Shown: positions 1-64,000 of the stretch, piece by piece | Layout: each line of letters starts with the position of its first letter | Position numbering within the stretch: position 1 is the first letter of the stretch | From: Escherichia coli | GTDB lineage: Bacteria; Pseudomonadota; Gammaproteobacteria; Enterobacterales; Enterobacteriaceae | Direction: 5' to 3' (one strand) | DNA: 64,000 bases | Assembly: GCF_003991155.1 (NCBI RefSeq) | Contig: NZ_CP031293.1 | Notes under the pieces: generated by a model | The model's input: the letters and a program-made list of their open reading frames with translations, nothing else | Database searches by the model: none | Told to the model about the DNA's origin: nothing | Program-made: the position numbers and the translations under genes

Positions 1-32
1 GCTTCCTGAACTTTCTTCTGACAGATCAATGG

Positions 33-1007
33 ATGCCAGTAATGATTAGCGGCGTGTTGTACGCCCTGTTAGCAGGGTTGATGTGGGGGCTTATTTTTGT
101 CGGGCCGTTGATCGTACCGGAATACCCGGCGATGTTGCAGTCGATGGGGCGTTATCTGGCGTTAGGGTTAATTGCGCTGCCCATTGCCTGGCTGGGACGC
201 GTGCGTCTGCGTCAGTTGGCGCGTCGCGACTGGCTTACCGCCTTGATGCTCACCATGATGGGCAACCTTATCTATTACTTCTGCCTTGCAAGTGCCATTC
301 AACGTACTGGCGCGCCTGTTTCCACGATGATTATCGGCACCCTGCCGGTGGTGATTCCCGTTTTTGCCAATCTGCTTTATAGCCAGCGCGACGGCAAACT
401 CGCATGGGGAAAACTCGCCCCGGCACTGGTTTGTATTGGCATCGGCCTGGCGTGTGTGAATATTGCTGAGTTAAACCACGGACTCCCCGATTTTGACTTG
501 GCACGTTATACCTCTGGCATCGTGCTGGCGTTAGTTTCCGTGGTCTGCTGGGCATGGTATGCCCTGCGCAACGCCCGCTGGCTGCGGGAAAATCCCGACA
601 AACATCCGATGATGTGGGCGACGGCGCAGGCGCTGGTCACGCTGCCGGTTTCTCTCATCGGCTATCTCGTCGCCTGTTACTGGCTGAATATGCAAACGCC
701 GGACTTCTCCTTACCCTTTGGCCCCCGTCCGCTGGTGTTTATTAGTCTGATGGTTGCGATAGCCGTGCTTTGCTCATGGGTTGGCGCACTCTGCTGGAAC
801 GTCGCCAGCCAGCGATTACCGACAGTGATTCTCGGGCCGCTGATTGTTTTCGAAACGCTGGCAGGTTTGCTGTACACCTTTTTACTCCGCCAGCAAATGC
901 CGCCGCTAATGACGCTGAGCGGTATCGCGCTGTTAGTGATTGGCGTGGTCATCGCGGTCAGAGCAAAACCAGAAAAACCTTTAACTGAATCTGTCTCAGA
1001 AAGTTGA
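33..1007 (+). CDS. ytfF: Inner membrane protein, DMT/EamA-like transporter family (YtfF)
   Basis: 324-aa ORF, highly hydrophobic multi-TM sequence; position immediately upstream of ytfE as in E. coli K-12 (from memory). True start may be a few codons inside the ORF. Confidence 0.8.
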   Translation: MPVMISGVLYALLAGLMWGLIFVGPLIVPEYPAMLQSMGRYLALGLIALPIAWLGRVRLRQLARRDWLTALMLTMMGNLIYYFCLASAIQRTGAPVSTMIIGTLPVVIPVFANLLYSQRDGKLAWGKLAPALVCIGIGLACVNIAELNHGLPDFDLARYTSGIVLALVSVVCWAWYALRNARWLRENPDKHPMMWATAQALVTLPVSLIGYLVACYWLNMQTPDFSLPFGPRPLVFISLMVAIAVLCSWVGALCWNVASQRLPTVILGPLIVFETLAGLLYTFLLRQQMPPLMTLSGIALLVIGVVIAVRAKPEKPLTESVSES

Positions 1008-1065
1008 CACGCTGGCAGTGAGTTAAATAAGCCTCTGCTACGTAAGGGTTATAGCTTTTGCCTTA

Positions 1066-1088
1066 AAGATGCATTTAAAATGCATCTT
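1066..1088. promoter_or_regulatory. NsrR operator (11-1-11 inverted repeat aagatgcatttaaaatgcatctt) in ytfE promoter
   Basis: Near-perfect palindrome seen in sequence about 27 bp upstream of the ytfE ATG; matches the known NsrR box of the ytfE promoter (established knowledge). Confidence 0.6.
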
Positions 1089-1114
1089 ATCTTATTAAGA
1101 ATGAGGTATCAGCT

Positions 1115-1777
1115 ATGGCTTATCGCGACCAACCTTTAGGTGAACTGGCGCTCTCTATTCCTCGCGCTTCGGCTCTGTTTCGTAAATATGATATGGATTA
1201 CTGCTGTGGCGGTAAGCAGACGCTGGCGCGCGCGGCGGCACGTAAAGAACTGGATGTTGAGGTCATTGAAGCCGAACTGGCAAAGCTTGCTGAACAACCG
1301 ATTGAGAAAGACTGGCGTAGCGCCCCGCTGGCGGAAATCATCGACCACATTATTGTGCGCTATCACGATCGCCATCGCGAGCAGCTGCCGGAGCTGATTC
1401 TGCAAGCGACTAAAGTCGAGCGCGTTCACGCCGACAAACCGAGCGTGCCAAAAGGGCTGACAAAATACCTGACTATGCTGCATGAAGAGCTTTCCAGCCA
1501 CATGATGAAAGAAGAGCAGATCCTCTTCCCGATGATCAAACAAGGCATGGGCAGCCAGGCAATGGGGCCAATCAGCGTAATGGAAAGCGAGCACGATGAA
1601 GCGGGTGAACTGCTGGAAGTAATCAAACACACTACCAATAACGTCACACCGCCGCCGGAAGCCTGCACCACCTGGAAAGCGATGTATAACGGCATTAATG
1701 AACTGATTGATGACCTGATGGAGCACATCAGCCTGGAAAATAATGTGCTGTTCCCGCGCGCACTGGCGGGTGAGTGA
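1115..1777 (+). CDS. ytfE: Iron-sulfur cluster repair di-iron protein YtfE (RIC)
   Basis: 220-aa ORF beginning [33 protein letters not shown], recognised as YtfE/RIC; hemerythrin-like His/Glu motifs. Confidence 0.92.
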
Positions 1778-1784
1778 TCTAAAA

Positions 1785-1809
1785 GCTGGATGGCATTGCG
1801 CCATCCAGC
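1785..1809. terminator. Hairpin (gctggatggc / gccatccagc) between convergent ytfE and cycA
   Basis: 10-bp perfect inverted repeat with 5-nt loop in the 44-bp gap between two convergent stop codons; no clear T-tract. Confidence 0.35.
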
Positions 1810-1821
1810 ATGATAATGCGG

Positions 1822-3234
1822 TTATTTCCGCAGTTCAGCAGCCCGCTTCTTACCAATAAACAACCAGCCCAACCCCAGCGCGATAAACCACAGCGGGGTA
1901 ACCAGCAGCGCCTGGCGAGTGTCATCTTCCAGTGTCAGCAACACGACCACGAACACAAAGAACGCCATACATACCCAGCACATCAGCTTGCCGAGCGGCA
2001 TCTTATAGATCGACTTCTCATGCAGATGAGGACGCTGTTTGCGGTACACCAGGTACGAGCAAAGGATAATCGTCCAGACGAACATAAACAGAATCGCGGA
2101 AACGGTCGTGATCATCGTGAACGCGCCAATCACGCTGGGATTCACATACAGCATCACCACGCCGCCGAGCAGACAGATGCAGGAGAAGGTCAGCCCTTTC
2201 GCGGGTACTGCGCGCTTAGAGAGTTTAGCGAACGCTTTCGGTGCCACACCTTCCTGGGCCAGACCAAACAGCATACGGCTGGTAGAGAAGACACCGCTGT
2301 TAGCGGAAGAAGCGGCAGAGGTCAGCACCACAAAGTTAATCACGCTGGCGGCAGCAGGCAGACCCACCAACACGAACAGTTCAACAAACGGGCTTTTCTC
2401 CGGGACTACCGAACTCCACGGCGTCACGGACATAATCACAATCAGCGCGAAGACGTAGAACATAATGATACGGATCGGAATGGAGTTAATCGCGCGTGGC
2501 AGTGATTTCTCTGGATCTTTGGTTTCCGCAGCGGTGGTACCTACCAGCTCAATCCCTACGAAAGCGAAAACCGCTATCTGGAATCCGGCAAAGAAGCCAC
2601 TTAAACCTTTCGGGAACCAGCCGCCATCATTCCACAAATGCGCGAATGACGCTTCCACACCGGTCGGTGACTGAAAGTGCATCGCCACCATGACCAGGCC
2701 GACGACTATCAGCGACACAATGGCGACGATTTTGATCATCGCAAACCAGAACTCCATCTCACCGAACATTTTCACGGTGGCGAGGTTAAGCGTCAGCAGC
2801 AGCACTATCACCGCCAGCGAGGCGACCCAGTCGGAGAGATCGGGGAACCAGAACTGAGCATAAGCCGTGATCGCCACCACGTCTGCCATACCGGTTACAA
2901 CCCAGCAGAACCAGTAAGTCCAGCCGGTGAAATATCCTGCCCACGGCCCGAGTAAATCGGAAGCGAAGTCACTAAAAGATTTGTATTCCAGATTCGAAAG
3001 CAGCAATTCCCCCATTGCCCGCATCACGAAAAAGAGCATAAAACCGATGATCATATAAACGAAAATGATCGACGGCCCGGCAAGGCTAATCGTTTTGCCG
3101 GACCCCATAAACAACCCTGTACCAATGGCACCGCCAATGGCAATAAGCTGAATATGTCGGTTTGTGAGATTGCGCCGTAGCGACTGTTCAGCCGGAGCCT
3201 GATCATCGGCAACGACTTTTACCTGATCTACCAT
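1822..3234 (-). CDS. cycA: D-serine/D-alanine/glycine:H+ symporter CycA (APC family)
   Basis: 470-aa ORF, APC-family amino acid permease sequence; synteny with ytfE and fklB. Confidence 0.92.
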   Translation of the reverse strand: MVDQVKVVADDQAPAEQSLRRNLTNRHIQLIAIGGAIGTGLFMGSGKTISLAGPSIIFVYMIIGFMLFFVMRAMGELLLSNLEYKSFSDFASDLLGPWAGYFTGWTYWFCWVVTGMADVVAITAYAQFWFPDLSDWVASLAVIVLLLTLNLATVKMFGEMEFWFAMIKIVAIVSLIVVGLVMVAMHFQSPTGVEASFAHLWNDGGWFPKGLSGFFAGFQIAVFAFVGIELVGTTAAETKDPEKSLPRAINSIPIRIIMFYVFALIVIMSVTPWSSVVPEKSPFVELFVLVGLPAAASVINFVVLTSAASSANSGVFSTSRMLFGLAQEGVAPKAFAKLSKRAVPAKGLTFSCICLLGGVVMLYVNPSVIGAFTMITTVSAILFMFVWTIILCSYLVYRKQRPHLHEKSIYKMPLGKLMCWVCMAFFVFVVVLLTLEDDTRQALLVTPLWFIALGLGWLFIGKKRAAELRK

Positions 3235-3542
3235 GTTTTTTTCTTCCTGTACCTGTCTGTGTTGTTCAGGCTCTACGGCCTTTAGTCAGTCTATGATACG
3301 ACGAATCTGTATCGGGACTCATCGATATTAGGTAACAATACGCGGGATGAATACTAAGATTTAGATCTAATGTTAATTTTATGTTTAAAGTAAGTGTCAT
3401 ATCACGGTGATAACGCGAAACAGCTCACAAAAATACACGCTTACAGGGTCTTTGCAACATAAAATAGCGCCGTTTGGCAAACTGAAGGAGTTATTGCTGA
3501 ATGCCTGCTCCCCTCTGGTTCGAAGGGAACAGAATGCGCTGC

Positions 3543-4163
3543 TTAGAGGATTTCCAGCAGTTCGACTTCAAACACCAGGGTGCTGAACGGAGGGATGGAC
3601 GCGCCAGCGCCGCGCTCGCCATATGCCAGTTCCTGCGGGATAGTCAGTTCCCATTTAGAACCTACCGGCATCAGAGTCAGTGCTTCAATCCAGCCAGGGA
3701 TCACACCATTAACCGGGAATTCAGCTGGCTCGCCGCGAGCAACGGAGCTGTCAAACACGGTGCCGTCGATCAGTTTTCCGGTGTAATGAACACGAACGCG
3801 GTCGGTACGTGCCGGAATTGCGCCTTCGCCCTGGTTGATCACGCGGAATTGCAGGCCAGATTCGGTGCTATTTACACCTTCTTTTTTGGCGTTTTCTTCC
3901 AGGTATTTCACACCTTCAGCAGCCATCGCCTGGAAACGCTGACGACGAACGGCATCGGCGCGTTCGTGGATTTCACGCAGCGCGCGGTGCACCACATCAA
4001 CCGGAACAGCCGGATGTTTGCCTTCCAGCGCATCGGCAATGCCTGCAACCAGTGCTTCTGGCAGCAGCCCTTCCAGGCCAGATTCACTCAGTTGTTGCCC
4101 TACCTGCAAACCAATGCCGTAGCTTGCTTGCGCTTCGATGGTGTCAAAAGTTGGGGTGGTCAT
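3543..4163 (-). CDS. fklB: FKBP-type peptidyl-prolyl cis-trans isomerase FklB
   Basis: ORF track gives 259 aa; conserved protein starts at internal [20 protein letters not shown] (206 aa) with FKBP domain at the C-terminus; start chosen accordingly. Confidence 0.9.
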
Positions 4164-4380
4164 CGTATTTCCTTTCTTAGGGTATAAAGTAGCGGGCAGC
4201 ATATCAGCCACACTTCTTTGGGTAAAACTTTGTCGCGGGAATGATGACAAATCCCGGGGAAAAAGAAACAATAGCAATATCCCGTATGAATATAATAAAG
4301 GCGGGTTTACCACGGACATCATAGCGTTAGCTTATTCATAGGCTATGATTGAGGAACAAGACGCGGAGCAGGAGGAAACC

Positions 4381-5019
4381 ATGCCCGGGCGCTTTGAACT
4401 AAAACCAACCCTGGAGAAAGTCTGGCACGCGCCGGACAATTTTCGCTTCATGGACCCGCTGCCGCCGATGCATCGTCGGGGGATCATTATTGCCGCCATT
4501 GTATTGGTAGTCGGATTTCTGCTTCCATCTGATGATACGCCCAACGCGCCAGTGGTGACGCGTGAAGCGCAGTTAGATATTCAGTCGCAATCACAACCAC
4601 CGACAGAAGAACAGCTGCGGGCGCAATTAGTCACGCCACAAAATGATCCTGATCAGGTGGCTCCGGTCGCTCCAGAACCAATACAGGAAGGCCAGCCAGA
4701 AGAGCAGCCGCAAACCACCCATACGCAACCATTCCAGCCAGATAGCGGAATTGATAATCAATGGCGCTCCTATCGTGTCGAACCCGGTAAAACGATGGCG
4801 CAGCTGTTCCGCGACCACGGACTGCCCGCTACCGATGTCTATGCCATGGCGCAGGTAGAAGGCGCGGGTAAGCCGCTGAGTAATTTGCAAAACGGGCAGA
4901 TGGTGAAAATCCGCCAGAACGCCAGCGGCGTGGTGACGGGCTTAACCATTGATACGGGGAATAATCAACAGGTCCTGTTTACCCGCCAGCCGGATGGCAG
5001 TTTTATTCGTGCGCGGTAG
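4381..5019 (+). CDS. ytfB: Cell division protein YtfB (OapA/LysM-like C-terminal domain)
   Basis: ORF 4345..5019; start set at [23 protein letters not shown] to give 212 aa; Pro/Gln-rich linker then C-terminal OapA-like domain. Confidence 0.8.
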
Positions 5020-5650
5020 ATGAAGGGTCAACCAAAAGCCAGCTAAGGATTGTCTCTTTGATGACCTTACGTCTGGCTTCCAGTGCCTGGGGTGAAACCA
5101 TACTGATGTGATAAACCAGGCCAAGCGTATGCTGGTTGATCAAATAATATCCCCCAAGCGCAGCAATATTAATATTCACCTGCAATGGGTCGATATCTGG
5201 CTTAAAAATATTGTGTTTCTTCCCTTCATCCAATAAGGATTCCATTAACTGCAAGTGCGCATGGTTAATTTCTAAAAGACGCTGTGACTTTGCATAATGC
5301 ACACCCTTACTTTGATTTTCACTATGCACAATTTTTAAAAACCAGGGATTAGAAATATAATAATCCCATGTAAAATCGATTATTTTCTCAATGGCTTTCT
5401 GTGGCGGAAGATCTGAGAAATCAAGGGCCTTTTCTTTTTGTCGAATATCGTTCCAGGTATATTCCAGTACTTCGATAAATAAATTTTCTTTATTACCAAA
5501 GTGGTGATAAACCGTCTGTTTACTGCACCCTGCTGCCTTGACAATATTATCGACTCTGGCCCCTTCGTAACCATATTCGGCAAATTCATTAACCGCGCAT
5601 AACAGCAGCTTTTCTTTCAGGCTCTGTACGTTGCTGGTATCAAGATACAT
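5003..5650 (-). CDS. TetR/AcrR-family transcriptional regulator, divergent from the catabolic operon
   Basis: N-terminal HTH signature ([28 protein letters not shown]) typical of TetR; start set at [11 protein letters not shown] (215 aa); AT-rich coding sequence; 3' end overlaps ytfB by 17 bp (convergent). Possibly the intact counterpart of the K-12 ytfA fragment (from memory, unverified). Confidence 0.8.
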
Positions 5651-5862
5651 AACGCTTCCCCACGACCTCTTCGTGGTGACTATCATAACCTGATTTGATT
5701 TCAGCTTCAGAAAAAAGGGCAAAAACTTGTACTTTCATCAGGTTATCAAATGTCCTGTGATCGCCATCGCATATCAACCAACTAGATGGTTGATCTTTTT
5801 ATCATCCAGTCGCAAGCTAATCATCACCAAGGAAACAAAATTCAAAAAAAGAGAGCTATTGT

Positions 5863-6654
5863 ATGAAATCCACTCGTCCTGTTGCCGTGATTACCGGAGC
5901 CGCTCGTGGTATTGGAAAGGGCTGTGCGCTGGAGCTTGCGCGTGGCGGATTTAATCTGCTGATTAATGATCGTCCGGATGCGGATAGCGTAGAAAAATTA
6001 CATGCCACACAACAAGAATGTCTGGCGGAAGGCGTGGAAGTGATTTGCTTCCCTGCTGATGTGGGCGATCTCTCCCTTCATGAAGAGATGCTCGACGCGG
6101 CGCAAAACCAGTGGGGACGTCTGGACTGTCTACTCAACAACGCAGGCATTTCAGTGAAAAAACGCGGTGACCTCCTCGACCTCGAACCAGACAGCTTCGA
6201 TCAAAACATTGCCATTAACACCCGCGCGCCGTTCTTCCTTGCTCAGGCATTCAGTAAGCGCTTACTGGCACAGCCGAAACCGGAAGCAGAACTGCCGCAC
6301 CGCTCGATTATTTTTGTCAGTTCCATCAACGCCATCATGCTGGCGATGAATCGCGGCGAATATACCATTGCCAAAACTGCCGTCTCCGCCGCAGCTCGTC
6401 TGTTTGCCGCTCGCCTTTGCAATGAACAAATTGGCGTTTATGAAGTGCGCCCTGGTCTCATCAAAACTGATATGACTATTCCGGCAACGGCTTATTACGA
6501 CGAACTGATTGCCAAAGGTCTGGTGCCGTGGGGACGTTGGGGTTATCCGGCTGATATTGCTTCCACTGTCCGCGCGATGGCGGAAGGTAAACTGATTTAC
6601 ACCTGCGGTCAGGCGGTTGCCATCGACGGCGGCTTAAGTATGCCGCGCTTCTGA
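5863..6654 (+). CDS. Short-chain dehydrogenase/reductase (SDR) family oxidoreductase
   Basis: 263-aa ORF with N-terminal TGAARGIGKG Rossmann motif and SDR-like catalytic region; first gene of the operon. Confidence 0.85.
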   Translation: MKSTRPVAVITGAARGIGKGCALELARGGFNLLINDRPDADSVEKLHATQQECLAEGVEVICFPADVGDLSLHEEMLDAAQNQWGRLDCLLNNAGISVKKRGDLLDLEPDSFDQNIAINTRAPFFLAQAFSKRLLAQPKPEAELPHRSIIFVSSINAIMLAMNRGEYTIAKTAVSAAARLFAARLCNEQIGVYEVRPGLIKTDMTIPATAYYDELIAKGLVPWGRWGYPADIASTVRAMAEGKLIYTCGQAVAIDGGLSMPRF

Positions 6655-6663
6655 GGCTGAATC

Positions 6664-7506
6664 ATGAGAGATCTGTTACAACGCCCGGATTTATTCAGTA
6701 TCAATACCGCAACACTGGGCTATAAAACGCCGCTACCCGCCATTATTGATGCCTGCGCCGCACGCGGTATTGGCGCAATTGCCCCCTGGCGCAGGGAGTT
6801 GCAGGGTGAAGATCTCCAGCAAATCGCCCGCCAGCTTGCTGCCAGTAACATAAACGTTTCCGGTTTGTGCCGTAGCACCTACTACACCGCACCGACGCTG
6901 GCGGAGCGCAAACTGGCGATTGACGATAACCGCCGGGCGCTGGACGACGCCGCTGTACTGAACGCTGCCTGTTATATGCAGGTGGTTGGCGGTCTGCCAA
7001 TGGGAACAAAAGATCTGTACGAAGCGCGGGAACAGGTGAAACAAGGGATTCGCCAGTTGCTGCCACATTCGAAAGATGTCGGTGTGCCAATTGCACTGGA
7101 GCCACTGCACCCGATGACTGCTGCCGATCGTTCTTGTCTGTGCACGTTACGTCAGGCGCTGGACTGGTGTGATGAACTCGATCCCGATGGCGAATTTGGC
7201 CTCGGCGTGGCGGTAGATGTCTACCATGTCTGGTGGGATCCGGATCTCGCCAGTCAGATCCTGCGTGCCGGAAAACGCATCCTCGCGTTTCATGTTTCCG
7301 ACTGGTTAGTGCCGACCACCGATCTGGTCAATGACCGTGGAATGCCGGGAGATGGTGTCATCAATATTCCGTCAATTCGTCGGCTGGTTGAAAACGCCGG
7401 ATTTAATGGCGCTATTGAACTGGAAATATTCTCACCGTATTGGTGGCAGCAAGATATTGACAGCACACTGGATATTAGCGTCGATCGCATCGCGCATTAT
7501 TGCTAA
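6664..7506 (+). CDS. Sugar-phosphate isomerase/epimerase-like TIM-barrel protein (xylose isomerase-like fold)
   Basis: 280-aa ORF; resembles the AP-endonuclease-2/xylose-isomerase-like TIM-barrel family (hydroxypyruvate isomerase, dehydroshikimate dehydratase, IolE-like). Family call from memory. Confidence 0.7.
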   Translation: MRDLLQRPDLFSINTATLGYKTPLPAIIDACAARGIGAIAPWRRELQGEDLQQIARQLAASNINVSGLCRSTYYTAPTLAERKLAIDDNRRALDDAAVLNAACYMQVVGGLPMGTKDLYEAREQVKQGIRQLLPHSKDVGVPIALEPLHPMTAADRSCLCTLRQALDWCDELDPDGEFGLGVAVDVYHVWWDPDLASQILRAGKRILAFHVSDWLVPTTDLVNDRGMPGDGVINIPSIRRLVENAGFNGAIELEIFSPYWWQQDIDSTLDISVDRIAHYC

Positions 7507-7515
7507 GGAATAATC

Positions 7516-8292
7516 ATGAGTGACCAACCCGTTCTGTTCAGCAGAGCGGCGGCTTCTTGCCGCCTGACATTGAACCGTGAAGATAAATGTCATGCTATTA
7601 ATGAAGAAATGATCGAATCTCTCGACCATTATTTAAATGAAATTGAAAATGACACGGCATTACGCTTAGTCGAATTAACGGCAACCGGCGATAAATTCTT
7701 TTGTGCGGGCGGCGATATTAAATCGTGGTCGGCCTATTCGCCATTAGATATGGGCAGAAAATGGATTAAACGCGGTAACGAGGTTTTTAATCGCCTGCGC
7801 AATTTACCCCAATTAACGGTTGCAAATCTCAACGGTCATACCATTGGCGGTGGGATTGAACTCGCCTTGTGCTGCGATATTCGTATTGCCCGCCCCGGCG
7901 CGAAATTCTCTAACCCGGAAGTGATGCTCGGCATGGTGCCTGGCTGGATGGGCATTGAACGCGTGCTTAATCAGGTTGGCCCGGTGGTCGGTCGCCAGAT
8001 GCTGATGCTGGGTAAACGCCTGACGGCGCAGGAAGCTCAGGCGGCGAATTTAATTGATGAAGTGGTAGAAAAAGAACAGGTGGAAAGCTGGATGGCGAAT
8101 CAGTTAGCGCAGCTGGAAAAATGCGGTCCGGTGGCGCTCGCACATATCAAGCAACTGATTCTGGCACTGGAAAATAAACATGCTGATTACCCGCACCAGT
8201 TACTGGCTGGATTAATGTCCGCCACTCAGGATTGCCAGCAGGCGACGCGCGCCTTTGCCGAAAAAAGTAGCGTGAGCTTCCAAAATCAATAA
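7516..8292 (+). CDS. Enoyl-CoA hydratase/isomerase (crotonase) family protein
   Basis: 258-aa ORF with crotonase-fold hallmarks (FCAGGDIK, GHTIGGGIELALCCDIRIA oxyanion-hole region). Confidence 0.85.
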   Translation: MSDQPVLFSRAAASCRLTLNREDKCHAINEEMIESLDHYLNEIENDTALRLVELTATGDKFFCAGGDIKSWSAYSPLDMGRKWIKRGNEVFNRLRNLPQLTVANLNGHTIGGGIELALCCDIRIARPGAKFSNPEVMLGMVPGWMGIERVLNQVGPVVGRQMLMLGKRLTAQEAQAANLIDEVVEKEQVESWMANQLAQLEKCGPVALAHIKQLILALENKHADYPHQLLAGLMSATQDCQQATRAFAEKSSVSFQNQ

Positions 8293-8301
8293 GGAAATTG
8301 T

Positions 8302-9843
8302 ATGCGTAAGATAACAACCACCGAGACACTGGCGGCGCAAATTCAGGACGGCGCAACCATTGCCATTAGCGGTAATGGCGGCGGAATGGTGGAAGCGGAC
8401 CATATTCTGGCTGCTATTGAAGCGCGTTTCCTGCAAACCGGACACCCGCGCGATCTGACATTAATCCACTCGCTGGGCATTGGCGATCGCGACTGCAAAG
8501 GCACTAACCGCTTCGCTCATGCAGATATGCTCAAACGCATCATTGCCGGGCACTTTACCTGGTCGCCCAAAATGCAGGCGCTGGTAAAAAATAACACGAT
8601 TGAAGCCTACTGCTTTCCTGGTGGCGTGATTCAGGCACTGCTACGGGAGATCGGCGCCGGACGTCCGGGGCTTTTTACCCACGTTGGGCTGGGATCGTTT
8701 GTTGATCCACGCAATGGCGGCGGTAAGTCGAATGAATGCACGACCGACGACCTGGTAGAACTGATTGAAATCGATGGTGAAACCAAACTTCGTTATCGCC
8801 CTTTCAAAGTGGATTACGCGATTTTGCGTGGCACTTATGCCGATCCACGAGGCAACGTCAGCCTCGAAGAAGAGGCGATTGATATGGATAGCTATTCGAT
8901 GGCGCTGGCAGCACACAACAGCGGCGGCAAAGTGTTCGTACAGGTACGCGATGTGCTGGAAGCTGGCGCGATTGAACCACGCCGGGTCAAATTACCGGGC
9001 ATTCTGGTTGATGGCATCGTTGAACACCGCGAACAACCGCAAACCTATCTTGGCGGTTACGACCTGACCATTAGCGGTCAACATCGCCGTCTGAGTTCTA
9101 ACGACGCTATTGAACTGGTTAGTCATCCAGTACGCCGCCTGATTGCCCGTCGGGCAGCACGCGAACTGGTGGCTGGCGCTTCAACCAACTTTGGCTTTGG
9201 TATTCCTGGCGGTATTCCAGGCGTAGCGCTGCGCGAAGGCGTTCCTTACCAAAGTTTATGGCTGAGCGTCGAGCAAGGTGTACATAACGGCATGATGCTG
9301 GATGATGCGTTCTTCGGCTGCGCCCGCAACGCCGACGCCATTATTCCATCACTCGATCAATTTGAGTTCTACAGTGGCGGAGGGATCGATATCACCTTCC
9401 TCGGCATGGGAGAGATGGATCAGTACGGTAACGTCAACGTCTCCCATCTCAATGGCAATCTGATTGGCCCCGGCGGATTTCTCGAAATTGCGCAAAACGC
9501 CCGTAAAGTGGTGTTCTGCGGCACGTTCGACGCCAAAGGTAGCAAGATCGATGTAACGCCAGATGGCTTGCATATCGCCCAGTCAGGTCAAATCCCTAAA
9601 CTGGTTACCCAGGTGGAAAAAATCACTTTTAGCGCCGCCTACGCACAGCAAAGCGGTCAGGAAGTGTTGTATATCACTGAACGTGCAGTATTCCAGTTAA
9701 CGGCAGAAGGCGTTGAATTAATTGAAATCGCACCGGGTGTGGAGATTGAGCGCGACATTCTGCCGTATATGGCTTTCCGTCCAATTATCAAGCACCCACG
9801 CCTGATGGAAAGTAGCCTGTTTACGCCGATGGAGGATGCATGA
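8302..9843 (+). CDS. Family-I CoA-transferase (acyl-CoA:acetate/3-ketoacid CoA-transferase, YdiF/Pct-like, fused subunits)
   Basis: 513-aa ORF; shares conserved blocks with E. coli YdiF and propionate CoA-transferase (FVDPR, YITERAVF, LIEIAPGV) as recalled from memory. Confidence 0.8.
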   Translation: MRKITTTETLAAQIQDGATIAISGNGGGMVEADHILAAIEARFLQTGHPRDLTLIHSLGIGDRDCKGTNRFAHADMLKRIIAGHFTWSPKMQALVKNNTIEAYCFPGGVIQALLREIGAGRPGLFTHVGLGSFVDPRNGGGKSNECTTDDLVELIEIDGETKLRYRPFKVDYAILRGTYADPRGNVSLEEEAIDMDSYSMALAAHNSGGKVFVQVRDVLEAGAIEPRRVKLPGILVDGIVEHREQPQTYLGGYDLTISGQHRRLSSNDAIELVSHPVRRLIARRAARELVAGASTNFGFGIPGGIPGVALREGVPYQSLWLSVEQGVHNGMMLDDAFFGCARNADAIIPSLDQFEFYSGGGIDITFLGMGEMDQYGNVNVSHLNGNLIGPGGFLEIAQNARKVVFCGTFDAKGSKIDVTPDGLHIAQSGQIPKLVTQVEKITFSAAYAQQSGQEVLYITERAVFQLTAEGVELIEIAPGVEIERDILPYMAFRPIIKHPRLMESSLFTPMEDA

Positions 9844-11921
9844 GCCAGCTTGATGACACCCTCCTTGATGCGCTGACACACGTCACTTTCCCAAAGGGTT
9901 TTGTGTCAGCAGAGCCAGCGTCAATTGTCACGGTTGAAGATGTCGATTACCCGATCTGGCAAGTTGATGCGCTAGTCGTTGGTAGCGGCGCAGCAGGATT
10001 ACGTGCGGCAGTTGAACTTAAACGCCGCCAGCAAAATGTGCTGATCGCCACCGCCGGGTTATATATGGGGACATCGGCATGTTCTGGCTCTGATAAACAG
10101 ACGCTGTTTACCGCCGCTACCGCGGGCAACGGCGATAACTTCGCCAAACTGGCGGAAGCACTGGCGAGCGGTGGGGCGATGGATCATGACACCGCTTATG
10201 TCGAAGCGGTAGGTTCTCTGCACACTCTTGGCGGGTTGCAATATCTTGGTCTGGAATTACCGGAAGATCGCTATGGCGCGATTCTTCGTTATCAAACCGA
10301 CCATGACGAAGCCGGGCGTGCAACCTCGTGTGGGCCGCGTACCTCAAGGTTAATGGTGAAAGTGCTGTTGGAAGAAGTACAGCGCCTCGCCATTCCAGTG
10401 TTGACCAGTGCAACAGTGATTAAACTGCTGCATCAGCGTGACGAAAACGGCGAAGACCGTGTGGCGGGGGCAATCCTCGCGACCGGTCATCGCGCCCTTA
10501 ACCCATGGGGGCTGGCAATTGTGACTGCGCCCAATGTGGTACTGGCAACAGGAGGGCCTGGCGAGCTTTATCGCGACAGTGTGTACCCACACAAATGTTT
10601 TGGCTCGCTGGGGCTGGCGCTGGAGGAAGGCCTGACACTAACTAATCTGACCGAAAGCCAGTTTGGTATAGGCACGCCGCGCAGCACGTTTCCGTGGAAT
10701 TTGTCCGGCACCTATGTGCAGGTGATCCCATATATCTATTCCGTGGATGCTGAGGGTAACGAGTATAACTTCCTCGCGGATTACTATCGCACCACCCAGG
10801 AGCTGGCTTCAAACATCTTCCGTAAAGGCTATCAGTGGCCGTTCCACGCCACGCGGGTAATGGATTTTGGCTCCAGCTTGTTAGATATGGCGGTGGCGCA
10901 AGAGCAGCAATCAGGGCGTCAGGTATTTATGGATTTCAATCGTAATCCTGTAGCGGTGCCTGGTGATTTGCCCTTCTCATTAGATCGACTGGACGACGAC
11001 GTTCGCGCGTATCTGGAAAATAACGACGCTCTGGCACCATCGCCCATCGAACGACTGCAACGAATGAATCCGCTGTCTATCTCGCTGTATAAGATGCACG
11101 GTTACGATCTCACCACGCAGCCATTGCAGTTTGCCATGAATAATCAGCACATGAATGGCGGCATTGAAGTCGATATCTGGGGACAAACATCTCTGCCCGG
11201 TTGTTTTGCAGTGGGGGAAGTTGCTGGCACACACGGCGTCACCCGACCTGGCGGCGCGGCGTTGAATGCCGGGCAGGTTTTTGCTGTTCGTCTGGCGCGC
11301 TTTATTGGTTGCACGCAAAAGCGGAATATTGATGGAGATATTGCACAGCTGGCAGCTCCGGCACTGGCTTCTATAAGAGAGATCATTACTCAGGCGCACG
11401 ATAACGGGACCGGGATGCCGTTGTCGATTGTGAGAGAAAAAATTCAGGCACGAATGTCTGACTATGCGGGATTTATTTGCCATGCCGATAAAGTTCGACG
11501 TGCCACTCGTGATGCCCTGCTATTGAGTGAATTTGTCCAACAGCATGGATTGGCAATCAAACATGTGGGCGAAGTTGCCGAGCTGTTTATGTGGCGGCAT
11601 ATGGCACTGACTTCTGCCGCCGTATTAACGCAATTGACGCATTATATTGACGCAGGTGGTGGTAGCCGGGGAGCACGTATTATTCTCGACAGTGATGGAA
11701 ATTCTATTCCGCAAACACGAAATGGTTTTTGTGATGCCTGGCGCTTTCGTTCAGAGCGTACTGAGGATAAAAAAGATAAACTACTTATTCATTATTGCAA
11801 CGGTATCTTTCACGTCAGAGAAACACCTGTTCGTGAGTTTCCTATTATCCGAGGTATTTGGTTTGAAAAAAACTGGCCTGGTTTTCTTAATGGGACAATT
11901 TACCAGCCACAGGATGAATGA
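9840..11921 (+). CDS. FAD-dependent oxidoreductase (fumarate reductase/succinate dehydrogenase flavoprotein-like superfamily), 693 aa
   Basis: Dinucleotide-binding motif VVGSGAAGLRAA near the N-terminus and a second glycine-rich FAD motif (AVGEVAGTHGVTRPGGAALNAG); ATGA overlap with upstream and downstream genes; the last ~90 codons are encoded by AT-rich DNA. Confidence 0.75.
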   Translation: MSQLDDTLLDALTHVTFPKGFVSAEPASIVTVEDVDYPIWQVDALVVGSGAAGLRAAVELKRRQQNVLIATAGLYMGTSACSGSDKQTLFTAATAGNGDNFAKLAEALASGGAMDHDTAYVEAVGSLHTLGGLQYLGLELPEDRYGAILRYQTDHDEAGRATSCGPRTSRLMVKVLLEEVQRLAIPVLTSATVIKLLHQRDENGEDRVAGAILATGHRALNPWGLAIVTAPNVVLATGGPGELYRDSVYPHKCFGSLGLALEEGLTLTNLTESQFGIGTPRSTFPWNLSGTYVQVIPYIYSVDAEGNEYNFLADYYRTTQELASNIFRKGYQWPFHATRVMDFGSSLLDMAVAQEQQSGRQVFMDFNRNPVAVPGDLPFSLDRLDDDVRAYLENNDALAPSPIERLQRMNPLSISLYKMHGYDLTTQPLQFAMNNQHMNGGIEVDIWGQTSLPGCFAVGEVAGTHGVTRPGGAALNAGQVFAVRLARFIGCTQKRNIDGDIAQLAAPALASIREIITQAHDNGTGMPLSIVREKIQARMSDYAGFICHADKVRRATRDALLLSEFVQQHGLAIKHVGEVAELFMWRHMALTSAAVLTQLTHYIDAGGGSRGARIILDSDGNSIPQTRNGFCDAWRFRSERTEDKKDKLLIHYCNGIFHVRETPVREFPIIRGIWFEKNWPGFLNGTIYQPQDE

Positions 11922-12418
11922 TATTGCAAAGGTTAATCACTATGCGAAATATAATTAGATCTATTAATGCTCTACTTGCAGCATTGAACATTACCATTTT
12001 GGCGATCATCGTGGCATGTGTGACGTGGCAGGTGGCTGCACGATTTATATTTACTAGTCCCAGTATTTTTACAGATGAACTCAGCCGTTTGCTCTTTATT
12101 TGTCTTGGACTTTTTGGTGGGGCATACACCGCAGGGCAAAACCGGCATCTGGCGATTGACCTGATACCTATGATGCTGAAAGGAAAAGCCCGACGTCATT
12201 TATTTTTGTGTATTCAGATTATCGTTATTATCTTCGCTACCATCATTATGGTATATGGTGGTGGGCTATTAACGATGGATACATTCGATTCAGGTCAGAC
12301 CTCGCCCGCTTTAGGCTGGCAAATGGGATATATCTATATGAGCATCCCGATGAGTGGTGTACTTATTATTATATACACCATAGATATGGTTTTAACCGAA
12401 CTTAAACAACCACTCTAA
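11918..12418 (+). CDS. TRAP transporter small permease subunit (DctQ-like)
   Basis: 166-aa hydrophobic ORF with about 4 predicted TM segments directly upstream of a DctM-like gene; an alternative start at the internal MRNIIRS is possible. Confidence 0.75.
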   Translation: MILQRLITMRNIIRSINALLAALNITILAIIVACVTWQVAARFIFTSPSIFTDELSRLLFICLGLFGGAYTAGQNRHLAIDLIPMMLKGKARRHLFLCIQIIVIIFATIIMVYGGGLLTMDTFDSGQTSPALGWQMGYIYMSIPMSGVLIIIYTIDMVLTELKQPL

Positions 12419-12460
12419 AGATAACAAACAACAACCAACCATAGTAGGAATGGAGAAATT

Positions 12461-13762
12461 ATGGATTACTGGTTACCGATTATTGTGTTATTTGGTGCCT
12501 TCTTTTTTATGTTGGCATTAGGTGTACCTATTGTTTATGCCATTGGTTTATCGACACTGGCATCAATTTCCACACAACTCGATTTCAACTCAGCATTGAG
12601 TGTGGTTTCCCAAAAGTTAGCCTCCGGGTTAGATAGTTTTACGTTGTTGGCAATCCCATTTTTTATCTTGTCTGGCAACATTATGAATCATGGAGGAATA
12701 GCGCGACGATTAATCAACTTTGCCCGTATTCTCGGCGGTCGTCTGCCAGGCTCACTTGCCCACTGTAATATTCTCGCCAATATGCTGTTCGGGGCAATTT
12801 CTGGTTCAGCCGTGGCTTCGGCGGCTGCGATGGGCGGCGTCATGCATCCGCAACAGGTTAAAGAGGGCTACGACCCGGCATTCAGTACTGCGGTTAACGT
12901 TGCCTCTGCCCCGACGGGTTTGCTTATTCCACCAAGTAATACGTTAATCGTCTATTCACTGGTCAGTGGTGGTACTTCTATTGCCGCACTGTTTCTGGCG
13001 GGTTATGTTCCGGGAATTTTGCTGGGTCTGGCACTGATGGTAATAGCCGGTATTATCGCGGTACGTCGCGGTTATCCAAAGCCAGAACGCCCGACTTTAC
13101 GCCAGGCTGGCGTTGCGATATGGATGGCTATCCCCAGTATTTTCCTGATTATTTTAATTATGGGGGGTGTATTAAGTGGTATTTTTACCCCGACAGAGGC
13201 CTCCGCAATTGCAGTAATTTATACCCTTTTCCTTGCACTGGTTCTTTATCGTGAAATCTCAGTTAAAGATTTACCTAAAATATTTCTGGAATCCGTTATT
13301 ACCACTGCAATTGTCTTGTTATTAATTGGTTCTTCGATGGGAATGTCATGGGCGATGTCAAACGCTGACGTTCCCTTCCTGATTCTCGATTTGCTTAACA
13401 CTATTTCTGACAACCCAATAATAATCCTGCTTATTATCAATATTATCCTGTTGATTATCGGCACTTTTATGGATATGACACCGGCGGTACTGATTTTTAC
13501 GCCGATATTTTTACCGGTTGTCACCGAACTGGGCATGGACCCGATTCACTTTGGTATTGTCATGGTACTGAACATGTGTATCGGTATTTGTACTCCGCCT
13601 GTAGGCAGTGTGTTATTTGTCGGTTGTAGTGTATCTAAATTACCGATTAATAAAATTATCAAACCTATGCTGCCATTTTATGCCGTGATGGTATTGGTGC
13701 TGGCAATGGTGACCTATATTCCGCAAATCAGTATGGCATTGCCAAGAGCACTGGGTTACTGA
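12461..13762 (+). CDS. TRAP transporter large permease subunit (DctM-like)
   Basis: 433-aa polytopic membrane protein with DctM-family features; AT-rich. Confidence 0.88.
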   Translation: MDYWLPIIVLFGAFFFMLALGVPIVYAIGLSTLASISTQLDFNSALSVVSQKLASGLDSFTLLAIPFFILSGNIMNHGGIARRLINFARILGGRLPGSLAHCNILANMLFGAISGSAVASAAAMGGVMHPQQVKEGYDPAFSTAVNVASAPTGLLIPPSNTLIVYSLVSGGTSIAALFLAGYVPGILLGLALMVIAGIIAVRRGYPKPERPTLRQAGVAIWMAIPSIFLIILIMGGVLSGIFTPTEASAIAVIYTLFLALVLYREISVKDLPKIFLESVITTAIVLLLIGSSMGMSWAMSNADVPFLILDLLNTISDNPIIILLIINIILLIIGTFMDMTPAVLIFTPIFLPVVTELGMDPIHFGIVMVLNMCIGICTPPVGSVLFVGCSVSKLPINKIIKPMLPFYAVMVLVLAMVTYIPQISMALPRALGY

Positions 13763-13814
13763 TGCGCATTCACTGGCGGCACCTGCCGCCATATTTATTA
13801 GAAAAGGAACATCT

Positions 13815-14786
13815 ATGAAAATAAAAGTATCCGCTGGCATTATCGGTGCTGTTCTTATGTTATCCGCAAGCCAGTCCTGGGCAGTGACATTAAAACTGAG
13901 TCATAATCAGGATAAGTCTCATCCTGTTCATAAAGCGATGGAGTTCTTTGCGAAAAAGAGCAAAGAGTACTCTAACGGTGATATTACTATTCGTATTTAT
14001 CCAAATGGAACATTGGGTACTCAACGAGAAACAATGGAGCTGATTCGTTCTGGCGCTATTCCACTGGTAAAAACCAACGCGGCAGAAATGGAAGCATTTG
14101 AAAATTCCTATAAATTATTTAGCCTGCCTTATTTGTTCCGCGATCGTGATCATTATTATCAGGTCATGCAGGGCGATATCGGGAGAAAAATCCTCGACTC
14201 AACGAAAAGCAAAGGTTATTTCGGGCTGACTTTTTATGATGGAGGCGCCCGCAGTTTCTACGGCAATAAACCAGTACTGAAACCAGACGATCTCAAAGGC
14301 ATGAAAGTCCGTGTCCAGCCAAGTCCTGGCGCAGTTGAAATGATCAAAGTCATGGGCGGTAACCCGACGCCACTGGATTACGGCGAGTTGTATACAGCCT
14401 TACAGCAGGGTGTGGTCGATATGGCAGAAAACAGCGTGATGGCGCTGACCACCATGCGTCACGGTGAAGTGGCAAAATCCTTCAGCCTTGACGAACACAC
14501 TATGGTTCCCGATGTGGTTCTGATGAGCAATGCTGCGTTTGATAAACTTAGCCCGGAAAATCAGGCAGTTATATTAAAAGCAGCTAAAGAATCAATGAGC
14601 TACATGAAAGACTTGTGGAGCGAGGAAGAGAAACAAGAATTTGCAAAACTGGATAAAATGGGCGTGAAAGTCTACCAGGTAGATAAAGCTCCGTTTATCG
14701 AGAAAGTACAGCCAATGTACGCAAACTTCGCTAAGGACAACCCAGCCCTTGCCCCAATGCTGGCTGATATTCAGGCAGCTAAGTAA
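13815..14786 (+). CDS. TRAP transporter periplasmic solute-binding protein (DctP/YiaO-like)
   Basis: 323-aa ORF with signal peptide (MKIKVSAGIIGAVLMLSASQSWA) and DctP-family sequence; last gene of the operon. Confidence 0.85.
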   Translation: MKIKVSAGIIGAVLMLSASQSWAVTLKLSHNQDKSHPVHKAMEFFAKKSKEYSNGDITIRIYPNGTLGTQRETMELIRSGAIPLVKTNAAEMEAFENSYKLFSLPYLFRDRDHYYQVMQGDIGRKILDSTKSKGYFGLTFYDGGARSFYGNKPVLKPDDLKGMKVRVQPSPGAVEMIKVMGGNPTPLDYGELYTALQQGVVDMAENSVMALTTMRHGEVAKSFSLDEHTMVPDVVLMSNAAFDKLSPENQAVILKAAKESMSYMKDLWSEEEKQEFAKLDKMGVKVYQVDKAPFIEKVQPMYANFAKDNPALAPMLADIQAAK

Positions 14787-14842
14787 TTATCTTCGTAGGG
14801 CTGCTTATTGTGGCCCTTATCGATATCTGCAAGTGCTCGCTA

Positions 14843-14877
14843 CAAAAGCAAAACGCCGACCAATGGTCGGCGTTTTT
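14843..14877. terminator. Bidirectional rho-independent terminator between the TRAP operon (+) and rplI (-)
   Basis: GC hairpin cgccgacc-aat-ggtcggcg flanked by an A-run upstream and a T-run downstream, read directly from the sequence. Confidence 0.6.
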
Positions 14878-14897
14878 ACGTCTCGTTGAATAACGAA

Positions 14898-15359
<462 letters not shown>

Positions 15360-15388
15360 TCAAAGTCGTATTAATGGACCGTGACCGA

Positions 15389-15935
<547 letters not shown>

Positions 15936-15941
15936 CAGAAA

Positions 15942-16355
<414 letters not shown>

Positions 16356-16663
16356 TTATTCAGCCTCCTGTCTGGGTCAGCCGAATCCCGGGGAGGCAAG
16401 GAACGTGTTAAAGGTCGGCTGAAAAATGACGCGTTATAGTACTGACATACCCCGCTAAACTCAAGGGCAGAGCCGAAATAAATCTCCCCTTTCGCAAATA
16501 ACCTCTAAACCGCTGATTTGGAGTTCATCACACTTCATCATGGTGTTTTTTTGAACAACTGCATCAGAAATGGTCACCATCAACTTCTTTATCATTGATT
16601 AAAATTAAATCAGAAGATCATCACAGAGGAGAGCACACAAAGTCAGCCGTCGAGGAGGTATCT

Positions 16664-16939
16664 ATGTTCAGTCGTGTTTTAGCCCTTCTGGCTGTGCTTT
16701 TGCTAAGTGCAAATACATGGGCAGCCATTGAAATTAATAACCACCAGGCCAGAAATATGGACGATGTGCAAAGCTTAGGCGTGATTTATATCAACCATAA
16801 CTTCGCCACTGAAAGTGAAGCACGTCAGGCATTAAATGAAGAGACAGATGCGCAGGGCGCAACGTACTACCACGTGATTCTGATGCGGGAACCGGGAAGT
16901 AACGGCAATATGCACGCCAGCGCGGATATTTATCGCTAG
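16664..16939 (+). CDS. yjfY: YdgH/BhsA/McbA-like (DUF1471) periplasmic protein YjfY
   Basis: ORF 16595..16939; start set at MFSRVLALLAVLLLSANTWA signal peptide (91 aa); followed by a strong terminator. Confidence 0.8.
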   Translation: MFSRVLALLAVLLLSANTWAAIEINNHQARNMDDVQSLGVIYINHNFATESEARQALNEETDAQGATYYHVILMREPGSNGNMHASADIYR

Positions 16940-16980
16940 CACCAGGTATAACCAACGAAACATTGCCATAGTTTGCTTTG

Positions 16981-17004
16981 CCCCCTTCGCAGGGGGCTTT
17001 TTTT
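16981..17004 (+). terminator. Rho-independent terminator downstream of yjfY
   Basis: cccccttcgcaggggg hairpin followed by a T7 run. Confidence 0.65.
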
Positions 17005-17067
17005 GAAAAACGGCTGCGGAATTAGACCAGTTATCTCCCGAAGAAGGAAATTTCCGCAGCGCGTGTT

Positions 17068-17754
17068 TTACTTCTGCCCGTAATAAGCGTTGGGACCATG
17101 CTTACGCATGAAGTGTTTATTCATAAGATAGCTGTCGATGTGATTCAGTTGCGGGTTTATACTGCGCGCAATCCACGCCATTTTCGCCACTTCTTCCATC
17201 ACCACCGCGTTATGCACCGCATCGTGGGCATCTTTCCCCCAGGCAAACGGCCCGTGCTGATACACCACAATTCCCGGCGTATGCAGCGGTTCAGCGCCAC
17301 CCAGCGTTTCGATAATCACTTTGCCGGTGTTCAGTTCATACTCGCCCTGCACCTCTTCTTCGCTTAACCCACGCGTACACGGGATGTCGCCAAAGAAGTA
17401 GTCGGCGTGCGTGGTGCCTAACGCCGGGATCGCCAGCCCCGCCTGCGCCCATGCGGTGGCATGAGTGGAGTGGGTATGGACAATGCCGCCAAGCGACGGG
17501 TAACGACGGTAGAGTTCGAGATGCGTCGCAGTATCGGAAGACGGGCGATACGCCCCTTCCACCACCTTGCCGCTCATATCAACCACCACCATATCGTCTG
17601 CTTTCATGGTTTCGTAGGCGACGCCGCTGGGCTTGATCACCACCAGCCCGCGTTCGCGGTCAATGGCGCTGACGTTGCCCCAGGTAAAGGTCACCAGCCC
17701 GTAGCGCGGCAGATCCATGTTGGCTTCAAACACCTGCTGTTTTAGCTTTTGCAT
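17068..17754 (-). CDS. ulaF: L-ribulose-5-phosphate 4-epimerase UlaF
   Basis: Class II aldolase/epimerase sequence; start at [21 protein letters not shown] (228 aa); last gene of the ulaABCDEF operon. Confidence 0.9.
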
Positions 17755-18608
17755 TATGCCGCCTCCACCATGCCTGCTTTGGCCATGCGCGCTTTCACCC
17801 AATCACGCGCTTTCGCCACTTCTGCCGCCGGGTCTTCCGCCGTTTCGCTCCACATCTCAATCAGGTACGGCCCGCAATAGCCACTCTGCTTGAGCGTTTC
17901 AAAGCAACGTTCGAAATCCACTACGCCTTCGCCAAACGGCACATTTTTGAAGACGCCTGGTTTGGTGTCTTTCACATGCACCGCGACGATATGCCCAATT
18001 CCGGCCTGCAATTCCATCTGCACGTCGTTGTCCCACGCCGACAGGTTGCCGATATCCGGGTAGAGCTGGAACCACGGGTTGTTGAGATAGTGCGCGTAGC
18101 CCAGCGCCTTGCTGATGGAGTTCATCAACGGATAATCCATGATCTCCATCGCCAGCGTCACCTGCGCACGGCTTGCCATCTCAACGCTCTCTTTCAGGCC
18201 GTCACGGAAACGACGACGCGTTTCGTTATTGGCTTCCTGATAATAAACGTCATAGCCCGCCAGCTGGATCACGCGAATACCAACGTCCTGGGCGAACTGG
18301 ATAGCTTTATGCATAATCTCCAGCCCCTGCGCCCGTACCGCGTCATCTTCGCTGCCCAGCGGGAAACGACGATGAGCAGAAAGGCACATGGAGGGCACGC
18401 GCACGCCGGTTTCAACAATCGCATTCACCAGCGCCAGACGCTGCTCGCGGCTCCAGTCGAGGCGCGACAGGCGATCGTCCGTTTCATCTACCGACATCTC
18501 GACAAAATCGAAGCCTAACGTTTTTGCCAGTTGCAGCCGTTCCAGCCAGCACTCCCCGGCGGGGAGCGCTTTTTCATAGATGCCAAGCGGGATTTGTTTG
18601 GACAACAT
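17754..18608 (-). CDS. ulaE: L-ribulose-5-phosphate 3-epimerase UlaE
   Basis: 284-aa [45 protein letters not shown]. Confidence 0.9.
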
Positions 18609-18617
18609 ATCCGCTCC

Positions 18618-19268
18618 TTAACCCCACAGTTCGGCGATGGAACGTTTGAACTGACGTGCGGCTTCCACCGGAGAAGCGGCATCACGGATACTACGGCCCG
18701 CGATAAAGACGTGAATCGGAATGCCTTTGAACAGCGGCAGATCTTCCAGCGCCAGGCCACCAGTGACGGTCACTTTGAAGCCCATATCGGAAAGACGTTT
18801 GATCGCGGTAATGTCCGCTTCGCCCCACGCTACGCCTGCGGCCTGTGCGTCACGGCTGCGGTGATAAACCACCTGCTGAATGCCTGCGTCGCGCCACTGC
18901 TGCGCCTGTTCCCAGGTCCAGTAACCGGTCAGTTCGATCTGCACGTCGCCGTTAAACTCTTTTGCCACGTCCAGCGCACCTTTGGCGGTGTTGATATCCG
19001 CACAGCAAATCACGGTCACCCAGTCAGCGTTGGCTTCGAAGCACATACGAGAAAGGATTTTGCCCGCATCGGCAATTTTGGCGTCTGCCAGTACGATTTT
19101 GTGCGGGTAAAGCGCTTTCAGGTCACGAACCGCACGCACGCCTTCGCCCACGCACAGAATGGTGCCCACTTCAATAATGTCGACTTCTTCGGCAATCAGG
19201 CGAGTGGTTTCGTAGGCGCTATCCATAGTCTGGTTGTCCAGCGCGACTTGCAACATCGGTAATGACAT
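18618..19268 (-). CDS. ulaD: 3-keto-L-gulonate-6-phosphate decarboxylase UlaD
   Basis: ORF track 268 aa; conserved start at [23 protein letters not shown] gives 216 aa. Confidence 0.9.
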
Positions 19269-19281
19269 CTTCAATTCCTTC

Positions 19282-19746
19282 TTAAGCTGCCGCGTTGGTG
19301 CGGTCAATGAGATCCAGTACTTCCTGCTCGGTACGGCAGGCACGTAAACGGTCGAAATTCTCTTCATCTTCAAACAGGTTGACGATCTGCATGATGCCCA
19401 CTTCCTGGTGGGTGTTGGCATCAACCGCCGCCATAGTGATGAGGATATCCACCGGGTCGTTATCTTCGTGGTTGAACTCCAGCGGCTTTTTCAGCGTCAC
19501 CAGCGCAAAACCGGTTTTCTTAACACCCTCTTCCGGGCGACCGTGCGGCATTGCCAGGCCTGGTGCGAGCACAAAGTACGGACCGTGCTGTTCAACCGCA
19601 TCCAGAATCGCCTGGTAGTAACGCGGCTCGACAACATCCGCCGCCACCAGCAGGTCAACGCCGATTTTCACTGCGTCCTGCCATGTCTCAGCTTCAGCCT
19701 GCAGACGGATAGATTTATTCTCCGCCAGCGAATCACGTAATTTCAT
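19282..19746 (-). CDS. ulaC: PTS ascorbate-specific EIIA component UlaC
   Basis: 154-aa [36 protein letters not shown]. Confidence 0.9.
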
Positions 19747-19755
19747 AGCGCGCCC

Positions 19756-20061
19756 TTACTTCACGTCCTGCGGGAAATGCGCTTTGATCACTTCCAGCAG
19801 TTTCGGGCCAAAGTCAGCAGGAGAGAGCATGTTGCGCACGCCAACCACATATTTGTTGCCGGTCACGGTGATTTCGCCCGCAATGTGCGTAGAAGCGATG
19901 ATGATATCCGCGCCGCTCAACTCGCTTTTGTATTCGCCAACCGCGCAGCTGTTTACCGTGTGGTCAATGTTCGACTGGGTTAAAAACTGGTCCACTTTCA
20001 TCTTCATGATCATGGAACTGCCTTGTCCGTTGCCACACACAGCCAGAATACGTACGGTCAT
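19756..20061 (-). CDS. ulaB: PTS ascorbate-specific EIIB component UlaB
   Basis: ORF 103 aa; start set at [16 protein letters not shown] (101 aa) with the active-site Cys. Confidence 0.9.
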
Positions 20062-20076
20062 AATCAAAACTCCTTA

Positions 20077-21531
<1,455 letters not shown>

Positions 21532-21822
21532 TCACTCTAATTTTCAAAAGTAATCACAACAAGATTATTTATGATTAAATGTGACGCGACCCGCAAATAA
21601 TTCCACATGGATAGAGTGGGATTCACACAACGAAACGATTATTCATTTAAATTCATTTAGTTAATTGAATTACACATTCCATTAAATCTTTCCATACTCA
21701 AAATCAACAACAACTTCCCTGGCAAAAAGTCAAAAAATGGTCATTGCCTTCCTGAAAAAATAGTGTCAGGATTAATCAAAACCAATCACATATTGATTCG
21801 AATTGAACTATCATGAAGGTAA
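21532..21822. promoter_or_regulatory. Divergent ulaA / ulaG promoter-operator region (UlaR-controlled)
   Basis: AT-rich 290-bp divergent intergenic region between ulaA and ulaG; regulation by UlaR is established knowledge; individual operator positions not resolved here. Confidence 0.5.
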
Positions 21823-21828
21823 ATGGCG

Positions 21829-22893
21829 ATGAGTAAAGTGAAAAGTATCACCCGAGAATCCTGGATCCTGAGCACTTTCCCGGAGTGGGGTAGCTGGCTG
21901 AATGAAGAAATTGAACAAGAGCAGGTCGCCCCTGGCACATTTGCGATGTGGTGGCTAGGCTGCACCGGGATCTGGCTAAAATCAGAAGGTGGCACCAACG
22001 TTTGCGTTGATTTCTGGTGCGGCACTGGCAAACAAAGTCACGGTAACCCGTTAATGAAACAGGGTCACCAGATGCAGCGCATGGCTGGCGTGAAAAAACT
22101 GCAGCCAAACCTGCGCACCACCCCGTTTGTTCTTGATCCGTTTGCGATTCGCCAGATCGACGCGGTACTGGCGACTCACGATCACAACGATCATATCGAC
22201 GTTAACGTCGCTGCTGCCGTGATGCAGAACTGTGCTGATGACGTACCGTTCATTGGACCGAAAACCTGCGTTGATTTGTGGATTGGCTGGGGTGTGCCGA
22301 AAGAACGTTGCATCGTGGTCAAACCAGGCGATGTCGTTAAAGTGAAAGACATTGAAATTCATGCGCTTGACGCTTTCGACCGTACTGCACTGATCACCCT
22401 ACCTGCCGATCAAAAAGCGGCTGGCGTACTGCCAGATGGCATGGACGATCGCGCAGTAAACTACCTGTTCAAAACCCCTGGCGGTTCCCTGTATCACAGT
22501 GGCGATTCCCACTACTCTAACTATTATGCGAAGCACGGTAACGAACATCAGATCGATGTGGCGTTAGGATCGTACGGTGAGAACCCACGCGGTATTACCG
22601 ACAAAATGACCAGCGCCGATATGCTGCGTATGGGTGAAGCCCTGAATGCGAAAGTGGTTATCCCGTTCCACCACGACATCTGGTCAAACTTCCAGGCCGA
22701 TCCGCAAGAAATCCGCGTGCTGTGGGAGATGAAAAAAGATCGTCTGAAGTATGGCTTCAAGCCGTTTATCTGGCAGGTGGGCGGCAAATTTACCTGGCCG
22801 CTGGATAAAGACAACTTCGAGTACCACTATCCGCGTGGTTTCGATGATTGCTTCACTATTGAACCGGATCTGCCGTTCAAGTCGTTCCTGTAA
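21829..22893 (+). CDS. ulaG: L-ascorbate-6-phosphate lactonase UlaG (metallo-beta-lactamase fold)
   Basis: Start at [21 protein letters not shown] (354 aa); HxHxDH metal-binding motif ([10 protein letters not shown]). Confidence 0.9.
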
Positions 22894-23000
22894 TCTGTCG
22901 TTTATACCGGATAGCGTGGAGTAGTTCGCGCTATCCGGCGTAGTATTTCCTGGCTATTTCAAATATCATCTAAAAAAATCAAATTTTATCGGAATAGCTC

Positions 23001-23756
23001 ATGACTGAAGCACAAAGACATCAAATCCTCCTGGAAATGCTCGCACAATTGGGCTTTGTGACCGTTGAGAAAGTCGTTGAGCGTCTGGGAATTTCGCCTG
23101 CCACTGCACGACGCGATATCAATAAACTTGACGAAAGCGGCAAACTGAAAAAAGTGCGCAATGGCGCAGAAGCTATTACCCAGCAGCGCCCACGCTGGAC
23201 GCCGATGAATCTGCATCAGGCGCAGAATCACGATGAAAAAGTACGTATTGCTAAAGCGGCCTCGCAGCTGGTTAATCCGGGCGAAAGCGTAGTCATCAAC
23301 TGCGGCTCCACCGCGTTTCTGCTTGGGCGGGAAATGTGTGGCAAGCCAGTGCAAATCATCACTAATTATCTACCGCTGGCAAATTACCTGATCGATCAGG
23401 AGCATGACAGCGTGATCATTATGGGCGGACAGTACAACAAAAGTCAGTCCATCACTTTAAGCCCGCAGGGCAGCGAAAACAGTCTCTATGCCGGGCACTG
23501 GATGTTTACCAGCGGCAAAGGGCTGACAGCAGAAGGGTTGTATAAAACCGATATGTTGACGGCAATGGCAGAGCAGAAGATGCTGAGCGTGGTAGGGAAA
23601 CTGGTGGTACTGGTTGATAGCAGTAAGATTGGCGAACGCGCGGGAATGCTTTTTAGCCGTGCCGATCAAATCGATATGCTGATCACCGGCAAAAATGCTA
23701 ACCCGGAAATCCTGCAACAGCTGGAAGCGCAAGGGGTCAGCATTCTGCGTGTTTAA
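23001..23756 (+). CDS. ulaR: DeoR-family transcriptional repressor UlaR
   Basis: 251-aa [46 protein letters not shown] (DeoR HTH). Confidence 0.9.
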
Positions 23757-24502
23757 AGATGCTGGCGGAAAAATGTCACGGCAGCATCTAATGCCTCAGG
23801 CGTAATGCGGTGACGCACGCCAGGCTGCCATGAACAGGTTAGCAGTTTATCCCGTCCCGTCTCGCTTAAGGCCTGCTGCAAACGTAGTGATTCGTCGGCA
23901 GGCACGACGTCGTCGTCAAGGCCATGCCACAGCAGTAGAGGTCTGTCAGCAAGTTGTTCCTGGTGGTTTGTCGCTTCCCACTCTGCCAGCGGCGCGACAA
24001 TGTTATTGAATTCATTCTGCTGTGCTGCCGTTTCAGGTATCAGCGGTGGAAACAGTGAACGGGCGAGCGATGTAAAATAGCCCGATCCCATCATGCTGGC
24101 GGTACATTTCACCGTGGGGTGGCGAGCGGTAATTCCCAGTGCCGTCATCGCGCCCATCGACGCGCCACCGACTGCCAGACGGTCATCACGCAGCCAGTTT
24201 TCTTCGGCTATTGCCGCACGTAAGGTAGTGAATTCCTGCATACTTTGTAGCAAGATTTGCCAGAATTGATTTAACCGCCGCGCTGCGTCGCCACTAAAAC
24301 GGCTACCGTGATCGGGCGCATCCGGCATGATCACCCGCAAACCAGCCTGCGCCAGCGCAACGGCAAAATAGCTATACACCAGACTGGACGAAGTAAAGCC
24401 GTGATAAAAAATCACACACGGTAACGGGGTATCTTTTTGCCCGACAGGATAAGCATGAAGAACGGGAGTATCTGCCAGCTCGCGTGATTCTATTTCAATC
24501 AT
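23753..24502 (-). CDS. yjfP: Esterase YjfP (alpha/beta hydrolase)
   Basis: 249-aa ORF with GGASMG nucleophile-elbow-like motif; convergent with ulaR, 4-bp overlap. Confidence 0.85.
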
Positions 24503-24683
24503 CTGTCTCTCCTTTTTGTCTGGTATGACATGAAGAAATCCTTAGCACAAGTTTCTGCTGGCGGTATTAGTTCATAATGTTGAGATGTGGGTTACGCTTT
24601 CGTCACGTTTTCATTCGAAAATCGCGTACCAGGTAACAATTCGGGAACATTCCCCCAAAGTTAAATTAATAAGGCACTACACT

Positions 24684-25013
24684 ATGGTTAGCAGGAAACG
24701 TAATAGCGTTATTTACCGGTTTGCCAGTTTATTATTGGTGTTGATGTTAAGTGCCTGTAGCGCACTGCAAGGTACGCCACAGCCAGCACCGCCAGTAACC
24801 GACCATCCGCAAGAGATTCGCCGCGACCAGACGCAAGGGTTACAGCGAATAGGTAGCGTAAGCACGATGGTTCGGGGTTCTCCGGATGACGCATTAGCAG
24901 AAATCAGAGCGAAAGCTGTCGCTGCAAAAGCTGATTATTACGTTGTCGTCATGGTGGACGAAACCATCGTGACAGGACAGTGGTATTCACAAGCCATTTT
25001 GTACCGTAAATAA
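24684..25013 (+). CDS. bsmA: Biofilm stress and motility lipoprotein BsmA (YjfO), DUF1471
   Basis: ORF 24585..25013; start set at MVSRKRNSVIYRFASLLLVLMLSAC (lipobox LSAC), 109 aa. Confidence 0.8.
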   Translation: MVSRKRNSVIYRFASLLLVLMLSACSALQGTPQPAPPVTDHPQEIRRDQTQGLQRIGSVSTMVRGSPDDALAEIRAKAVAAKADYYVVVMVDETIVTGQWYSQAILYRK

Positions 25014-25161
25014 ATCAGACAACTTACATAGTCAGCTTTACATTGCTTTGCGTCCCTATGCGTTTACCTGTGCACAATAAATTACCGGCTGGAAGCTCGG
25101 GCGTTTATTACCGCGATGGAATGCCCTGCAACATGTGGGGAAACGAAAAATGGAGCTGACG

Positions 25162-25437
25162 ATGAAACAATTACTTGCCTCACCCTCGCTGCAATTAGTG
25201 ACTTATCCTGCGAGCGCCACGGCACAGTCTGCAGAATTCGCCAGTGCTGACTGCGTGACGGGCCTGAATGAAATAGGTCAGATCTCAGTTAGCAATATTT
25301 CAGGGGATCCGCAGGACGTGGAACGTATCGTGGCGTTAAAGGCCGATGAACAAGGTGCGTCATGGTACCGCATTATTACCATGTACGAAGACCAGCAGCC
25401 TGATAACTGGCGCGTACAGGCGATACTGTATGCGTGA
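25162..25437 (+). CDS. yjfN: DUF1471-family small secreted protein YjfN
   Basis: ORF 25135..25437; start set at MKQLLASPSLQLVTYPASATA (91 aa). Confidence 0.75.
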   Translation: MKQLLASPSLQLVTYPASATAQSAEFASADCVTGLNEIGQISVSNISGDPQDVERIVALKADEQGASWYRIITMYEDQQPDNWRVQAILYA

Positions 25438-25461
25438 GTATCATCTACTGCAAATGAACAA

Positions 25462-25495
25462 TGCCGGATGCGGCGCGAGCGCCTTGTCCGGCCTA
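25462..25495. repeat. REP (repetitive extragenic palindromic) element
   Basis: gccggatgcggcgcgagcgccttgtccggcctac closely matches the E. coli REP consensus; lies between convergent yjfN and aidB. Confidence 0.55.
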
Positions 25496-25553
25496 CAATT
25501 TTAAAATATTTCATTTAGTTAATCGAAACCAGCGTCGCATCAGTCGTATACGC

Positions 25554-27179
25554 TTACAAACACACTCCTCCCGTCGCCCGCAGCAATAAATCATTCTGGA
25601 TCTGCTCTGACAACCGTACGCCGCCGCGCGTATCTAACATCACCTGACACCACGCCTGCGCCATTGGCGGAGAGGCATATTTCAACATTTGCGCACCACA
25701 GCCCAGCAGGAATAGCTGATGAGTAATCTCTCGCCCCAGTTCTTCAGCAGGCTTACGCAGCTGCTGCTGTAAACGACGAACCGCGCGATCAAAATAGCGA
25801 TCCTGTCCTTTCACTTCCACAAATGCTTCCGACAATAAGTCGTATACGCCCGCTTGCTTATTGAGCACGCGCAGCACATCCAGGCACATAATGTTGCCGG
25901 AACCTTCCCAGATACTATTTACCGGCATCTCCCGGTAAAGCCGCGGCAGCTCGCTCTCCTCGCAATAACCAATGCCGCCCAGCACCTCCATCGCTTCGGC
26001 CATAAACGGCATACCTCGTTTGCAGATCACAAATTTCGCCGCAGGCGTAAATAAACGCGCCCACAGGGCTTCTTTGGCATCAGCACGCCGGTCCCACGCT
26101 CGCGCAAGACGAAACAGCAACGCCGTTTGACCTTCAAGCTGAAGCGCCATGCGACTTAAGACATGACGCATAAGGGGCTGTTGGATCAATGGATTACCAA
26201 AAACATGGCGTTGATGTGCATGATAAATCGCCAGCGAAAATGCACGGCGCATCATGGCATGGCTACCCAGGGCGCAATCAAAACGCGTCATCCCTCCCAT
26301 TTTCAGGATCAGACGAGTTCCTTCCCCTTCCTGCCCTAACAACCAGCCAATGGCATCCTGAAACTCCACTTCGCAACTGGCGTTAGAGCGATTACCCAGC
26401 TTATCTTTCAGCCGCTCGAGGCGAATCGCGTTGCGTTGCCCGTCAGGCAAAAAGCGCGGCACAAAAAAGCAGGACAAACCGCCCGTAGTCTGCGCCAGCA
26501 CCAGATGCGCATCGCTTTGCGGCACCGAGAAAAACCATTTATGCCCCACCAGCCGATAAGAGCCATCTTCCAGGCGCTCTGCGCGGGTGGTGTTGCTCAT
26601 GACATCGGAACCGCCCTGCTTTTCCGTCATTCCCATGCCAATCAACAAACCGCGTTTTTGCCCACCTGGCAATAAGTGAGAATCGTAGCGATCGCTCAAC
26701 AGCGGCGTGGTCCAGTCCTGAAACGGCGCGGGTAACATCTGTAACAGCAATGGCGTGGCGGCAAAGGTCATGGTTATCGGACATAACGACCCAGCCTCAA
26801 CCTGCGCATGTAACATAAAACGCGCCGCGCGCGCCACAAATGCGCCGGAGCGAGCGTCTTCTTCCCAGGCAAGATTGTGCACCCGATTGGTACATAGCGC
26901 CTGCATCAGCAGGTGCCAGGCGGGGTGAAAACGCACATCGTCCAGACGGCGTCCTTGCGCATCGTAGCGCAATAATTCAGGCGGATTCACATTCGCCAGC
27001 CGCCCCAGTTCAAGGGATTCAGCCGTCCCTAACTGCTGACCAATACTGGCTAGAAAATCGCTATCCCAGCCAGCACCTTCACGCGTTACCGCTTCGCAGA
27101 GCGCGCCATCAGACAGGTATAAATTGCTGTTATTTAATGGTATAGGTTGATTAAAAACGGTGTGAGTTTGCCAGTGCAC
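25554..27179 (-). CDS. aidB: Adaptive-response protein AidB (acyl-CoA dehydrogenase family)
   Basis: ORF track 547 aa; conserved N-terminus begins at the GTG codon of V-HWQTHTVFNQPIPLNNSNLY (541 aa). Confidence 0.9.
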   Translation of the reverse strand: MHWQTHTVFNQPIPLNNSNLYLSDGALCEAVTREGAGWDSDFLASIGQQLGTAESLELGRLANVNPPELLRYDAQGRRLDDVRFHPAWHLLMQALCTNRVHNLAWEEDARSGAFVARAARFMLHAQVEAGSLCPITMTFAATPLLLQMLPAPFQDWTTPLLSDRYDSHLLPGGQKRGLLIGMGMTEKQGGSDVMSNTTRAERLEDGSYRLVGHKWFFSVPQSDAHLVLAQTTGGLSCFFVPRFLPDGQRNAIRLERLKDKLGNRSNASCEVEFQDAIGWLLGQEGEGTRLILKMGGMTRFDCALGSHAMMRRAFSLAIYHAHQRHVFGNPLIQQPLMRHVLSRMALQLEGQTALLFRLARAWDRRADAKEALWARLFTPAAKFVICKRGMPFMAEAMEVLGGIGYCEESELPRLYREMPVNSIWEGSGNIMCLDVLRVLNKQAGVYDLLSEAFVEVKGQDRYFDRAVRRLQQQLRKPAEELGREITHQLFLLGCGAQMLKYASPPMAQAWCQVMLDTRGGVRLSEQIQNDLLLRATGGVCL

Positions 27180-27262
27180 TGTGTCTCCCTCCATCAATGG
27201 CAGTCACCATTAGTATGGTCACTGCCATGGATTCATGACAGAAAGAGATTGCTAAAACATTC

Positions 27263-28426
27263 TTATCCAGCAATGTAATGCGGAACGAAACGTGAGGTGT
27301 CTTTGGTGATCAGCGTGTTATCTTCACGGATCCCCATTCCGCACGCTTCATCATCGACAATCCAGCTACCGATGAGTGTGTAGCTATCGCCAAATCGCGG
27401 CAGAGGTTGAAACGCCTGGTAGATCATCGGTTCATCGGCGTAATCACCATCAGCGTGGTCAACGACGTTATTCTGACCGTCGAAAATGGTGACGTTGCCG
27501 CCTTCGCGCGAGTAGATCGGTTTACGCACATAGCTTTCGCCAGCGGCAATCTGCGATTTTTCACCCTCAAACCAGGATGCAAGAAGGTTAGGATGACCAG
27601 GGAAGAAGCGCCAAAGCAGCGGCATTAGCCCTTTATTACTCAAGATACTTTTCCATAACGGCTCCACCCATTGCTCGCGACGCTTGCGCAGCAGCGGACC
27701 GTTATCGTCACGCATCATCCACTCCAGCGGATACAGCTTAAATGCACGCTGGATGACATTATCATCAAGATCGGTCAGTACGCCGCCGACGCCCAAACCG
27801 AGATCTTCAATGTAGATAAACCGCGACTCCTGCCCTGCCTGCTGGGCGCAGTCCTGCAAGTACAGCACGGTACTCCTGTCTTCATCGGTGTCCTGACAGC
27901 AGCAAAAATAAAACGGTTCCCGACTGTAAAGCTCACTAAAGCGCGAAATCAGGCGTTCCTGAATGGCATTGTACTGATCGGCATCACGCGGAACAATGCC
28001 GCTGCGCCGGGCATCTTCCAGCCACAGCCACTGGAAATAAGCCGACTCGTACAATGAAGTTGGCGTATCGGCGTTGTACTCCAGCAGCTTCACCGGCGCA
28101 TTACCACACCAGGCAAAATCCATCCGGCCATACAACGAAGGATCGCGTGCGCGCCAGCTTTCGGCGATCACATCCCAGTACAACGGCGGGATCGCCAGTT
28201 GCGTCAGGATCTCTTCATCTTTAACCGCGCGATCCACCACCTCAAGGCACATCTGATGCAGTTCCGCAGTCGGTTTTTCGATCTGCTCTTCAATCTGGCG
28301 CAGAGTAAAACGGTAAGCCCGACTCTCGTCCCAATAGATTTCATTGTCGATGATATGAAAGTCAAATCCGTTATCGGCGGCAATCCGGTCCAGATCCCGC
28401 CGCACAGGAACATTGTGTCTCAGCAT
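27263..28426 (-). CDS. yjfC: Glutathionylspermidine synthase-like ATP-grasp protein YjfC
   Basis: ORF 392 aa; start set at MLRHNVPVRRDLDRIAADNGFDFH (387 aa). Confidence 0.85.
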   Translation of the reverse strand: MLRHNVPVRRDLDRIAADNGFDFHIIDNEIYWDESRAYRFTLRQIEEQIEKPTAELHQMCLEVVDRAVKDEEILTQLAIPPLYWDVIAESWRARDPSLYGRMDFAWCGNAPVKLLEYNADTPTSLYESAYFQWLWLEDARRSGIVPRDADQYNAIQERLISRFSELYSREPFYFCCCQDTDEDRSTVLYLQDCAQQAGQESRFIYIEDLGLGVGGVLTDLDDNVIQRAFKLYPLEWMMRDDNGPLLRKRREQWVEPLWKSILSNKGLMPLLWRFFPGHPNLLASWFEGEKSQIAAGESYVRKPIYSREGGNVTIFDGQNNVVDHADGDYADEPMIYQAFQPLPRFGDSYTLIGSWIVDDEACGMGIREDNTLITKDTSRFVPHYIAG

Positions 28427-28428
28427 GA

Positions 28429-29067
28429 TTAGCCTCCCCAATGCCCACGGGCGCTGGAAGAACGACCATAGCCGCCGCGAGAAACGGTTGACGCTTTTTT
28501 GGTGGTAAAGCCGCCCGAAGAGTAAGACTCTTTTTTGCCAGAACCGGAGCGCCAGGAGTAATCACCGGAAGTGTTGCGCCAGACGGGGCGGGAAGCAAAT
28601 GAGGATCCGCCGCTGTTATAGACGAACGGCTCATCGCGATCTTTACGAATAACCCGGCTTAACAAAAATCCAGAAACGACCGGGATCCAACTCTGTTCAA
28701 CATTGTCGTAGTAACAATTTTCATACTTAGACTGACAATTCTGCTGAGTCATATTCTTCGGAACATCGGCATAAAACGCCGCTTTGGCGTTGTTCCAGCC
28801 ATGAGCACAGATATCTGAATTATTACCGTCATCAATACAATCCTGCACAGTCGAGTAAAACGTTCCGTCGCCGTCGTTATCGACATCGCCACTATCGCCA
28901 CAACCTTTCAATACGAAAAAAGCGGCACCGCCCATTAGCGCCAACGTTAAGTATTTTTGTGCGTAGCGATTGCGACGCGGTTCAAAAGGATTATTCGGTC
29001 TGCCAATGCGACTGATCGCTCCGTGACCAATTTTACTGTTATTTCTTGATTTGCGTTTTCTGGCCAT
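28429..29067 (-). CDS. yjfM: DUF1190-family protein YjfM with Gly/Ser-rich C-terminal tail
   Basis: 212-aa ORF; N-terminal hydrophobic segment, Cys-containing central region, low-complexity G/S/R-rich C-terminus. Confidence 0.8.
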   Translation of the reverse strand: MARKRKSRNNSKIGHGAISRIGRPNNPFEPRRNRYAQKYLTLALMGGAAFFVLKGCGDSGDVDNDGDGTFYSTVQDCIDDGNNSDICAHGWNNAKAAFYADVPKNMTQQNCQSKYENCYYDNVEQSWIPVVSGFLLSRVIRKDRDEPFVYNSGGSSFASRPVWRNTSGDYSWRSGSGKKESYSSGGFTTKKASTVSRGGYGRSSSARGHWGG

Positions 29068-29076
29068 GATCGTCCA

Positions 29077-29475
29077 TTACCATGTCATACAAGCTGCGTT
29101 AAAAATACCACCAGCCAGTGCGGCGGTTCCCATAAACATTCCTGCTGCGGTATTGTGATTAATAATTTTTTCGCTTAATGCGGGCATATAAAGTCTGACG
29201 CCAGCAAAAACGAGTAACTGAATCACCAGTGCAATCCCGCCCCAGGCGAAATAATCCGGAATACTCACCGCATTGATTGCCGCACTGGATAAGGGGATCA
29301 CGTAACCCAACAATGTACCGCTGAATGCCAGTGACGCCGCGGTATTATTGTTTTTGATTAATTGCCATTCGTTGTGCGGTGTAATTTTGGAGTAGATAAA
29401 CAGAAAAATAATCACCATAGCCACGCCAATAAAAAAATAGGCGCTAAAGGCAAGAAGTGAATCCAGTATATGCAT
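29077..29475 (-). CDS. yjfL: DUF350-family inner membrane protein YjfL
   Basis: ORF 159 aa; start set at MHILDSLLAFSAYFFIGVAMVIIF (132 aa), 4 predicted TM segments. Confidence 0.75.
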   Translation of the reverse strand: MHILDSLLAFSAYFFIGVAMVIIFLFIYSKITPHNEWQLIKNNNTAASLAFSGTLLGYVIPLSSAAINAVSIPDYFAWGGIALVIQLLVFAGVRLYMPALSEKIINHNTAAGMFMGTAALAGGIFNAACMTW

Positions 29476-29492
29476 CGTAAACGTCCTTGTAA

Positions 29493-30152
29493 TTAACCAA
29501 TAATATGAAGTGATGTCAGCGGGATATCGACACCCAGCGCGCGCGAAAATAACCACTCTGGCTCGCCGAGATCGTTAAAAGATTCCTCACCATTTAGCAG
29601 CAAATATTCGTAAGTATCTTCGGTTACTTGCCGTTGGTAGCCCATGGTAAAATTATGCACTTCCCATTTGGCATGGTTTTGATTTTCTACTTTTTCCAGC
29701 ATGTAGACGGGTTCGATATTTCCCGGTTCTTCGCTGTTAAAAAATCGCTGCCAGCGTTTTTCCTGCCAGTTTAAGGTCATTGCCCCCATCGCTTTGGCAT
29801 TGATCGTCTCGCGCCAGTGACTCTCTTTACTGATACCGTAGCTCTCTTCATAGACAAAGAGCTTGATATCATCAATGTCATCAATATTTTCGCCGCCGGT
29901 GGTATTGATTTGCAGAAACTCATCGCCTGAAGTGTAGTAGCGGAAAATCTGGCTACCGCCGCCCAGATCGATGCGGCTGACGGCGGCTACCGTAAATTCC
30001 TCACCCGGCAGCGCAATCAGCAATTCATCTTCCAGCAAACGAAACGCTAACGTGTCGAGCGTAAAGCCACTATTGAGATGAAGTCCCAGCGGACCACGAG
30101 CGATAGCAGGCTTATTATCCTTGCCAAACAGACGCTGGAAAAAACCAGACAT
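29493..30152 (-). CDS. yjfK: DUF2491-family protein YjfK
   Basis: 219-aa ORF; synteny yjfI-yjfJ-yjfK-yjfL-yjfM-yjfC. Confidence 0.8.
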   Translation of the reverse strand: MSGFFQRLFGKDNKPAIARGPLGLHLNSGFTLDTLAFRLLEDELLIALPGEEFTVAAVSRIDLGGGSQIFRYYTSGDEFLQINTTGGENIDDIDDIKLFVYEESYGISKESHWRETINAKAMGAMTLNWQEKRWQRFFNSEEPGNIEPVYMLEKVENQNHAKWEVHNFTMGYQRQVTEDTYEYLLLNGEESFNDLGEPEWLFSRALGVDIPLTSLHIIG

Positions 30153-30201
30153 ATTTTATCCTTATAATAGTTGCCAGCCTTGCAGTGAGGCTGGCAAAAA
30201 A

Positions 30202-30900
30202 TTACTCGCCCTGTTGGCGTTGCAGTCTTGCTAATACATCCTGGGCGCTACTTTTATTGCTACCGCCAATTCCGGCTTCCGCCAGCTTTTCATCGAGATC
30301 GCGACCGTCTGCGACTTTTTCCAACTGTGCGGCAGCATCCAGGCGAGCCTGACGTTCGGCCTGACGCGTTTGCAGGCGTTTTAAGGATTCTGCCGCTGTC
30401 GAAACGCTGGAAGATGCGCCAACGGTAGAGGTCGTTACAGCCTGTTGTGCACGCTGCATGGCTTCAGTGGCTTTAACGACTTCCATTTGCTGCTCAAACT
30501 GAGCGATACGCTGCGCTGTCGCTGTAACTGCTTTTTCCACGCCATCACGAGAGACTTCCAGATTCGACAACACTTGCTCTTCAGCGGTAATGAGATTCTC
30601 AAGGCGCGCGATTTCTTCAGCAACTTCGTTAATCAACGACGGATTCACGTTCTTGCTTAACGCTTCCAGCGCACGAGCTTCCAGACTGGCTTTGCGCTCA
30701 CGTAAATCTTTCAGCTTATCGTGACTTAATTTCACTCGCGCCAGCAGATCAACGCGAGATTTTCCGGCTTTATCGAGTTCAGCTTTAGCGTCACGAATAT
30801 GCTGTTCCAGCATGCGCACGCCCTGGGTTTCTTCAATGGACTCTTCCGCCTGGGAGATAAACGATTTCCCCAGCGTAAATAAACTTTTTAAAATCCCCAT
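30202..30900 (-). CDS. yjfJ: PspA/IM30-family protein YjfJ
   Basis: 232-aa ORF, coiled-coil-rich sequence (MGILKSLFTLGKSFISQAEESIEETQGVRMLEQHIRDAKAEL) typical of PspA/Vipp1. Confidence 0.85.
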   Translation of the reverse strand: MGILKSLFTLGKSFISQAEESIEETQGVRMLEQHIRDAKAELDKAGKSRVDLLARVKLSHDKLKDLRERKASLEARALEALSKNVNPSLINEVAEEIARLENLITAEEQVLSNLEVSRDGVEKAVTATAQRIAQFEQQMEVVKATEAMQRAQQAVTTSTVGASSSVSTAAESLKRLQTRQAERQARLDAAAQLEKVADGRDLDEKLAEAGIGGSNKSSAQDVLARLQRQQGE

Positions 30901-30918
30901 AAATACCCGTCCTTGTAA

Positions 30919-31320
30919 TTAGTGTGAATATTCTTCTGTAATTTCAGCCAGATCCAATGCGTTATCTACCAGCGAGGTTATCTCAAGCAGAATATCTTCA
31001 AGAGAAGATTTAAGCGATAACGCACCGAAAACAATGTAATACTCTTCCTGTTGCACGCTGGAGATCCCTACCGATGACAACGGCATCATCTTCTGATTTC
31101 TTAATAAGAAGGTATTAAATTCATCTGGATTGCTGATACTACTTACCGGACAAATAAAGGTTTCGATAATCATTTGGCGGGAAGTAAATAGAATATTGAT
31201 TTGCAAATCGCCATAATCATTCATTTTAATAATTAATGCGTTCTCGCTATTTGTTACATCAATATTTTGTTCAGGTACAGTTTGCAGCGCCGTCGCCAGC
31301 GCCAACGGATTCCATGTCAT
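30919..31320 (-). CDS. yjfI: DUF2170-family protein YjfI
   Basis: 133-aa ORF; first gene of the yjfIJKLMC cluster, AT-rich upstream region. Confidence 0.8.
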   Translation of the reverse strand: MTWNPLALATALQTVPEQNIDVTNSENALIIKMNDYGDLQINILFTSRQMIIETFICPVSSISNPDEFNTFLLRNQKMMPLSSVGISSVQQEEYYIVFGALSLKSSLEDILLEITSLVDNALDLAEITEEYSH

Positions 31321-31400
31321 ATATTATTCCATATAAATTAAGTTTAAATATTAATAAAATGAATATTTGCAGTACGTAATTATCTTACCAGCTATAGACA

Positions 31401-31426
31401 AAAAAAAACCATCCAAATCTGGATGG
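31401..31426 (-). terminator. Rho-independent terminator downstream of rlmB
   Basis: On the minus strand: hairpin ccatccagatttggatgg followed by a T8 run (plus-strand a8 at 31401..31408). Confidence 0.55.
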
Positions 31427-31446
31427 CTTTTCATAATTCCGAGAAA

Positions 31447-32178
31447 TTAGCTACGCTGGCGTACCGCTTCAAATAAGCAAATGCCTGTCGCCACAGAAAC
31501 GTTCAGCGAAGAAACACTTCCTGCCATGGGGATGCTGATCAACTCATCGCAATGTTCACGGGTCAGGCGACGCATGCCTTCACCTTCTGCGCCCATCACC
31601 AGTGCCAGCCGTCCGGTCATTTTGCTCTGATAGAGTGTATGATCCGCCTCGCCTGCCGTACCGACGATCCAGATATTCTCTTCCTGCAACATACGCATGG
31701 TGCGCGCCAGATTAGTCACCCGAATCAGCGGAACGCTTTCTGCCGCACCACAGGCCACTTTTTTCGCCGTGGCGTTGAGCTGTGCGGAGCGATCTTTCGG
31801 CACAATCACCGCATGAACACCAGCGGCGTCCGCGCTACGCAGGCACGCGCCGAGGTTGTGCGGATCGGTTACGCCGTCGAGGATCAGCAGGAACGGTTGA
31901 TCGAGCGAAGCGATCAGATCCGGCAGATCGTTTTCCTGATACTGCCGTCCTGGCTTCACACGAGCGATAATGCCCTGATGCACGGCACCGTCGCTTTTCT
32001 CGTCGAGATATTGGCGGTTTGCCAGCTGGATAACCACGCCCTGGGACTCAAGGGCGTGAATCAGCGGCAACAGACGTTTATCTTCACGGCCTTTTAAAAT
32101 AAAGACTTCCTGAAAACGTTCAGGGGCGCGCTCCAGCAGGGCCTGCACTGCGTGGATGCCGTAAATCATTTCGCTCAT
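31447..32178 (-). CDS. rlmB: 23S rRNA (guanosine2251-2'-O)-methyltransferase RlmB
   Basis: 243-aa SpoU-family methyltransferase sequence; downstream of rnr. Confidence 0.92.
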
Positions 32179-32268
32179 TAATGTACTCGTTGTTTACGTT
32201 TTGCCGGGAGCGCCACGCTTGCCCGGCCTACGGATAATTCACCCTCTTCTGTTTGAAGAGGGTAATGA

Positions 32269-34710
32269 TCACTCTGCCACTTTTTTCTTCGCCGCACGCT
32301 TCGCTTTGGTCGCTGCGGCTATTTTCTGCGTTTTCGCCGATGGCTTTTTCGCTTTTCTCGCGTCTTTCTTCGCCGCTTTCGGCTTCGGTTTTTTCTCGCC
32401 GCGGAAGGCGCTGTCTGGCTCAAAGTTTACCTTTTTACCGACCTGACGACGCTTGCCGCCTTTTTTGCCTGCATCGCCTTTTTTCGCTTTCTCGCGCGCC
32501 GTTTTACCGACGTTGCGCGGTGCGCGTTCGCTGGAGATCAGGCTAAAGTCGATTTTACGCTCGTCCATATTAACCGCTTCGACGCGAACTTCCACGCGAT
32601 CGCCCAGGCGATAAGTCTGGCCGCTGGATTCACCCATCAGGCGTTGCCCTACCTGGTCAAAGCGATAGTAGTCATTGTCCAGCGAAGAGACATGGACCAG
32701 ACCATCAATGAACAAGTCGTCCAGACGGACGAAGAAGCCAAAGCCAGTGACGCTGGAAATTACGCCTTTAAAGACGTTACCTACCTGGTCGAGCATGAAG
32801 TCACACTTCAGCCAGTCAGCTACATCGCGTGTTGCTTCGTCGGCACGACGTTCCGCCATCGAACAGTGCTGACCCAGTTGCAGCATCTCTTCCATCGAAT
32901 AATGGTAGCCGCCGGTTTCAGTGGTGTTGCCCTGATGCCCCTGCTCTTTCGCCAGCAGATATTTAATGGCGCGGTGCAGCGTCAGGTCAGGATAACGACG
33001 AATCGGCGAAGTAAAGTGCGCATAGGACTGCAATGCCAGACCGAAGTGACCACGGTTTTCCGGATCGTAAATCGCCTGTTTCATCGAGCGCAGCAGCATG
33101 GTTTGCAGCATTTCTGCGTCAGGACGATCGGCAACCGACTCCAGCAACTCCGCGTAATCACGCGGTTCCGGCTTGTTACCGCCCGGCAGTTCCAGCCCCA
33201 GCTCCGCCAGCACTGAACGGAAAGAGGTAATCGCTTCGGTGCTCGGCTTATCGTGAATACGGAATAGTGCTGGTTCTTTGGCTTTCTCAACGAAACGCGC
33301 CGCCGAGATATTCGCCAGAATCATGCATTCTTCAATTAACTTGTGGGCGTCGTTACGCTGAGTCTGTTCGATACGTTCAATACGGCGTTCAGCGTTGAAA
33401 ATGAACTTCGCTTCTTCGCTCTCAAATGAGATCCCACCGCGTTCTTCACGGGCTTTATCCAGCACTTTATAGAGGTTATGCAACTCTTCGAGATGCTTAA
33501 CCAGCGGGGCGTACTGCTCGCGCAGATCCTGATCGCCCTGCAGAATATGCCAGACTTTGGTGTAGGTCAGACGTGCGTGAGAGCTCATTACCGCTTCATA
33601 GAATTTGTAGCCAGTCAGGCGGCCTTTCGACGAAACCGTCATCTCGCACACCATACACAGGCGGTCTACCTGCGGGTTGAGCGAGCACAGGCCGTTAGAG
33701 AGCACTTCCGGCAGCATCGGGATAACCTGCGAAGGGAAGTACACCGACGTACCACGGTTACGCGCTTCTCTGTCCAGCGGTGTTGGCGGACGCACATAGT
33801 AGCTGACGTCGGCAATCGCGACCCATAAACGCCAGCCGCCGCCGCGTTTTTTCTCACAGTAAACTGCATCGTCAAAGTCACGGGCGTCTTCGCCATCAAT
33901 GGTGACCAGCGGTAAATCGCGCAAATCGACACGGCCCGCTTTTGCTTCTTCCGGCACTTCTTCTTTCAGCCCGGCAACTTGTTGCTCAACAGCCTGCGGC
34001 CAGATATACGGAATTTCATGGGTACGCAGAGCGATATCAACCGCCATGCCGGTGCCCATATTGTCGCCAAGTACTTCGACGATTTTACCCACCGCTTTGG
34101 TACGGCGAGTCGGGCGTTGGGTCAGTTCAACCACCACCACAAAGCCCATCCGCGCGCCCATGATCTGATCGGGCGGGATTAAGATATCGAAGCTCAAACG
34201 ACTGTCGTCAGGAACCACAAAGCCGACGCCCGCTTCGGTAAAGTAGCGACCAACAATCTGGCTGGTTTTTGGCACCAGTACGCGGACAATACGCGCTTCA
34301 CGACGACCTTTACGGTCAGCGCCCAGCGGCTGCGCCAGCACCTGATCGCCATGAATGCAGGTTTTCATCTGCTCGCTGGAGAGATACAAATCATCTTTAC
34401 GCCCTTCAACCCGCAGAAAGCCGTAGCCATCACGGTGGCCAATAACGGTACCTTTCACCAGGTCGAGGCGTTCCGGCAGCGCATAGCACTGACGACGAGT
34501 GAAGACCAGTTGACCATCGCGCTCCATCGCGCGCAGGCGGCGACGCAGGCCTTCAAGCTGCTCTTCGCCTTCAATGTGCAGTTCTACCGCCAGCTCATCA
34601 CGGCTGGCCGGTTTTTCACGTTTGGTTAAATGTTCGAGGATAAATTCCCGACTAGGGATGGGATTCGCGTATTTTTCAGCTTCGCGTTCCTGGAAAGGAT
34701 CTTGTGACAT
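32269..34710 (-). CDS. rnr: Ribonuclease R (RNB-family 3'-5' exoribonuclease) with lysine-rich C-terminal tail
   Basis: ORF 827 aa; conserved start at [21 protein letters not shown] (813 aa); RNB and S1 domains then a K/A-rich basic tail. Confidence 0.92.
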
Positions 34711-34748
34711 CTCGGTTCCTCCGTTGTCATCTCTGATGAAGATTTTCG

Positions 34749-35174
34749 TCACTCCACCAGCAATAATTTATAAAGCGGTTGATTCTCTTCAACCAAATCG
34801 GCAAGCGTGTAGTTATCCAGTTCCGTAAGAAAACTTTGCACGGCCTTAGAAAGCGCCTGTTTCAACCGACAGGCAGGTGTAATGTGGCAAAACTCACTGC
34901 TGCAATTCACCAGCGATAAGGGCTCCAGCTCGCGCACCACATCACCAATACGTATCGCACTCGCCGGTTTACCCAGACGAATGCCGCCATTTTTTCCACG
35001 AACAGCAGTCACGTAGCCGGCACGACTAAGTTGATTGATTATTTTGACCATATGATTACGGGAGACGCCGTAGACGTCAGTCACTTCAGAAATACTGGTC
35101 ATCCGCCCTTCAGGCAATGACGCCATGTAGATCAGCGCACGTAATCCGTAATCAGTGAAACTCGTTAACTGCAC
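34749..35174 (-). CDS. nsrR: Nitric-oxide-sensing transcriptional repressor NsrR (Rrf2 family)
   Basis: 141-aa [53 protein letters not shown]. Confidence 0.92.
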
Positions 35175-35378
35175 ATCAACCTCAAAAGGGAAATCGGGAA
35201 AAAATACATTTATATTGATGATAAACCAGCCACAAGCTGTGTCGCTAATTTATTTCAGTTCGGGGAAGGAAAAAAGCGAGGATTTAACACTGTGTCGGAA
35301 AGCGTAATGGCTTAACCGACACAGCAATGTATCACACTGTTAGCCCGGCAGGCAAAATATCTGCCAGGCGTACCAGAA

Positions 35379-36680
<1,302 letters not shown>

Positions 36681-36700
36681 TCAAAATCACCGTTTGCTTA
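36681..36700. promoter_or_regulatory. Possible PurR-box-like sequence at the purA 5' end
   Basis: Minus-strand sequence aagcaaacggtgattttga partially matches the PurR operator half-site GCAAACG; tentative. Confidence 0.3.
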
Positions 36701-36780
36701 AAAATGGATTCTACCATCGCTTTTTCAGAGTTACAGCACTTTTTGCACTCAAAAATGACCTCGATCAGTCTGTTTTTTGT

Positions 36781-36978
36781 TCAGCCAATCGTTTTCCTCA
36801 ACATGTAGTAGACCACAACGCCCGCAACCACAAGTCCACCGCCAAAACGACGTAAAATATTATCGGGCAAATTGGTCATCGCAGAGATCATCTTCTTCCA
36901 TGCCTTCGGGTAAAGCATCGGCCCTAAACCTTCCAGCACCAAAACCAGGGCAAGCGCCAGCCAGATTGTCGAATTCAT
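36781..36978 (-). CDS. yjeT: Small membrane protein YjeT (DUF2065)
   Basis: 65-aa ORF MNSTIWLALALVLVLEGLGPMLYPKAWKKMISAM; located downstream of hflC. Confidence 0.75.
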   Translation of the reverse strand: MNSTIWLALALVLVLEGLGPMLYPKAWKKMISAMTNLPDNILRRFGGGLVVAGVVVYYMLRKTIG

Positions 36979-36993
36979 TGATTATCCTTATAG

Positions 36994-37030
36994 AAAAAGA
37001 AAACCACCGACATCCCTGAGGATGCGGTGG
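36994..37030 (-). terminator. Putative rho-independent terminator downstream of hflC
   Basis: On the minus strand: imperfect GC-rich hairpin (ccaccgcatcc ... ggatgtcggtgg) followed by a ttttctttttc run. Confidence 0.45.
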
Positions 37031-37059
37031 CTTTATTGACCTGTACCGCAGTCGTTATA

Positions 37060-38064
37060 TTAACGCGTTGCGGAAGTCGGCGTCTTCATGTAGCGGAAGA
37101 AATCGCTATCCGGGCTCATGACCATCACGTCCTGATTGCCAGAGAAGCTGTTCTCATAAGCACGCAGGCTACGGATGAATGCGTAGAAGTCTGGATCTTT
37201 ACTGAATGCATCAGCAAACAGTTTGGCTGCTTCGGCATCGCCTTCACCACGCATGATGCGGCCCTGACGCTCAGCTTCTGCCAGCGTTCTGGTCACTTCA
37301 TAGTCGGCAGTTGCACGCAGTTTTTCCGCTTCTTCCTGACCTTGTGAACGGTGACGACGCGCTACCGCTTCACGCTCGGCGCGCATACGGTTGTAGATCG
37401 CTTCAGACACTTCGGTCGGCAGGTTGATCTGCTTAATTCGCACATCGACAACTTCAATACCCAGCGCCGCCATACTGTTCGGGTTGATGACCGGAACTTT
37501 GCCCTTCGTCTCAGCCGTTACGCGCTCTGCCGCTTCGGCAATGGCGTTATCTGCCGCCGGGGTAGTAACTTCATCTTCTGTACCCGCAGAACCGGAGTTC
37601 AGCGCGTCACGTACTTCGAGGGTCAGACGACCACGGGAATCGGTGACGATGTCTTTCACGTCCAGGCGACCAATTTCAGAACGCAGACGGTCAGAGAACT
37701 TACGTTTCAACAGCACTTCCGCTTGCGAAATGTCGCCACCGCCCGTTGCCAGGTAGTAACGGCTGAAATCGCTGATGCGCCATTTGATGTAAGAGTCGAC
37801 GATCAGGTCTTTCTTCTCTTTGGTCACAAAGCGGTCGGCCTGGTTGTCCATGGTCTGAATACGTGCGTCGAGCATTTTCACCGTTTCAATGAACGGTATC
37901 TTGAAATGCAGACCCGGCTCATAAACCAGAGGTTTGTTGTCATCGTCACGCAGTACCTTACCAAAACGCAGCGTAATACCGCGCTCACCTTCTTTGACGA
38001 CAAAGACAGACATGTAAAGCACTACCAGCACGATGATGATAATCGCGATAACTGACTTACGCAT
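37060..38064 (-). CDS. hflC: FtsH protease modulator HflC (SPFH/band-7)
   Basis: 334-aa ORF MRKSVIAIIIIVLVVLYMSVFVVKEGERGITLRFGKV. Confidence 0.93.
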   Translation of the reverse strand: MRKSVIAIIIIVLVVLYMSVFVVKEGERGITLRFGKVLRDDDNKPLVYEPGLHFKIPFIETVKMLDARIQTMDNQADRFVTKEKKDLIVDSYIKWRISDFSRYYLATGGGDISQAEVLLKRKFSDRLRSEIGRLDVKDIVTDSRGRLTLEVRDALNSGSAGTEDEVTTPAADNAIAEAAERVTAETKGKVPVINPNSMAALGIEVVDVRIKQINLPTEVSEAIYNRMRAEREAVARRHRSQGQEEAEKLRATADYEVTRTLAEAERQGRIMRGEGDAEAAKLFADAFSKDPDFYAFIRSLRAYENSFSGNQDVMVMSPDSDFFRYMKTPTSATR

Positions 38065-38066
38065 CG

Positions 38067-39326
38067 TTATTCCCCCTGACGCTGGTAGTCGTTACGCTGC
38101 GCGTTGGCGCGGCGTTGGTCCATAATATCGCCCTGACTGGTGGACGACGTGTTGCTTGCTCCACTGGTTGTGGAGGAAGAGGCTGGCGGCAGACGCAGCA
38201 GATTGCTGGCACCGTTATCGCTCTTCGCTGCAGGGGCGTTACCACCTTTCAGCATCTGGTCTAACGGCAGAACCATCAGGTTGCCACCTTTGTCGTTAAC
38301 CAGCACTTTGCGGGTGTTACCCAACACTTTTTCCATCGTCTCGATATACAGACGCTCGCGAGTAATTTCCGGCGCAGCTTTATATTCCGGCAGAAGTTTA
38401 GCAAAGCGCGCCACTTCACCCTGAGCTTCCAGGATGGTCTGGGCCTTGTACGCACGCGCCTCTTCGAGGATACGTTGCGCCTGACCGTTCGCACGCGGCT
38501 GAACTTCGTTGGTATACGCTTCTGCTTCACGAATGTATTGCTGTTCGTTTTCACGCGCGGCAATCGCATCGTCAAACGCCGCTTTTACTTCTTCCGGCGG
38601 ACGAGCTGCCTGGAAGTTGACGTCCAGCAGAGTGATACCCATATCATACGGACGAATCGTCTCTTCCAGTTCGCGCTGGGTATCGCTACGAATCACGGTA
38701 CGACCTTCCGTCAGAATGCGGTCCATGGTGTATTTACCGATAACCCCGCGCAGGGCGCTGTCGGTAGCCTGACGCAGACTGTCATCCGGGCTGGTCACGC
38801 TATACAGATATTTTTCCGGATCGGTGACGCGGTACTGCACGTTCATCTCAACGCGCACTACGTTCTCGTCCGACGTCAGCATCACACCAGAAGCTGCCAG
38901 TTCACGCACGGCTTCCACGTTCACCGGTTTGACTTCGTCGATAAACGTCGGTTTCCAGTTCAGACCCGGCTCAACCAGATGGCTGAATTTACCAAAGCGT
39001 GTTACCACGCCACGTTCGGCTTCTTTAATGGTATAGAAACCACTGGCCGCCCAGATAATGACAATCGCTGCCGCTGCGATGGTAACGACACGACCGCCAA
39101 GCTGCGGGCGTGGGCCTTGCGATGAACTGCCACCGCCAGATCCGGTGCCTTTACCGCCGCCCAGACCACCGAGCTTTTTGCTCAGCTTGCGGAAGATATC
39201 ATCTAAATCAGGTGGCCCTTGATCGCGACCGCCTTTGTTTCCATTTCCCTCAGAGTTGCCGCCAGGTTTGCTGCTTCCCCACGGGTCGCGGTCTTGTCCG
39301 TTATTACCGGGCTGATTCCACGCCAT
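38067..39326 (-). CDS. hflK: FtsH protease modulator HflK (SPFH/band-7)
   Basis: 419-aa ORF with Gly-rich N-terminus MAWNQPGNNGQDRDPWGSSKPGGNSEGNGNKGG. Confidence 0.93.
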   Translation of the reverse strand: MAWNQPGNNGQDRDPWGSSKPGGNSEGNGNKGGRDQGPPDLDDIFRKLSKKLGGLGGGKGTGSGGGSSSQGPRPQLGGRVVTIAAAAIVIIWAASGFYTIKEAERGVVTRFGKFSHLVEPGLNWKPTFIDEVKPVNVEAVRELAASGVMLTSDENVVRVEMNVQYRVTDPEKYLYSVTSPDDSLRQATDSALRGVIGKYTMDRILTEGRTVIRSDTQRELEETIRPYDMGITLLDVNFQAARPPEEVKAAFDDAIAARENEQQYIREAEAYTNEVQPRANGQAQRILEEARAYKAQTILEAQGEVARFAKLLPEYKAAPEITRERLYIETMEKVLGNTRKVLVNDKGGNLMVLPLDQMLKGGNAPAAKSDNGASNLLRLPPASSSTTSGASNTSSTSQGDIMDQRRANAQRNDYQRQGE

Positions 39327-39411
39327 GTTTGTGCTCCATATTTGTTATGCGGTGATCCCTGTTGTCTTTCGACGCCAGAGGATATGACTCCACGCTTCAG
39401 ACGCTACGCCG

Positions 39412-40692
39412 TTAGATCAAGTAATCGATCAACGCCGGTTCTTGTTTGCAGAGGCGACGCCAGTCAACGATCGGCATACGAACTTGCAGACTTACGCTGC
39501 CGTCCTCCTCCATCCACTCTTTTTCTATTGCCTGAAGCTGATAAAAACGACTTCTCAGACGCCCTTCCTGCGGTGGCAGACGCAATGTATGCTGCGCCAC
39601 CTCGCCGGAAAGCCGCTCCGTCAAAGCCTGAAAAAGCTGTGGTATCCCCGCTCCGGTCTGTGCGGAAAGCCAGACACGGATCGGTTTGTTCTCTTCGTCC
39701 CGATCAATACGCGGTTCGAAATCTTCCAGCATATCGATCTTGTTCATCACCAGCAGGGTTGGGATCTCGTGAGCGTCGATCTCTTCAAGAACCGTATTCA
39801 CCGCTTCGATGTTTTCTTGTACACGCACATCCGCCGCGTCAATGACGTGCAGCAGTAATGTGGCTTGCCGCGTCTCTTGTAACGTGGCTTTAAATGCCGC
39901 CACCAGATCGTGCGGCAGGTGGCGAATAAACCCTACGGTATCTGCAAGTACGGTTTCACCGACATCCGCGACGTCAATACGCCGCAACGTCGGGTCGAGG
40001 GTGGCAAACAACTGGTCTGCCGCGTAGACCCGCGCTTCGGTGATGCGATTGAAAAGGGTAGATTTACCGGCGTTGGTATATCCCACCAGCGAAACAGTAG
40101 GAACGTCGGCTTTGATACGCGATTGCCGCCCCTGCTCACGCTGCTTTTCAACTCTTTCCAGGCGCGACTGTATCTGCACGATGCGATTACGCAACAAACG
40201 ACGGTCGGTTTCGAGCTGGGTTTCACCCGGACCACGCAAACCTATCCCGCCTTTCTGTCTTTCAAGGTGGGTCCAGCCACGCACCAGGCGCGTAGCCAGA
40301 TGGCGCAACTGCGCCAGCTCAACCTGCAACTTACCCTCATGGGTACGCGCACGTTGGGCGAAAATATCTAAAATAAGGCCGGTGCGGTCGATAACACGAC
40401 ACTCGCACAAACGCTCCAGGTTACGCTCTTGCGCCGGGCTCAGGGCATGGTCAAAAAGAACGACCGAAGCACCCGTCGCTTTGACAGCTTCCGCAATTTC
40501 AACTGCTTTACCTTCACCTACAAAATACTTTGGGTGCGGCGCTTTACGGCTACCGGTAATCACCTGCAATGCTTCGACACCGGCGGAAGAGACCAGAGAT
40601 TCAAACTCCTGGAGGTCTTCCATATCTTTGTCTTGCGTAAAATAGATGTGTACCAGTACCGCCTGCTCACCAGCATCATAACGGTCAAACAA
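39412..40692 (-). CDS. hflX: GTPase HflX
   Basis: 426-aa ORF with P-loop ([12 protein letters not shown]) and Obg/HflX-type N-terminal domain. Confidence 0.93.
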
Positions 40693-40768
40693 GCGTATAA
40701 CCCTCTAAATAGATCAGCGGGGAACGCAGGATCGCTGGCTCCCCGTGTAAAAAAAACAGCCCGAAACC

Positions 40769-41089
<321 letters not shown>

Positions 41090-41162
41090 TTATATGCTTA
41101 TTTGTACTTTGAACCTTTCGATTCTGAAAAAATTGCGCACGATACGTCTCAATTGTACACAT

Positions 41163-42113
41163 TCAGCCTGCGATAGCACCAACAACCTGTAATACTTCGT
41201 CACGCGCTTGTTCTGGTTTTTCACTGTCAAGCCAGTGAACCCCTTCCCAACCACGCAGCCAGGTTATCTGCCGCTTCGCCAACTGTCTCGTGGCGCAAAC
41301 ACCTCGATAAACCATTTCATCGTATGAGATTTCGCCTTCAAGGTAAGACCACATCTGGCGATAACCCACGCAACGAATGGAAGGCAAGTCCGTATGCAAA
41401 TCTCCTCGGGCAAAAAGCGCCCGGACTTCTGCTTCAAAACCTGAAGCCAACATCTGATGAAAACGCTGCTCAATTCGTTGATGGAGCAGTTCACGACTCG
41501 CCGGGGCGATGGCGAACTGATGCACCTGATACGGTAGAGCGTCTCCTGACGTTTGCGTCAGTTCCGTTAAAGTTTTACCCGAAATGAAAAAAACTTCCAG
41601 TGCCCGGGAAAGCCTTTGTGGATCATTTGGATGAATCCTTGCTGCCGCAACCGGATCGATCTCCTGAAGTTGACGATGCAATGACTCCCAACCTTGCTCT
41701 GCCGCCTGTTGCTCAATTCTGGCCCGCACTTCCGGGTCTGCCGACGGTAGCGGCGACAACCCTTCCAGCAATGCCTTGAAATACAACATCGTACCGCCCA
41801 CTAACAGTGGGATCCGCCCCGCTGCGGTGATATCGGCCATTTCCGCCAGCGCATCGCGGCGAAAATCAGCAGCCGAGTAAGCCTGCGACGGATCGCGAAT
41901 ATCCAGCAATCGGTGCGGCGCGGCGAGTAACTCTTCAGCGTTCGGCTTCGCCGTCCCGATATCCATCCCTTTGTAAATAAGGGCAGAATCAACGCTTATC
42001 AACTCTACTGGTAAAATTTTACGCAGCTCAATGGCTAACGCCGTTTTACCGGAGGCCGTCGGCCCCATCAAAAAAATCGCCTTAGGCAGGCTCGCCTTAC
42101 TGATATCACTCAT
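41163..42113 (-). CDS. miaA: tRNA dimethylallyltransferase MiaA
   Basis: 316-aa ORF with P-loop GPTASGKT; overlaps the mutL 3' end by 8 bp. Confidence 0.93.
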
Positions 42114-43953
42114 CTTTCAGGGCTTTTATCGCCGGATGTAAATCAACAGATTGTAACAGACCACCCGGCGGCGTTTTCACAAGTTGCGGACATAACCGTT
42201 CCACGTCCGCCAGCAGGGTTATGGCCTGTGCCATTGACCACTGCGCATGTTCGCTCATCAGATTTCGTGCAATCCACTGCGCAATATTGCCAGGTTCGAA
42301 TACGGACTGCTTCGCCAGGTAGCCTATCAGTTCAGGAATCAAGATTTGTAAATTTTGTTGGCGTAAGGGTAAAGGCACGGCCCTGATGGTCACATGCTGT
42401 GCATCGGACTGGAAATCAATACCCAATTCCGCCAGGGCAGACTGCGCTTTTTCTAATGCCGATTTTTCTTCGCCAGAAACTTTTAGCCGCAGCGGAATCA
42501 GCAACGGCTGGGCGCAAACTGGCGCTTCACCCGGCGTCAGTTGCGCCTGACGCAGCCAACGTTCTGCCACTGGCAAGGCTAAAAGTGAAATGTTGCCGTC
42601 GCGCTCCAGCAACGCACAGTCGGAATGGACGATAGTCAGTACCCGACCAAAACTCTGACTGTTCGCCGCAAGTGCAGGTTCCTGCGGTTCTGGCGCTTTT
42701 GGTTTTTGCATCGGCGCGGGCGTTTGCAAAAGCTGGCGATACACTTCACCTTGCTGTTTCTGGTAGCCTGGCTGCGCATTCGGCCAGGGGGCAGCCGGAC
42801 GACTGCCTGAGGAGGGCGCAGGAGTGTAACGCGGAGCTACTGGCTCACGAACTGCCGGTTCAGCAAAATGATTGCGCCCCGCCGCCACGCGGTTTTCCGG
42901 AATAGCACGCGGTGCAGGTTGGGGTTCATCGTCCAGCGGTAGCGGTGTTTCCAGTTGCTGCTGTAACACGCTCAGCACGCCCTGATAGATAAAGTCATGC
43001 ACCAGACGCGACTGATGAAAACGCACTTCGTGTTTGGCGGGGTGCACGTTGACGTCCACCTGATGTGGGTCGATCTCCAGATACAGCACAAATGCCGGTT
43101 GCTGATCGGCCCCCAGTTTGTCTTCGCAGGCCTGGCGGATCGCGTGATTGATCAGGCGATCGCGCATCATGCGACCATTCACGTAGCAATACTGAATTTC
43201 CGCCAGTGCGGGCGTAGTGTGATTTGGATCGGCCACCCAGCCGCGCAGCATGAGATCGCCGTGTTGCCATTCAATCGCCAGCGCTTGTTCGAGAAAAGCG
43301 GTGCCGCAAATCGCGCCTAAGCGCCGTTCTTTTTGCCCGCCTTCCGGCACTGCGCGGTACTGACGCACAATTTTACCGTTATGCGACAGGTTGATCGTGA
43401 CGTCGAAACGCGCCAGCGCAATGCGGCGAATAATTTCATCGATATGGTTAAATTCGGTTTTCTCGGTGCGCAGGAATTTGCGCCGCGCCGGGGTGTTGTA
43501 GAACAGATCCAGCACCTCCAGCGTCGTTCCCACCGGATGCGCCGCCGGTTTAACCGTCACGTCCATATCGCGCCCTTCGGCATAGGCCTGCCAGGCTTCC
43601 TGTTGTTCTGCGGTGCGTGAAGTGAGCGTCAGGCGGGAAACCGAACTGATACTCGCCAGCGCCTCACCGCGAAAGCCCAGGCTGATAATGGCTTCGAGAT
43701 CGTCCAGAGAGGCGATTTTACTGGTGGCATGACGAGCCAGCGCCAGCGCCAGCTCATCTTTTTTGATACCGCAGCCGTTATCACGAATGCGGATAAGTTT
43801 CGCCCCACCGCGTTCGATATCAATATCGATACGCGTCGCACCTGCATCGAGGCTGTTTTCCACCAGTTCTTTGACTACCGACGCAGGTCGCTCGACCACC
43901 TCACCTGCGGCAATCTGGTTCGCCAGTTGTGGCGGTAAGACCTGAATTGGCAT
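42106..43953 (-). CDS. mutL: DNA mismatch repair protein MutL
   Basis: ORF 616 aa; conserved start [38 protein letters not shown] (GHKL ATPase), 615 aa. Confidence 0.93.
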
Positions 43954-43962
43954 CAATCGTCC

Positions 43963-45294
43963 TTAGTTTGGCAGCGTGCGATCTGGCGTCGTCACCGTAC
44001 TGGCCGTTTGTGCCGTTGCACCCTGCGGCGCAGATTGCATCGGATGCGCAAGGAAATAATTGCGCAGACCTTTATAAATGGCTTCTGCCAGCTGTTGTTG
44101 GTAATCGTCGCTCGCCAGCAAACGTTCTTCGCTGTTGTTGCTGATAAAACCGGTTTCGACCAGTACTGATGGGATATCCGGCGAACGCAGAACGCCAAGG
44201 CTGGCGTGTTCTGGTCGACGTTTATGAATTTCGCCAATGCGTTGCAACTGACTGATCATACTGGTCGCTACATCATACCCTACCCGCTGGGAATGACCGA
44301 ACTGTAAATCCAGCACCGCCTGGCTTAAATAGGGGTCAGACTGACTGTTCGCCAGCACATCGCCCGCTCCGCCCAGTAGCTCCGACTGTTTCTCATGCTG
44401 TTCCAGCCAGCTTGCCATCTCGCTGTTTGCACGACGGTTAGAGAGCACCCATACGGAAGCGCCAGTCGCACTGCGGTTCGGTGCGGCATCAGCGTGAATC
44501 GACACGAGGAAATTGGCGTTTTGCTTACGTGCCACATCGCTGCGCCCCATCACCGAGATAAAGTAATCCCCGTCACGGGTTAAAACGCCTTTAAACATCG
44601 GATCGTCATTGAGCAAAGTACGCAATTTACGCGCGATGGCGATGGTGACATTTTTCTCCCGCGTACCACCGGGGCCGATAGCGCCAGGGTCCTGACCGCC
44701 GTGTCCGGCATCAATAGCGATGATAATTTTATCGCCTGTGTTAGCCGTCGCGCGCGTTGCCGGACGCGTTACCGTATTACTGCTGATAACCCCCGTAGTG
44801 CGGTTACTTTCGGTTTTAAACGGATTGCGCGCCGGTTCGCTGGCGCGCGGTGCGACAACCGCAGGCGTTTCAACGCGTTTCGCAACCACTGGCGGAGGCG
44901 GTGGCGGCGCATCGGCGTTAATCGTAAAGACAACAGTGTAATTGCTGCCATTCTGCCGCTTCACCGCTTCGGTTTTACCGTTTTCGGTGAGATCGACCAC
45001 CAGCCGTAGCGTTTGTGCATCTTTAGGCGTTCCGGAGCGAATCGCCTTCACCAGATTATTGCCGCTAAACAACAACGGCAGCCCCTGAATTACCCCCGTT
45101 TGTTTGATATCGAGCGCCACGGTGCGTTTGCTTTGATGGCTAAACGCATAATCAGGATCGCCAATAAAACTCAACGTTATCCGCGCCTGTTGGTTGCCGT
45201 TAGAAACCTGAATATCAGAGAGCGTCGCGGCACCCACCTGCGCGCACAGCAGCAGCAACGTCGCTACCAACCAATTTCTGATGCGATACATCAT
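43963..45294 (-). CDS. amiB: N-acetylmuramoyl-L-alanine amidase AmiB
   Basis: ORF 448 aa; start set at [23 protein letters not shown] (signal peptide); Pro-rich linker then Amidase_3 domain. Exact start uncertain by a few codons. Confidence 0.88.
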
Positions 45295-45312
45295 CCCGCC
45301 ACCTTTCAAAGG

Positions 45313-47291
<1,979 letters not shown>

Positions 47292-47293
<2 letters not shown>

Positions 47294-48431
47294 GTCAGAG
47301 CCCCTCGATCTCAATCAGTTAGCGCAAAAAATTAAACAGTGGGGGCTGGAACTGGGCTTTCAGCAGGTAGGTATTACCGATACCGATCTCAGCGCGTCCG
47401 AGCCCAAACTGCAAGCATGGCTGGACAAACAATACCACGGCGAAATGGACTGGATGGCGCGTCACGGTATGCTGCGTGCTCGTCCTCACGAATTATTGCC
47501 CGGTACGCTGCGCGTGATCAGCGTGCGGATGAATTACCTTCCTGCTAACGCCGCATTTGCCAGCACGCTGAAAAATCCCAAACTCGGCTATGTTAGCCGT
47601 TATGCGCTGGGCCGTGACTATCACAAGCTTCTGCGCAACCGACTCAAAAAGCTGGGCGAGATGATTCAGCAACATTGTGTTTCGCTGAATTTTAGACCGT
47701 TTGTCGATTCTGCGCCTATTCTCGAGCGCCCGTTAGCTGAAAAAGCAGGTCTTGGCTGGACAGGTAAGCACTCACTTATCCTCAATCGCGAGGCCGGTTC
47801 GTTCTTTTTTTTAGGCGAATTGCTGGTCGATATTCCGCTGCCCGTGGATCAACCAGTCGAGGAAGGATGCGGTAAATGCGTGGCCTGTATGACGATTTGC
47901 CCGACCGGTGCCATCGTCGAGCCATATACCGTCGATGCTCGCCGCTGTATCTCTTATCTCACCATCGAACTGGAAGGGGCGATCCCGGAAGAGTTGCGAC
48001 CGTTAATGGGAAACCGTATTTACGGTTGCGATGACTGCCAGCTTATCTGCCCGTGGAATCGCTATTCGCAACTCACTACAGAAGACGATTTCAGCCCGCG
48101 TAAGCCGCTACACGCACCGGAACTCATTGAGTTATTCGCCTGGAGTGAAGAGAAGTTTTTAAAAGTCACGGAAGGTTCGGCGATTCGCCGTATAGGTCAC
48201 CTGCGTTGGCTGCGTAATATTGCCGTAGCCTTAGGCAATGCGCCCTGGGATGAAACGATTCTGGCGGCGCTGGAAAGTCGTAAAGGTGAGCACCCACTTC
48301 TTGATGAGCACATAGCGTGGGCGATTGCGCAGCAAATCGAGAGGCGAAATGCGTGCGTGGTCGAAGTGCAATTACCGAAAAAACAGCGTCTGGTTCGGGT
48401 GATTGAAAAAGGGTTACCGCGTGACGCCTGA
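47292..48431 (+). CDS. queG: Epoxyqueuosine reductase QueG (4Fe-4S, cobalamin-dependent)
   Basis: ORF 415 aa; conserved start at MSEPLDLNQLAQKIKQWGLELGF (379 aa); two CxxCxxCxxxCP ferredoxin motifs. Confidence 0.88.
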
Positions 48432-48700
48432 TTCATCCACAGCTTGTGAATAAAAATAAAAACGCATTGCAATTCAAGCCGGAAAAAATCGTCAAGTGAT
48501 CGATACGACAAAACGAAATCTTAATTTTTAACTTATCTATCAATAGGTTAAAAAAATACTATTCACCGTGCGAAGTTTCTTTGAAATTAAGATTACGGCC
48601 TGAGGCTGTGGATAACTCTGTTTACAAGAGTTTGTCAGAGACAACAAAAACCAGCAATACCGCATCGCGTCGCTGTGGATATTTTATTGAGAGAAGAATT

Positions 48701-48776
<76 letters not shown>

Positions 48777-48811
48777 TTGGGTGGTCTGTGCTTTACAGCA
48801 CTTTCAAATTT

Positions 48812-48887
<76 letters not shown>

Positions 48888-48923
48888 TTGGGTGGTCTGT
48901 GCTTTGCAGCACTTTTCAAATTT

Positions 48924-48999
<76 letters not shown>

Positions 49000-49209
49000 G
49001 TACTACTTAATTTTGCTTTCGTAATTTTCGCATTTCTGCGTCGTTACGGGAGGCGCATTATACGAGAAATCTTTCCCTCTGCAACCCCCCTAAAAAATTT
49101 TTTTTGAGTTTTTATCTCAAGTGCTGAAATTATCAGCAAGACGTTCAATTTAGCGTCAAAATCACGCCGCCGCAAGTGGATTCCGGCGCTTACGTGACCA
49201 GGAAAAATT

Positions 49210-49755
49210 TTACAGCTTGATAAAATGCTCGCGGTAGTAAGCCAGCTCCGCCACCGATTCACGGATATCATCCATCGCCTGATGCGTCCCCTGCTTGGTA
49301 AAGCCGTCAAGAATTTCCGGCTTCCAGCGGCGCGCCAGCTCTTTCAGGGTGCTAACATCGAGATAGCGGTAGTGGAAGTAGGCTTCCAGCTCCGGCATGT
49401 ATTTAAACAGGAAGCGACGGTCCTGACCGATGCTGTTACCACAAATCGGCGATTTTCCCGCAGGCACCCACTGTTTTAAGAATTCGAGCGTTGCCAGTTC
49501 AGCTTCACGATCGCCCATCGTGCTCGCTTTCACGCGCTCCACCAGCCCGCTGGCGGTATGGGTGCGCACGTTCCAGTCATCCATCAGCGCCAGCTGTTCA
49601 TCGGACTGATGTACTGCAATGGTCGGCCCTTCTGCCAGAATATTCAGGTTGGCATCGGTCACCAGCGTGGCAATCTCAATAATGCGATCGCGCTCGGGAT
49701 CCAGACCGGTCATCTCAAGATCGATCCAAATCAGGTTGTTTTCATTGGCACTCAT
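49210..49755 (-). CDS. orn: Oligoribonuclease
   Basis: ORF 229 aa; conserved start at [27 protein letters not shown] (181 aa), DEDDh exonuclease. Confidence 0.92.
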
Positions 49756-49849
49756 GCTATTTTCCACCCATTCACAGTGACTATATTGATCCACAATTGC
49801 GTGTATCATAGATGTTTTGCCCATCAGGGGCGACCAGGAGTCTGTACGA

Positions 49850-50902
49850 TTGAGTAAAAATAAACTCTCCAAAGGCCAGCAGCGCCGCGTGAACGCCAAT
49901 CACCAGCGTCGTCTTAAAACGTCTAAGGAGAAGCCCGACTACGACGACAATCTGTTTGGCGAGCCTGATGAAGGTATCGTCATCAGCCGCTTTGGTATGC
50001 ACGCTGATGTGGAATCCGCAGATGGCGACGTTCACCGCTGCAATATTCGCCGTACCATCCGTTCGCTGGTGACCGGCGACCGCGTAGTCTGGCGTCCGGG
50101 TAAACCGGCGGCGGAAGGAGTAAATGTCAAAGGGATCGTGGAAGCGGTGCATGAGCGCACCTCGGTGTTGACGCGTCCGGATTTCTACGACGGCGTGAAA
50201 CCTATTGCCGCCAACATCGACCAGATTGTCATTGTCTCCGCCATTTTGCCGGAGCTGTCGCTCAATATTATCGACCGTTACCTGGTGGCCTGCGAAACCT
50301 TGCAGATTGAGCCGATTATTGTGCTCAACAAGATAGACCTGCTGGACGACGAAGGCATGGAGTTCGTCAACGAGCAGATGGATATCTACCGCAATATCGG
50401 TTATCGCGTATTGATGGTTTCCAGTCATACTCAGGATGGGCTGAAACCGCTGGAAGAGGCGTTGACCGGGCGCATCAGCATTTTTGCCGGGCAGTCTGGC
50501 GTCGGTAAATCCAGCCTGCTGAACGCGCTGCTGGGGCTGCAAAAAGAGATCCTGACCAACGATGTCTCTGACAACTCGGGTCTCGGTCAGCACACCACGA
50601 CCGCCGCTCGGCTGTATCACTTCCCGCACGGCGGTGATGTGATTGACTCCCCAGGAGTGCGTGAGTTCGGCCTCTGGCACCTGGAGCCGGAACAAATCAC
50701 TCAGGGCTTTGTCGAATTCCATGACTACTTAGGTCTGTGTAAATATCGCGATTGCAAACACGATACCGATCCGGGCTGCGCTATCCGGGAAGCGGTTGAG
50801 GAAGGGAAAATCGCGGAAACCCGTTTCGAAAACTATCACCGTATTCTGGAAAGCATGGCGCAGGTAAAAACGCGTAAAAACTTTTCTGATACGGATGACT
50901 GA
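49850..50902 (+). CDS. rsgA: Small ribosomal subunit biogenesis GTPase RsgA (YjeQ)
   Basis: ORF track starts upstream; conserved N-terminus (M)[20 protein letters not shown] begins at a TTG codon (350 aa); circularly permuted GTPase motifs and C-terminal Zn-finger cysteines. Confidence 0.88.
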
Positions 50903-50997
50903 CAATTAAGCTAACCGTCGTTAGAATCGTCCCCTTTTTTCAGGATCCGGCATGTAGGCCGGATCAGGAACGACAAAACAATGGCCTGGAGGCTACC

Positions 50998-51966
50998 TTG
51001 TTAAATTCATTTAAACTTTCGCTACAGTACATTCTGCCGAAACTATGGCTTACTCGCCTGGCGGGTTGGGGCGCAAGCAAGCGGGCAGGATGGCTGACAA
51101 AACTGGTTATCGATCTGTTCGTTAAATACTACAAGGTCGACATGAAAGAGGCGCAAAAGCCGGATACCGCCAGCTACCGCACCTTTAACGAATTCTTTGT
51201 CCGTCCGCTGCGTGACGAAGTACGCCCAATCGATACCGATCCGAATGTACTGGTTATGCCTGCCGATGGCGTTATCAGCCAGTTGGGTAAAATCGAAGAA
51301 GATAAAATCCTGCAAGCCAAAGGCCACAACTACAGCCTCGAAGCCCTGCTGGCAGGCAACTATCTGATGGCGGACCTGTTCCGCAACGGTACGTTTGTGA
51401 CCACTTACCTCTCCCCGCGTGACTACCACCGCGTACACATGCCGTGCAACGGTATTCTGCGTGAGATGATCTACGTGCCGGGCGATCTCTTTTCCGTTAA
51501 CCATCTCACCGCTCAGAACGTGCCGAATCTGTTTGCCCGTAACGAACGCGTGATCTGCCTGTTCGATACCGAATTTGGCCCAATGGCGCAGATTCTGGTC
51601 GGGGCGACGATTGTAGGCAGCATTGAGACGGTCTGGGCGGGCACCATTACGCCGCCGCGCGAAGGTATCATCAAGCGCTGGACCTGGCCTGCCGGGGAAA
51701 ACGACGGTTCTGTGGCACTGCTGAAAGGCCAGGAAATGGGTCGCTTTAAACTCGGTTCCACCGTTATCAACCTGTTTGCACCGGGTAAAGTGAATCTGGT
51801 TGAGCAACTGGAAAGCCTGTCTGTCACGAAAATTGGCCAGCCGCTGGCAGTATCTACCGAAACCTTTGTTACGCCAGACGCTGAACCCGCCCCGCTTCCT
51901 GCTGAAGAGATCGAAGCAGAACACGACGCCAGCCCATTGGTTGACGACAAAAAAGACCAGGTCTAA
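50998..51966 (+). CDS. psd: Phosphatidylserine decarboxylase proenzyme
   Basis: 322-aa [39 protein letters not shown] with LGST self-cleavage motif near the C-terminus. Confidence 0.93.
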
Positions 51967-51987
51967 TCCATCAAAGGAAACGCTGAC

Positions 51988-54900
51988 GTGCGCCTGATTA
52001 TCACTTTTCTGATGGCCTGGTGCCTCAGTTGGGGGGCGTACGCCGCGACGGCCCCCGATAGCAAACAAATCTCACAAGAACTGGAGCAGGCAAAAGCGGC
52101 GAAACCCGCGCAACCGGAAGTCGTAGAGGCGCTCCAGTCTGCCTTAAATGCGCTTGAGGAACGAAAAGGTTCCCTTGAGCGCATCAAGCAATATCAAGAA
52201 GTCATTGATAATTATCCGAAACTCTCCGCTACTCTGCGCGCGCAATTAAACAACATGCGTGACGAGCCGCGCAGCGTGTCACCGGGAATGTCTACCGACG
52301 CGCTGAATCAGGAAATTCTCCAGGTCAGCAGCCAGTTGCTGGATAAAAGCCGTCAGGCCCAGCAAGAGCAGGAACGCGCCCGCGAGATTGCCGATTCGCT
52401 GAATCAACTGCCGCAACAGCAAACCGATGCCCGCCGTCAGTTAAATGAAATCGAGCGCCGCCTGGGGACGCTTACCGGCAATTCCCCGCTCAATCAGGCA
52501 CAAAATTTCGCGTTGCAGTCTGACTCCGCACGCCTGAAAGCGCTCGTCGATGAACTGGAACTGGCGCAGCTGTCCGCCAATAACCGCCAGGAATTAGCGC
52601 GTTTACGCTCAGAGCTGGCGGAAAAAGAGAGCCAGCAACTGGATGCATATTTGCAGGCCTTACGTAATCAGTTGAACAGCCAACGTCAGCTTGAGGCGGA
52701 GCGGGCGCTGGAAAGTACCGAATTACTGGCAGAAAACAGTGCCGATTTGCCGAAAGATATCGTCGCGCAATTCAAAATTAACCGCGAACTATCGGCAGCG
52801 CTGAATCAACAGGCGCAGCGGATGGATCTCGTTGCCTCGCAACAGCGTCAGGCTGCCAGCCAGACGTTACAGGTCCGGCAGGCGTTGAATACGCTGCGTG
52901 AACAGTCGCAATGGCTGGGCTCGTCCAACCTGCTCGGCGAAGCGTTGCGGGCGCAGGTGGCACGGCTGCCGGAAATGCCAAAACCACAACAACTTGATAC
53001 CGAAATGGCGCAGTTGCGTGTGCAACGGTTACGTTATGAGGATCTGCTTAATAAACAGCCGCAGCTAAGGCAAATTCATCAGGCCGACGGTCAGCCGCTG
53101 ACCGCCGAGCAAAACCGTATTCTGGAAGCACAGCTACGCACTCAGCGTGAGTTGCTGAACTCATTGTTGCAGGGTGGAGACACGCTACTGCTGGAACTGA
53201 CCAAGCTGAAAGTCTCCAACGGGCAACTGGAGGATGCGCTGAAAGAGGTGAATGAAGCGACGCACCGCTATCTGTTCTGGACCTCTGACGTGCGCCCAAT
53301 GACCATCGCCTGGCCGCTGGAAATCGCCCAGGATCTGCGTCGTCTCATTTCGCTGGACACCTTCAGTCAGTTGGGCAAAGCCAGTGTGATGATGCTGACC
53401 AGTAAAGAGACAATTTTACCGCTGTTTGGCGCGTTGATTCTGGTCGGTTGCAGTATTTACTCACGCCGCTATTTCACCCGTTTTCTTGAACGTTCGGCGG
53501 CGAAAGTCGGCAAAGTGACTCAGGATCACTTCTGGCTGACGTTACGCACTCTTTTCTGGTCGATTCTCGTCGCGTCACCGCTACCGGTGCTGTGGATGAC
53601 GCTGGGTTACGGCTTGCGCGAGGCGTGGCCTTATCCGCTGGCGGTAGCGATTGGTGATGGCGTAACAGCCACCGTACCGCTGCTATGGGTAGTGATGATT
53701 TGCGCTACCTTTGCCCGCCCGAACGGCTTATTTATCGCTCATTTTGGCTGGCCGCGCGAACGGGTTTCCCGTGGGATGCGCTACTACCTGATGAGCATTG
53801 GGCTTATCGTGCCGCTGATTATGGCGCTGATGATGTTCGATAATCTCGACGACCGCGAGTTTTCCGGTTCGCTGGGACGGCTTTGCTTTATCCTCATTTG
53901 CGGTGCGCTGGCGGTGGTCACTCTCAGTCTGAAAAAGGCCGGGATCCCGCTGTATCTCAACAAAGAAGGCAGCGGTGACAACATTACCAACCATATGCTG
54001 TGGAACATGATGATTGGCGCACCGCTGGTTGCCATTCTGGCGTCGGCGGTGGGTTATCTGGCAACGGCGCAGGCACTGTTAGCGAGGCTTGAAACCTCGG
54101 TTGCCATCTGGTTCCTGCTACTAGTGGTTTATCACGTTATCCGCCGCTGGATGCTGATCCAGCGCCGCAGGCTGGCGTTTGACCGGGCGAAGCATCGCCG
54201 GGCAGAGATGTTAGCGCAACGTGCGCGTGGCGAAGAGGAAGCGCATCATCACAGTAGCCCGGAAGGGGCAATTGAAGTAGATGAAAGCGAAGTCGATCTC
54301 GATGCCATCAGTGCGCAATCCTTGCGGCTGGTGCGCTCAATTTTGATGTTGATCGCCCTGCTTTCGGTCATTGTGCTGTGGTCAGAAATCCATTCCGCTT
54401 TCGGCTTCCTCGAAAATATTTCGCTGTGGGATGTCACCTCCACGGTACAGGGCGTAGAAAGTCTGGAGCCGATTACCCTCGGTGCGGTGCTGATTGCCAT
54501 TCTGGTGTTTATCATCACCACGCAGCTGGTGCGCAACCTGCCCGCGCTGCTGGAACTGGCGATTTTGCAGCACCTGGATTTAACGCCGGGTACGGGCTAC
54601 GCCATCACCACCATCACCAAATATCTGCTGATGCTGATTGGCGGGCTGGTCGGCTTCTCAATGATTGGTATTGAGTGGTCGAAATTGCAGTGGCTGGTCG
54701 CCGCGCTCGGTGTTGGTCTCGGTTTTGGTTTGCAGGAAATTTTCGCCAACTTTATCTCTGGCCTGATCATCCTGTTCGAAAAACCGATTCGCATTGGCGA
54801 TACGGTAACGATCCGCGATCTTACTGGTAGCGTGACGAAAATTAACACCCGCGCCACCACCATCAGCGACTGGGACCGTAAAGAGATAATCGTGCCGAAC

Positions 54901-55311
54901 AAGGCGTTTATTACCGAGCAGTTTATCAACTGGTCGCTCTCTGACTCGGTCACGCGCGTGGTGTTGACGATTCCGGCCCCTGCCGATGCCAACAGTGAAG
55001 AAGTGACGGAAATCCTGCTCACCGCAGCGCGTCGCTGCTCGCTGGTGATCGACAACCCGGCACCGGAAGTCTTCCTGGTGGATCTGCAACAGGGGATTCA
55101 GATTTTCGAGCTGCGTATTTACGCCGCTGAGATGGGTCACCGTATGCCGCTACGCCATGAGATCCACCAGCTAATTCTGGCAGGCTTCCATGCCCACGGT
55201 ATCGATATGCCATTCCCGCCCTTCCAGATGCGTCTGGAAAGCCTCAACGGTAAACAAACGGGGAGAACGCTGACGTCTGCGGGCAAAGGTCGTCAGGCGG
55301 GAAGTTTATAA
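51988..55311 (+). CDS. mscM: Miniconductance mechanosensitive channel MscM (YjeP; MscS family with large periplasmic coiled-coil domain)
   Basis: 1107-aa ORF; signal peptide, Gln-rich coiled-coil N-terminal domain, multiple TM segments and C-terminal MscS domain. Confidence 0.9.
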   Translation: MRLIITFLMAWCLSWGAYAATAPDSKQISQELEQAKAAKPAQPEVVEALQSALNALEERKGSLERIKQYQEVIDNYPKLSATLRAQLNNMRDEPRSVSPGMSTDALNQEILQVSSQLLDKSRQAQQEQERAREIADSLNQLPQQQTDARRQLNEIERRLGTLTGNSPLNQAQNFALQSDSARLKALVDELELAQLSANNRQELARLRSELAEKESQQLDAYLQALRNQLNSQRQLEAERALESTELLAENSADLPKDIVAQFKINRELSAALNQQAQRMDLVASQQRQAASQTLQVRQALNTLREQSQWLGSSNLLGEALRAQVARLPEMPKPQQLDTEMAQLRVQRLRYEDLLNKQPQLRQIHQADGQPLTAEQNRILEAQLRTQRELLNSLLQGGDTLLLELTKLKVSNGQLEDALKEVNEATHRYLFWTSDVRPMTIAWPLEIAQDLRRLISLDTFSQLGKASVMMLTSKETILPLFGALILVGCSIYSRRYFTRFLERSAAKVGKVTQDHFWLTLRTLFWSILVASPLPVLWMTLGYGLREAWPYPLAVAIGDGVTATVPLLWVVMICATFARPNGLFIAHFGWPRERVSRGMRYYLMSIGLIVPLIMALMMFDNLDDREFSGSLGRLCFILICGALAVVTLSLKKAGIPLYLNKEGSGDNITNHMLWNMMIGAPLVAILASAVGYLATAQALLARLETSVAIWFLLLVVYHVIRRWMLIQRRRLAFDRAKHRRAEMLAQRARGEEEAHHHSSPEGAIEVDESEVDLDAISAQSLRLVRSILMLIALLSVIVLWSEIHSAFGFLENISLWDVTSTVQGVESLEPITLGAVLIAILVFIITTQLVRNLPALLELAILQHLDLTPGTGYAITTITKYLLMLIGGLVGFSMIGIEWSKLQWLVAALGVGLGFGLQEIFANFISGLIILFEKPIRIGDTVTIRDLTGSVTKINTRATTISDWDRKEIIVPNKAFITEQFINWSLSDSVTRVVLTIPAPADANSEEVTEILLTAARRCSLVIDNPAPEVFLVDLQQGIQIFELRIYAAEMGHRMPLRHEIHQLILAGFHAHGIDMPFPPFQMRLESLNGKQTGRTLTSAGKGRQAGSL

Positions 55312-55660
55312 GGTTTTGTAGCCGGATAGTCTCATCCGGCTCACCAACAAAACAGATAGCGCAGGGAAAACTGCCACAGCCAATAGAAGAGCATTATTGA
55401 AATAACAAAATATTGCCAAAGAGAGTGCTGTTTCTTCCAAATAACAGCATAAATATATGGGATGAATAATGGTAAGGTCATTATAATACCAACTGGGCGA
55501 ATATCATCATTCTCAAGATATGTCATAACATCACAAACATTATTAATTCCTCTACCGTCGATAAACCACTCTTTGTCTTGAACAGATAAAAAATCTATCC
55601 AAAATATGCTTATAACAAACCAGATAAGGTTAAGGGAAAATGATTTCCAGTTCATCATAG
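55240..55660. repeat. Segmental duplication copy A (mscM 3' end + terminator hairpin + yjeO)
   Basis: DNA-level similarity to 57440..57852 read directly (e.g. acggtaaacaaacggggagaacgctgacgtctgcggg versus acggtaagcaaacggggtgaacgctgacctctgcggc; shared aaggttttgtagc.ggat.gtctcatccggc hairpin). Boundaries approximate. Confidence 0.6.
55341..55658 (-). CDS. yjeO: Small inner membrane protein, YjeN/YjeO paralog family (copy adjacent to mscM)
   Basis: 105-aa ORF with 2-3 TM segments; paralogous to the ORF at 57538..57852 (conserved DKEW, YLENDD, IMTLPLF, YWLWQF, LRY.FC blocks); start overlaps the upstream 237-aa gene (ATGA). yjeO versus yjeN assignment is from K-12 gene order (memory). Confidence 0.7.
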   Translation of the reverse strand: MMNWKSFSLNLIWFVISIFWIDFLSVQDKEWFIDGRGINNVCDVMTYLENDDIRPVGIIMTLPLFIPYIYAVIWKKQHSLWQYFVISIMLFYWLWQFSLRYLFCW

Positions 55661-56368
55661 ATTATTCATTATTTTCATTAAAGCAGTTTTCTTTTCAAGA
55701 ATACGTCGACCATATTCACTGTATTCTCTCTGATGGGATCCTTTCGGTGCTGCAATGGAGTCTATAATATCTTGTTTATTTCTTTCAATACCACGGTTGT
55801 ATCGGGAGCCGACTACAATTAACTGCTCATCCGTTAAATTAGTGGTGTCACCTATTTCCGGATAGTCATAATGTATAAGGTCTCGTAAATGAAATGCTAC
55901 CACTCTAATGTTGAAGCGGTCATTTAGTAAGCACTGGGAAAGTTGGAACTGCTCAAAGGATGACAAAAGATCTGGATGTATCCCTATAGTCCTGGCTGCA
56001 ACGCCTAACTGTATTGCGACAGAACCGACTGAAGTAGAGTTTGAGTAGGTATTGCCTCCTCTCTTTGAAACGGCCTCTAGGATTATTTTTAATTGCAGCA
56101 CCCCCACTGGTTTAAATCTTTCTGGCATTCCGCCAACCTCAGCAGCCGCAACGCCCGCAAGTAATAATAACGGGATTTGCGCCTCTTTGGCATATTGCCA
56201 CAACATATCACGGTGATAAATCAACCATGATGTTTTATATAACCATAAGTGTGCAGTCCCCGTGCTGAATGTCCAATTAGTCGGAAGAAAACGCCATCGA
56301 AAATAATCAATGCCATTCCATTTAGGAAAGCCTAATTCATCAACTTCGCAAAAAATAAGATTATTCAT
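55655..56368 (-). CDS. Hypothetical protein, 237 aa, tentative lysozyme-like (GH23/SLT-like) motifs; no signal peptide
   Basis: Intact ORF with AT-rich composition; ordered motifs AAAEVGG ... GSVAIQLG ... NIRVVAFHL ... VGSRYNRG resemble the E-S / G-L-M-Q / A-Y-N-x-G blocks of lytic transglycosylases (manual inspection only); translationally coupled to yjeO. Confidence 0.55.
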   Translation of the reverse strand: MNNLIFCEVDELGFPKWNGIDYFRWRFLPTNWTFSTGTAHLWLYKTSWLIYHRDMLWQYAKEAQIPLLLLAGVAAAEVGGMPERFKPVGVLQLKIILEAVSKRGGNTYSNSTSVGSVAIQLGVAARTIGIHPDLLSSFEQFQLSQCLLNDRFNIRVVAFHLRDLIHYDYPEIGDTTNLTDEQLIVVGSRYNRGIERNKQDIIDSIAAPKGSHQREYSEYGRRILEKKTALMKIMNNL

Positions 56369-56510
56369 TTAAAGTCCCTTATTAAAATCATTCCCAGAAT
56401 GAAGAATAGTACTATCATCAGAAAAACTGATTTGTGATGGGACAGACAAAAAATATAAAAAAGGGTTCGACTTAAGATAATCAAGATAAAACATATATAC
56501 CCAATAAACC

Positions 56511-56939
56511 TCAAGATGCGGGTGTGAGCACCTGAAAGTGATCGTTAATTCGGGATGTCAGAGAGTCCGCTATATCCGGCAGCGTCTGGTTAAAAAAGAC
56601 AGAAAAACGGGATACATTATATTCATGAATGGTTTTATATTCGCAGATTAGCGGTGACGTCAGTGCTTTCAGATTCAGCGCCCCCATGATATTCAGGCGT
56701 GTGCGGCAGCCTGTTGTTTTTACTGCTTTTTTCTGGCCTTTACGTATCCAGCCATAGCTGATTTTAGTGGCCTGAGTCGGATGGACTCCATCAATAAAAA
56801 GAACCGGTTCATCACCCACAGTTATTTTCAGTTCCTCATAATATTCAATGAATTGCCTTTGTTTCTCTTCACTGAATTTATGGGGGACGCCTGACGGTTT
56901 TTTGTAGGTGAAACCATTACGATGCAGCCACTTATTCAT
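56511..56939 (-). pseudogene. IS630-family transposase fragment (C-terminal part)
   Basis: 142-aa ORF MNKWLHRNGFTYKKPSGVPHKFSEEKQRQFIEYYEEL, separated by a frameshift or gap from the N-terminal fragment. Confidence 0.6.
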
Positions 56940-57031
56940 CCCCGGAATGCTGAAAATGATGTTCCATGTCCGGGTGATAAACGCAATAACATCGCGGGTA
57001 TGGTGAAATAAATTATCGGATAACTGGCTGA

Positions 57032-57328
57032 TTAAAAGGCCGTTTGTTCAGCACTGAGTTTGCTGTCTGAGCCGCCGTTTTCGGGCTTCAGTTTTCCTTT
57101 ATTCAGGAATTCGCTGATATGGTGATCAATCGTTGTCTGATGCAAGCGTAAAGCCTGAGCAATCATGGCAGAACTCCAGCCTTCGGAAACCAGAAGAATG
57201 GCTTTAATACGATCTCTGACTCGCCCGTCACGACTGGAATCATGAAGGCGTTCAAGTTCAGCTTTTTGTTGCTCAGTAATGAATATTTTCATGTTGGACA
57301 GCATGATCTTCTGTTGCTGAAAAATCAA
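57032..57328 (-). pseudogene. IS630-family transposase fragment (N-terminal HTH part)
   Basis: 98-aa ORF with HTH region; no contiguous reading frame with the downstream fragment. Confidence 0.6.
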
Positions 57329-57439
57329 GCATCTTCAATGATCACGGGTATATAAGGTGAATATTTATTGTTTTTAATATAAAAATCGCTTGCCCAACTT
57401 ACAGAGTGACTGCAAGCTGGATAATATACTCGTCATACT

Positions 57440-57852
57440 TCAGAACGGTAAGCAAACGGGGTGAACGCTGACCTCTGCGGCTAAAGCGCGCCAGGACGGC
57501 GGTATATAAGGTTTTGTAGCAGGATGGTCTCATCCGGCTACAAACAAAACTGATAGCGCAGAAAAAACTGCCACAGCCAGTAGCCGAAAATCACAAGCGC
57601 GGTGGCATACATAAACCAGCCGCGTTTTTTTCGCCACAAAGCGAACCAGAGAAAAGGGAAAAAGAGCGGTAACGTCATTATCACACCGACATCGCGGGTA
57701 TCATCATTTTCCAGATACTCCAGCACATGGCAGATATTTTTAACCCCACCTTCATCAATCATCCACTCTTTGTCCAGCGTGGAAGTGATGACTATCTAGG
57801 GGATCGCTACAACAAACCAGATGCAGCATAAGACAAACGTGCGCGCACTCAT
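57440..57852. repeat. Segmental duplication copy B (fossil of mscM 3' end + hairpin + yjeN)
   Basis: See copy A; copy B carries about 60 bp homologous to the last codons of mscM although no mscM gene is adjacent. Boundaries approximate. Confidence 0.6.
57538..57852 (-). pseudogene. yjeN: YjeN/YjeO-family small membrane protein with in-frame TAG at codon 19 (possible pseudogene or 74-aa N-truncated product)
   Basis: Reading from ATG at 57852 gives MSARTFVLCCIWFVVAIP-stop(TAG, 57796..57798)-IVITSTLDKEWMIDEGG...; the stop aligns with a Trp in the paralog at 55341..55658; ORF track reports only the 74-aa downstream frame 57538..57762. Confidence 0.5.
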
Positions 57853-57949
57853 AAGATAACCCGTAGTTTAATTTCGCTATAGCGCATACGAAATCCCACT
57901 AATTCCCTGTCATTGCGCCCTATCGTCAGGCAGACGATAGGGCATCGGG

Positions 57950-59452
57950 TTATTCCACCGCCCACTGCGGATTTTTTGCCACTCTGCTGCAATAGTTCTG
58001 GTAAATCGCCATCGCTAACAGCGAGAAGAAGACAGGGCCGCCAATCATCCACAATGTGCTGTCCCAGTCTCCGGCTTCAACCACAGGTTGAAAGATGGTG
58101 AAGACGTTCGCAAATGTCACAACCAGTACGACAACCACCGTCGCAATCATTGCCGACATACGCGTTTTGAAAATCACAAACGGTCTGTCGAGATCCTGAC
58201 GTGCTTTAAAGAATGGGAAAGCCAGCGCGAGGAACAAGTAAGGAAGCGTCATAGACACGTTCGCCATCAGAGTCAGTTTGTTAAAGAACGCCGATGCGGT
58301 GCCACCGCCAAACGAAACCAGCAGGATGAAGACAGTAACCAGCCCGCACTGCATCCACATGGCGATAGACGGCATACCCATCGTATTCAGGCGCGTCATC
58401 GGTTCCGGCCACAATGCTTTCGGCGTTCCCTGGATGATGGCTTTCAGCGGTGAATAGCAAAGCGTAAAGAACGCACCGGTATAAGCGAGGAACATCGAAA
58501 GCCCGGTAATACGCGCAAACCATACGCCCAGCGACAATGACGCTTCTGGTGACAAATGCAGTGCGTTACCCAGCGTCACCCCGAGGCTCTTCATCAGCAC
58601 ATAGGTAATATTGCCGAGGTTAACGGAACCATTACTTAATACCTGCTGCCAGTTTGTGCTGACGCCCCATAAAAATATTGCCAGCGAATAACCGATTGAA
58701 ATAACAATAGCGGCAAAAACAATACCTTTGGCAAAGTTCTTTTCTGGATTTTCCGTTTTATCGACCAGACCACCAACCGCTTCAATTCCGCCATAGGCAA
58801 AAATAGCAAATACCACAAACGATAGCATTGCCAGACCGGACTGATAACCTGGATTCGGTGATGCAAGGAAATTAATATCCTGCGCGAAATGCCCACCATT
58901 TAATAACAAAATAGTAATGCTTACTAACAGCAATACTAAATTCAGACACATTACTGCAATACCGCCCACCGCAGTAATGCGGGCAATTTTATTAATCCCC
59001 TTTGAAGCAACGACGGTGACCAGAATCATCCATGCCACTGCCAGCAGACCAACCACCTGCGTAGGCTCCAGTCCGGCAATACGCCAGTGCTGGGTCATGT
59101 CGCTACCATAGAGGAATGTTGAGAACGGTACCCAAACTTTCGCGGAGGTACTCACCATCCAGATGATATAAGAGGAAAACCACATAAACGTACCAATGAA
59201 GGCAAAACGTGGTCCGACACTATTATTCATCCATGAATAGATACCGCCTTCTTCTTTGCGATAAGCAGCGCCCATTTCAGCCATCATTAAGGCGAATGGA
59301 ATAAAGAATAACAATGCAGAAAATATATAAAAGGGAATCGCACTATAACCCATTAAGTAATAAGCCGATGGGCTATTGGCAAATCCAAATACGGAAGTAA
59401 AGATCATCAATATGAGTCCTATCAGACTCATCTTTTTTATCGTGTGAGGCAT
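57950..59452 (-). CDS. yjeM: APC-family amino acid transporter YjeM
   Basis: ORF 530 aa; start set at MPHTIKKMSLIGLILMIFTSVFGF (500 aa); polytopic membrane protein. Confidence 0.88.
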   Translation of the reverse strand: MPHTIKKMSLIGLILMIFTSVFGFANSPSAYYLMGYSAIPFYIFSALLFFIPFALMMAEMGAAYRKEEGGIYSWMNNSVGPRFAFIGTFMWFSSYIIWMVSTSAKVWVPFSTFLYGSDMTQHWRIAGLEPTQVVGLLAVAWMILVTVVASKGINKIARITAVGGIAVMCLNLVLLLVSITILLLNGGHFAQDINFLASPNPGYQSGLAMLSFVVFAIFAYGGIEAVGGLVDKTENPEKNFAKGIVFAAIVISIGYSLAIFLWGVSTNWQQVLSNGSVNLGNITYVLMKSLGVTLGNALHLSPEASLSLGVWFARITGLSMFLAYTGAFFTLCYSPLKAIIQGTPKALWPEPMTRLNTMGMPSIAMWMQCGLVTVFILLVSFGGGTASAFFNKLTLMANVSMTLPYLFLALAFPFFKARQDLDRPFVIFKTRMSAMIATVVVVLVVTFANVFTIFQPVVEAGDWDSTLWMIGGPVFFSLLAMAIYQNYCSRVAKNPQWAVE

Positions 59453-59670
59453 GAAACCATCCTTCATTTCAGCGCGTGTATAAAACGCGCCCACTGAACT
59501 GCACTGCCCAACATTGAGCGGGCAGCGTAAAAACCAATACAAAATTGATACCTGGATGATATCAAATATCCAGTCTTAAATTGTGGCCTTTAGCGGAAAA
59601 ATGAAAACATATGCTACAGAATGGCGCTTATCACGCCATTCTTCGCGGTTAATTCAGTAATTTTTCAGAA

Positions 59671-60648
59671 TTATGCCCGGTCAACGCTAAAGGCGATGAC
59701 TTCAGCCAGTGTCTCCGCGCCCAGCGCCAACATCACCAGACGATCAACACCTAATGCCACGCCGGAACAGTCAGGCATACCGACTTTCAAGGCTTCAATC
59801 AGATTCTGGTCAATGGGGTGCTGCGGCAAACCGCGCGCCGCGCGCTTACGGTTATCTTGTTCAAAGCGTTGTTGCTGCTCACGGGCATCCGTCAATTCAT
59901 GGAAACCATTCGCCAGCTCAATACCTTTATAATAAACCTCAAAGCGTTCAGCGACCCGATGATCTTCGGTACTGATTTGCGCCAGTGATGCCTGGCTGGC
60001 TGGAAAGTGGTACACAAAGGTCGGTTTTTCTTTACCAATATTTGGCTCTACGCCAAAGGTAAACAGCAATTGTAGCAACGTGTCGCGGTCTTCTTCAGTA
60101 TCGGCAACGTTGCTCAAATCCAGTTTCGCTGCCACTTCCCGCAGTTGCGTTTTGTCGGCAGAGAGTGGGTCAATTTCCAGATAACGCAAGAAAGCTTGTT
60201 GATAAGAAAGGCTTTCTGCTGCCGGGCAGTCCAGCACCTGTTGCAAGAGATCGTCCACCTCGTTCATCAACCGGTACATATCATAGTGCGGTCGATACCA
60301 CTCAAGCATAGTGAACTCAGGGTTGTGATAACGCCCCATCTCTTCATTACGGAAGCTGCGGCACAGCTGGAATACCGGCCCACAACCGGCAACCAGCAGG
60401 CGCTTCATATGGTATTCCGGGCTGGTCATTAACCAGAGATTCATCCCCTGCGAATGCCCGGGGCCAACGAAACGTGTCTCAAACGGGACCAAATGAATAT
60501 CGGTTACCGTCGCCTGGCTCATACAAGGCGTCTCCACCTCCAGCACTCCACGATCGGCAAAGAAACGACGGATCTCCGCCATAATCGCCGCGCGTTTTAA
60601 TAAGTTAGGAATGGATGCGCTCGGCTGCCAGGATGCCGTTTCGCTCAT
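59671..60648 (-). CDS. epmA: Elongation factor P--(R)-beta-lysine ligase EpmA (PoxA)
   Basis: ORF 340 aa; conserved start at [30 protein letters not shown] (325 aa); class II aaRS-like (LysRS paralog) motifs. Confidence 0.9.
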
Positions 60649-60823
60649 AGTTAAATCTCCAGTTTTTGACAAGGGCACGAAGTCTACTCGCAACGCGACG
60701 GCGAGACAAATTTTACGCAGGAATCAAACAACGGTGGGCAGTGACTAAAAAAAGCACGATCTGATGGTTTAGTAATTAAATTAATCATCTTCAGTGATAA
60801 TTTAGCCCTCTTGCGCACTAAAA

Positions 60824-60843
60824 AAATCGATCTCGTCAAATTT
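60824..60843. promoter_or_regulatory. Putative FNR site in the frdA promoter (aaatcgatctcgtcaaattt)
   Basis: Imperfect FNR-like dyad (TCGAT-N4-TCAAA) about 20 bp upstream of a TATACT -10-like hexamer (60862..60867); consistent with known anaerobic FNR activation of frdABCD. Confidence 0.4.
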
Positions 60844-60972
60844 CAGACTTATCCATCAGACTATACTGTTGTACCTATAAAGGAGCAGTGGAATAGCGTT
60901 CGCAGACCGTAACTTTCAGGCACTTACCCTGAAGTACGGGGCTGTGGGATAAAAACAATCTGGAGGAATGTC

Positions 60973-62773
60973 GTGCAAACCTTTCAAGCCGATCTTGCCA
61001 TTGTAGGCGCCGGTGGCGCGGGATTACGTGCTGCAATTGCTGCCGCGCAGGCAAATCCAAATGCAAAAATCGCACTAATCTCAAAAGTATACCCGATGCG
61101 TAGCCATACCGTTGCTGCAGAAGGGGGCTCCGCCGCTGTCGCGCAGGATCATGACAGCTTCGAATATCACTTTCACGATACAGTAGCGGGTGGCGACTGG
61201 TTGTGTGAGCAGGATGTCGTGGATTATTTCGTCCACCACTGCCCAACCGAAATGACCCAACTGGAACTGTGGGGATGCCCATGGAGCCGTCGCCCGGATG
61301 GTAGCGTCAACGTACGTCGCTTCGGCGGCATGAAAATCGAGCGTACCTGGTTCGCCGCCGATAAGACCGGCTTCCATATGCTGCACACGCTGTTCCAGAC
61401 CTCTCTGCAATTCCCGCAGATCCAGCGTTTTGACGAACATTTCGTGCTGGATATTCTGGTTGATGATGGTCATGTTCGCGGCCTGGTAGCAATGAACATG
61501 ATGGAAGGCACGCTGGTGCAGATCCGTGCTAACGCGGTCGTTATGGCTACCGGCGGTGCGGGTCGCGTTTATCGTTACAACACCAACGGCGGCATCGTTA
61601 CCGGTGACGGTATGGGTATGGCGCTAAGCCACGGCGTTCCGCTGCGTGACATGGAATTCGTTCAGTATCACCCAACCGGTCTGCCAGGTTCCGGTATCCT
61701 GATGACAGAAGGCTGCCGCGGTGAAGGTGGTATTCTGGTCAACAAAAATGGCTACCGTTATCTGCAAGATTACGGCATGGGCCCGGAAACTCCGCTGGGC
61801 GAGCCGAAAAACAAATATATGGAACTGGGTCCACGCGACAAAGTTTCTCAGGCCTTCTGGCACGAATGGCGTAAAGGCAACACTATCTCCACGCCGCGTG
61901 GCGATGTGGTTTATCTCGACCTGCGTCACCTCGGCGAGAAAAAACTGCATGAACGTCTGCCGTTCATCTGCGAACTGGCGAAAGCGTACGTTGGCGTCGA
62001 TCCGGTTAAAGAACCGATTCCGGTACGTCCGACCGCGCACTACACCATGGGCGGTATCGAAACCGATCAGAACTGTGAAACCCGCATTAAAGGTCTGTTC
62101 GCCGTGGGTGAATGTTCCTCTGTTGGTCTGCACGGTGCGAACCGTCTGGGCTCCAACTCGCTGGCGGAACTGGTGGTCTTCGGTCGTCTGGCCGGTGAGC
62201 AAGCTATGGAACGCGCATCTACTGCCGGTAATGGCAACGATGCAGCAATCAATGCTCAGGTTGCTGGCGTTGAACAGCGCCTGAAAGATCTGGTTAACCA
62301 GGATGGCGGCGAAAACTGGGCTAAGATCCGCGACGAAATGGGCATGGCCATGGAAGAAGGCTGCGGTATCTACCGTACGCCAGAACTGATGCAGAAAACC
62401 ATCGACAAGCTGGCAGAATTGCAGGAACGCTTCAAGCGCGTGCGCATCACCGACACTTCCAGCGTGTTCAACACCGACCTGCTCTACACCATTGAACTGG
62501 GTCACGGTCTGAACGTTGCTGAATGTATGGCGCACTCCGCAATGGCACGTAAAGAGTCCCGCGGCGCGCACCAGCGTCTGGACGAAGGTTGCACCGAGCG
62601 TGACGACGTCAACTTCCTCAAACACACCCTCGCCTTCCGCGATGCTGATGGCACGACTCGCCTGGAGTACAGCGACGTGAAGATTACTACGCTGCCGCCA
62701 GCTAAACGCGTTTACGGTGGCGAAGCGGATGCAGCCGATAAGGCGGAAGCAGCCAATAAGAAGGAGAAGGCGA

Positions 62774-62781
<8 letters not shown>
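60973..62781 (+). CDS. frdA: Fumarate reductase flavoprotein subunit
   Basis: 602-aa ORF starting at GTG ([29 protein letters not shown]); covalent-FAD His region SHTVAAEGG. Confidence 0.96.

Positions 62782-64000
<1,219 letters not shown>

Follow-up and report, generated by a model that had tools for sequence, protein, structure and literature searches.

The ytfE locus and its inverted repeat

The window, which is the whole 64-kb stretch of Escherichia coli DNA analysed here, is 100% identical over its first 25 kb to E. coli 2016C-3878 and several other strains. In RefSeq, an E. coli genome of 100% identity is annotated with the names ytfF and ytfE and the gene order ytfF-ytfE-cycA-fklB-ytfB ... 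rplI ... ula ... rnr-nsrR-purA ... hfq ... frd. The product of the ytfE open reading frame matches the equivalog model NF008221 with 417.3 bits (cutoff, 254) over residues 1–219 of 220 and TIGR03652 with 269.8 bits (cutoff, 204.7); judged by these family models, it is full-length YtfE. A GC-rich hairpin with a T-run on the minus strand (GCTGGATGGCGCAATGCCATCCAGC, 1785–1809) lies in the gap where ytfE and cycA converge and is an ordinary terminator. The features on which the analysis turns are as follows.

1036–1051, no strand: candidate NarL/NarP site of the 7-2-7 type, inferred and weak in the strain studied
1066–1088, no strand: NsrR operator AAGATGCATTTAAAATGCATCTT, an 11-1-11 inverted repeat read directly as AAGATGCATTT-A-AAATGCATCTT
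1066–1076, plus strand: left 11-bp half-site AAGATGCATTT, from the half-site weight matrix and listed as a ytfE half-site in Table 2 of Mehta 2015 (PMC5320621)
1078–1088, minus strand: right 11-bp half-site, reading AAGATGCATTT on this strand, from the half-site weight matrix; G at 1082 completes the symmetry
1076–1081, plus strand: predicted –10 hexamer TAAAAT at the operator centre (dyad), a 5/6 match to TATAAT by sequence reading
1101–1108, plus strand: ytfE ribosome-binding site ATGAGGTA with a GAGG core at 1103–1106, the GAGG being invariant in 110 species (mean, 1.80 bits)
1115–1777, plus strand: ytfE, encoding the di-iron protein YtfE/RIC of 220 amino acids (NF008221; RefSeq annotation)
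34749–35174, minus strand: nsrR, encoding an Rrf2 family repressor of 141 amino acids, with a GTG start (NF008240)

The preliminary description of this DNA had placed an 11-1-11 palindrome at 1066–1088, just upstream of ytfE. On re-reading, the palindrome is present: a repeat finder returns two arms of 11 nt that are 100% complementary and separated by a 1-nt spacer, and 26 nt lie between its end and the ATG at 1115, so both the repeat and its placement were described correctly. An approximate-match search finds the 23-mer only once in the 64-kb window at up to three mismatches. When the window is searched for perfect inverted repeats irrespective of motif, with arms of 11 nt or more and a spacer of 0–3 nt, two come up: the operator and a repeat at 14850–14876. 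The operator palindrome is thus real, exactly placed and far above chance. The idea that it is a functionless accident of AT-rich intergenic DNA has nothing on its side except the general AT-richness of intergenic regions; the 23-mer at up to three mismatches is matched 0 times in 100 dinucleotide-preserving shuffles, and first-order Markov simulations give only 0.125 such perfect repeats per window. Together with the conservation described below, this makes an accident so improbable as to be negligible.

The weight matrix used to score the palindrome was derived from Table 4 of Mehta et al. 2015 (PMC5320621), which lists 27 NsrR sites of the 11-1-11 type in E. coli CFT073. The ytfE site and one duplicate were removed, and the remaining 25 sites were symmetrised. 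Since ytfE was left out of the training set, the scan of its site is not circular. The ytfE operator scores 31.42 of a possible 31.60 and exceeds all 25 training sites (12.2–26.8), and both of its half-sites score 15.66 bits against a maximum of 15.77 with an 11-bp half-site matrix that was likewise built without ytfE. Such a scan had been named in advance as the test of the assignment, with a poor score counting against it; the score is nearly the highest that the matrix allows.

After the ytfE operator, the highest score in the window is 13.46, which is no better than the average maximum of 200 simulated windows (13.75 ± 2.48), so that the window contains exactly one full NsrR site. Three candidates were rejected because they lie at or below this chance maximum: 46652–46674 inside nnr (13.46), 31345–31367 between rlmB and yjfI (12.23) and 3356–3378 upstream of cycA (12.00). 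Half-sites show no excess either, with 7 in the window at 12 bits or more against 6.3 ± 2.6 expected and 25 at 10 bits or more against 27.0 expected. A check for further sites near other genes, also proposed in the preliminary description, has thereby been carried out, and neither full sites nor half-sites in the 64-kb window exceed chance. Several chance-level matches of 9–11 bits fall in an AT-rich patch at 55341–57763, which holds a frameshifted IS630-family transposase pseudogene (56511–57304), two YjeO-family genes and one hypothetical gene.

The operators of hmp, hcp-hcr, ygbA, yeaR-yoaG and tehA have the same 11-1-11 design with the same AAnATGyATTT half-site, and they likewise lie in promoter regions of nitrosative-stress genes. 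These other enterobacterial sites are imperfect, scoring 12–27 bits against 31.4 for ytfE with the same matrix, and the ytfE site, which is the closest to consensus, is the strongest operator in the NsrR regulon.

Conservation of the operator and its promoter context

To keep the collection independent of the operator itself, ytfE loci were gathered through the coding motif DMDYCCGG, which lies 75 nt into the gene. This yielded 114 stretches from Citrobacter, Enterobacter, Klebsiella, Salmonella, Kluyvera, Kosakonia, Raoultella and other genera. The ytfE start was fixed at the conserved M-(A/S/T)-(Y/F)-R-D codon, and the 110 distinct upstream regions were aligned with MAFFT. Across these 110 species the palindrome averages 1.79 bits per column, as compared with 1.80 for the Shine-Dalgarno sequence, 1.61 for the first five codons, 1.12 for the immediate flanks and 0.46 for the distal intergenic region. 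In practically every species, the operator begins 47–49 nt upstream of the ATG. Sites scoring 18 bits or more occur between –55 and –44 from the ATG in 112 of the 114 ytfE loci (112 sites), and none occurs outside this interval in the 1.03 Mb of ytfE loci. This recurrence at a fixed distance from the ATG, with absence elsewhere, refutes the reading of the palindrome as a chance occurrence.

The operator occurs in 33 variants, and the changes are confined to positions 3/21, 4/20, 7/17 and 10/14, which are the degenerate positions of the motif and include the variable positions 4, 7, 14, 17 and 20. In the 110 species, the pair formed by positions 7 and 17 is C-G in 51, C-A in 48, T-G in 8 and T-A in 3, and pairing is lost at 4-20 in 26% and at 10-14 in 22%. 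The two arms therefore vary independently, which is the signature of a site for a dimeric protein and not of an RNA helix.

This pattern bears directly on the possibility that the palindrome acts as RNA, either as the terminator hairpin of the ytfF transcript or as a structured element in the ytfE 5' leader. The stop codon of ytfF, at 1007, lies 59 nt upstream of the palindrome, and a terminator scan does flag 1066–1088 as a stem of 10 pairs with a 3-nt loop and the tail ATCTTATTAA. The RNA fold of the palindrome has a free energy of –10.7 kcal/mol (z = –2.98 against shuffles), but this says little because any perfect palindrome folds. The stem is AU-rich, with G-C in 3 of its 10 pairs, and the tail has no real U-run, so that the structure falls short of an intrinsic terminator. 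Pairing is not maintained in evolution, as the C-A form breaks pair 7-17 in 48 of the 110 species and the compensatory T-A form appears in only 3, whereas the invariant operator bases fit a protein motif derived from unrelated promoters. Moreover, most of the hairpin would be absent from the ytfE mRNA if transcription starts near 1088. A function of the palindrome as RNA is therefore very unlikely.

A site that serves chiefly another DNA-binding protein, such as IscR or another Rrf2 regulator, FNR or Fur, with its likeness to an NsrR operator being secondary, is even less likely. Rrf2 proteins are paralogous, and the NsrR of the window weakly matches the IscR, RirA and CymR models; in addition, ytfE promoters appear to hold at least one more conserved upstream element. 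However, the weight matrix was built from NsrR ChIP-seq-derived sites alone and the operator matches it essentially maximally, an NsrR ChIP-seq peak sits on the identical sequence in CFT073 (Mehta 2015, PMC5320621), and inspection of the palindrome reveals no FNR (TTGAT-N4-ATCAA) or NarL heptamer pattern.

An NsrR operator at this position would lie over the core promoter of ytfE. A consensus sigma-70 promoter scan calls no promoter upstream of ytfE, and no acceptable –35 hexamer was found there. The best –10 candidate inferred from the sequence is TAAAAT at 1076–1081, inside the operator; in the 110 species its positions 1076, 1077, 1080 and 1081 never vary, and 1079 is either A or T (TAAAAT/TAATAT). 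A possible alternative –10 hexamer lies at 1088–1093, reading TATCTT in the window and TATATT in most species. Conservation extends beyond the palindrome over 1089–1093 (consensus, ATATT), with hardly any change at A1089 and T1090; base 1091 of the window is a minority C, with A in 90% of species. This segment could be the start-site region or the alternative –10 (TATATT). With either placement, the operator would cover core promoter DNA, and a start of transcription near 1088 would leave a leader of about 26 nt containing the GAGG. The NsrR ChIP-seq summit in CFT073, at –50 from the ytfE start codon, agrees with a promoter location of the operator. The abstract of Bodenmiller & Spiro 2006 reportedly places the repeat over the –10 element in the promoters of ytfE, hmpA and ygbA. 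The literature searched, from which the primary mapping papers of 2006 and 2009 were absent, contained no statement of an overlap between the ytfE operator and its promoter.

NsrR repression of ytfE and variation in the control region

The palindrome is almost certainly the operator by which NsrR shuts off the ytfE promoter. In the proposed mechanism, a dimer of [4Fe-4S] NsrR, encoded at 34749–35174, would bind the two 11-bp half-sites, and the bound protein would cover the core promoter, with the –10 candidate at the operator centre, thereby blocking RNA polymerase by steric exclusion. Nitric oxide (NO) would nitrosylate the Fe-S cluster, NsrR would leave the DNA, and ytfE would be transcribed. 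Since YtfE itself produces NO from nitrite, the operator would also close a positive feedback loop. The sequence, motif score, uniqueness in the window, conservation, fixed position and gene identities were computed in this analysis, and operator occupancy, induction by NO or nitrate, and cluster chemistry are taken from the literature.

The published work on the E. coli ytfE operator (in K-12: Rodionov 2005, Bodenmiller & Spiro 2006, Partridge 2009) concerns the same locus and the same position, with the same regulator family and the same neighbourhood, ytfF-ytfE-cycA. The site was predicted by comparative genomics (Rodionov et al. 2005, PMC1274295), and an involvement of the repeat in repression is mentioned there as a personal communication (PMC1274295). 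ChIP-chip of NsrR in K-12 is attributed to Partridge 2009, as cited in Mehta 2015 (PMC5320621). In CFT073, the ytfE operator is identical to that of the window base for base over the 23-mer; this 23-mer ranks first among the CFT073 NsrR sites (PatSer ln P, –25.13) and is ChIP-seq positive, the ytfE peak being enriched 9.65-fold and having its summit 50 bp away from the start codon, and nitrate-derived NO induces ytfE 69.6-fold (Mehta 2015, PMC5320621). NsrR in its holo-[4Fe-4S] form acts as a repressor when NO is absent, YtfE-derived NO nitrosylates NsrR, and ytfE is a consistent member of the NsrR regulon (Crack et al. 2022, PMC9052748). The ytfE promoter also serves as an NO biosensor in EHEC, where NO releases NsrR repression. 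The NsrR operator of ytfE is thus a correct finding that is already known and published. The site had been put forward as an internal positive control for reading motifs, and it performs as one: the operator withstands the tests of motif score, uniqueness, conservation footprint and absence of RNA covariation. Its value lies in this control, since a regulatory site and both of the genes that belong to it were recognised from raw sequence with exact coordinates. The additions to the published picture are modest, namely that the symmetric allele is in the minority, that the 64 kb hold no other NsrR site and that a second conserved element lies upstream.

The K-12 operator differs from that of the window by one base, with A in place of G at 1082; the K-12 site is GATGCATTTAAAATaCATC (Rodionov 2005 Table S2, PMC1274295). 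A1082 creates one arm mismatch, whereas G1082 gives full symmetry. The 31-mer around the operator (1062–1092) is found exactly in 979 complete E. coli genomes (~18%) and is one base off in 4,270. With A substituted at 1082, it has an exact match in 4,194 of the 5,415 complete genomes (~77%). In E. coli, full symmetry thus belongs to a minority allele of the operator, which CFT073 also carries. The operator had been called perfect, which is right for the strain studied but does not extend to E. coli generally, as K-12 and 77% of complete genomes carry A1082. In other genera, position 1082 is G in 54% and A in 46%. The two forms are less than 1 bit apart when scored with the weight matrix under a uniform background (31.0 for G and 30.2 for A).

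A second conserved element accompanies the operator across Enterobacteriaceae. The block at 1036–1055, and 1041–1055 in particular, is conserved with the consensus ..CCCC.AAAGGGGTATATC, and within it G1046 and the TAT at 1050–1052 never change among the 110 species. In 62 of these the right heptamer conforms to AKRRGTA, and it reads AGGGTTA in the window; in E. coli the NarL/NarP-like block is degenerate. The centre of the NarL/NarP-like site would be about 44.5 bp upstream of the inferred start. By its pattern of conserved bases, this element is probably a NarL/NarP site. The prediction of a NarP site here dates from 2005, when a candidate was marked in the ytfE alignment (Rodionov 2005 Fig. 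S2, PMC1274295).

It may be proposed that the G/A difference at operator position 17 is a natural regulatory variant and that the conserved NarL/NarP-like block at 1036–1051 may make ytfE activator-dependent; this combined proposal is doubtful, with a small chance of being right. If true, the G/A variant could set a lineage-specific affinity for NsrR and hence the NO threshold or the basal level of ytfE. Given the scarcity of NsrR and the feedback of YtfE-derived NO on it, such a variant might even shift the set point of the whole regulon.

The nsrR gene and its spacing from the operator

The preliminary description had also placed nsrR at 34749..35174. These coordinates are exact: the predicted protein matches the equivalog model NF008240 over its full length (residues 1–141) with 293 bits against a cutoff of 182, and the RefSeq annotation of the 100%-identical E. 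coli genome also names this open reading frame nsrR. Among solved structures, S. coelicolor NsrR (5N07; E = 1.5e-19) is the best relative; Cys91, Cys96 and Cys102, the cluster ligands, are each matched by a cysteine in the alignment with it. The NsrR of the window is intact, with its Fe-S ligands present.

The operator and nsrR are 33.7 kb apart. That the window contains both the regulator and its target holds true, as both genes are identified, but their co-occurrence is without demonstrated meaning. NsrR acts in trans, and its sites are scattered over the chromosome, as judged by the coordinates in Mehta 2015 (PMC5320621). The spacing also depends on the strain, as the interval from ytfE to nsrR includes an accessory island of about 9.8 kb. 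Since NsrR sites occur chromosome-wide and the spacing varies by strain, the proximity of regulator and target, and the 33.7-kb distance itself, have no demonstrated role.

Autoregulation of NsrR has been shown in Vibrio vulnificus and in Streptomyces coelicolor, where sites of the same motif class for the same regulator family adjoin nsrR. The nsrR gene of the window differs from these in having one lone, unconserved half-site upstream, and autoregulation is unsupported. This NsrR-like half-site lies at 35201–35212 (AAAATACATTT / TAAATGTATTT; 13.4 and 11.9 bits), 27 nt upstream of the nsrR GTG, and AAAATACATTT at 35201–35211 is the third-best half-site in the window. For comparison, nsrR loci were gathered from metagenomes through the coding motif FTDYGLRAL, and orthologues with at least 75% identity gave 50 distinct enterobacterial upstream regions. 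In these regions the half-site columns carry 0.07–0.73 bits; neighbouring promoter blocks carry 1.3–1.8 bits, and the range over –58 to –43 and –83 to –70 is 0.9–1.8 bits. No promoter ChIP-seq peak at nsrR is listed in the CFT073 data (Mehta 2015, PMC5320621). Autoregulation through the half-site was therefore rejected, as its columns are unconserved and no such peak is listed, and the half-site is probably a chance match. In three non-enteric nsrR loci from metagenomes (L135, L162 and L192), the weight matrix does find NsrR sites scoring 18 bits or more immediately before nsrR, in keeping with the autoregulation known from Vibrio vulnificus. Since the matrix detects sites that adjoin nsrR there, their absence at enterobacterial nsrR is meaningful. 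The palindromes of NsrR type in these loci (L135:1717-1739, L162:4295-4317 and L192:877-931) score 18–27 bits and adjoin nsrR, unlike the enterobacterial arrangement.

The GTG start of nsrR is preceded by a conserved GAGG (35174–35183; loci L117–L235). The GTG is kept in almost all listed nsrR orthologues with at least 79% identity, the exceptions being one TTG and one truncated sequence with an ATG start. This conservation agrees with inefficient translation of nsrR, an idea credited to Chhabra & Spiro 2015.

The accessory island occupies approximately 5003–14786 between ytfB and rplI and is found in 3,153 of 5,426 E. coli genomes. Its genes encode a TetR regulator, a 3-ketoacyl-ACP reductase, a sugar-phosphate isomerase, an enoyl-CoA hydratase, a CoA transferase, an FAD-dependent oxidoreductase and a three-part TRAP transporter. 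The island is only 90–95% identical in 1,306 of the 3,153 genomes, a greater divergence than in the flanking core. Beside it, where rplI and the gene for the TRAP substrate-binding protein converge at their 3' ends, lies the other perfect inverted repeat of the window, the GC-rich palindrome AAAACGCCGACCAATGGTCGGCGTTTT at 14850–14876 with 13-nt arms, which has the shape of a bidirectional intrinsic terminator.

What the first reader, a model, noticed from the sequence alone, without database searches (positions are those of the whole stretch)
5003..14786. Accessory TetR-controlled catabolic operon with CoA-transferase, crotonase, FAD oxidoreductase and TRAP transporter, between ytfB and rplI
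Between two core genes sits a 9.8-kb module not present in K-12 as I recall it (K-12 has only yjfZ and the short ytfA here). It is a TetR-family regulator facing an 8-gene operon with tight or overlapping junctions (ATGA overlaps at 9840 and 11918): SDR dehydrogenase, xylose-isomerase-like TIM-barrel enzyme, enoyl-CoA hydratase, YdiF/Pct-like CoA-transferase, a 693-aa FAD oxidoreductase and a TRAP transporter. The enzyme set implies uptake of an organic acid by the TRAP system, activation by CoA transfer, then hydration, oxidation or isomerisation of a CoA thioester. That is a complete but unassigned pathway; possible substrates are a hydroaromatic, sugar-derived or branched dicarboxylic acid. 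This is the strongest candidate for an undescribed metabolic system in the window.
Basis: partly seen in the sequence, partly recalled or inferred. Interest (0 to 1): 0.7.

Follow-up and report, generated by a model that had tools for sequence, protein, structure and literature searches.

The report
Orphan sugar-acid/CoA catabolic operon
The TetR-controlled eight-gene operon between ytfB and rplI is real, intact and under purifying selection in 57% of complete E. coli genomes (K-12 has lost it); it probably imports a glucuronate-like acid and degrades it through CoA-thioester steps and an uncharacterised succinate-dehydrogenase-like flavoenzyme, but its substrate is still unknown.

Summary
A TetR gene (5003-5650, -) faces eight tightly packed genes (5863-14786, +): an SDR, an IolI-like TIM barrel, a crotonase, a YdiF-type CoA-transferase, a 693-aa SdhA-like flavoprotein and TRAP DctQ/M/P. 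It is not an inserted island. Klebsiella and Salmonella carry the same operon at the same site, and K-12 keeps only the TetR tail (ytfA) plus yjfZ. The five enzyme genes are in 3113 of 5426 complete E. coli genomes, 1449 with TRAP and 1674 with an MFS sugar-acid-family transporter. The swap junction lies inside the flavoprotein gene. dN/dS is 0.00-0.24.

The same gene order recurs in Rhodocyclaceae. The TRAP binding protein is 52% identical to the D-glucuronate binder STM3169 and keeps 6 of its 7 ligand residues. Relatives of the flavoprotein sit beside sugar dehydrogenases, KDG kinase and Eda-like aldolase, and CoA-transferase plus crotonase is a recurrent optional module.

The flavoprotein lacks the fumarate/aspartate catalytic residues. 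I found no characterised relative of it and no paper on the operon.

Best reading: catabolism of a hexuronate-like acid with CaiB/CaiD-style CoA cycling. The substrate and reaction order are inferred. Verdict: a real, ordinary-looking but unassigned pathway of moderate interest.

The parts
5003..5650 (-). TetR/AcrR-family regulator of 215 aa. K-12 ytfA is its C-terminal remnant.
   Evidence: Pfam TetR_N (E 3e-14) and TetR_C_29 (E 6e-30). RefSeq annotation. K-12-type homology ends at 5405, inside the gene. dN/dS 0.01-0.10.
5651..5862 (.). Divergent regulatory region between the TetR gene and the operon.
   Evidence: 212-bp A+T-rich spacer read. No Rfam family matches it.
5773..5794 (.). Candidate TetR operator, the 22-bp palindrome ATCAACCAACT|AGATGGTTGAT.
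   Evidence: Arms of 11 nt, 91% complementary, no spacer. Identical in the MFS allele. Related ACCAAC..GTTGGT palindromes occupy the same spacer in Sodalis ligni (TACCAACTAGTTGGTT) and a Rhodocyclaceae MAG (AACCAACCGGTTAGTT). Binding was not tested.
5863..6654 (+). Classical SDR oxidoreductase of 263 aa, probably NAD-dependent.
   Evidence: NCBIfam PRK12745 scores 420 bits against a cutoff of 250, while all FabG and KduD models score below their cutoffs. Motifs TGAARGIG 11-18, NNAG 92-95, Ser153/154, Tyr167-x3-Lys171 and Asp36.
6664..7506 (+). Xylose-isomerase-like TIM-barrel enzyme of 280 aa. It is an SMc04130 orthologue and its nearest characterised relative is the inosose isomerase IolI.
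   Evidence: PDB 3QC0/3JU2 at E 9e-86 and 7VPF at E 1e-61. The family profile then hits IolI 1I60 at E 5e-17, followed by ketose 3-epimerases and UlaE; dehydroshikimate dehydratase QuiC1 reaches only E 9e-4. Invariant E146, D185, H188, H210 and E252.
7516..8292 (+). Crotonase-family enoyl-CoA hydratase/dehydratase of 258 aa.
   Evidence: NCBIfam enoyl-CoA hydratase models at E down to 2e-44, all below equivalog cutoffs. Both catalytic-type Glu residues are present, E115 in GGGIE and E135 in NPE.
8302..9843 (+). Fused family-I CoA-transferase of 513 aa, YdiF/FadX type.
   Evidence: PDB 2AHU (YdiF) at E 5e-114, and Glu324 aligns with the catalytic Glu333 of YdiF. NCBIfam FadX scores 384 bits against a cutoff of 750.
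9840..11921 (+). Stand-alone SdhA/FrdA/NadB-like flavoprotein of 693 aa, from an uncharacterised family.
   Evidence: Pfam FAD_binding_2 only. AlphaFold model with pLDDT 89.5; best PDB folds are SdhA/FrdA at 15-19% identity. Arg469 equals FrdA Arg390, but the equivalents of His44, His232, Thr234 and Arg287 are absent. 424 clusters at E<=1e-30. No named member appears in the AFDB50 top 50.
11681..14843 (.). Allele-specific segment: the last ~80 codons of the FAD gene plus dctQMP. The sister allele has a different FAD tail plus an MFS gene here.
   Evidence: blastn breakpoints at 11680 and 14844. FAD protein identity falls from 94-100% per 50-residue block (residues 51-600; 80% in the first 50) to 44-64% after residue ~612. 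G+C is 0.42-0.47 here against 0.51-0.55 in the enzyme genes.
11942..12418 (+). TRAP small membrane subunit DctQ. An alternative start at 11918 overlaps the FAD stop codon.
   Evidence: RefSeq start, sequence, weak match to YiaM. 64% identical to the Rhodocyclaceae operon's DctQ.
12461..13762 (+). TRAP large membrane subunit DctM of 433 aa.
   Evidence: TIGR00786 scores 458 bits against a cutoff of 268. 85% identical to the Rhodocyclaceae DctM.
13774..13791 (+). G+C-rich hairpin followed by a T-rich run between dctM and dctP. Its function is unknown.
   Evidence: Terminator-like site from the pattern scan only; the number of such sites does not exceed the shuffled expectation.
13815..14786 (+). 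DctP-type periplasmic binding protein of 323 aa, from the hexuronate-binder group.
   Evidence: TIGR00787 scores 248 bits against a cutoff of 175. The best PDB matches include 4N15, 4N91 and 4MHF, which PMC7660916 reports with bound glucuronate or galacturonate. 52% identical to the STM3169 orthologue, keeping N31, Q32, R146, R166, N206 and D233, with Glu74 replaced by Gln70. 75-76% identical to the Rhodocyclaceae operon's DctP, which has the same Gln.
14850..14876 (.). Bidirectional terminator hairpin shared by the operon and the convergent rplI.
   Evidence: 12-bp stem with 7 G-C pairs, flanked by A and T runs.

Best explanation
This is a ligand-derepressed catabolic operon for a glucuronate-like polyhydroxy-carboxylate (a hexuronate, hexonate or deoxy derivative).

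Shown by sequence:
- A TetR repressor gene faces eight co-directional genes, and a 22-bp palindrome lies in the spacer.
- The DctPQM system has a binding protein whose pocket nearly matches that of a proven D-glucuronate binder. In the sister allele an MFS of the D-galactonate-transporter family replaces it.

Inferred steps:
1. The acid is taken up.
2. The NAD-type SDR oxidises a hydroxyl to a ketone (or reduces a carbonyl).
3. The IolI-like TIM-barrel enzyme shifts or epimerises the position next to that carbonyl.
4. The YdiF-type CoA-transferase and the crotonase work as a CoA-recycling (de)hydratase. This is how CaiB and CaiD act on carnitine: the thioester acidifies the alpha-proton so that a beta-hydroxyl can be eliminated or added, and the CoA then passes to the next substrate molecule.
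5. The SdhA-like flavoprotein saturates or desaturates a C-C bond next to the carboxyl or carbonyl.

The product is probably a 2-keto-3-deoxy-type acid or a beta-ketoacyl-CoA that core enzymes finish (KdgK/Eda, or thiolases). The order of steps, the direction of the flavin step and the exact substrate are not known.
For: Operon reality and function:
- ORFs, junctions and terminator.
- dN/dS 0.00-0.24.
- Present in 3113 of 5426 E. coli genomes.
- Syntenic in Klebsiella and Salmonella.
- The same order, SDR-TIM-ECH-CoAT-FAD-DctQM, occurs in two Rhodocyclaceae genomes, and SDR-TIM-(ECH)-CoAT-FAD-MFS in Sodalis.

Regulation: TetR_N and TetR_C_29 domains, with a palindrome whose half-site recurs in Sodalis and Rhodocyclaceae.

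Substrate class:
- The binding protein is 52% identical to STM3169 (D-glucuronate, Kd 0.17 uM, PMC7660916) and keeps 6 of its 7 ligand residues.
- The alternative transporter belongs to TIGR00893, the D-galactonate transporter family.
- The TRAP-for-MFS swap has its junction inside the FAD gene. The donor therefore carried an orthologous operon, and both transporters should serve the same pathway.

Sugar-acid context of flavoprotein relatives at 52-59% identity:
- A Gfo/Idh/MocA (levoglucosan-dehydrogenase-like) gene is adjacent in about 22 loci.
- KdgK follows the FAD gene in about 15 loci.
- LacI regulators and carbohydrate ABC transporters are present.
- More distant relatives in Planctomycetes lie with SDR, Eda-like aldolase and a KdgK-like kinase. 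A Clostridia locus has a fructuronate-reductase-like gene next to FAD-CoAT-ECH-SDR-CoAT-LacI.

CoAT plus ECH behave as a unit. They co-occur with the FAD gene in at least five separate arrangements: Enterobacteriaceae/Rhodocyclaceae, L017, alpha-proteobacteria L038/L048/L053, Clostridia L088 and Desulfobacterales L075.

Catalytic residues are present: CoAT Glu324, ECH Glu115 and Glu135, and SDR Ser-Tyr-Lys. The TIM enzyme is nearest to an inosose isomerase and to ketose epimerases.
Against: - I know of no precedent for CoA-thioester catabolism of a hexuronate, and E. coli already has ExuT and the Ashwell pathway.
- One ligand residue of the binding protein differs (Glu to Gln) and identity is only 52%, so the ligand may not be a uronate.
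- The Brenneria relative (SDR-TIM-FAD) uses a PcaK-like aromatic-acid MFS.
- The KdgK and Eda links come from operons with different gene sets and a flavoprotein only 36-59% identical.
- The flavoprotein lacks the proton-donor Arg and the His/Thr of FrdA. It has no adjacent electron-transfer partner, so its reaction is a guess.
- The operon has no lyase, aldolase or thiolase.
- The enzyme order is inferred from family chemistry only.
- Co-transcription and repression were not tested.
Confidence: 0.4

Rival explanations
1. Hydroaromatic acid pathway. The substrate is quinate, shikimate or a related hydroxylated cyclohexane-carboxylate, which is the carbocyclic look-alike of a pyranuronate. The SDR makes the 3-dehydro compound. 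The TIM enzyme dehydrates or isomerises it. The flavoprotein reduces or introduces the ring double bond conjugated to the carboxylate. The CoA-transferase and crotonase then carry out Bad/Ali-like steps on the ring thioester. The overall role would be either an electron sink or aromatisation.
For: - The Brenneria relative pairs SDR-TIM-FAD with a PcaK/aromatic-acid-family MFS: NF053517 at 369 bits and TIGR00895 at 349 bits, both below their cutoffs.
- Hosts include plant- and wood-associated genera (Brenneria, Sodalis ligni) and gut bacteria.
- The beta-proteobacterial operon L017 adds MaoC, an acyl-CoA dehydrogenase and EtfAB. The dehydrogenase's hits include cyclohexane-1-carbonyl-CoA dehydrogenase at 303 bits against a cutoff of 650.
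- PF01261 TIM barrels include dehydroshikimate dehydratases, and IolI acts on cyclitols.
- From my own knowledge, not tested here: K-12 ydiF lies beside ydiB-aroD, the genes for the first two quinate/shikimate steps.
Against: - The TIM profile matches the dehydroshikimate dehydratase QuiC1 only at E 9e-4, against 5e-17 for IolI.
- No AroE/YdiB-type dehydrogenase, dehydroquinase or pca gene turned up in any ORF that was annotated, though only a subset of ORFs in a few loci was scanned.
- Many relatives sit with KdgK, Eda-like aldolase, LacI and carbohydrate ABC transporters.
- The binding protein keeps the residues of a glucuronate binder.
Confidence: 0.2
2. Short hydroxy-acid or keto-acid pathway of the acrylate or beta-oxidation type, with an unrelated transporter. 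The enzymes would handle a small 3-hydroxy, 3-keto or unsaturated acid such as 3-hydroxypropionate, 3-hydroxybutyrate/acetoacetate or a C5-C6 analogue. The route would be CoA transfer, dehydration, flavin-dependent enoyl reduction or acyl dehydrogenation, and SDR oxidation, possibly serving as an anaerobic electron sink like the cai system. On this view the transporter's resemblance to a hexuronate binder says little about the pathway.
For: - The CoA-transferase is closest to YdiF and FadX, which are short-chain acyl-CoA:acetate/3-ketoacid enzymes.
- The crotonase is closest to short-chain enoyl-CoA hydratases.
- L017 carries an AcrC-like acyl-CoA dehydrogenase (360 bits) together with AcrA/B-like Etf subunits.
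- The flavoprotein family occurs in strict anaerobes.
- G+C differs between the enzyme genes and the TRAP genes.
Against: - The TRAP genes travel with the same enzyme set in Rhodocyclaceae (DctP 75% identical).
- The allele swap recombined inside the FAD gene, which ties transporter and enzymes together.
- This reading does not explain the conserved IolI-like TIM enzyme.
- It also does not explain the sugar-type neighbours of the flavoprotein where no CoA enzymes are present.
Confidence: 0.15
3. Decaying remnant with no present function. On this view the locus is on its way out of E. coli, as in K-12, and the intact reading frames are a historical accident.
For: - 43% of complete genomes have lost the enzymes.
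- Rare degraded alleles exist, for example one with IS1, a truncated TIM gene and an MFS pseudogene.
- 207-aa TIM fragments occur in E. coli and Shigella.
Against: - dN/dS is 0.00-0.24 for all six genes in four comparisons, with dS up to 0.7 and no stop codons.
- 3113 of the 3152 genomes with any match hold at least 80% of the enzyme block.
- The operon is retained at the same site across three genera.
- A transporter replacement preserved the reading frame of the FAD gene.
Confidence: 0.03

Closest known systems
E. coli carnitine system (CaiT, CaiB CoA-transferase, CaiD crotonase, CaiA flavin reductase)
   Same: The logic matches. A transporter brings in a hydroxy acid, a CoA-transferase recycles CoA, a crotonase dehydrates the thioester, and a flavoenzyme acts on the resulting double bond. 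This comparison rests on my own knowledge of the cai system.
   Different: - CaiB is a family-III transferase, whereas this one is family I with Glu324.
- CaiA is an acyl-CoA dehydrogenase fold, whereas this flavoprotein has the SdhA fold.
- The cai system has no SDR, TIM-barrel enzyme or TRAP system.
- The likely substrate here is polyhydroxylated.
Hexuronate (Ashwell) and KduI/KduD routes to 2-keto-3-deoxygluconate
   Same: Both involve uptake of a hexuronate-type acid. An isomerase and an NAD(P) oxidoreductase are present. Relatives' operons end with KdgK and an Eda-like aldolase.
   Different: No UxaC, UxuA/B, UxaA/B or KduI homologue is present, and no NCBIfam model for them reaches its cutoff. 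The known routes need neither CoA nor a flavoprotein.
STM3169-3171 hexuronate TRAP transporter of Salmonella Typhimurium (PMC7660916)
   Same: It is a DctPQM architecture. The binding protein is 52% identical, and both carboxylate-binding Arg residues plus 4 of 5 further ligand residues are conserved.
   Different: STM3169-71 stands alone between ygiQ and ftsP with no catabolic genes. Here Glu74 is replaced by Gln70 and the transporter is embedded in an enzyme operon.
Acyl-CoA route for 2-deoxy-D-ribonate in Klebsiella michiganensis (Price et al. 2019, PMC6365646)
   Same: It sets the precedent that a sugar acid can be catabolised as a CoA thioester by beta-oxidation-like steps. MFS sugar-acid transporters sit in that cluster as well.
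   Different: The genes are different: a CoA synthetase, a beta-hydroxyacyl-CoA dehydrogenase, a thiolase and glycerate kinase. That cluster has no TIM barrel, crotonase or SdhA-like flavoprotein and lies at another locus.
SMc04130 of Sinorhizobium meliloti (PDB 3QC0/3JU2) and B. subtilis IolI (1I60)
   Same: The TIM-barrel enzyme is an orthologue-level match to SMc04130 (E 9e-86). IolI is its nearest characterised relative.
   Different: The PDB molecule names for SMc04130 give no specific function ('sugar isomerase', 'uncharacterized protein'). IolI is only a remote match (E 5e-17 with the family profile), so its inosose isomerase activity cannot be transferred.
FrdA/SdhA/NadB flavoproteins
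   Same: It shares the FAD_binding_2 domain and the four-domain fold (TM 0.7-0.8 relative to the target). Arg469 corresponds to FrdA Arg390, and a His lies next to the His355 position.
   Different: - No covalent-FAD His.
- No His232/Thr234.
- No proton-shuttle Arg287.
- No adjacent Fe-S or membrane-anchor genes.
- Only 15-22% identity.

Membership tests
TetR/AcrR-family repressor with a divergent target operon | N-terminal TetR_N helix-turn-helix plus a C-terminal ligand-binding domain | tested here: met
   PF00440 at E 3e-14 (residues 19-61) and PF17938 TetR_C_29 at E 6e-30 (residues 83-201).
TetR/AcrR-family repressor with a divergent target operon | Binds a palindromic operator in the spacer and is released by a small ligand | not testable with these tools
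   A 22-bp palindrome at 5773-5794 has a related half-site in Sodalis and Rhodocyclaceae. Binding and the inducer are unknown.
DctP-type TRAP transporter | Three components, DctP, DctQ and DctM, encoded together | tested here: met
   TIGR00787 at 248 bits (cutoff 175), TIGR00786 at 458 bits (cutoff 268), and a DctQ-like small subunit. RefSeq gives the same names.
DctP-type TRAP transporter | Conserved Arg in the binding protein that holds the ligand's carboxylate | tested here: met
   Arg166 aligns with Arg170 of STM3169, and Arg146 with Arg150. Their roles are described in PMC7660916.
Hexuronate-specific TRAP binding proteins (STM3169, Apre_1383, Bamb_6123 group) | The full set of glucuronate-contacting residues (Asn35, Gln36, Glu74, Arg150, Arg170, Asn210, Asp237 in STM3169) | tested here: inconclusive
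   Six of seven are conserved. Glu74 is replaced by Gln70, and the Rhodocyclaceae orthologues have the same replacement. Ligand binding was not measured.
Family-I CoA-transferase (YdiF type) | Fused alpha/beta domains with the catalytic glutamate that forms the enzyme-CoA thioester | tested here: met
   Aligned over residues 11-508 to YdiF 2AHU (E 5e-114). Glu324 aligns with Glu333. The assignment of Glu333 as the catalytic residue is from my own knowledge.
S. aureus FadX equivalog | Score above the curated cutoff | tested here: not met
   NF052271 scores 384 bits against a cutoff of 750.
Crotonase-type enoyl-CoA hydratase | ECH fold with two catalytic glutamates and oxyanion-hole motifs | tested here: met
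   Hydratase models at E down to 2e-44. Glu115 (GGGIE), Glu135 (NPE) and CAGGD 63-67. Equating these with rat ECH Glu144 and Glu164 is from my own knowledge.
FabG 3-oxoacyl-ACP reductase (the RefSeq product name) | Score above the FabG equivalog cutoffs | tested here: not met
   TIGR01830 scores 126 against 298, and NF004198 scores 114 against 296. Only the provisional PRK12745 model passes, at 420 against 250. The protein is a classical SDR (motifs) but nothing supports an ACP substrate.
IolI inosose isomerase / ketose 3-epimerase group of PF01261 TIM barrels | Close sequence relationship and shared metal ligands | tested here: inconclusive
   Profile against 1I60 gives E 5e-17 over the full length. 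Invariant E146, D185, H210 and E252 form a pattern typical of the fold. This is too remote to transfer the activity.
3-Dehydroshikimate dehydratase (AsbF/QuiC) | Detectable specific similarity | tested here: not met
   QuiC1 5HMQ reaches only E 9e-4 with the family profile, and AsbF was not found.
Fumarate reductase / succinate dehydrogenase / L-aspartate oxidase | FAD_binding_2 domain and the four-domain fold | tested here: met
   PF00890 at E 9e-28. Foldseek hits to SdhA/FrdA at E 1e-29 with TM 0.72-0.81 by target length.
Fumarate reductase / succinate dehydrogenase / L-aspartate oxidase | Substrate and catalytic residues (FrdA His232, Thr234, Arg287, His355, Arg390) and, for Sdh/Frd, the covalent-FAD His44 | tested here: not met
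   In alignment with the E. coli FrdA encoded in this window, only Arg390 (Arg469 here) is kept. His355 aligns with Gln436, with His437 one position later. His232 becomes Phe and Thr234 becomes Trp. The Arg287 region reads GSSL, and His44 becomes Ala80. All equivalog scores are far below their cutoffs.
Fumarate reductase / succinate dehydrogenase / L-aspartate oxidase | Adjacent Fe-S subunit and membrane anchor (Sdh/Frd) | tested here: not met
   None is present in this operon or in any of the 80+ related loci screened with the query panel.
Ashwell hexuronate pathway | UxaC isomerase, UxuB/UxaB reductase and UxuA/UxaA dehydratase homologues | tested here: not met
   No operon protein matches those NCBIfam models within the listed hits (for the SDR and the crotonase only the best 25 hits were shown). 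A fructuronate-reductase-like gene appears only in the distant Clostridia locus L088.

The most novel reading that the evidence does not exclude
E. coli and many other bacteria possess a previously undescribed route for a hexuronate-like sugar acid. In it a CoA-transferase/crotonase pair replaces the metal-dependent sugar-acid dehydratases. A new family of stand-alone SdhA-like flavoenzymes, with more than 400 clusters at 50% identity spanning gut anaerobes to Planctomycetes, performs a C-C (de)saturation on a sugar- or cyclitol-derived intermediate.
Probability: 0.25. Interest if true: 0.75.

Novelty: new variant of a known kind. Interest (0 to 1): 0.55.

Why it matters
More than half of complete E. 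coli genomes carry this intact, selected operon, as do Klebsiella oxytoca-group and some Salmonella genomes. A laboratory strain with a genome of about 4.56 Mb carries it too. Because K-12 lost the operon, it has escaped the classical genetics of E. coli.

Assigning its substrate would add a nutrient niche that separates E. coli lineages in the gut. It would also give a first function to a large SdhA-like flavoprotein family and to the SMc04130 structural-genomics family. It would test whether sugar acids can be degraded through CoA thioesters.

The two interchangeable transporters and the candidate TetR operator make the question directly testable.

Tried and rejected
1. The Klebsiella michiganensis deoxyribonate acyl-CoA pathway looked like a match. 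Its genes are a CoA synthetase, a hydroxyacyl-CoA dehydrogenase, a thiolase and glycerate kinase at another locus, so it is rejected.
2. Reading the flavoprotein as a fumarate reductase, succinate dehydrogenase or aspartate oxidase is rejected on catalytic residues and the absence of partner subunits.
3. Reading the TIM barrel as a dehydroshikimate dehydratase is rejected on similarity.
4. An inserted genomic island or mobile element is rejected. No integrase or insertion sequence lies in the window segment, the site is the same in three genera, and the 'plasmid' matches to the TRAP genes at 99% are records of 0.37-4.8 Mb, so they look like chromosomal sequence filed under plasmids.
5. A riboswitch or known RNA element in the spacers is not found. 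Only the RpsF leader at 16335-16419 appears.
6. Literature searches found nothing on this operon. The terms tried were ytfA/yjfZ, SMc04130/3QC0/3JU2/7VPF, quinate/shikimate/dihydroshikimate, and combinations of the product names. The Vetting et al. 2015 binding-protein paper (PMC4310620) is not held, so the ligands of 4OVR, 4X8R and 4N8Y rest on my memory only.
7. The promoter scan gave no more sites than shuffled sequence, so no promoter is claimed.
8. My own ORF calling on high-G+C loci produced antisense artefacts. A tblastn panel replaced it.

Full report
**1. The observation**

The window is identical to E. coli 2016C-3878, where RefSeq annotates the same nine genes.

The TetR gene starts at the ATG at 5650 (215 aa). 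DctQ may start at 11918 (overlapping the FAD stop codon) or at 11942.

Three consecutive junctions are 9-nt spacers, each with a ribosome-binding site. CoAT and FAD overlap by ATGA. The only strong hairpin-plus-T-run lies after dctP, at 14850-14876, and is shared with the convergent rplI. No known RNA family lies in the spacers.

**2. Family assignments**

- **SDR.** It has the classical motifs. It passes only the provisional PRK12745 model, not the FabG or KduD models.
- **TIM barrel.** It is an orthologue-level match to the structural-genomics protein SMc04130 (3QC0/3JU2, E 9e-86). With a family profile, its nearest characterised relative is the inosose isomerase IolI (E 5e-17), followed by ketose 3-epimerases and UlaE. 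Dehydroshikimate dehydratase is barely detectable.
- **Crotonase.** Both glutamates are present.
- **CoA-transferase.** It matches YdiF at E 5e-114, and the catalytic Glu is conserved.
- **TRAP subunits.** They pass the curated cutoffs.
- **693-aa flavoprotein.** It has only a FAD_binding_2 Pfam domain. A confident model (pLDDT 89.5) has the SdhA/FrdA fold.

I aligned the flavoprotein with the FrdA encoded at 60973-62781 of this same window. It keeps Arg390 (Arg469 here) and has a His one position after the His355 site. It lacks the covalent-FAD His, His232, Thr234 and the proton-shuttle Arg287. It is therefore not a fumarate reductase, succinate dehydrogenase or aspartate oxidase.

The flavoprotein family is large: 3241 representatives at E<=1e-3 and 424 at E<=1e-30. 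I found no characterised member in the PDB or among the AFDB50 neighbours.

**3. Distribution and history in E. coli**

The flanks occur in 5425 of 5426 complete genomes. The locus exists in three main forms:

| Form | Genomes |
|---|---|
| Five enzyme genes present (>=80% coverage) | 3113 |
| ...with the TRAP genes, as in this window | 1449 |
| ...with a 425-aa MFS of the D-galactonate-transporter family | 1674 |
| K-12-type: 5'-truncated TetR pseudogene (ytfA) plus yjfZ | the remainder |

For the K-12 type, homology to the window ends at 5405 and resumes at 14845.

The TRAP and MFS alleles are 94-100% identical in protein until FAD residue ~612, then only about 55% identical. The DNA breakpoints are at 11680 and 14844. 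The G+C content drops in the replaced segment.

Klebsiella oxytoca and Salmonella enterica carry TetR|SDR-TIM-ECH-CoAT-FAD-MFS at the same ytfB-rplI position. A published survey reports ytfA in all E. albertii and E. fergusonii strains tested and in only some E. coli (PMC6790063).

I conclude that the MFS form is the ancestral enterobacterial locus. K-12-like lineages lost it. The TRAP form of this window arose by homologous replacement from a donor that had an orthologous FAD-TRAP operon, which ties the transporter to the enzymes.

All six non-transporter genes are under purifying selection (dN/dS 0.00-0.24, dS up to 0.7, no stop codons). Rare degraded alleles do exist.

**4. Relatives elsewhere**

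A scan of one genome per species found at least 590 relatives of the flavoprotein, and 80 loci were kept. I screened the contexts by ORF clustering, NCBIfam scans and a tblastn panel.

Loci with the full enzyme set:
- Two Rhodocyclaceae genomes have TetR | MaoC-SDR-TIM-ECH-CoAT-FAD-DctQ-DctM, with dctP alongside.
- Sodalis ligni has TetR | SDR-TIM-(ECH)-CoAT-FAD-MFS-flavodoxin.

Loci that lack the CoA genes:
- Brenneria has TetR|SDR-TIM-FAD plus a PcaK-like MFS.
- Pseudescherichia, Phytobacter and Mangrovibacter have TetR|SDR-Gfo/Idh/MocA-TIM-MFS-FAD.
- Lentisphaeria, Opitutae and a beta-proteobacterium have Gfo-TIM-SDR-FAD.
- Gut metagenome contigs have TetR-SDR-FAD-TIM-DctPQM.

Alpha-proteobacterial loci:
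- About twenty carry a carbohydrate ABC transporter, two GMC oxidoreductases, a Dabb protein, LacI, a levoglucosan-dehydrogenase-like Gfo protein, FAD and KdgK.
- In three of them (L038, L048, L053) CoAT plus ECH stand where the GMC/Dabb genes are otherwise found.

More distant family members (36-41% identical):
- In Planctomycetes they lie in OYE/GltD-SDR-Eda-like aldolase-FAD-KdgK-like clusters.
- A Clostridia locus has a fructuronate-reductase-like gene followed by FAD-CoAT-ECH-SDR-CoAT-LacI.
- A Desulfobacterales locus adds MaoC, acyl-CoA dehydrogenases and a Zn-dependent sugar-type dehydrogenase.

Two points follow. First, the constant companions of the flavoprotein are sugar-type dehydrogenases and the IolI-like TIM enzyme, often with enzymes of the 2-keto-3-deoxygluconate end-route. 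Second, CoAT plus ECH form a recurrent, optional two-gene module.

**5. The transporter as a clue**

The binding protein's best solved relatives (E 1e-72 to 1e-56) include 4N15, 4N91 and 4MHF, which PMC7660916 describes as glucuronate or galacturonate binders. I recovered the Salmonella STM3169 orthologue, which binds D-glucuronate with a Kd of 0.17 uM according to that paper.

The window protein is 52% identical to it. It keeps Asn35, Gln36, Arg150, Arg170, Asn210 and Asp237, and replaces Glu74 with Gln70.

The Rhodocyclaceae operons carry a DctP that is 75-76% identical and has the same Gln. This looks like a distinct specificity subgroup that travels with this enzyme set.

The alternative MFS is of the anionic sugar-acid family. 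The evidence therefore points to a carboxylate with several hydroxyls on a six-membered ring or an equivalent chain.

**6. How it most likely works**

Sequence evidence supports a TetR-controlled operon. There is a 22-bp palindrome at 5773-5794, and its ACCAAC/GTTGGT half-site recurs in Sodalis and Rhodocyclaceae. Sequence also supports uptake of a glucuronate-like acid.

The following steps are inferred from family chemistry:
1. The SDR interconverts a hydroxyl and a ketone.
2. The TIM enzyme isomerises or epimerises next to that carbonyl.
3. CoAT plus ECH act as a CoA-recycling (de)hydratase in the manner of CaiB/CaiD.
4. The flavoprotein makes or removes a double bond next to a carboxyl or carbonyl.
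5. The product enters core metabolism through KdgK/Eda or thiolases.

I put 0.9 on 'functional regulated catabolic operon'. I put about 0.5 on 'sugar-acid-like substrate' and about 0.3 on the step assignments, which gives 0.4 overall.

The main rival is a hydroaromatic acid such as quinate or shikimate (0.2). The Brenneria aromatic-acid-type MFS and the plant-associated hosts favour it. The weak similarity to dehydroshikimate dehydratase and the KdgK/Eda/LacI contexts count against it.

A short-chain hydroxy-acid or acrylate-type pathway with an unrelated transporter gets 0.15. It does not explain the TIM enzyme or the in-gene recombination junction. Decay without function is contradicted by the selection data.

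**7. Comparison with what is known**

In logic the operon resembles the cai system and, at the level of substrate class, the hexuronate routes. It belongs to neither: the CoA-transferase family, the flavoprotein fold and the lack of any Uxa/Uxu/Kdu homologue all differ.

The Klebsiella michiganensis acyl-CoA route for deoxyribonate is a conceptual precedent built from other genes.

I found no paper or curated model that assigns this operon. The library searched is incomplete, however, so a description in a subscription journal cannot be excluded.

**8. Verdict**

This is a real, conserved, unassigned pathway built from familiar enzyme families plus one uncharacterised flavoprotein family. I rate it a new variant of a known kind, with interest 0.55. 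The decisive experiments are straightforward: a ligand screen of the binding protein, an inducer screen with the TetR operator, and deletion or complementation using a laboratory strain that carries the MFS allele.

Noticed in passing
Not in this window. Locus L003:2878-3672 (yjfZ) occupies the place of window 5406-14844.: yjfZ was proposed as an E. coli/Shigella 'conserved signature' qPCR target (PMC11057252). It is present in only 2524-2539 of 5426 complete E. coli genomes. It is missing from the ytfB-rplI locus of genomes like this one, where the ancestral operon is intact. A yjfZ assay would therefore miss about half of E. coli.
   Followed up: partly
window 8302-11921 (CoAT and FAD, ATGA overlap at 9840-9843): A few E. 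coli assemblies encode a single CoAT-FAD fusion protein: P0003 (1078 aa), P0035 and P0080, carrying PF01144 plus PF00890. A one-base change at the overlap would fuse the genes. I did not check whether these fusions are real or sequencing errors.
   Followed up: no
L094 (E. coli 23AR1101); also proteins P0308-P0320: A rare degraded allele holds a divergent TetR and SDR (about 87% nt identity), a truncated TIM gene, IS1 and a frameshifted MFS gene. 207-aa TIM fragments, 71% identical to the window protein, recur in E. coli and Shigella.
   Followed up: partly
L002:10626-12387, and rows H20-H29: The space between the transporter gene and rplI is a hot spot. Many MFS alleles carry a hipBA-like toxin-antitoxin pair there (hipA is frameshifted in L002) or yjfZ. 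O157-type and other K-12-like alleles carry IS609 tnpA/tnpB. All variants share the right-hand junction at about window 14844.
   Followed up: partly
window 5003-5019: ytfB (4345-5019, +) and the TetR gene (5003-5650, -) overlap tail to tail by 17 nt, so the two convergent genes share their 3' ends.
   Followed up: no
window 13774-13791: A G+C-rich hairpin followed by a T-rich run sits between dctM and dctP. It might modulate the ratio of binding protein to membrane subunits. It comes from a pattern scan only.
   Followed up: no
window 16335-16419 (-): The RpsF leader (RF02893, 110 bits) lies upstream of rpsF-priB-rpsR-rplI, as expected.
   Followed up: yes
L038, L048, L053 compared with about 20 other alpha-proteobacterial loci: In otherwise equivalent ABC-Gfo-FAD-KdgK clusters, CoA-transferase plus crotonase occupy the place of two GMC oxidoreductases plus a Dabb protein. 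Likewise E. coli has CoAT plus ECH where Pseudescherichia has a 383-aa Gfo/Idh/MocA gene. It is unexplained why a CoA-dependent pair and flavin or NAD oxidoreductases should be interchangeable.
   Followed up: partly
L092:16638-17087 (Sodalis ligni): A flavodoxin gene follows the MFS gene of the Sodalis operon. It is a possible electron partner for the flavoprotein. The E. coli operon has no counterpart.
   Followed up: no

Follow-up and report, generated by a model that had tools for sequence, protein, structure and literature searches.

A junction inside an oxidoreductase gene and a probable cassette mosaic at the ytfB-rplI slot of Escherichia coli

Between ytfB and rplI, in a 64,000-nucleotide stretch of Escherichia coli DNA (the window, to which all coordinates refer), an accessory operon changes base composition within a 693-codon gene for an FAD oxidoreductase. 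How did a boundary of this kind come to lie inside a gene? The initial annotation proposed that three TRAP transporter genes and a C-terminal extension of the oxidoreductase had come from an AT-rich donor and been fused onto a pre-existing enzyme cassette. The operon (Table 1) probably encodes a pathway that resembles beta-oxidation and acts on a carboxylic acid taken up by the cell; its predicted steps are CoA transfer, FAD-dependent desaturation, hydration and SDR oxidation; the CoA transferase has a FadX-like NCBIfam match, under the curated cut-off. The divergently transcribed TetR gene is the full-length version of the K-12 ytfA relic, of which the last 403 nt alone survive in K-12. The intergenic region between it and the operon varies most, E. 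coli alleles being 11-16% divergent in the bin 5581-5880, which makes it hypervariable. DctQ has an alternative ATG at 11918 that overlaps the oxidoreductase stop. The locus has no annotated integrase or tRNA.

Table 1. Features of the ytfB-rplI slot and the edges of the exchangeable cassette
Feature	Coordinates	Strand	Character	Basis
ytfB	4381..5019	+	left core flank of slot, GC 0.56	RefSeq annotation, identical sequence
TetR/AcrR-family regulator	5003..5650	-	AT-rich block 1	Pfam TetR_N + TetR_C_29
TetR/operon divergent intergenic region	5651..5862		hypervariable among alleles	
SDR-family oxidoreductase (annotated 3-ketoacyl-ACP reductase)	5863..6654	+	enzyme core; GC3 0.52	Pfam adh_short; NCBIfam PRK12745
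Xylose-isomerase-like TIM-barrel protein	6664..7506	+	enzyme core; GC3 0.56	Pfam AP_endonuc_2
Enoyl-CoA hydratase/isomerase	7516..8292	+	enzyme core; GC3 0.52	Pfam ECH_1
Fused family-I CoA transferase	8302..9843	+	enzyme core; GC3 0.55	Pfam CoA_trans
FAD oxidoreductase residues 1-490	9840..11309	+	FAD-binding and capping domains	Pfam FAD_binding_2 (residues 43-475); model
FAD oxidoreductase residues 491-613	11310..11678	+	helical domain, GGGSRGAR loop at end	
Interval holding DNA-level left edge of exchangeable cassette	11571..11606	+		site-by-site allele comparison
FAD oxidoreductase residues 614-693	11679..11921	+	C-terminal alpha/beta subdomain (tail)	
TRAP small permease DctQ	11942..12418	+	GC3 0.40	Pfam DctQ; PGAP start
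TRAP large permease DctM	12461..13762	+	GC3 0.44	Pfam DctM; TIGR00786 above cut-off
TRAP periplasmic solute-binding protein DctP	13815..14786	+	GC3 0.46	Pfam DctP; NF037995/TIGR00787 above cut-off
Cassette right edge	14837..14876			blastn of window vs MFS-form and K-12-form chromosomes
rplI	14898..15347	-	right core flank of slot	annotation

The compositional part of the initial annotation was confirmed, with refinements. The enzyme genes, through codon 613 of the oxidoreductase, are GC-rich as described (GC 0.50-0.55), but their GC3 of 0.50-0.56 lies at the low end for the host, the mean of neighbouring core genes being 0.60. The TetR gene (GC 0.40, GC3 0.42) and oxidoreductase codons 614-693 (GC 0.39, GC3 0.27-0.28) are indeed AT-rich. 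So are DctQ, DctM and DctP (GC 0.41, 0.44 and 0.45), but not uniformly, as GC within DctM reaches 0.51-0.53 at about 12600-13050. A single GC3 change-point across all plus-strand genes gave a log-likelihood ratio (LLR) of 20.2, against a mean of 2.8 and a maximum of 10.6 in 500 shuffles. Within the oxidoreductase gene alone the LLR was 12.1 against a null 99.9th percentile of 9.0, which places the switch inside the reading frame, as had been proposed, and not at a gene boundary. Of 251 eighty-codon control windows, taken from 27 long ORFs in other parts of the window (mean GC3 0.606, SD 0.074, minimum 0.35), none had a GC3 at or below 0.30, and the tail, at 0.27, lies under all of them. GC3 declines in two steps: the first, near 11280-11500 (around codon 490), takes it from about 0.55 to 0.44, and the second, at about 11650-11680, to 0.27. 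Residues 1-490, with GC3 about 0.55, are 88-90% identical between genera; residues 491-613, with GC3 about 0.44, evolve fast (46-58%). Because the shift sits at synonymous sites, it does not reflect amino-acid bias alone.

The operon occurs in two forms. TRAP genes with a tail of the window's type are present in 1443-1447 of 5426 complete E. coli genomes (27%), and 1670 (31%) combine the same core of enzymes with another tail and an MFS transporter. The others have neither cassette; the commonest state in the rows sampled is that of K-12, a deletion relic. The MFS-form oxidoreductase has 690 residues and is colinear with the 693-residue TRAP-form protein to its end. MFS cassettes may include or lack hipBA, and a hybrid allele, intact in strain 2013C-4282, joins an MFS-like tail to TRAP at about 11908.

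The two forms part company within the oxidoreductase gene. TRAP and MFS alleles are near-identical to about 11600; in a site-by-site comparison of two alleles of each form, the last site without form specificity is 11570 and the first TRAP-versus-MFS-specific site is 11606, from which form-specific synonymous differences continue. Near-identity in DNA extends through the codons of the invariant GGGSRGAR loop (11655-11678) and then falls to about 55%, and megablast homology to MFS-form genomes stops at query 6678, or 11680 in the window. Protein identity is ~97% over residues 1-613 and about 48-50% over residues 614-688, the jump occurring at codon 614 (11679), where a domain boundary is predicted, directly after the loop. 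This is not the only crossover point: besides the junction at about 11908 in the hybrid allele, the Klebsiella TRAP and MFS alleles part at about residue 490. On the right, homology to both MFS-form and K-12-form chromosomes restarts at 14837-14845, beside a terminator-like hairpin (14850-14876) downstream of rplI.

Base-by-base comparison of a handful of alleles showed that the two sides of this junction have separate ancestries. The core of EC19, a TRAP-form strain, is only 0-1% divergent from that of strain B, which has the MFS form, whereas two MFS strains are 3-7% apart; the left half of the window's own core is closest to E2348/69, also an MFS strain. In each TRAP-versus-MFS comparison, divergence leaps to 41-47% in the tail. 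Between genomes of the TRAP form, divergence is 0.2-1.2% in the tail and TRAP genes but 2-6% in the core. The enzyme core thus tracks strain background and not transporter type, which argues that the cassette has been exchanged by recombination. These data support the conclusion that the transporter and the 3' end of the oxidoreductase gene differ in history from the enzyme core, with the junction inside the reading frame. The low diversity of the TRAP cassette, together with the MFS-type tails of the E. albertii and E. marmotae proteins, is compatible with a later arrival of TRAP in E. coli, probably from another enterobacterial lineage with a homologous operon.

The reading that we favor, with a probability of roughly 0.8, is that the slot is a three-block mosaic in which strains trade 3' cassettes through homologous recombination. 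The first block would comprise the TetR regulator and promoter region, and the second the enzyme core (SDR, TIM-barrel, enoyl-CoA hydratase, CoA transferase and the oxidoreductase through its helical domain), near host GC and in step with strain ancestry. The third would be an exchangeable cassette of the last ~80 oxidoreductase codons plus an uptake transporter, TRAP (DctQMP) in the window and MFS in other E. coli strains. The right-hand crossover would fall in shared sequence adjoining rplI, and the left-hand one in the last stretch of oxidoreductase sequence shared by all alleles, up to the GGGSRGAR codons; composition and divergence would change abruptly at about 11600-11680 because that crossover falls there. 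Since each cassette would supply its own copy of the same subdomain, the protein stays colinear and no fusion results. A sharp edge could also arise without a single crossover, if gene conversion homogenised ancient haplotypes only where they are similar enough, which is a variant of the same mechanism and not a rival to it.

Cassette exchange would explain the junction; the AT-richness itself is outside its reach. The same slot and architecture are found in Salmonella with MFS and in Klebsiella with either transporter, and the pattern of low-GC TetR, host-like core, low-GC tail and low-GC transporter recurs in these genera and in both transporter forms. The MFS-form tail is equally AT-rich (GC3 0.28-0.29), so that AT-richness fails as the signature of a TRAP donor. 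Furthermore, an organism of 63.5% GC has the same operon with TRAP and a uniform composition, which implies that the linkage of this architecture to TRAP is ancient and that AT-richness is not intrinsic to it.

One possible, though doubtful, account is compositional decay in situ, wherein native segments drift toward an AT-biased mutational equilibrium because the force that raises GC3 is weak there. Candidate forces are selection and GC-biased gene conversion linked to homologous recombination, and a segment might escape if the constraint on it is relaxed or if cassette alleles have diverged too deeply to recombine with one another. A link between recombination and GC has been reported in bacteria (PMC4450053) and discussed for E. 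coli (PMC2617782). In keeping with decay, three genera retain the low-GC pattern while their enzyme cores have followed host GC3, the operon of the high-GC organism is uniform, and GC3 correlates with conservation within the oxidoreductase gene (rho 0.59, p = 0.003). When third-position changes in the 3' module are polarised, the two directions balance (65 GC-to-AT, 69 AT-to-GC) and imply an equilibrium GC3 of 0.43, where 0.42 is observed, but the outgroup is GC-rich and the polarisation biased; with that proviso the substitution pattern looks stationary rather than ameliorating and is a poor match for a simple, recent low-GC import. Against decay, the TetR and TRAP genes are AT-richer than the enzymes yet as well conserved (87-90% amino acid identity between E. 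coli and Klebsiella; 87-89% between genera for TetR), and the correlation of GC3 with conservation is weak over the whole operon (rho 0.17, p = 0.08) and weaker within the TRAP genes (0.05), so that relaxed constraint is no general explanation. Moreover, with most of its E. coli alleles 96-99% identical, TetR should face no barrier to recombination. Decay would in any case cover the AT-richness only, and the demonstrated cassette exchange stands.

It is improbable that selection maintains AT-rich signals, such as an internal transporter promoter in the tail or H-NS nucleation sites. AT-rich DNA does lie on both sides of the operon in every allele and genus, and all occupants of the rplI-proximal slot are AT-rich, including K-12 yjfZ (GC 0.42). 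However, there is no enrichment of promoter-like sites (14 against 14.1 expected), the plus strand is free of them within 11500-11950, and no conserved motif is evident in the tails, as the alleles are only about 55% identical there in DNA.

The reading of the initial annotation, that an AT-rich donor contributed TRAP and a novel C-terminal extension in one event and so created a longer, fused protein, is highly improbable. It would accommodate the sharp change of composition and divergence within the gene, the low diversity of E. coli TRAP cassettes and the fact that the closest DctP proteins outside Escherichia and Klebsiella, only 53-61% identical, come mostly from low-GC Gammaproteobacteria (Vibrio, Photobacterium, Providencia and Morganella). 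However, it is wrong to call the tail an extension. Apart from the colinear and equally AT-rich MFS form, all homologues found are of about 680-700 residues and align through residue ~688; they come from Enterobacterales and, at 37-59% identity, from groups including Rhizobiales, Rhodobacterales and Planctomycetota, and those of many phyla have the tail motifs WRFR, FEKNWP and G.IY in common. In an AlphaFold model (pLDDT 87, pTM 0.91), residues 614-693 form a confidently folded subdomain (pLDDT about 90) within an SdhA/FrdA-like fold. What took place was homologous replacement, not fusion.

Like SdhA, FrdA and NadB, the oxidoreductase has FAD-binding, capping, helical and small C-terminal domains; it matches Pfam PF00890 (FAD_binding_2, E = 7.7e-28), and its best Foldseek matches are SDHA and FrdA (probability 1.00, TM about 0.65-0.8). 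Unlike that class, it shares only 14-19% sequence identity with its members, scores far under the cut-off of every NCBIfam equivalog and is encoded in an operon that lacks genes for iron-sulfur or membrane-anchor subunits. Its partners are CoA-pathway enzymes, and together these differences set it apart as a separate subfamily. The transporter resembles known TRAP systems (DctPQM) in having all three components, in the canonical Q-M-P order, and in DctM and DctP subfamily scores above cut-off, but it is not a YiaMNO orthologue (YiaN equivalog 290 against a cut-off of 800; YiaM 36 against 260).

The separate history of transporter and oxidoreductase 3' end proposed in the initial annotation is upheld by the break between TRAP and MFS alleles, but neither its AT-rich donor nor any other donor lineage was found among the sequences searched. 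No tail more than 65% identical was present outside E. coli among 5.8 billion proteins, and the Providencia DctP relative lies in an unrelated hexuronate-type context. More improbable still is an amino-acid or membrane-protein artefact, in which hydrophobic or Lys/Asn/Ile-rich proteins depress GC without any difference in history: GC1 and GC2 are lower too in TetR (GC2 0.29), the tail and DctQ/DctM, but synonymous third positions shift strongly (0.27 in the tail, 0.53 in the rest of the gene), the window's core genes for equally hydrophobic membrane proteins (ytfF, cycA and ulaA) have GC3 0.65-0.68 against 0.44 for DctM, and in distant homologues of the same architecture the GC3 of the tail minus that of the body is only -0.12 to +0.16.

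The locus is probably an ordinary type of accessory-locus mosaic and not a newly fused protein extension. Integration hotspots in E. coli are sited between fixed core genes; most have no integrase, and what they contain spreads when their flanks recombine homologously (Touchon et al. 2009, PMC2617782). The ytfB-rplI slot was not found by name in the main text of that study. Similarly, TRAP cassette, MFS cassette and yjfZ alternate here at one position between the same core genes, with homologous flanks, no integrase or tRNA and the cassette on unrelated strain backgrounds. Unlike the hotspots, the slot has on its left a recombination flank formed not by a core gene but by the conserved portion of a gene for an accessory enzyme, which puts the junction inside that gene and gives every cassette a separate copy of one protein subdomain.

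The O-antigen (rfb) and capsule clusters of Enterobacteriaceae are cassette-type polymorphic loci. They too have deeply diverged, low-GC allelic cassettes between conserved genes, exchanged by homologous recombination and common to several species and genera; rfb is mentioned in PMC2617782. The ytfB-rplI slot differs in that there is no sign here of diversifying selection by host or phage, and in that what varies, within a catabolic operon, is a transporter together with an enzyme subdomain rather than the synthesis of a surface antigen.

The sequence corresponds to the E. coli chromosomal segment with ytfB on one side and rplI on the other (RefSeq annotation). A divergently transcribed TetR gene is followed there by co-oriented genes for an SDR, a xylose-isomerase-like TIM-barrel protein, an enoyl-CoA hydratase, a fused family-I CoA transferase, a flavoprotein (a 693-aa FAD_binding_2 protein, here the oxidoreductase) and DctQ-DctM-DctP. 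Of the products, none but the SDR (PRK12745) passes the cut-off of an NCBIfam equivalog. A literature search returned nothing specific on the function of the operon, and ytfA is merely listed as a variably present TetR-family gene in PMC6790063. The enzyme set, taken with a carboxylate-type transporter, suggests that an imported organic acid is processed along a beta-oxidation-like route. By domain (PF00890, 98.3 bits against a Pfam gathering score of 20.4) and by class fold (Foldseek probability of 1.00 to SDHA/FrdA) the oxidoreductase is a flavoprotein of the SdhA/FrdA/NadB class. It does not belong to a respiratory complex II or fumarate reductase: the operon contains no iron-sulfur subunit or membrane-anchor genes, and all scores lie far under the SdhA, FrdA and NadB equivalog cut-offs. 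The transporter is a TRAP system, with DctQ, DctM and DctP encoded together (PF04290, PF06808 and PF03480 all match) and TIGR00786, TIGR00787 and NF037995 exceeding their cut-offs. Two starts have been assigned to DctQ, the upstream one, overlapping the oxidoreductase stop codon, in the initial annotation and the downstream one in RefSeq; in Klebsiella 215 nt separate the two genes, and thus translational coupling between them is not conserved.

The initial annotation had described, by eye, a base-composition mosaic in this operon with a switch inside the 693-aa ORF, and both observations hold quantitatively. Per-gene GC and GC3 separate the enzyme genes from TetR, the end of the oxidoreductase gene and the TRAP genes (see table), and a locally calibrated codon-adaptation index ranks the genes in the same way. 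For a single GC3 change-point across the plus-strand genes the log-likelihood ratio reaches 20.2 versus a maximum of 10.6 in 500 shuffles; within the oxidoreductase gene alone the ratio is 12.1 versus a 99.9th percentile of 9.0. GC3 falls in two steps, to ~0.44 around codon 490 and then to 0.27 at ~11650-11680, and across 27 other long ORFs in the 64 kb every 80-codon window has a GC3 of at least 0.35. The shift sits at synonymous sites, and core transporters of equal hydrophobicity in the window (ytfF, cycA, ulaA) have a GC3 of 0.65-0.68, which together rule out an amino-acid or membrane-protein artefact.

Coordinates and composition of the features discussed
Feature	Sequence	Position	GC	GC3	Observation
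TetR gene	Window	5003-5650 (minus strand)	0.40	0.42	
TetR/operon intergenic region (promoter-operator)	Window	5581-5880			11-16% between E. coli alleles; adjoining genes 1-5%
Enzyme genes	Window	5863 to ~11300	0.50-0.55	0.50-0.56	
Counterpart of K-12 SDR relic	Window	5952-6053			102 nt, 79% identity to L004 (K-12 locus) 3408-3509
Oxidoreductase 5' patch	Window	9885-10034			150 nt, residues ~15-65; ~77% to most alleles, 94-96% to L088
First site separating both TRAP-form from both MFS-form alleles	Window	11606			DNA, 2+2 alleles
Leading form-specific sites	Window	11606-11678			All synonymous, across conserved helix end and invariant GGGSRGAR loop
Oxidoreductase last 80 codons (tail)	Window	11679-11921	0.39	0.27-0.28	
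End of TRAP/MFS-form homology	Window	11680			Megablast
Dense form-specific sites	Window	from 11681			
Join in rare allele	Window	~11908			MFS-like tail to TRAP genes
DctQ start sites	Window	11918-11945			ATG 11918 overlaps oxidoreductase stop (ATGA); RefSeq (PGAP) start 11942
DctQ, DctM, DctP	Window		0.41-0.45	0.40-0.46	
Restart of homology	Window	14837-14845			At hairpin adjoining rplI
Exchangeable unit	Window	~11600-14840			
hipA/hipB pair	L002 (E2348/69)	16424-18184			Frameshifted; between MFS gene and rplI
Split DctP frame	L088	11956-12926			75- and 257-aa ORFs
Fourth E. coli allele	L089 (Logan SRR11848740)	3616-13867			
Complete operon with TRAP	L090 (Logan DRR121775 contig, 217 kb)	10001-20972			
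Divergent ytfB and TetR	L093 (STEC719, TRAP form)	59-1327			18-23% divergent from other alleles

The AT-rich tail had been taken for an extension fused onto a pre-existing enzyme. That reading fails, as the tail is present in all full-length homologues among the matches listed and is predicted to fold as a subdomain. Homologues of ~680-700 aa from Brenneria, Pseudescherichia, Rhizobiales, Rhodobacterales, Verrucomicrobiota, Planctomycetota and others align to residue ~688, with conserved WRFR, FEKNWP and G.IY motifs, invariant E676 and W679 in the tail, and listed matches extending to query residue ~683-693. At ~43 homologue loci followed base by base (mainly distant homologues among the matches listed, one of them cut by a contig end) every full-length protein is ~640-700 aa with a 70-95-aa tail, and none of these loci encodes a homologue that lacks the segment. 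The AlphaFold2 model (pLDDT 87, pTM 0.91), which as a whole matches SdhA/FrdA flavoproteins, comprises a helical domain (471-604), a Gly-rich loop (605-613) and a compact alpha/beta subdomain (614-693, pLDDT ~90).

Two operon-bearing forms occur at this slot. The TRAP form is found in 1443-1447 of the 5426 complete E. coli genomes, and its cassette is carried by E. coli C; the MFS form, in 1670 of them (E2348/69, APEC O1 and E. coli B are examples), shares the regulator and enzyme core but continues with a 690-aa oxidoreductase and an MFS transporter. The remaining genomes carry neither cassette, and the rows sampled among them show a K-12-type state, with no more of TetR than its last 403 nt (ytfA) and with yjfZ, often with IS609 inserted. 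Each of these contents, including the MFS form both with hipBA and without it, is bounded by ytfB/TetR on one side and rplI on the other. The TRAP-form and MFS-form oxidoreductases align colinearly over their whole length, with ~97% identity over residues 1-613 and ~48-50% over residues 614-688, so that the protein-level break falls at what the model predicts to be a domain boundary. At the DNA level the form-specific sites begin slightly upstream and become dense just past the point where homology between the forms stops. These left-hand sites, and the resumption of homology beside rplI, delimit the exchangeable unit (see table).

Enzyme core and cassette have had separate histories, the core tracking strain background rather than transporter type, which speaks for exchange over divergence in place. 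The core of EC19 (TRAP form) is 0-1% from that of strain B (MFS form), whereas the two MFS strains are 3-7% apart, and the left half of the window core is nearest to that of E2348/69, an MFS strain. TRAP-form genomes are 0.2-1.2% apart in tail and TRAP genes and 2-6% apart in the core; in the window the switch between these divergence regimes falls at the same place as the junction. Crossovers have taken place at other points as well: in a rare allele of five genomes an MFS-like tail is joined to TRAP genes, intact in strain 2013C-4282. The Klebsiella TRAP and MFS alleles part from ~residue 490 onwards. There are alternative contents between shared flanks, with cassette and flank ancestry decoupled, and the annotation of three RefSeq genomes shows no integrase or tRNA within the 17-22 kb surrounding the locus; the slot is thus an accessory hotspot without annotated site-specific machinery. 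Cassettes are probably exchanged there by homologous recombination, each supplying its own version of the same oxidoreductase subdomain. Of the initial proposal that tail and transporter had a separate origin, a different history and a junction within the ORF stand; the fused extension, and AT-richness as a donor signature, do not.

Additional variation is evident throughout the slot. A further, fourth E. coli allele (L089) has no enoyl-CoA hydratase gene and carries a TetR gene 79% identical (GC 0.36), an AT-rich CoA transferase gene (GC3 0.38, 83% aa identity) and an MFS gene of another lineage (76% to the common MFS), followed by a MaoC-like dehydratase gene and hipBA; the dehydratase looks like a functional replacement for the hydratase. 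Near the 5' end of the oxidoreductase gene a short patch resembling L088, an assembly with the rare MFS-like-tail allele, probably represents a separate small recombination tract. The DctP frame is split in L088 itself and intact in the complete genome of 2013C-4282. The hipA/hipB toxin-antitoxin pair of E2348/69 is absent from E. coli B, indicating further indel polymorphism. In STEC719 both ytfB, annotated only as a LysM-like protein, and TetR are divergent, and hence the left flank is itself polymorphic. In K-12 the ytfA relic is immediately followed by a remnant of the SDR gene, from its 5' part, which implies that the K-12 state arose by deletion from an operon-bearing ancestor; the yjfZ gene after it is AT-rich (GC 0.42, GC3 0.37). 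At K-12-type loci of E. coli O157:H7 and many other genomes the TetR relic is split in two by an IS609-type element of the IS200/IS605 family, with tnpA and a TnpB/InsQ RNA-guided endonuclease gene.

AT-richness does not single out the TRAP import, and the AT-rich donor originally proposed was not found. The MFS-form tail is as AT-rich as that of the window (GC 0.37, GC3 0.28-0.29), its MFS gene having a GC3 of 0.48, and the same block pattern recurs in the same ytfB-rplI slot of Salmonella (MFS) and Klebsiella (TRAP and MFS), loci that were collected by a separate search for encoding contigs. There the enzyme core follows the host in GC3 (0.53, 0.60, 0.68), while TetR (0.42-0.48), tail (0.26-0.50) and transporters are lower. 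In distant homologues among the matches listed the tail differs from the rest of its gene by only -0.12 to +0.16 in GC3. Recent import from a low-GC donor finds no support in the DctP and tail searches, neither of which revealed a closely related lower-GC lineage: outside Escherichia and Klebsiella the nearest DctP proteins are 53-61% identical, and no tail >65% identical was found outside E. coli in a tail-only search of limited sensitivity that returned just 24 mostly fragmentary proteins. A Providencia relative of DctP resides at a locus of hexuronate type that is unrelated to this operon. A single further full operon with TRAP genes was found (L090); it belongs to a 63.5%-GC organism and is uniform, with a GC3 of 0.73-0.83. 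It encodes TetR, MaoC, SDR, TIM-barrel, ECH and CoA transferase proteins, a 686-aa oxidoreductase, DctQ and DctM, with DctP divergent; its TRAP proteins are 63-85% identical to those of the window, its enzymes only 41-64%.

What keeps the blocks AT-rich may be reduced recombination and gBGC in deeply diverged cassettes (PMC4450053 and PMC2617782 serve as comparisons for recombination/gBGC and GC), or H-NS-related selection. Third-position changes in the 3' module are balanced, 65 GC-to-AT and 69 AT-to-GC, giving a GC3* of 0.43 versus an observed 0.42; this would fit a stationary low GC3 better than amelioration, although polarisation by a distant GC-rich Klebsiella outgroup is biased. A conservation-driven GC3 gradient is retained as a partial explanation within the oxidoreductase gene (rho 0.59); across the operon it is weak (rho 0.17), the TRAP genes taken alone show none, and relaxed constraint fails operon-wide, TetR and the TRAP genes being no less conserved than the enzymes. 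An internal promoter in the tail is unsupported by a consensus scan, which yielded 14 promoter-like sites where 14.1 are expected; the plus strand of the tail has none. The fullest reading would make the exchangeable unit a specificity cassette, its tail co-evolving with the uptake system so that a swap retunes the substrate handled by the conserved CoA pathway, with both the cassettes and the regulator held at a stable, module-specific low-GC equilibrium that predates the Escherichia/Salmonella/Klebsiella split; as a joint claim it is improbable, at roughly one chance in eight. Were such an equilibrium real, it would speak for a local recombination/gBGC shadow or for selection related to silencing, not for foreign origin, and the locus would offer a clean natural test of what determines enterobacterial GC3.

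A composition anomaly seen by eye has become a precisely mapped recombination junction, in an uncharacterised catabolic operon of ~58% of complete E. coli genomes in which a shared enzyme core is paired with alternative uptake systems. For annotation, the oxidoreductases of 693 and 690 aa should count as mosaic alleles of one gene, which pangenome analyses would otherwise split, and the result also bears on the choice of strain in identifying the substrate. AT-rich blocks persisting in three genera beside a core of host GC provide a small, clean counter-example to the equation of low GC with recent foreign origin. The locus is a new, well-defined case of something already known, the exchange of cassettes at an accessory hotspot through homologous recombination, with the less common trait that the left junction lies within an enzyme gene, at a predicted domain boundary.

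Follow-up and report, generated by a model that had tools for sequence, protein, structure and literature searches.

An intact TetR-family regulator between ytfB and rplI

The window analysed here, a stretch of 64,000 nucleotides of Escherichia coli DNA (NCBI RefSeq assembly GCF_003991155.1, contig NZ_CP031293.1), carries between ytfB and rplI a complete TetR/AcrR-family regulator gene, ytfA, together with an eight-gene operon that runs divergently from it across a 212-bp intergenic region (Table 1). The first-pass annotation had placed a TetR gene at the 3' end of ytfB, and the open reading frame, its Pfam domains and the RefSeq annotation of an identical genome all bear this out. Positions 4300-6000 of the window are 100% identical to E. 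coli strain 2016C-3878, in which RefSeq annotates ytfB at 20082-20720 and the TetR gene at 20704-21351 (L002), so that both the gene pair and its overlap match the window. The ytfA start codon is an ATG at 5650, opening a translation that begins MYLDTS, with a Shine-Dalgarno-like GGGGAAG motif upstream of it (ORF listing).

Both parts expected of a TetR-family protein were detected. The N-terminal helix-turn-helix was matched by TetR_N (PF00440) over residues 19-61 with 53.6 bits (Pfam cut-off 24), and the C-terminal ligand-binding and dimerisation domain by TetR_C_29 (PF17938) over residues 83-201, a full-length match (1-119 of 119) with 104.7 bits (cut-off 26.2). Solved structures related to the protein are TetR regulators, the best being 3npi (E = 1.3e-16), which is itself an uncharacterised structural-genomics protein, and NCBIfam gave a weak similarity to the acyl-CoA-sensing FadR of Bacillus, with every equivalog score far under the cut-off. 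Close orthologues were limited to Escherichia, Klebsiella spallanzanii and Entomohabitans, always between ytfB and rplI; the next-best matches beyond these came from Alphaproteobacteria at 38-40% identity. When the alphaproteobacterial homologues were checked for the same operon, Albidovulum (L015) alone had TIM-barrel, SDR and CoA-transferase homologues nearby, and no useful functional transfer resulted.

Table 1. Positions of genes and sequence features at the ytfB-rplI locus of the window
Feature	Position	Strand	Basis or remark
ytfB, cell division protein, OapA/LysM-like	4381..5019	+	Pfam LysM_OapA and OapA_N; RefSeq annotation
17-bp convergent overlap of the ytfA and ytfB 3' ends	5003..5019		ORF listing; RefSeq annotation
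Full-length ytfA, TetR/AcrR-family regulator, 215 aa	5003..5650	-	ORF, Pfam, RefSeq WP_001317585.1 in identical genome
Part of ytfA kept in K-12, codons 83-215	5003..5405	-	Ungapped 403-bp match, 9 mismatches, 8 at third codon positions
Left copy of 8-bp direct repeat GTGGCGGA, in ytfA; left end of proposed 541-bp K-12 deletion	5401..5408		Junction comparison
Helix-turn-helix DNA-binding domain, residues 19-61	5468..5596	-	PF00440; wholly missing from K-12, whose homology stops at 5405
ytfA/operon divergent intergenic region	5651..5862		Deleted in K-12
22-bp palindrome ATCAACCAACT/AGATGGTTGAT, candidate YtfA operator	5773..5794		Inverted repeat, 10/11 complementary positions
First operon gene: SDR, annotated 3-ketoacyl-ACP reductase	5863..6654	+	Pfam and NCBIfam PRK12745
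Right copy of GTGGCGGA, within the SDR/reductase gene; right end of proposed 541-bp deletion	5942..5949		Junction comparison
SDR stretch, codons ~30-64, decayed in K-12	5952..6053	+	79% identity to K-12 (L001 7111-7212)
TCCCTG microhomology in SDR gene; left end of proposed second (~7.3-kb) deletion	6050..6055		Junctions compared: K-12, E1V33, CE10
Operon genes 2-5: xylose-isomerase-like TIM barrel, enoyl-CoA hydratase, CoA-transferase (513 aa), FAD oxidoreductase (693 aa)	6664..11921	+	Pfam, NCBIfam, RefSeq annotation
TRAP transporter small permease, large permease, binding protein	11942..14786	+	Annotation; other strains have an MFS transporter instead
K-12 homology resumption point, just downstream of rplI 3' end	14845		Comparison with K-12

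The K-12 pseudogene ytfA as a remnant of the regulator

In K-12, ytfA (b4205) is annotated as a pseudogene of 402 bp between ytfB and yjfZ, with the same 17-bp overlap with ytfB, and its PGAP label reads 'TetR/AcrR family transcriptional regulator, incomplete, missing N-terminus'. It had been proposed from the sequence alone that the window regulator sits at the position of this gene and that the K-12 gene might be its remnant. The position matches b4205 exactly, and pairwise alignment gave 132 identities over the 133 residues (83-215) of the window protein that K-12 YtfA covers. Over the retained part, the two genes are 97.8% identical in nucleotides and 99% in amino acids without a gap, and both lie between ytfB and rplI, as orthologues should. 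Two findings that would contradict such descent, a dissimilar K-12 protein or a full-length copy elsewhere in K-12, were not encountered: K-12 contains one partial copy only, at a single place (query 1-1106), which is the copy annotated as a pseudogene. The older 108-aa YtfA ORF of K-12 begins at an internal GTG. While it shares locus, strand and overlap with the window gene, K-12 ytfA lacks codons 1-82 with the helix-turn-helix, the start codon, the promoter/operator region and the entire divergent operon, whereas the window gene is complete. On these alignments, the window gene is shown to be the intact form of the K-12 pseudogene.

That ytfA is a pseudogene in K-12, and that its presence varies between strains, is already known from genome annotation and published work. 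Colclough et al. (2019, BMC Genomics; PMC6790063) placed ytfA among the TetR-family regulators that are present in some E. coli and absent in others, and reported it in every E. albertii and E. fergusonii strain that they looked at; the variable presence in E. coli agrees with the 58% counted here (see below). The passages of that paper that treat ytfA do not describe deletion scars, the regulated operon or the overlap.

Deletion history of the K-12 locus

Homology of K-12 to the window is ungapped up to 5405 and is back at 14845, and between these break points K-12 has 1,082 bp foreign to the window, comprising 4 nt, a 102-bp SDR remnant, a 127-bp spacer and yjfZ. The SDR remnant contains two in-frame stops and approximately 12 amino-acid changes, and is 79-85% identical to any functional allele. 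The pair of GTGGCGGA repeats, 541 bp apart, was found in the window, CE10 and E69 alleles. In CE10, TCCCTG occurs again ~100 bp beyond the MFS gene, 7,333 bp from the first copy; the locus of this strain consists of an intact ytfA, five enzyme genes, an MFS transporter replacing the TRAP genes, the same spacer and yjfZ. In K-12, the spacer and yjfZ match the sequence that follows the MFS gene in CE10 at 97.6% identity.

These junctions are best read as those of an MFS-type operon variant that would have become the K-12 haplotype through two microhomology-mediated deletions. The first would have taken out the 541 bp between the GTGGCGGA repeats, a segment that holds TetR codons 1-82, the operator region and the first 29 codons of the SDR gene; the second, between the TCCCTG repeats, would have cost the locus ~7.3 kb that start at about SDR codon 65 and end 100 bp beyond the MFS gene. 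The parent locus is taken as MFS-type rather than TRAP-type because an SDR remnant lies between the scars and is then followed by yjfZ. Escherichia sp. E1V33 has the same two scars as K-12 along with a common AAA>TAA stop in the SDR remnant, and the scars are therefore either old or exchanged between species; despite both scars, E1V33 is without the clean 844-bp block that contains yjfZ. As in other bacterial pseudogenes made by deletion between short direct repeats, both K-12 junctions fall at repeats (8 bp and 6-7 bp) that intact alleles also have. Bases at the K-12 junctions have mutated since deletion, and the sequence fits replication slippage and illegitimate recombination alike. An origin of the ~20% divergence of the SDR remnant in an allele of the ISHS7 type (see below) was considered and rejected, the remnant being about equally far from all functional alleles and carrying stops and many amino-acid changes.

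The first-pass annotation had supposed that K-12 lost the operon by deletion and that the scar lies next to a cell-division gene. Loss by deletion stands, with fragments of two operon-side genes kept in K-12, but neither one deletion nor a TRAP-type parent fits two microhomology scars and a yjfZ that is in K-12 and not in the window; as for the scar, it falls within the TetR gene, with 386 bp between it and the ytfB stop codon, and so not directly beside ytfB. A loss of the window's TRAP-type operon in one step beside ytfB would account for the single interruption in homology between 5405 and 14845, which does resemble one event. We nonetheless regard it as very improbable, given that the intervening K-12 sequence includes an SDR remnant, yjfZ and a spacer that otherwise occurs only in CE10-type strains, after the MFS gene, that K-12 has no trace of TRAP genes, and that a separate microhomology marks each junction. 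The reverse polarity, in which the short K-12 state would be ancestral and the TetR gene and operon an island inserted in the lineage of the window strain, draws on the confinement of orthologues to Escherichia, K. spallanzanii and Entomohabitans, since the next-best matches in Alphaproteobacteria suggest an old horizontal origin. An insertion of this kind has hardly any chance of being correct: K-12 keeps TetR codons 83-215 and SDR codons ~30-64, fragments of a kind left by loss only, and the operon occupies the same ytfB-rplI locus in three genera.

Overlap with ytfB

The convergent overlap of 17 bp with ytfB, which had also been noticed at first reading, is exact: the interval common to both genes has the same extent in the RefSeq annotation of 2016C-3878, and the ytfB stop codon is the TAG at 5017-5019. 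The overlap is kept in the main alleles of E. coli, in E. whittamii, E. albertii, Escherichia sp. E1V33 and K. spallanzanii, and is replaced by a 0-bp gap in the divergent E. coli ISHS7 allele and by a 15-bp gap in Entomohabitans. Past the conserved SWLLV motif, the TetR tail is variable in length, with 2-8 residues, and the overlap ranges from +17 to -15 bp; the TetR codons concerned are not part of the Pfam domain. In antisense, the Phe-Ile codons of ytfB supply the TetR stop codon, whose position therefore depends on which synonymous codons ytfB uses. Because it is absent in some alleles and confined to the variable C-terminal tail, the overlap looks incidental, a variable tail that would run on to a stop codon in the antisense of ytfB.

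A terminator scan predicted no intrinsic terminator at the junction on either strand, RNA folds around the overlap were no better than those of shuffled sequence (z about -1.1), and an Rfam scan of 4000-6200 at E<=1 gave no match. As the junction has no intrinsic terminator, unusual RNA fold or Rfam family, read-through across it in both directions is plausible. For K-12, a published genomic SELEX table places an RpoD promoter, directed toward ytfA, between yjfZ and ytfA (PMC3946193), and antisense transcription into ytfB is therefore conceivable even there. As a long shot, convergent transcription without a terminator could tie induction of the regulator to the level of the cell-division protein YtfB.

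State of the truncated fragment

Truncated ytfA in E. coli has the pattern of a decaying pseudogene. Its helix-turn-helix and start codon are gone, and no in-frame start codon was found upstream of codon 83 in any of the nine truncated E. coli alleles examined. Private changes in these nine alleles (those unseen in intact alleles) comprise 11 nonsynonymous or nonsense changes and 4 synonymous ones, with a stop at Q123 among them. When matches were sampled at even spacing, 16 records were truncated, and in 12 of them an IS200/IS605-family element interrupts the fragment at window position 5110/5111; the strains that bear it include O157:H7, O145:H28 and O111, and K-12 is without it. The element is annotated as IS609-like, with tnpA and TnpB (L004 6855-8496, L087 1-205).

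Translation of the K-12 fragment from a start codon upstream of the scar was also considered, and was excluded in the nine truncated E. coli alleles, such a start being present only in Escherichia sp. E1V33. In that strain, the antisense of the SDR remnant reads in frame into the TetR C-terminal domain, and the two form one fused ORF of 166 aa that opens with ATG (L013 9899-10399). A junction difference of 1 nt breaks this fused frame in all truncated E. coli alleles examined.

When the fragment is compared with intact alleles and with that of E1V33, nearly all differences are synonymous, with a dN/dS of 0.03-0.11 even within 40 bp of the scar (0.11 for K-12 versus E1V33). Only 4 nt away, the SDR remnant has a divergence of 1-16% among truncated E. 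coli alleles, versus 0-3.7% for the fragment. Over nine truncated strains, the remnant was 4-5 times more divergent than the adjacent ytfA fragment (L001 7107-7212 versus 6812-7105). With so little decay in the fragment beside a decayed SDR remnant, a model of old deletion followed by neutral decay needs gene conversion or recurrent deletion as an extra assumption. We prefer short-patch gene conversion by the intact alleles present in most of the population as the source of this freshness; the SDR remnant, diverged and bounded by junctions, would be unable to receive such conversion. Alternatively, deletion may have happened more than once at one and the same repeat, or a truncated product may once have been under selection (compare the E1V33 ORF).

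Two readings that assign a function to what remains at this junction were weighed against decay and chance. The 17-bp overlap might have been selected for a regulatory role, with ytfA and ytfB expression coupled through transcriptional interference or antisense pairing, as its retention in four Escherichia species and K. spallanzanii despite differing tail sequences would suggest, together with the lack of a predicted terminator on both strands of the junction. This is unlikely, because the overlap has given way to gaps both in Entomohabitans and in the divergent allele of ~400 E. coli genomes, the TetR codons involved are variable and outside the Pfam domain with a stop position that hangs on the choice of synonymous Phe-Ile codons in ytfB, and the local RNA yields neither unusual folds nor Rfam matches. 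Somewhat less probable still is that the K-12 fragment itself remains functional and is preserved for that reason, as a protein made of the ligand-binding domain only or as an RNA antisense to the 3' end of ytfB. The open frame in K-12, the synonymous nature of 8 of its 9 differences from the intact allele, the dN/dS between K-12 and E1V33, the ATG-initiated ORF that crosses the scar in E1V33 and the listed RpoD promoter, which is constitutive, would all fit a retained function; the missing upstream start, the nonsense mutation, the insertion element in most truncated strains and the neutral-like 11:4 ratio of private changes do not. A broader view would make the ytfB-rplI locus an ancient presence/absence polymorphism for a CoA-dependent catabolic operon across Escherichia, in which the fragment is kept fresh by gene conversion or selection while the 102-bp SDR remnant decays freely; we hold this to be a long shot, about as doubtful as a selected overlap.

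Proposed regulation of the divergent operon

When the intergenic regions of nine loci, drawn from three genera and including those of K. spallanzanii and Entomohabitans, are aligned, the 22-bp palindrome stands out as the best-conserved block. From this conservation and from the behaviour of the family, YtfA most likely represses the divergent eight-gene operon, which it would do by binding the palindrome as its candidate operator; a metabolite of the pathway, on binding the C-terminal domain, would then release YtfA from the DNA. Local TetR-family repressors that are divergent from their target operon, such as AcrR, RutR and Bacillus FadR, offer a close parallel, in that YtfA likewise has an N-terminal helix-turn-helix and a helical ligand-binding domain, and its locus likewise has a divergent intergenic region with a conserved palindrome. 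It differs from these in that its operator is a candidate, its regulon is predicted, and its equivalog scores are far under the cut-off. No publication on the operon came up in literature searches by gene name and by RefSeq protein accession.

Among solved structures, those most closely related to the TRAP binding protein (window 13815-14786) include 4n15, 4n91 and 4mhf (E = 1e-59 to 1e-67), which were used or described as D-glucuronate/galacturonate-binding proteins in a paper on Salmonella STM3169 (PMC7660916). This relationship hints at a hexuronate-like substrate for the TRAP-type operon, although the operon's enzymes are CoA-dependent.

Taken as a whole, the explanation that combines an intact ytfA repressor, a K-12 history of two deletions and an incidental overlap with ytfB has, in our estimate, a probability of about 80%.

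Variants of the locus across E. coli

Variants were counted over 5,426 complete E. coli genomes. The segment missing from K-12 (5420-5940) was present in 3,142 of these (58%), TRAP-type transporter genes in 1,447 and the MFS-type transporter gene in ~1,674. The two transporter versions (window 11903-14845 and L007 12521-14980) part close to the 3' end of the FAD oxidoreductase gene, where the swap point lies, and the version of the operon with a single MFS transporter was also found in E. whittamii, K. spallanzanii and Entomohabitans. Approximately 400 E. coli genomes carry a ytfB-ytfA allele that is ~19% divergent. In ISHS7 (L006 12075-13700), the divergence extends over ytfB, ytfA and the first part of the SDR gene; the flanks on either side are otherwise typical of E. 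coli, with fklB and the TRAP binding protein identical at the protein level. Sequence comparison thus suggests either introgression or an ancient polymorphism at the locus.

The yjfZ gene (DUF2686) forms a clean 844-bp presence/absence block without flanking repeats (K-12, L001 7340-8183), for which a search for flanking target-site duplications found none, and the gene is frameshifted in some strains (L004, L089). A 2024 paper put yjfZ forward as an E. coli-specific marker gene (PMC11057252), although at least 80% of the K-12 yjfZ-region query was covered in only 2,499 of the 5,426 genomes.

The locus confirms that K-12 represents the degenerate state, which in itself is of small practical value, and it offers a clean example of what would be microhomology-mediated gene loss. 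Both yjfZ and the operon variants (TRAP, MFS and truncated) segregate within E. coli, and a complete regulator with an eight-gene CoA-dependent operon, carried by more than half of sequenced E. coli, lies beyond the reach of K-12-based knowledge.

Follow-up and report, generated by a model that had tools for sequence, protein, structure and literature searches.

A TRAP transporter of the hexuronate family as a probable exchangeable uptake module of a CoA-using operon in Escherichia coli

The window analysed here, a 64,000-nucleotide stretch of Escherichia coli DNA, contains genes for a TRAP transporter next to genes for CoA-dependent enzymes, and the question raised by this locus is what the transporter imports and for which pathway. 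The original prediction had drawn attention to the gene order, with the small membrane subunit first and the periplasmic binding protein last as in the YiaMNO system for 2,3-diketo-L-gulonate, and to the ula L-ascorbate genes in the same window, and had suggested a second transporter for sugar acids or related carboxylates.

Transporter genes and gene order

The transporter region contains the following elements.

11918..12418, + strand: dctQ, TRAP small membrane subunit (166 aa; Pfam DctQ, PF04290, 2.8e-29, profile 1-131 of 132)
12461..13762, + strand: dctM, TRAP large membrane subunit (433 aa; Pfam DctM, PF06808, 4.2e-119, profile 1-413 of 413)
13774..13791, + strand: GC-rich hairpin between dctM and dctP (terminator-like scan; significance doubtful)
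13815..14786, + strand: dctP, periplasmic substrate-binding protein (323 aa; Pfam DctP, PF03480, 2.5e-83, profile 2-285 of 286)

The three genes are open reading frames on the same strand, with exactly the coordinates first proposed, and Pfam, NCBIfam and RefSeq agree on a TRAP system in Q-M-P order with the binding protein last. RefSeq annotates a TRAP small permease, large permease and substrate-binding protein, and moves the dctQ start to 11942; dctQ overlaps the stop of the upstream flavoprotein gene by 4 nt, or begins 20 nt after it if the RefSeq start is used. The intergenic gaps are 42 nt (Q-M) and 52 nt (M-P). NCBIfam subfamily cut-offs are passed by dctM (TIGR00786, 458 bits versus 268) and dctP (TIGR00787, 248 bits versus 175), and comparison with Klebsiella huaxiensis and a more distant relative indicates purifying selection on the TRAP genes (pN 0.03-0.23, pS 0.73-0.92). 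With the genes for all three subunits adjacent and each Pfam model matched over its full length, an intact DctP-type TRAP transporter is confirmed at the level of sequence. The hairpin between dctM and dctP (fold -14.7 kcal/mol, z = -1.7) is absent from K. huaxiensis.

The order is indeed that of yiaM, yiaN and yiaO in MG1655, and a P-first order is the commoner one, both according to a review (PMC5812351) and among the other TRAP systems compared here, six of which are P-first and three of which have P divergent from QM. As a telling feature, the order fails: in the nearest relative from outside Enterobacteriaceae, a 63%-GC organism that carries the same eight genes, the P gene is inverted. 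The order varies even inside the clade and has no evident functional meaning, and we infer that it reflects cassette assembly rather than function. The ula genes do lie in the window, from about 15.9 kb, separated from the TRAP genes by the rpsF-priB-rpsR-rplI operon and yjfY; their proximity is coincidental, the ula-rplI segment being conserved in K-12, which lacks the island.

Operon organization

Upstream of the transporter genes lie a divergent regulator gene and five enzyme genes.

5003..5650, - strand: TetR/AcrR-family regulator, divergent from the operon (RefSeq; Pfam TetR_N and TetR_C_29 on orthologues)
5773..5794, unstranded: 22-bp palindrome ATCAACCAACTAGATGGTTGAT, candidate TetR operator (inverted repeat)
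5863..6654, + strand: short-chain dehydrogenase/reductase (SDR), first gene of the operon (Pfam adh_short_C2, 4.5e-42; NCBIfam PRK12745, 421 bits)
6664..7506, + strand: xylose-isomerase-like TIM-barrel protein of the sugar isomerase/epimerase/dehydratase class (Pfam AP_endonuc_2, 6e-38)
7516..8292, + strand: crotonase-family enoyl-CoA hydratase/dehydratase (Pfam ECH_1, 8e-45)
8302..9843, + strand: fused class I CoA-transferase, YdiF/Pct type (Pfam CoA_trans; PDB 2AHU YdiF, 5e-114)
9840..11921, + strand: 693-aa FAD-binding oxidoreductase, an uncharacterised branch of the FrdA/SdhA/NadB superfamily (Pfam FAD_binding_2, 8e-28)

The palindrome block is conserved, while its flanks diverge, in E. 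coli (both variants of the locus), E. whittamii, Entomohabitans and K. huaxiensis. The SDR has the TGxxxGxG and YxxxK motifs, and the TIM-barrel protein matches the uncharacterised S. meliloti protein SMc04130 (PDB 3QC0/3JU2, 9e-86). In the crotonase, Glu 115 (GGGIE) and Glu 135 (NPE) lie in motifs which we take to hold the two catalytic glutamates of crotonases. The CoA-transferase is probably the BL21(DE3) gene ECD_04073, which is not in K-12, is 46% identical to the propionate CoA-transferase of M. elsdenii and was silent under five laboratory conditions (PMC6150544).

The PDB sequence matches of the flavoprotein reach 1e-9 at best, and its AlphaFold model (pLDDT 84) matches SdhA/FrdA at 15-19% identity. 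It occurs in at least 319 species, with a mean column identity of 65% in 46 sequences. Relatives are found in uronate or sugar-acid settings: in Cohaesibacter the neighbours are a TRAP transporter and a PL7 alginate lyase, in Accumulibacter a PfkB kinase, a KDPG aldolase and an enolase-superfamily dehydratase. In many taxa, however, the flavoprotein, SDR and TIM-barrel genes occur where the CoA genes are missing and the transporters are of the neutral-sugar ABC type, which counts against the explanation favoured below.

Between the genes the gaps are short or overlapping, and a scan inside the operon found no strong terminator and no promoter above chance. The same eight genes are found together in K. 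huaxiensis at the same chromosomal site, and in the 63%-GC organism at a different one. This arrangement shows the TRAP genes to close one operon, with predicted TetR control, in the order SDR, TIM-barrel protein, crotonase, CoA-transferase, flavoprotein, Q, M and P, located between ytfB and rplI. The proposed linkage to CoA-dependent enzymes is thus co-operonic and recurs in other taxa.

Ancestry and ligand residues of the binding protein

DctP has a predicted N-terminal signal peptide for periplasmic export, read from the sequence MKIKVSAGIIGAVLMLSASQSWA/VT; in the AlphaFold model (pLDDT 89.8) this stretch is helical with low pLDDT, the mature fold starting at about residue 24. The best 14 PDB sequence matches (E 6e-72 to 5e-52) make up a single group at the top of the scores, to which the top Foldseek matches also belong (TM-score about 0.8-0.9, 31-39% identity). 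The group includes every entry with a literature-confirmed hexuronate ligand; its remaining entries are presumably hexuronate binders also, as reportedly assigned by Vetting et al. 2015. The confirmed ligands are galacturonate in 4N8Y and glucuronate in 4X8R (PMC11668362), and glucuronate in 4N91 and 4MHF; 4N15 served as the template for STM3169 (PMC7660916). DctP is 55-61% identical to uxaC/uxuAB-linked binding proteins and 56% identical to the E. coli STM3169 orthologue, and the dctM and dctQ products are 65-69% and 42-47% identical to the M and Q subunits of hexuronate TRAPs. These identities establish the descent of all three predicted subunits from the hexuronate (D-glucuronate/D-galacturonate) TRAP family.

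The carboxylate-binding arginine, for which an alignment had been proposed as a check, is present: R166 corresponds to R170 of STM3169 and R147 of SiaP and is invariant across 62 aligned sequences. This residue discriminates little, because about 97% of TRAP binding proteins have it (PMC5812351). R146 and N206 (STM3169 R150 and N210) are also present. Mapped from STM3169 numbering, the predicted ligand residues are N31, Q32, Q70, R146, R166, N206 and D233, six of seven being identical to the STM3169 contacts and the exception being Q70 in place of E74; glutamine at this position is common to DctP and the uxu-linked proteins of Vibrio, Aeromonas and Providencia. At positions 31, 32, 70 and 233 the residues of YiaO and of four further TRAP binding proteins are different from those of DctP. 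In its predicted pocket DctP looks like a glucuronate receptor.

Two substitutions, Y to F140 and N to S207, are fixed in the clade at positions where 104 outgroup sequences show 85-100% conservation; within the hexuronate-binding group, 99-100% of the proteins have the Y and the N. F140 is predicted from the model to pair with R146 across a hairpin, and S207 adjoins N206. Given about 40% divergence and these fixed substitutions, the specificity of DctP may have shifted relative to its hexuronate relatives.

The hexuronate catabolic genes uxaC, uxuA and uxuB are absent from the TRAP operon, which has the SDR, TIM-barrel, crotonase, CoA-transferase and flavoprotein genes instead. A CoA-dependent operon without UxaC and UxuA/B is a context not shared by any of the relatives whose ligand is known or can be inferred from the neighbouring genes, and we know of no CoA-dependent route for any hexuronate.

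Linkage to uxaC/uxuAB is itself common, not universal, within the hexuronate-binding group (STM3169, Apre_1383, Bpro_3107, Bamb_6123); for STM3169 there is none (PMC7660916).

Alternative cassettes at the 3' end of the operon

The enzyme genes are present in 3113 of 5426 complete E. coli genomes (about 57%). The operon ends in the TRAP cassette in 1444 of the 5426 genomes and in a DgoT-like MFS anion symporter in 1686, so that the TRAP and MFS modules are alternative 3' cassettes at one E. coli locus. The boundaries of the differing block are as follows.

11650..11921, unstranded: left cassette edge (about 95% identity to the MFS-variant allele before it, 55-70% within it; GC down to 42%)
14837..14876, unstranded: right edge of the cassette and island, with a hairpin terminator (BLAST boundaries; terminator 14850-14876)

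The block takes in the final ~270 nt of the flavoprotein gene and stops shortly ahead of the rplI terminator. At the left breakpoint (about 11650) GC drops from 50-55% to 40-45%, and the flavoprotein is 96.7% identical to that of the MFS-variant allele in its N-terminal part and 57.5% in its C-terminal part. On the right, homology to the MFS variant resumes at 14837 and homology to K-12 at 14845. Since the breaks in identity and GC are sharp, the cassette difference appears to have arisen by recombination. The terminator, with a 12-bp stem and detected on the minus strand, lies 3' of both dctP and rplI; with A-run and T-run flanks to the stem, it could act in both directions. The locus has been lost from K-12: homology to it stops at 5405, inside the TetR gene, and by this alignment its ytfA pseudogene is a remnant of the 3' end of that gene.

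The MFS alternative has the D-galactonate transporter subfamily as its best NCBIfam match (314 bits) and DgoT as its best PDB match (2e-40). As an anion:cation symporter nearest DgoT, it is an independent pointer to a sugar-acid-like anion. This cassette polymorphism and the hexuronate ancestry of all three subunits are the main points that go beyond the original prediction.

Substrate and role of the transporter

The substrate is likely to be D-glucuronate or D-galacturonate, or else a closely similar ring-shaped polyhydroxy-carboxylate such as a deoxy or unsaturated uronate. The explanation that we favour, and consider reasonably probable, is that the DctP-type importer of the hexuronate family is the exchangeable uptake module of a CoA-using catabolic operon. 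From what is known of the family, secreted DctP would capture the organic-acid substrate in the periplasm, with R166, R146 and N206 holding the carboxylate and N31, Q32, Q70 and D233 the hydroxyls, and would hand it to the DctQ-DctM membrane unit, where inward movement would use a cation gradient. The module would then supply the operon enzymes, with degradation at least partly as CoA thioesters.

Two other accounts, both of which we regard as unlikely and to a similar degree, separate the transporter from this role or from sugar acids. The system could simply import D-glucuronate/D-galacturonate for the standard UxaC/UxuAB/KdgK/Eda pathway encoded elsewhere, having merely come to lie behind an operon unrelated to it. 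DctP agrees with glucuronate binders in its contact residues, the cassette, apparently swapped in by recombination, has a foreign base composition (GC 40-45% versus 50-55%), and the Salmonella STM3169 TRAP genes likewise lie away from catabolic genes (PMC7660916). However, part of the flavoprotein gene, its 3' end, belongs to the exchanged block, which means that flavoprotein and TRAP genes were already adjacent in the donor; the 63%-GC organism has the eight genes linked at another chromosomal site, the other variant has a different anion transporter in the same slot, as would be expected of the operon's own uptake gene, and the scan gave no separate TRAP promoter above chance expectation. 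Alternatively, DctP may have drifted to a non-sugar carboxylate suiting the CoA enzymes (a short hydroxy-acid, keto-acid or dicarboxylate), its hexuronate likeness being ancestry. CoA-transferases of the YdiF/Pct (propionate) type, to which that of the operon belongs, act on short acids; a crotonase and a fumarate-reductase-like flavoprotein are enzymes suited to the chemistry of short acyl chains or dicarboxylates, and the fixed clade substitutions lie near the DctP pocket. The probable BL21(DE3) counterpart of the CoA-transferase, moreover, is that 46% identical to the M. elsdenii propionate enzyme (PMC6150544). Against this, all four hydroxyl-binding residues are kept, though these positions are freely variable among TRAP binding proteins with other ligands, the MFS alternative is nearest to sugar-acid symporters, and the operon has a sugar-type TIM-barrel isomerase.

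The expectation of a second sugar-acid transporter fared better than the likeness to YiaMNO on which it drew: DctP groups with sugar-acid (hexuronate) binders and not with binding proteins of unrelated specificity, and the likeness to YiaMNO is limited to gene order. A second 2,3-diketo-L-gulonate or ascorbate-related transporter tied to the neighbouring ula genes has the Q-M-P order in its favour, together with a ula operon within 1-2 kb, beyond the rpsF operon. With 27-36% identity to YiaM/N/O, NCBIfam equivalog scores far under cut-off, a YiaO that differs at all four hydroxyl-binding positions, a ula-rplI segment conserved where the island is absent and an operon without yiaK, lyxK and sgb-type genes, this account is effectively refuted and highly improbable.

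Comparison with known systems

The transporter itself is an ordinary member of its class; it is the context that is interesting and unstudied. YiaMNO shares the transporter class and the Q-M-P order, but only 27% (Q), 36% (M) and 28% (P) identity. The NCBIfam YiaM and YiaN models score 36 bits (cut-off 260) and 291 bits (cut-off 800), and no YiaO-specific NCBIfam model is among the matches of DctP. The operon partners also differ, those of yiaMNO being yiaK, yiaL, lyxK and sgbH; none of the YiaMNO-type partners yiaK, lyxK and sgbHUE (L-xylulose route) was found at positions 5000-14900 of the window.

The hexuronate binders with structures solved in the EFI structural-genomics set (4OVR, 4X8R, 4N8Y, 4N15, 4N91, 4MHF and others) are the best PDB matches of DctP in sequence and fold, but come from unrelated taxa and are only 31-39% identical to it (Foldseek). 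The closest relatives outside the clade are the uxu/uxa-linked TRAPs of Vibrio, Aeromonas and Providencia, hexuronate transporters by context, with P 56-61%, M 66-69% and Q 44-47% identical. In these P is divergent from Q-M, and the clusters hold UxaC, a mannitol-dehydrogenase-family gene, UxuA and GntR, to which Vibrio and Aeromonas add a PfkB kinase and a KDPG aldolase; none of these is in the window operon.

The Salmonella Typhimurium STM3169-STM3171 system, which has an orthologue encoded between ygiQ and ftsP in E. coli, offers a characterised ligand, STM3169 binding D-glucuronate with a Kd of 0.17 uM (PMC7660916). The window P, M and Q are 56%, 65% and 42% identical to the orthologue, whose binding protein has the published STM3169 residues in the same numbering (N35, Q36, E74, R150, R170, N210, D237). 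The TRAP binding-protein fold, both carboxylate arginines and the N, Q, N and D contacts are the same in DctP, while E74, Y144 and N211 are replaced by Q70, F140 and S207, and the order is P-Q-M rather than Q-M-P. In Salmonella no catabolic genes lie beside the TRAP genes (PMC7660916). The E. coli ygiQ-ftsP neighbours are an FCD regulator, a mannitol-dehydrogenase-family protein, a Zn-ADH and an Ldh-family oxidoreductase, in contrast with the CoA-pathway enzymes of the window.

For the proposed chemistry, the parallel is the deoxyribonate cluster of Klebsiella michiganensis, in which a sugar acid is catabolised via acyl-CoA intermediates (PMC6365646). Compared by gene set, that cluster has a CoA synthetase, a hydroxyacyl-CoA dehydrogenase, a thiolase, a glycerate kinase, a lactonase and two MFS transporters, and is without a TRAP system, an FrdA-like flavoprotein or a TIM-barrel protein. 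It provides an enterobacterial precedent for activating an acid derived from a sugar to its CoA thioester, and its genes include those of anion transporters.

The transporter genes and their operon

The TRAP genes dctQ, dctM and dctP (Q, M and P) are the final three of eight same-strand genes, which extend from 5863 to 14786 with short gaps or overlaps. The features of the region are as follows.

5003-5650, divergent from the operon: TetR gene
5773-5794: 22-bp palindrome ATCAACCAACTAGATGGTTGAT, within the divergent TetR/SDR promoter region
Operon gene 1: SDR
Operon gene 2: xylose-isomerase-like TIM-barrel protein; nearest solved relative the uncharacterised S. meliloti SMc04130 (9e-86)
Operon gene 3: crotonase, with Glu in both family motifs that hold a catalytic Glu
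Operon gene 4: fused class I CoA-transferase of the YdiF type (5e-114 to PDB 2AHU)
Operon gene 5, 9840-11921: FAD protein of 693 aa (the flavoprotein)
11918-12418, same strand as M and P: dctQ ORF; Pfam DctQ, 2.8e-29, whole model covered
12461-13762, same strand as Q and P: dctM ORF; Pfam DctM, 4.2e-119, whole model covered
13774-13791, dctM-dctP gap: GC-rich hairpin TGGCGGCA CCTG CCGCCA
13815-14786, same strand as Q and M: dctP ORF; Pfam DctP, 2.5e-83, whole model covered
14850-14876: one strong terminator, downstream of dctP and of the convergent rplI

The Q, M and P products exceed the NCBIfam TRAP subfamily cut-offs, and RefSeq annotates them in the same way, except that Q starts at 11942. 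The reading frames are uninterrupted, and comparison with K. huaxiensis and a more distant relative gives pN values of 0.03-0.23 against saturated pS values of 0.73-0.92, indicating purifying selection. Taken together, the ORFs, family matches, RefSeq annotation and purifying selection establish that a Q-M-P TRAP transporter is genuinely present, as the original prediction had it. The window is of E. coli chromosomal origin, and several complete genomes match it at 100% identity, e.g. NZ_CP029747.1. The transporter itself is ordinary: its class is well studied and a correct RefSeq annotation already exists. Of more interest are its hexuronate ancestry inside a non-hexuronate operon, the TRAP/MFS polymorphism described below, and the operon with its flavoprotein family.

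The palindrome at 5773-5794 is identical in both E. coli variants, E. whittamii and Entomohabitans, and differs by one base in K. huaxiensis, whereas the sequence on either side has diverged; we regard it as a candidate operator for TetR. An Rfam scan of 4800-15200 returned no RNA families, and within the operon neither promoter-like nor terminator-like sites exceeded their frequency in shuffled sequence. A separate internal promoter for dctP was accordingly dropped, the promoter-like sites numbering 14 against 14.1. The dctM-dctP hairpin is seen in both folded E. coli TRAP-variant sequences; a role for it was likewise discarded, since it is weak (z = -1.7 against shuffled sequence) and absent from K. 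huaxiensis.

A full-text literature search with protein accessions, locus gene names and product names found no paper on the operon besides one mention. A BL21(DE3) modelling study describes ECD_04073 as a CoA-transferase that is absent in K-12, silent in five conditions and 46% identical to the propionate CoA-transferase of Megasphaera elsdenii (PMC6150544). Its locus number and its description make it probable that ECD_04073 is the operon's CoA-transferase gene. A search for literature on the relatives of the TIM-barrel protein (PDB 7VPF, 3JU2 and 3QC0; SMc04130) found nothing relevant.

Ancestry of the binding protein

The 14 top PDB matches of the dctP product form one group (E values 6e-72 to 5e-52), and the same group is recovered by Foldseek from the AlphaFold model (pLDDT 89.8). 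Five entries within the group are backed by papers; the others we take to be hexuronate binders, after Vetting et al. 2015, reportedly the source of most ligand assignments for the matching entries. Among the five, the ligand is galacturonate in 4N8Y and glucuronate in 4X8R (PMC11668362), and glucuronate again in 4N91 and 4MHF, while 4N15 served as the modelling template for STM3169, the binding protein of the Salmonella D-glucuronate TRAP (PMC7660916).

A search of 5.8 billion proteins placed the window DctP in a tight clade (76-99% identity) comprising E. coli, E. fergusonii, K. huaxiensis and a few metagenomic sequences. Beyond a gap lie hundreds of relatives at no more than 61% identity, from Vibrio, Psychromonas, Providencia, Aeromonas and others. 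All three outside relatives inspected (Vibrio, Aeromonas and Providencia) are clustered with UxaC, a mannitol-dehydrogenase-family gene, UxuA and a GntR regulator; in Vibrio and Aeromonas a PfkB kinase and KDPG aldolase are also part of the cluster, and in Providencia a family-2 glycoside hydrolase is. The membrane components tell the same ancestry story: Q and M are 42-47% and 65-69% identical, respectively, to those of hexuronate systems, but only 27% to YiaM and 36% to YiaN. The likeness to YiaMNO is one of gene order only. The binding protein groups with sugar-acid binders.

Some E. coli strains carry another accessory TRAP, at ygiQ-ftsP, in the order P-Q-M (L089, NZ_CP124353.1). Its neighbours in that locus are an FCD regulator, a mannitol-dehydrogenase-family gene, a Zn-ADH and an Ldh-family oxidoreductase. 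The residues N35, Q36, E74, R150, R170, N210 and D237 of its binding protein are those published for STM3169, in the same numbering. On these exact contacts the E. coli system is orthologous to the D-glucuronate TRAP of Salmonella, whose STM3169 has a Kd of 0.17 uM for D-glucuronate (PMC7660916). A weak cross-match was seen in about 1100 complete genomes, and its source is probably this second locus.

Aligned to the ygiQ-ftsP protein, the window DctP has N31, Q32, Q70, R146, R166, N206 and D233. The Q at the position of STM3169 E74 is common to the window DctP and its uxu-linked relatives. R166, the conserved carboxylate-binding arginine that the original prediction had asked for, is present; both arginines (R146 and R166) occur in every TRAP binding protein compared. 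Positions 31, 32, 70 and 233 are changed in YiaO and four other TRAP binding proteins, so their retention in the window DctP is informative. The clade also has fixed substitutions at dctP positions that are 85-100% conserved among 104 outgroup sequences, with Y to F140 and N to S207 the notable ones. In the AlphaFold model residue 140 is part of a strand paired to the one bearing R146, and it probably faces the pocket; residue 207 comes directly after N206, itself a contact residue. Hydrogen-bonding groups are lost in both changes, which, speculatively, would suit a ligand one hydroxyl short of glucuronate.

Association with the enzyme genes and gene order

In K. huaxiensis all eight genes are likewise located between ytfB and rplI. 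An organism with 63% GC (L002) has the five enzymes, Q, M, a MaoC dehydratase and a TetR gene at an unrelated site, with dctP inverted and converging on dctM. This arrangement indicates that the linkage of the TRAP to the enzymes outlasts relocation while the Q-M-P order does not. An identical TetR and five-enzyme operon, with a 425-aa MFS protein instead of the TRAP, is present in E. whittamii, another Escherichia species and Entomohabitans. The MFS protein belongs to the anion:cation symporter group, matching the NCBIfam D-galactonate-transporter subfamily at 314 bits; its best PDB match is DgoT (2e-40), with sialin next. As far as the comparative data go, the association between the TRAP and the enzymes is real.

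Binding-protein-first order is found in the majority of TRAP systems (PMC5812351). Our small sample outside the clade agrees with the premise that this order is the usual one: six systems begin with P, in three related ones P is divergent from Q-M, and the Q-M-P order is confined to YiaMNO. Inside the clade Q-M-P is found in Escherichia and Klebsiella. A search for a regulatory meaning of the order turned up neither a promoter nor an attenuator nor any conserved structure. Since the order is lost in L002 and no regulatory element was found, we read it as an accident of cassette assembly. What stands of the earlier interpretation is a sugar-acid-type TRAP tied to CoA enzymes; the weight placed on gene order and the connection to YiaMNO and ula do not.

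Exchange of transporter cassettes in E. coli

Among 5426 complete E. coli genomes, 3113 (57%) contain the enzyme genes (at least 80% of them present); the TRAP cassette is found in 1444 and the MFS cassette in 1686. The BL21-like laboratory strain DL21 has the MFS form. The TRAP and MFS alleles are about 95% identical up to around position 11650 and then 55-70% identical over the final ~270 nt of the flavoprotein gene; the transporter part cannot be aligned, and alignment resumes at 14837. In the protein, residues 1-603 of the flavoprotein are 96.7% identical between the alleles and residues 604-693 only 57.5%. The segment 11651-14786, i.e. the TRAP cassette with the 3'-terminal 270 nt of the flavoprotein gene, has a GC content of 40-45%, compared with 50-55% in the upstream enzyme genes, and the left GC break coincides with the identity (recombination) breakpoint. 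From these patterns we infer that the two forms arose by cassette exchange through recombination, and the donor would already have had the flavoprotein and TRAP genes adjoining. A K. huaxiensis-like donor was rejected, as the C-terminal part of its flavoprotein is 59% identical, about as far removed as the MFS allele.

K-12 is without the whole island, having 1.08 kb with yjfZ in place of window 5406-14844. Its pseudogene ytfA corresponds to the 3'-terminal 402 nt of the TetR gene (window 5003-5405), and 102 nt of the SDR gene survive at 79% identity (window 5952-6053); these remnants are in 5588-6096 of the MG1655 locus (L088). The origin of ytfA is thereby accounted for: it is the stump of the operon's TetR regulator. 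Some MFS-variant strains show an IS1-associated loss of the crotonase, CoA-transferase and flavoprotein genes; in E. coli 99-3165 and 14EC001 (L090 and L091) IS1 is found where these three genes are expected, and one of the strains is also rearranged. Such replacements indicate that in part of the population the operon is undergoing decay.

Elsewhere in the window, a low-GC stretch (43%) lies at ~56000-58000, within a 12-kb region (mscM, yjeM, epmA, frdA) where an IS630-family transposase is annotated. At least 80% of this region is covered in only 3011 of the 5426 genomes.

The flavoprotein family

The 693-aa FAD protein belongs to a family without a characterised member. The family occurs in at least 319 species and has members in Proteobacteria, Planctomycetota, Lentisphaerota and Verrucomicrobiota; its mean column identity across these four phyla is 65%. 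A search with the AlphaFold model returned only the generic folds of SdhA, FrdA, NadB and AprA, at 15-19% identity. Loops 77-93 and 152-164 (motifs GTSACSGSDKQTL and QTDHDEAGRATSC) are invariant and are the sole low-confidence regions of the model.

The neighbours of the flavoprotein gene were counted at 80 loci (L008-L087). A Gfo/Idh/MocA dehydrogenase is present at 31 of them, GMC oxidoreductases of two families at 29 and 24, a LacI regulator at 24, an SDR at 23, a TIM barrel at 21, a crotonase at 17 and a CoA-transferase at 16; sugar ABC transporter genes and a PfkB kinase are also recurrent. In Cohaesibacter (L025) the flavoprotein, a LacI regulator and a TRAP lie beside a secreted PL7 alginate lyase. 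The Accumulibacter locus (L040) combines an SDR, the flavoprotein, a PfkB kinase, KDPG aldolase, a TRAP and an enolase-superfamily dehydratase, and that of a betaproteobacterium (L026) a CoA-transferase, a crotonase, a TRAP, an acyl-CoA dehydrogenase, ETF alpha and beta, a TIM barrel and the flavoprotein. An association of the flavoprotein with TRAP-type acid uptake thus recurs with unrelated binding proteins, and the individual loci speak for uronates or sugar acids. The locus is an entry point to this highly conserved family.

Substrate and route

The binding protein, the alternative MFS transporter and the flavoprotein contexts together point to a sugar-acid-like anion as the substrate. It would be processed by keto-sugar chemistry, to which the E. 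coli version would add CoA-thioester chemistry. It is possible, if rather doubtful as a whole, that the operon is an undescribed route for a hexuronate-type sugar acid, such as D-glucuronate, D-galacturonate, or a deoxy or unsaturated uronate freed by other gut microbes. Keto-sugar chemistry by the SDR and TIM-barrel proteins would be combined with CoA-thioester chemistry by the Pct/YdiF-type transferase and the crotonase, and with the FrdA-like flavoprotein; for uptake, E. coli lineages would have paired it with a high-affinity TRAP or a proton-coupled MFS. CoA pathways from quinate or shikimate to cyclohexanecarboxylate, or of carnitine-like or bile-acid-like type, were also considered and are unsupported by any result.

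The locus narrows the operon to a cheaply testable substrate class, the uronate-like sugar acids. The two variants provide a clean natural case of non-homologous uptake cassettes swapped behind the same enzymes in one species, and the pair should be useful for learning when high-affinity, binding-protein-dependent uptake pays in the gut. Catabolism of a sugar acid via acyl-CoA intermediates has been described for deoxyribonate in K. michiganensis (PMC6365646). The operon is not that cluster, whose gene content differs, but the deoxyribonate pathway provides a conceptual precedent for a CoA route with a gene set of its own.
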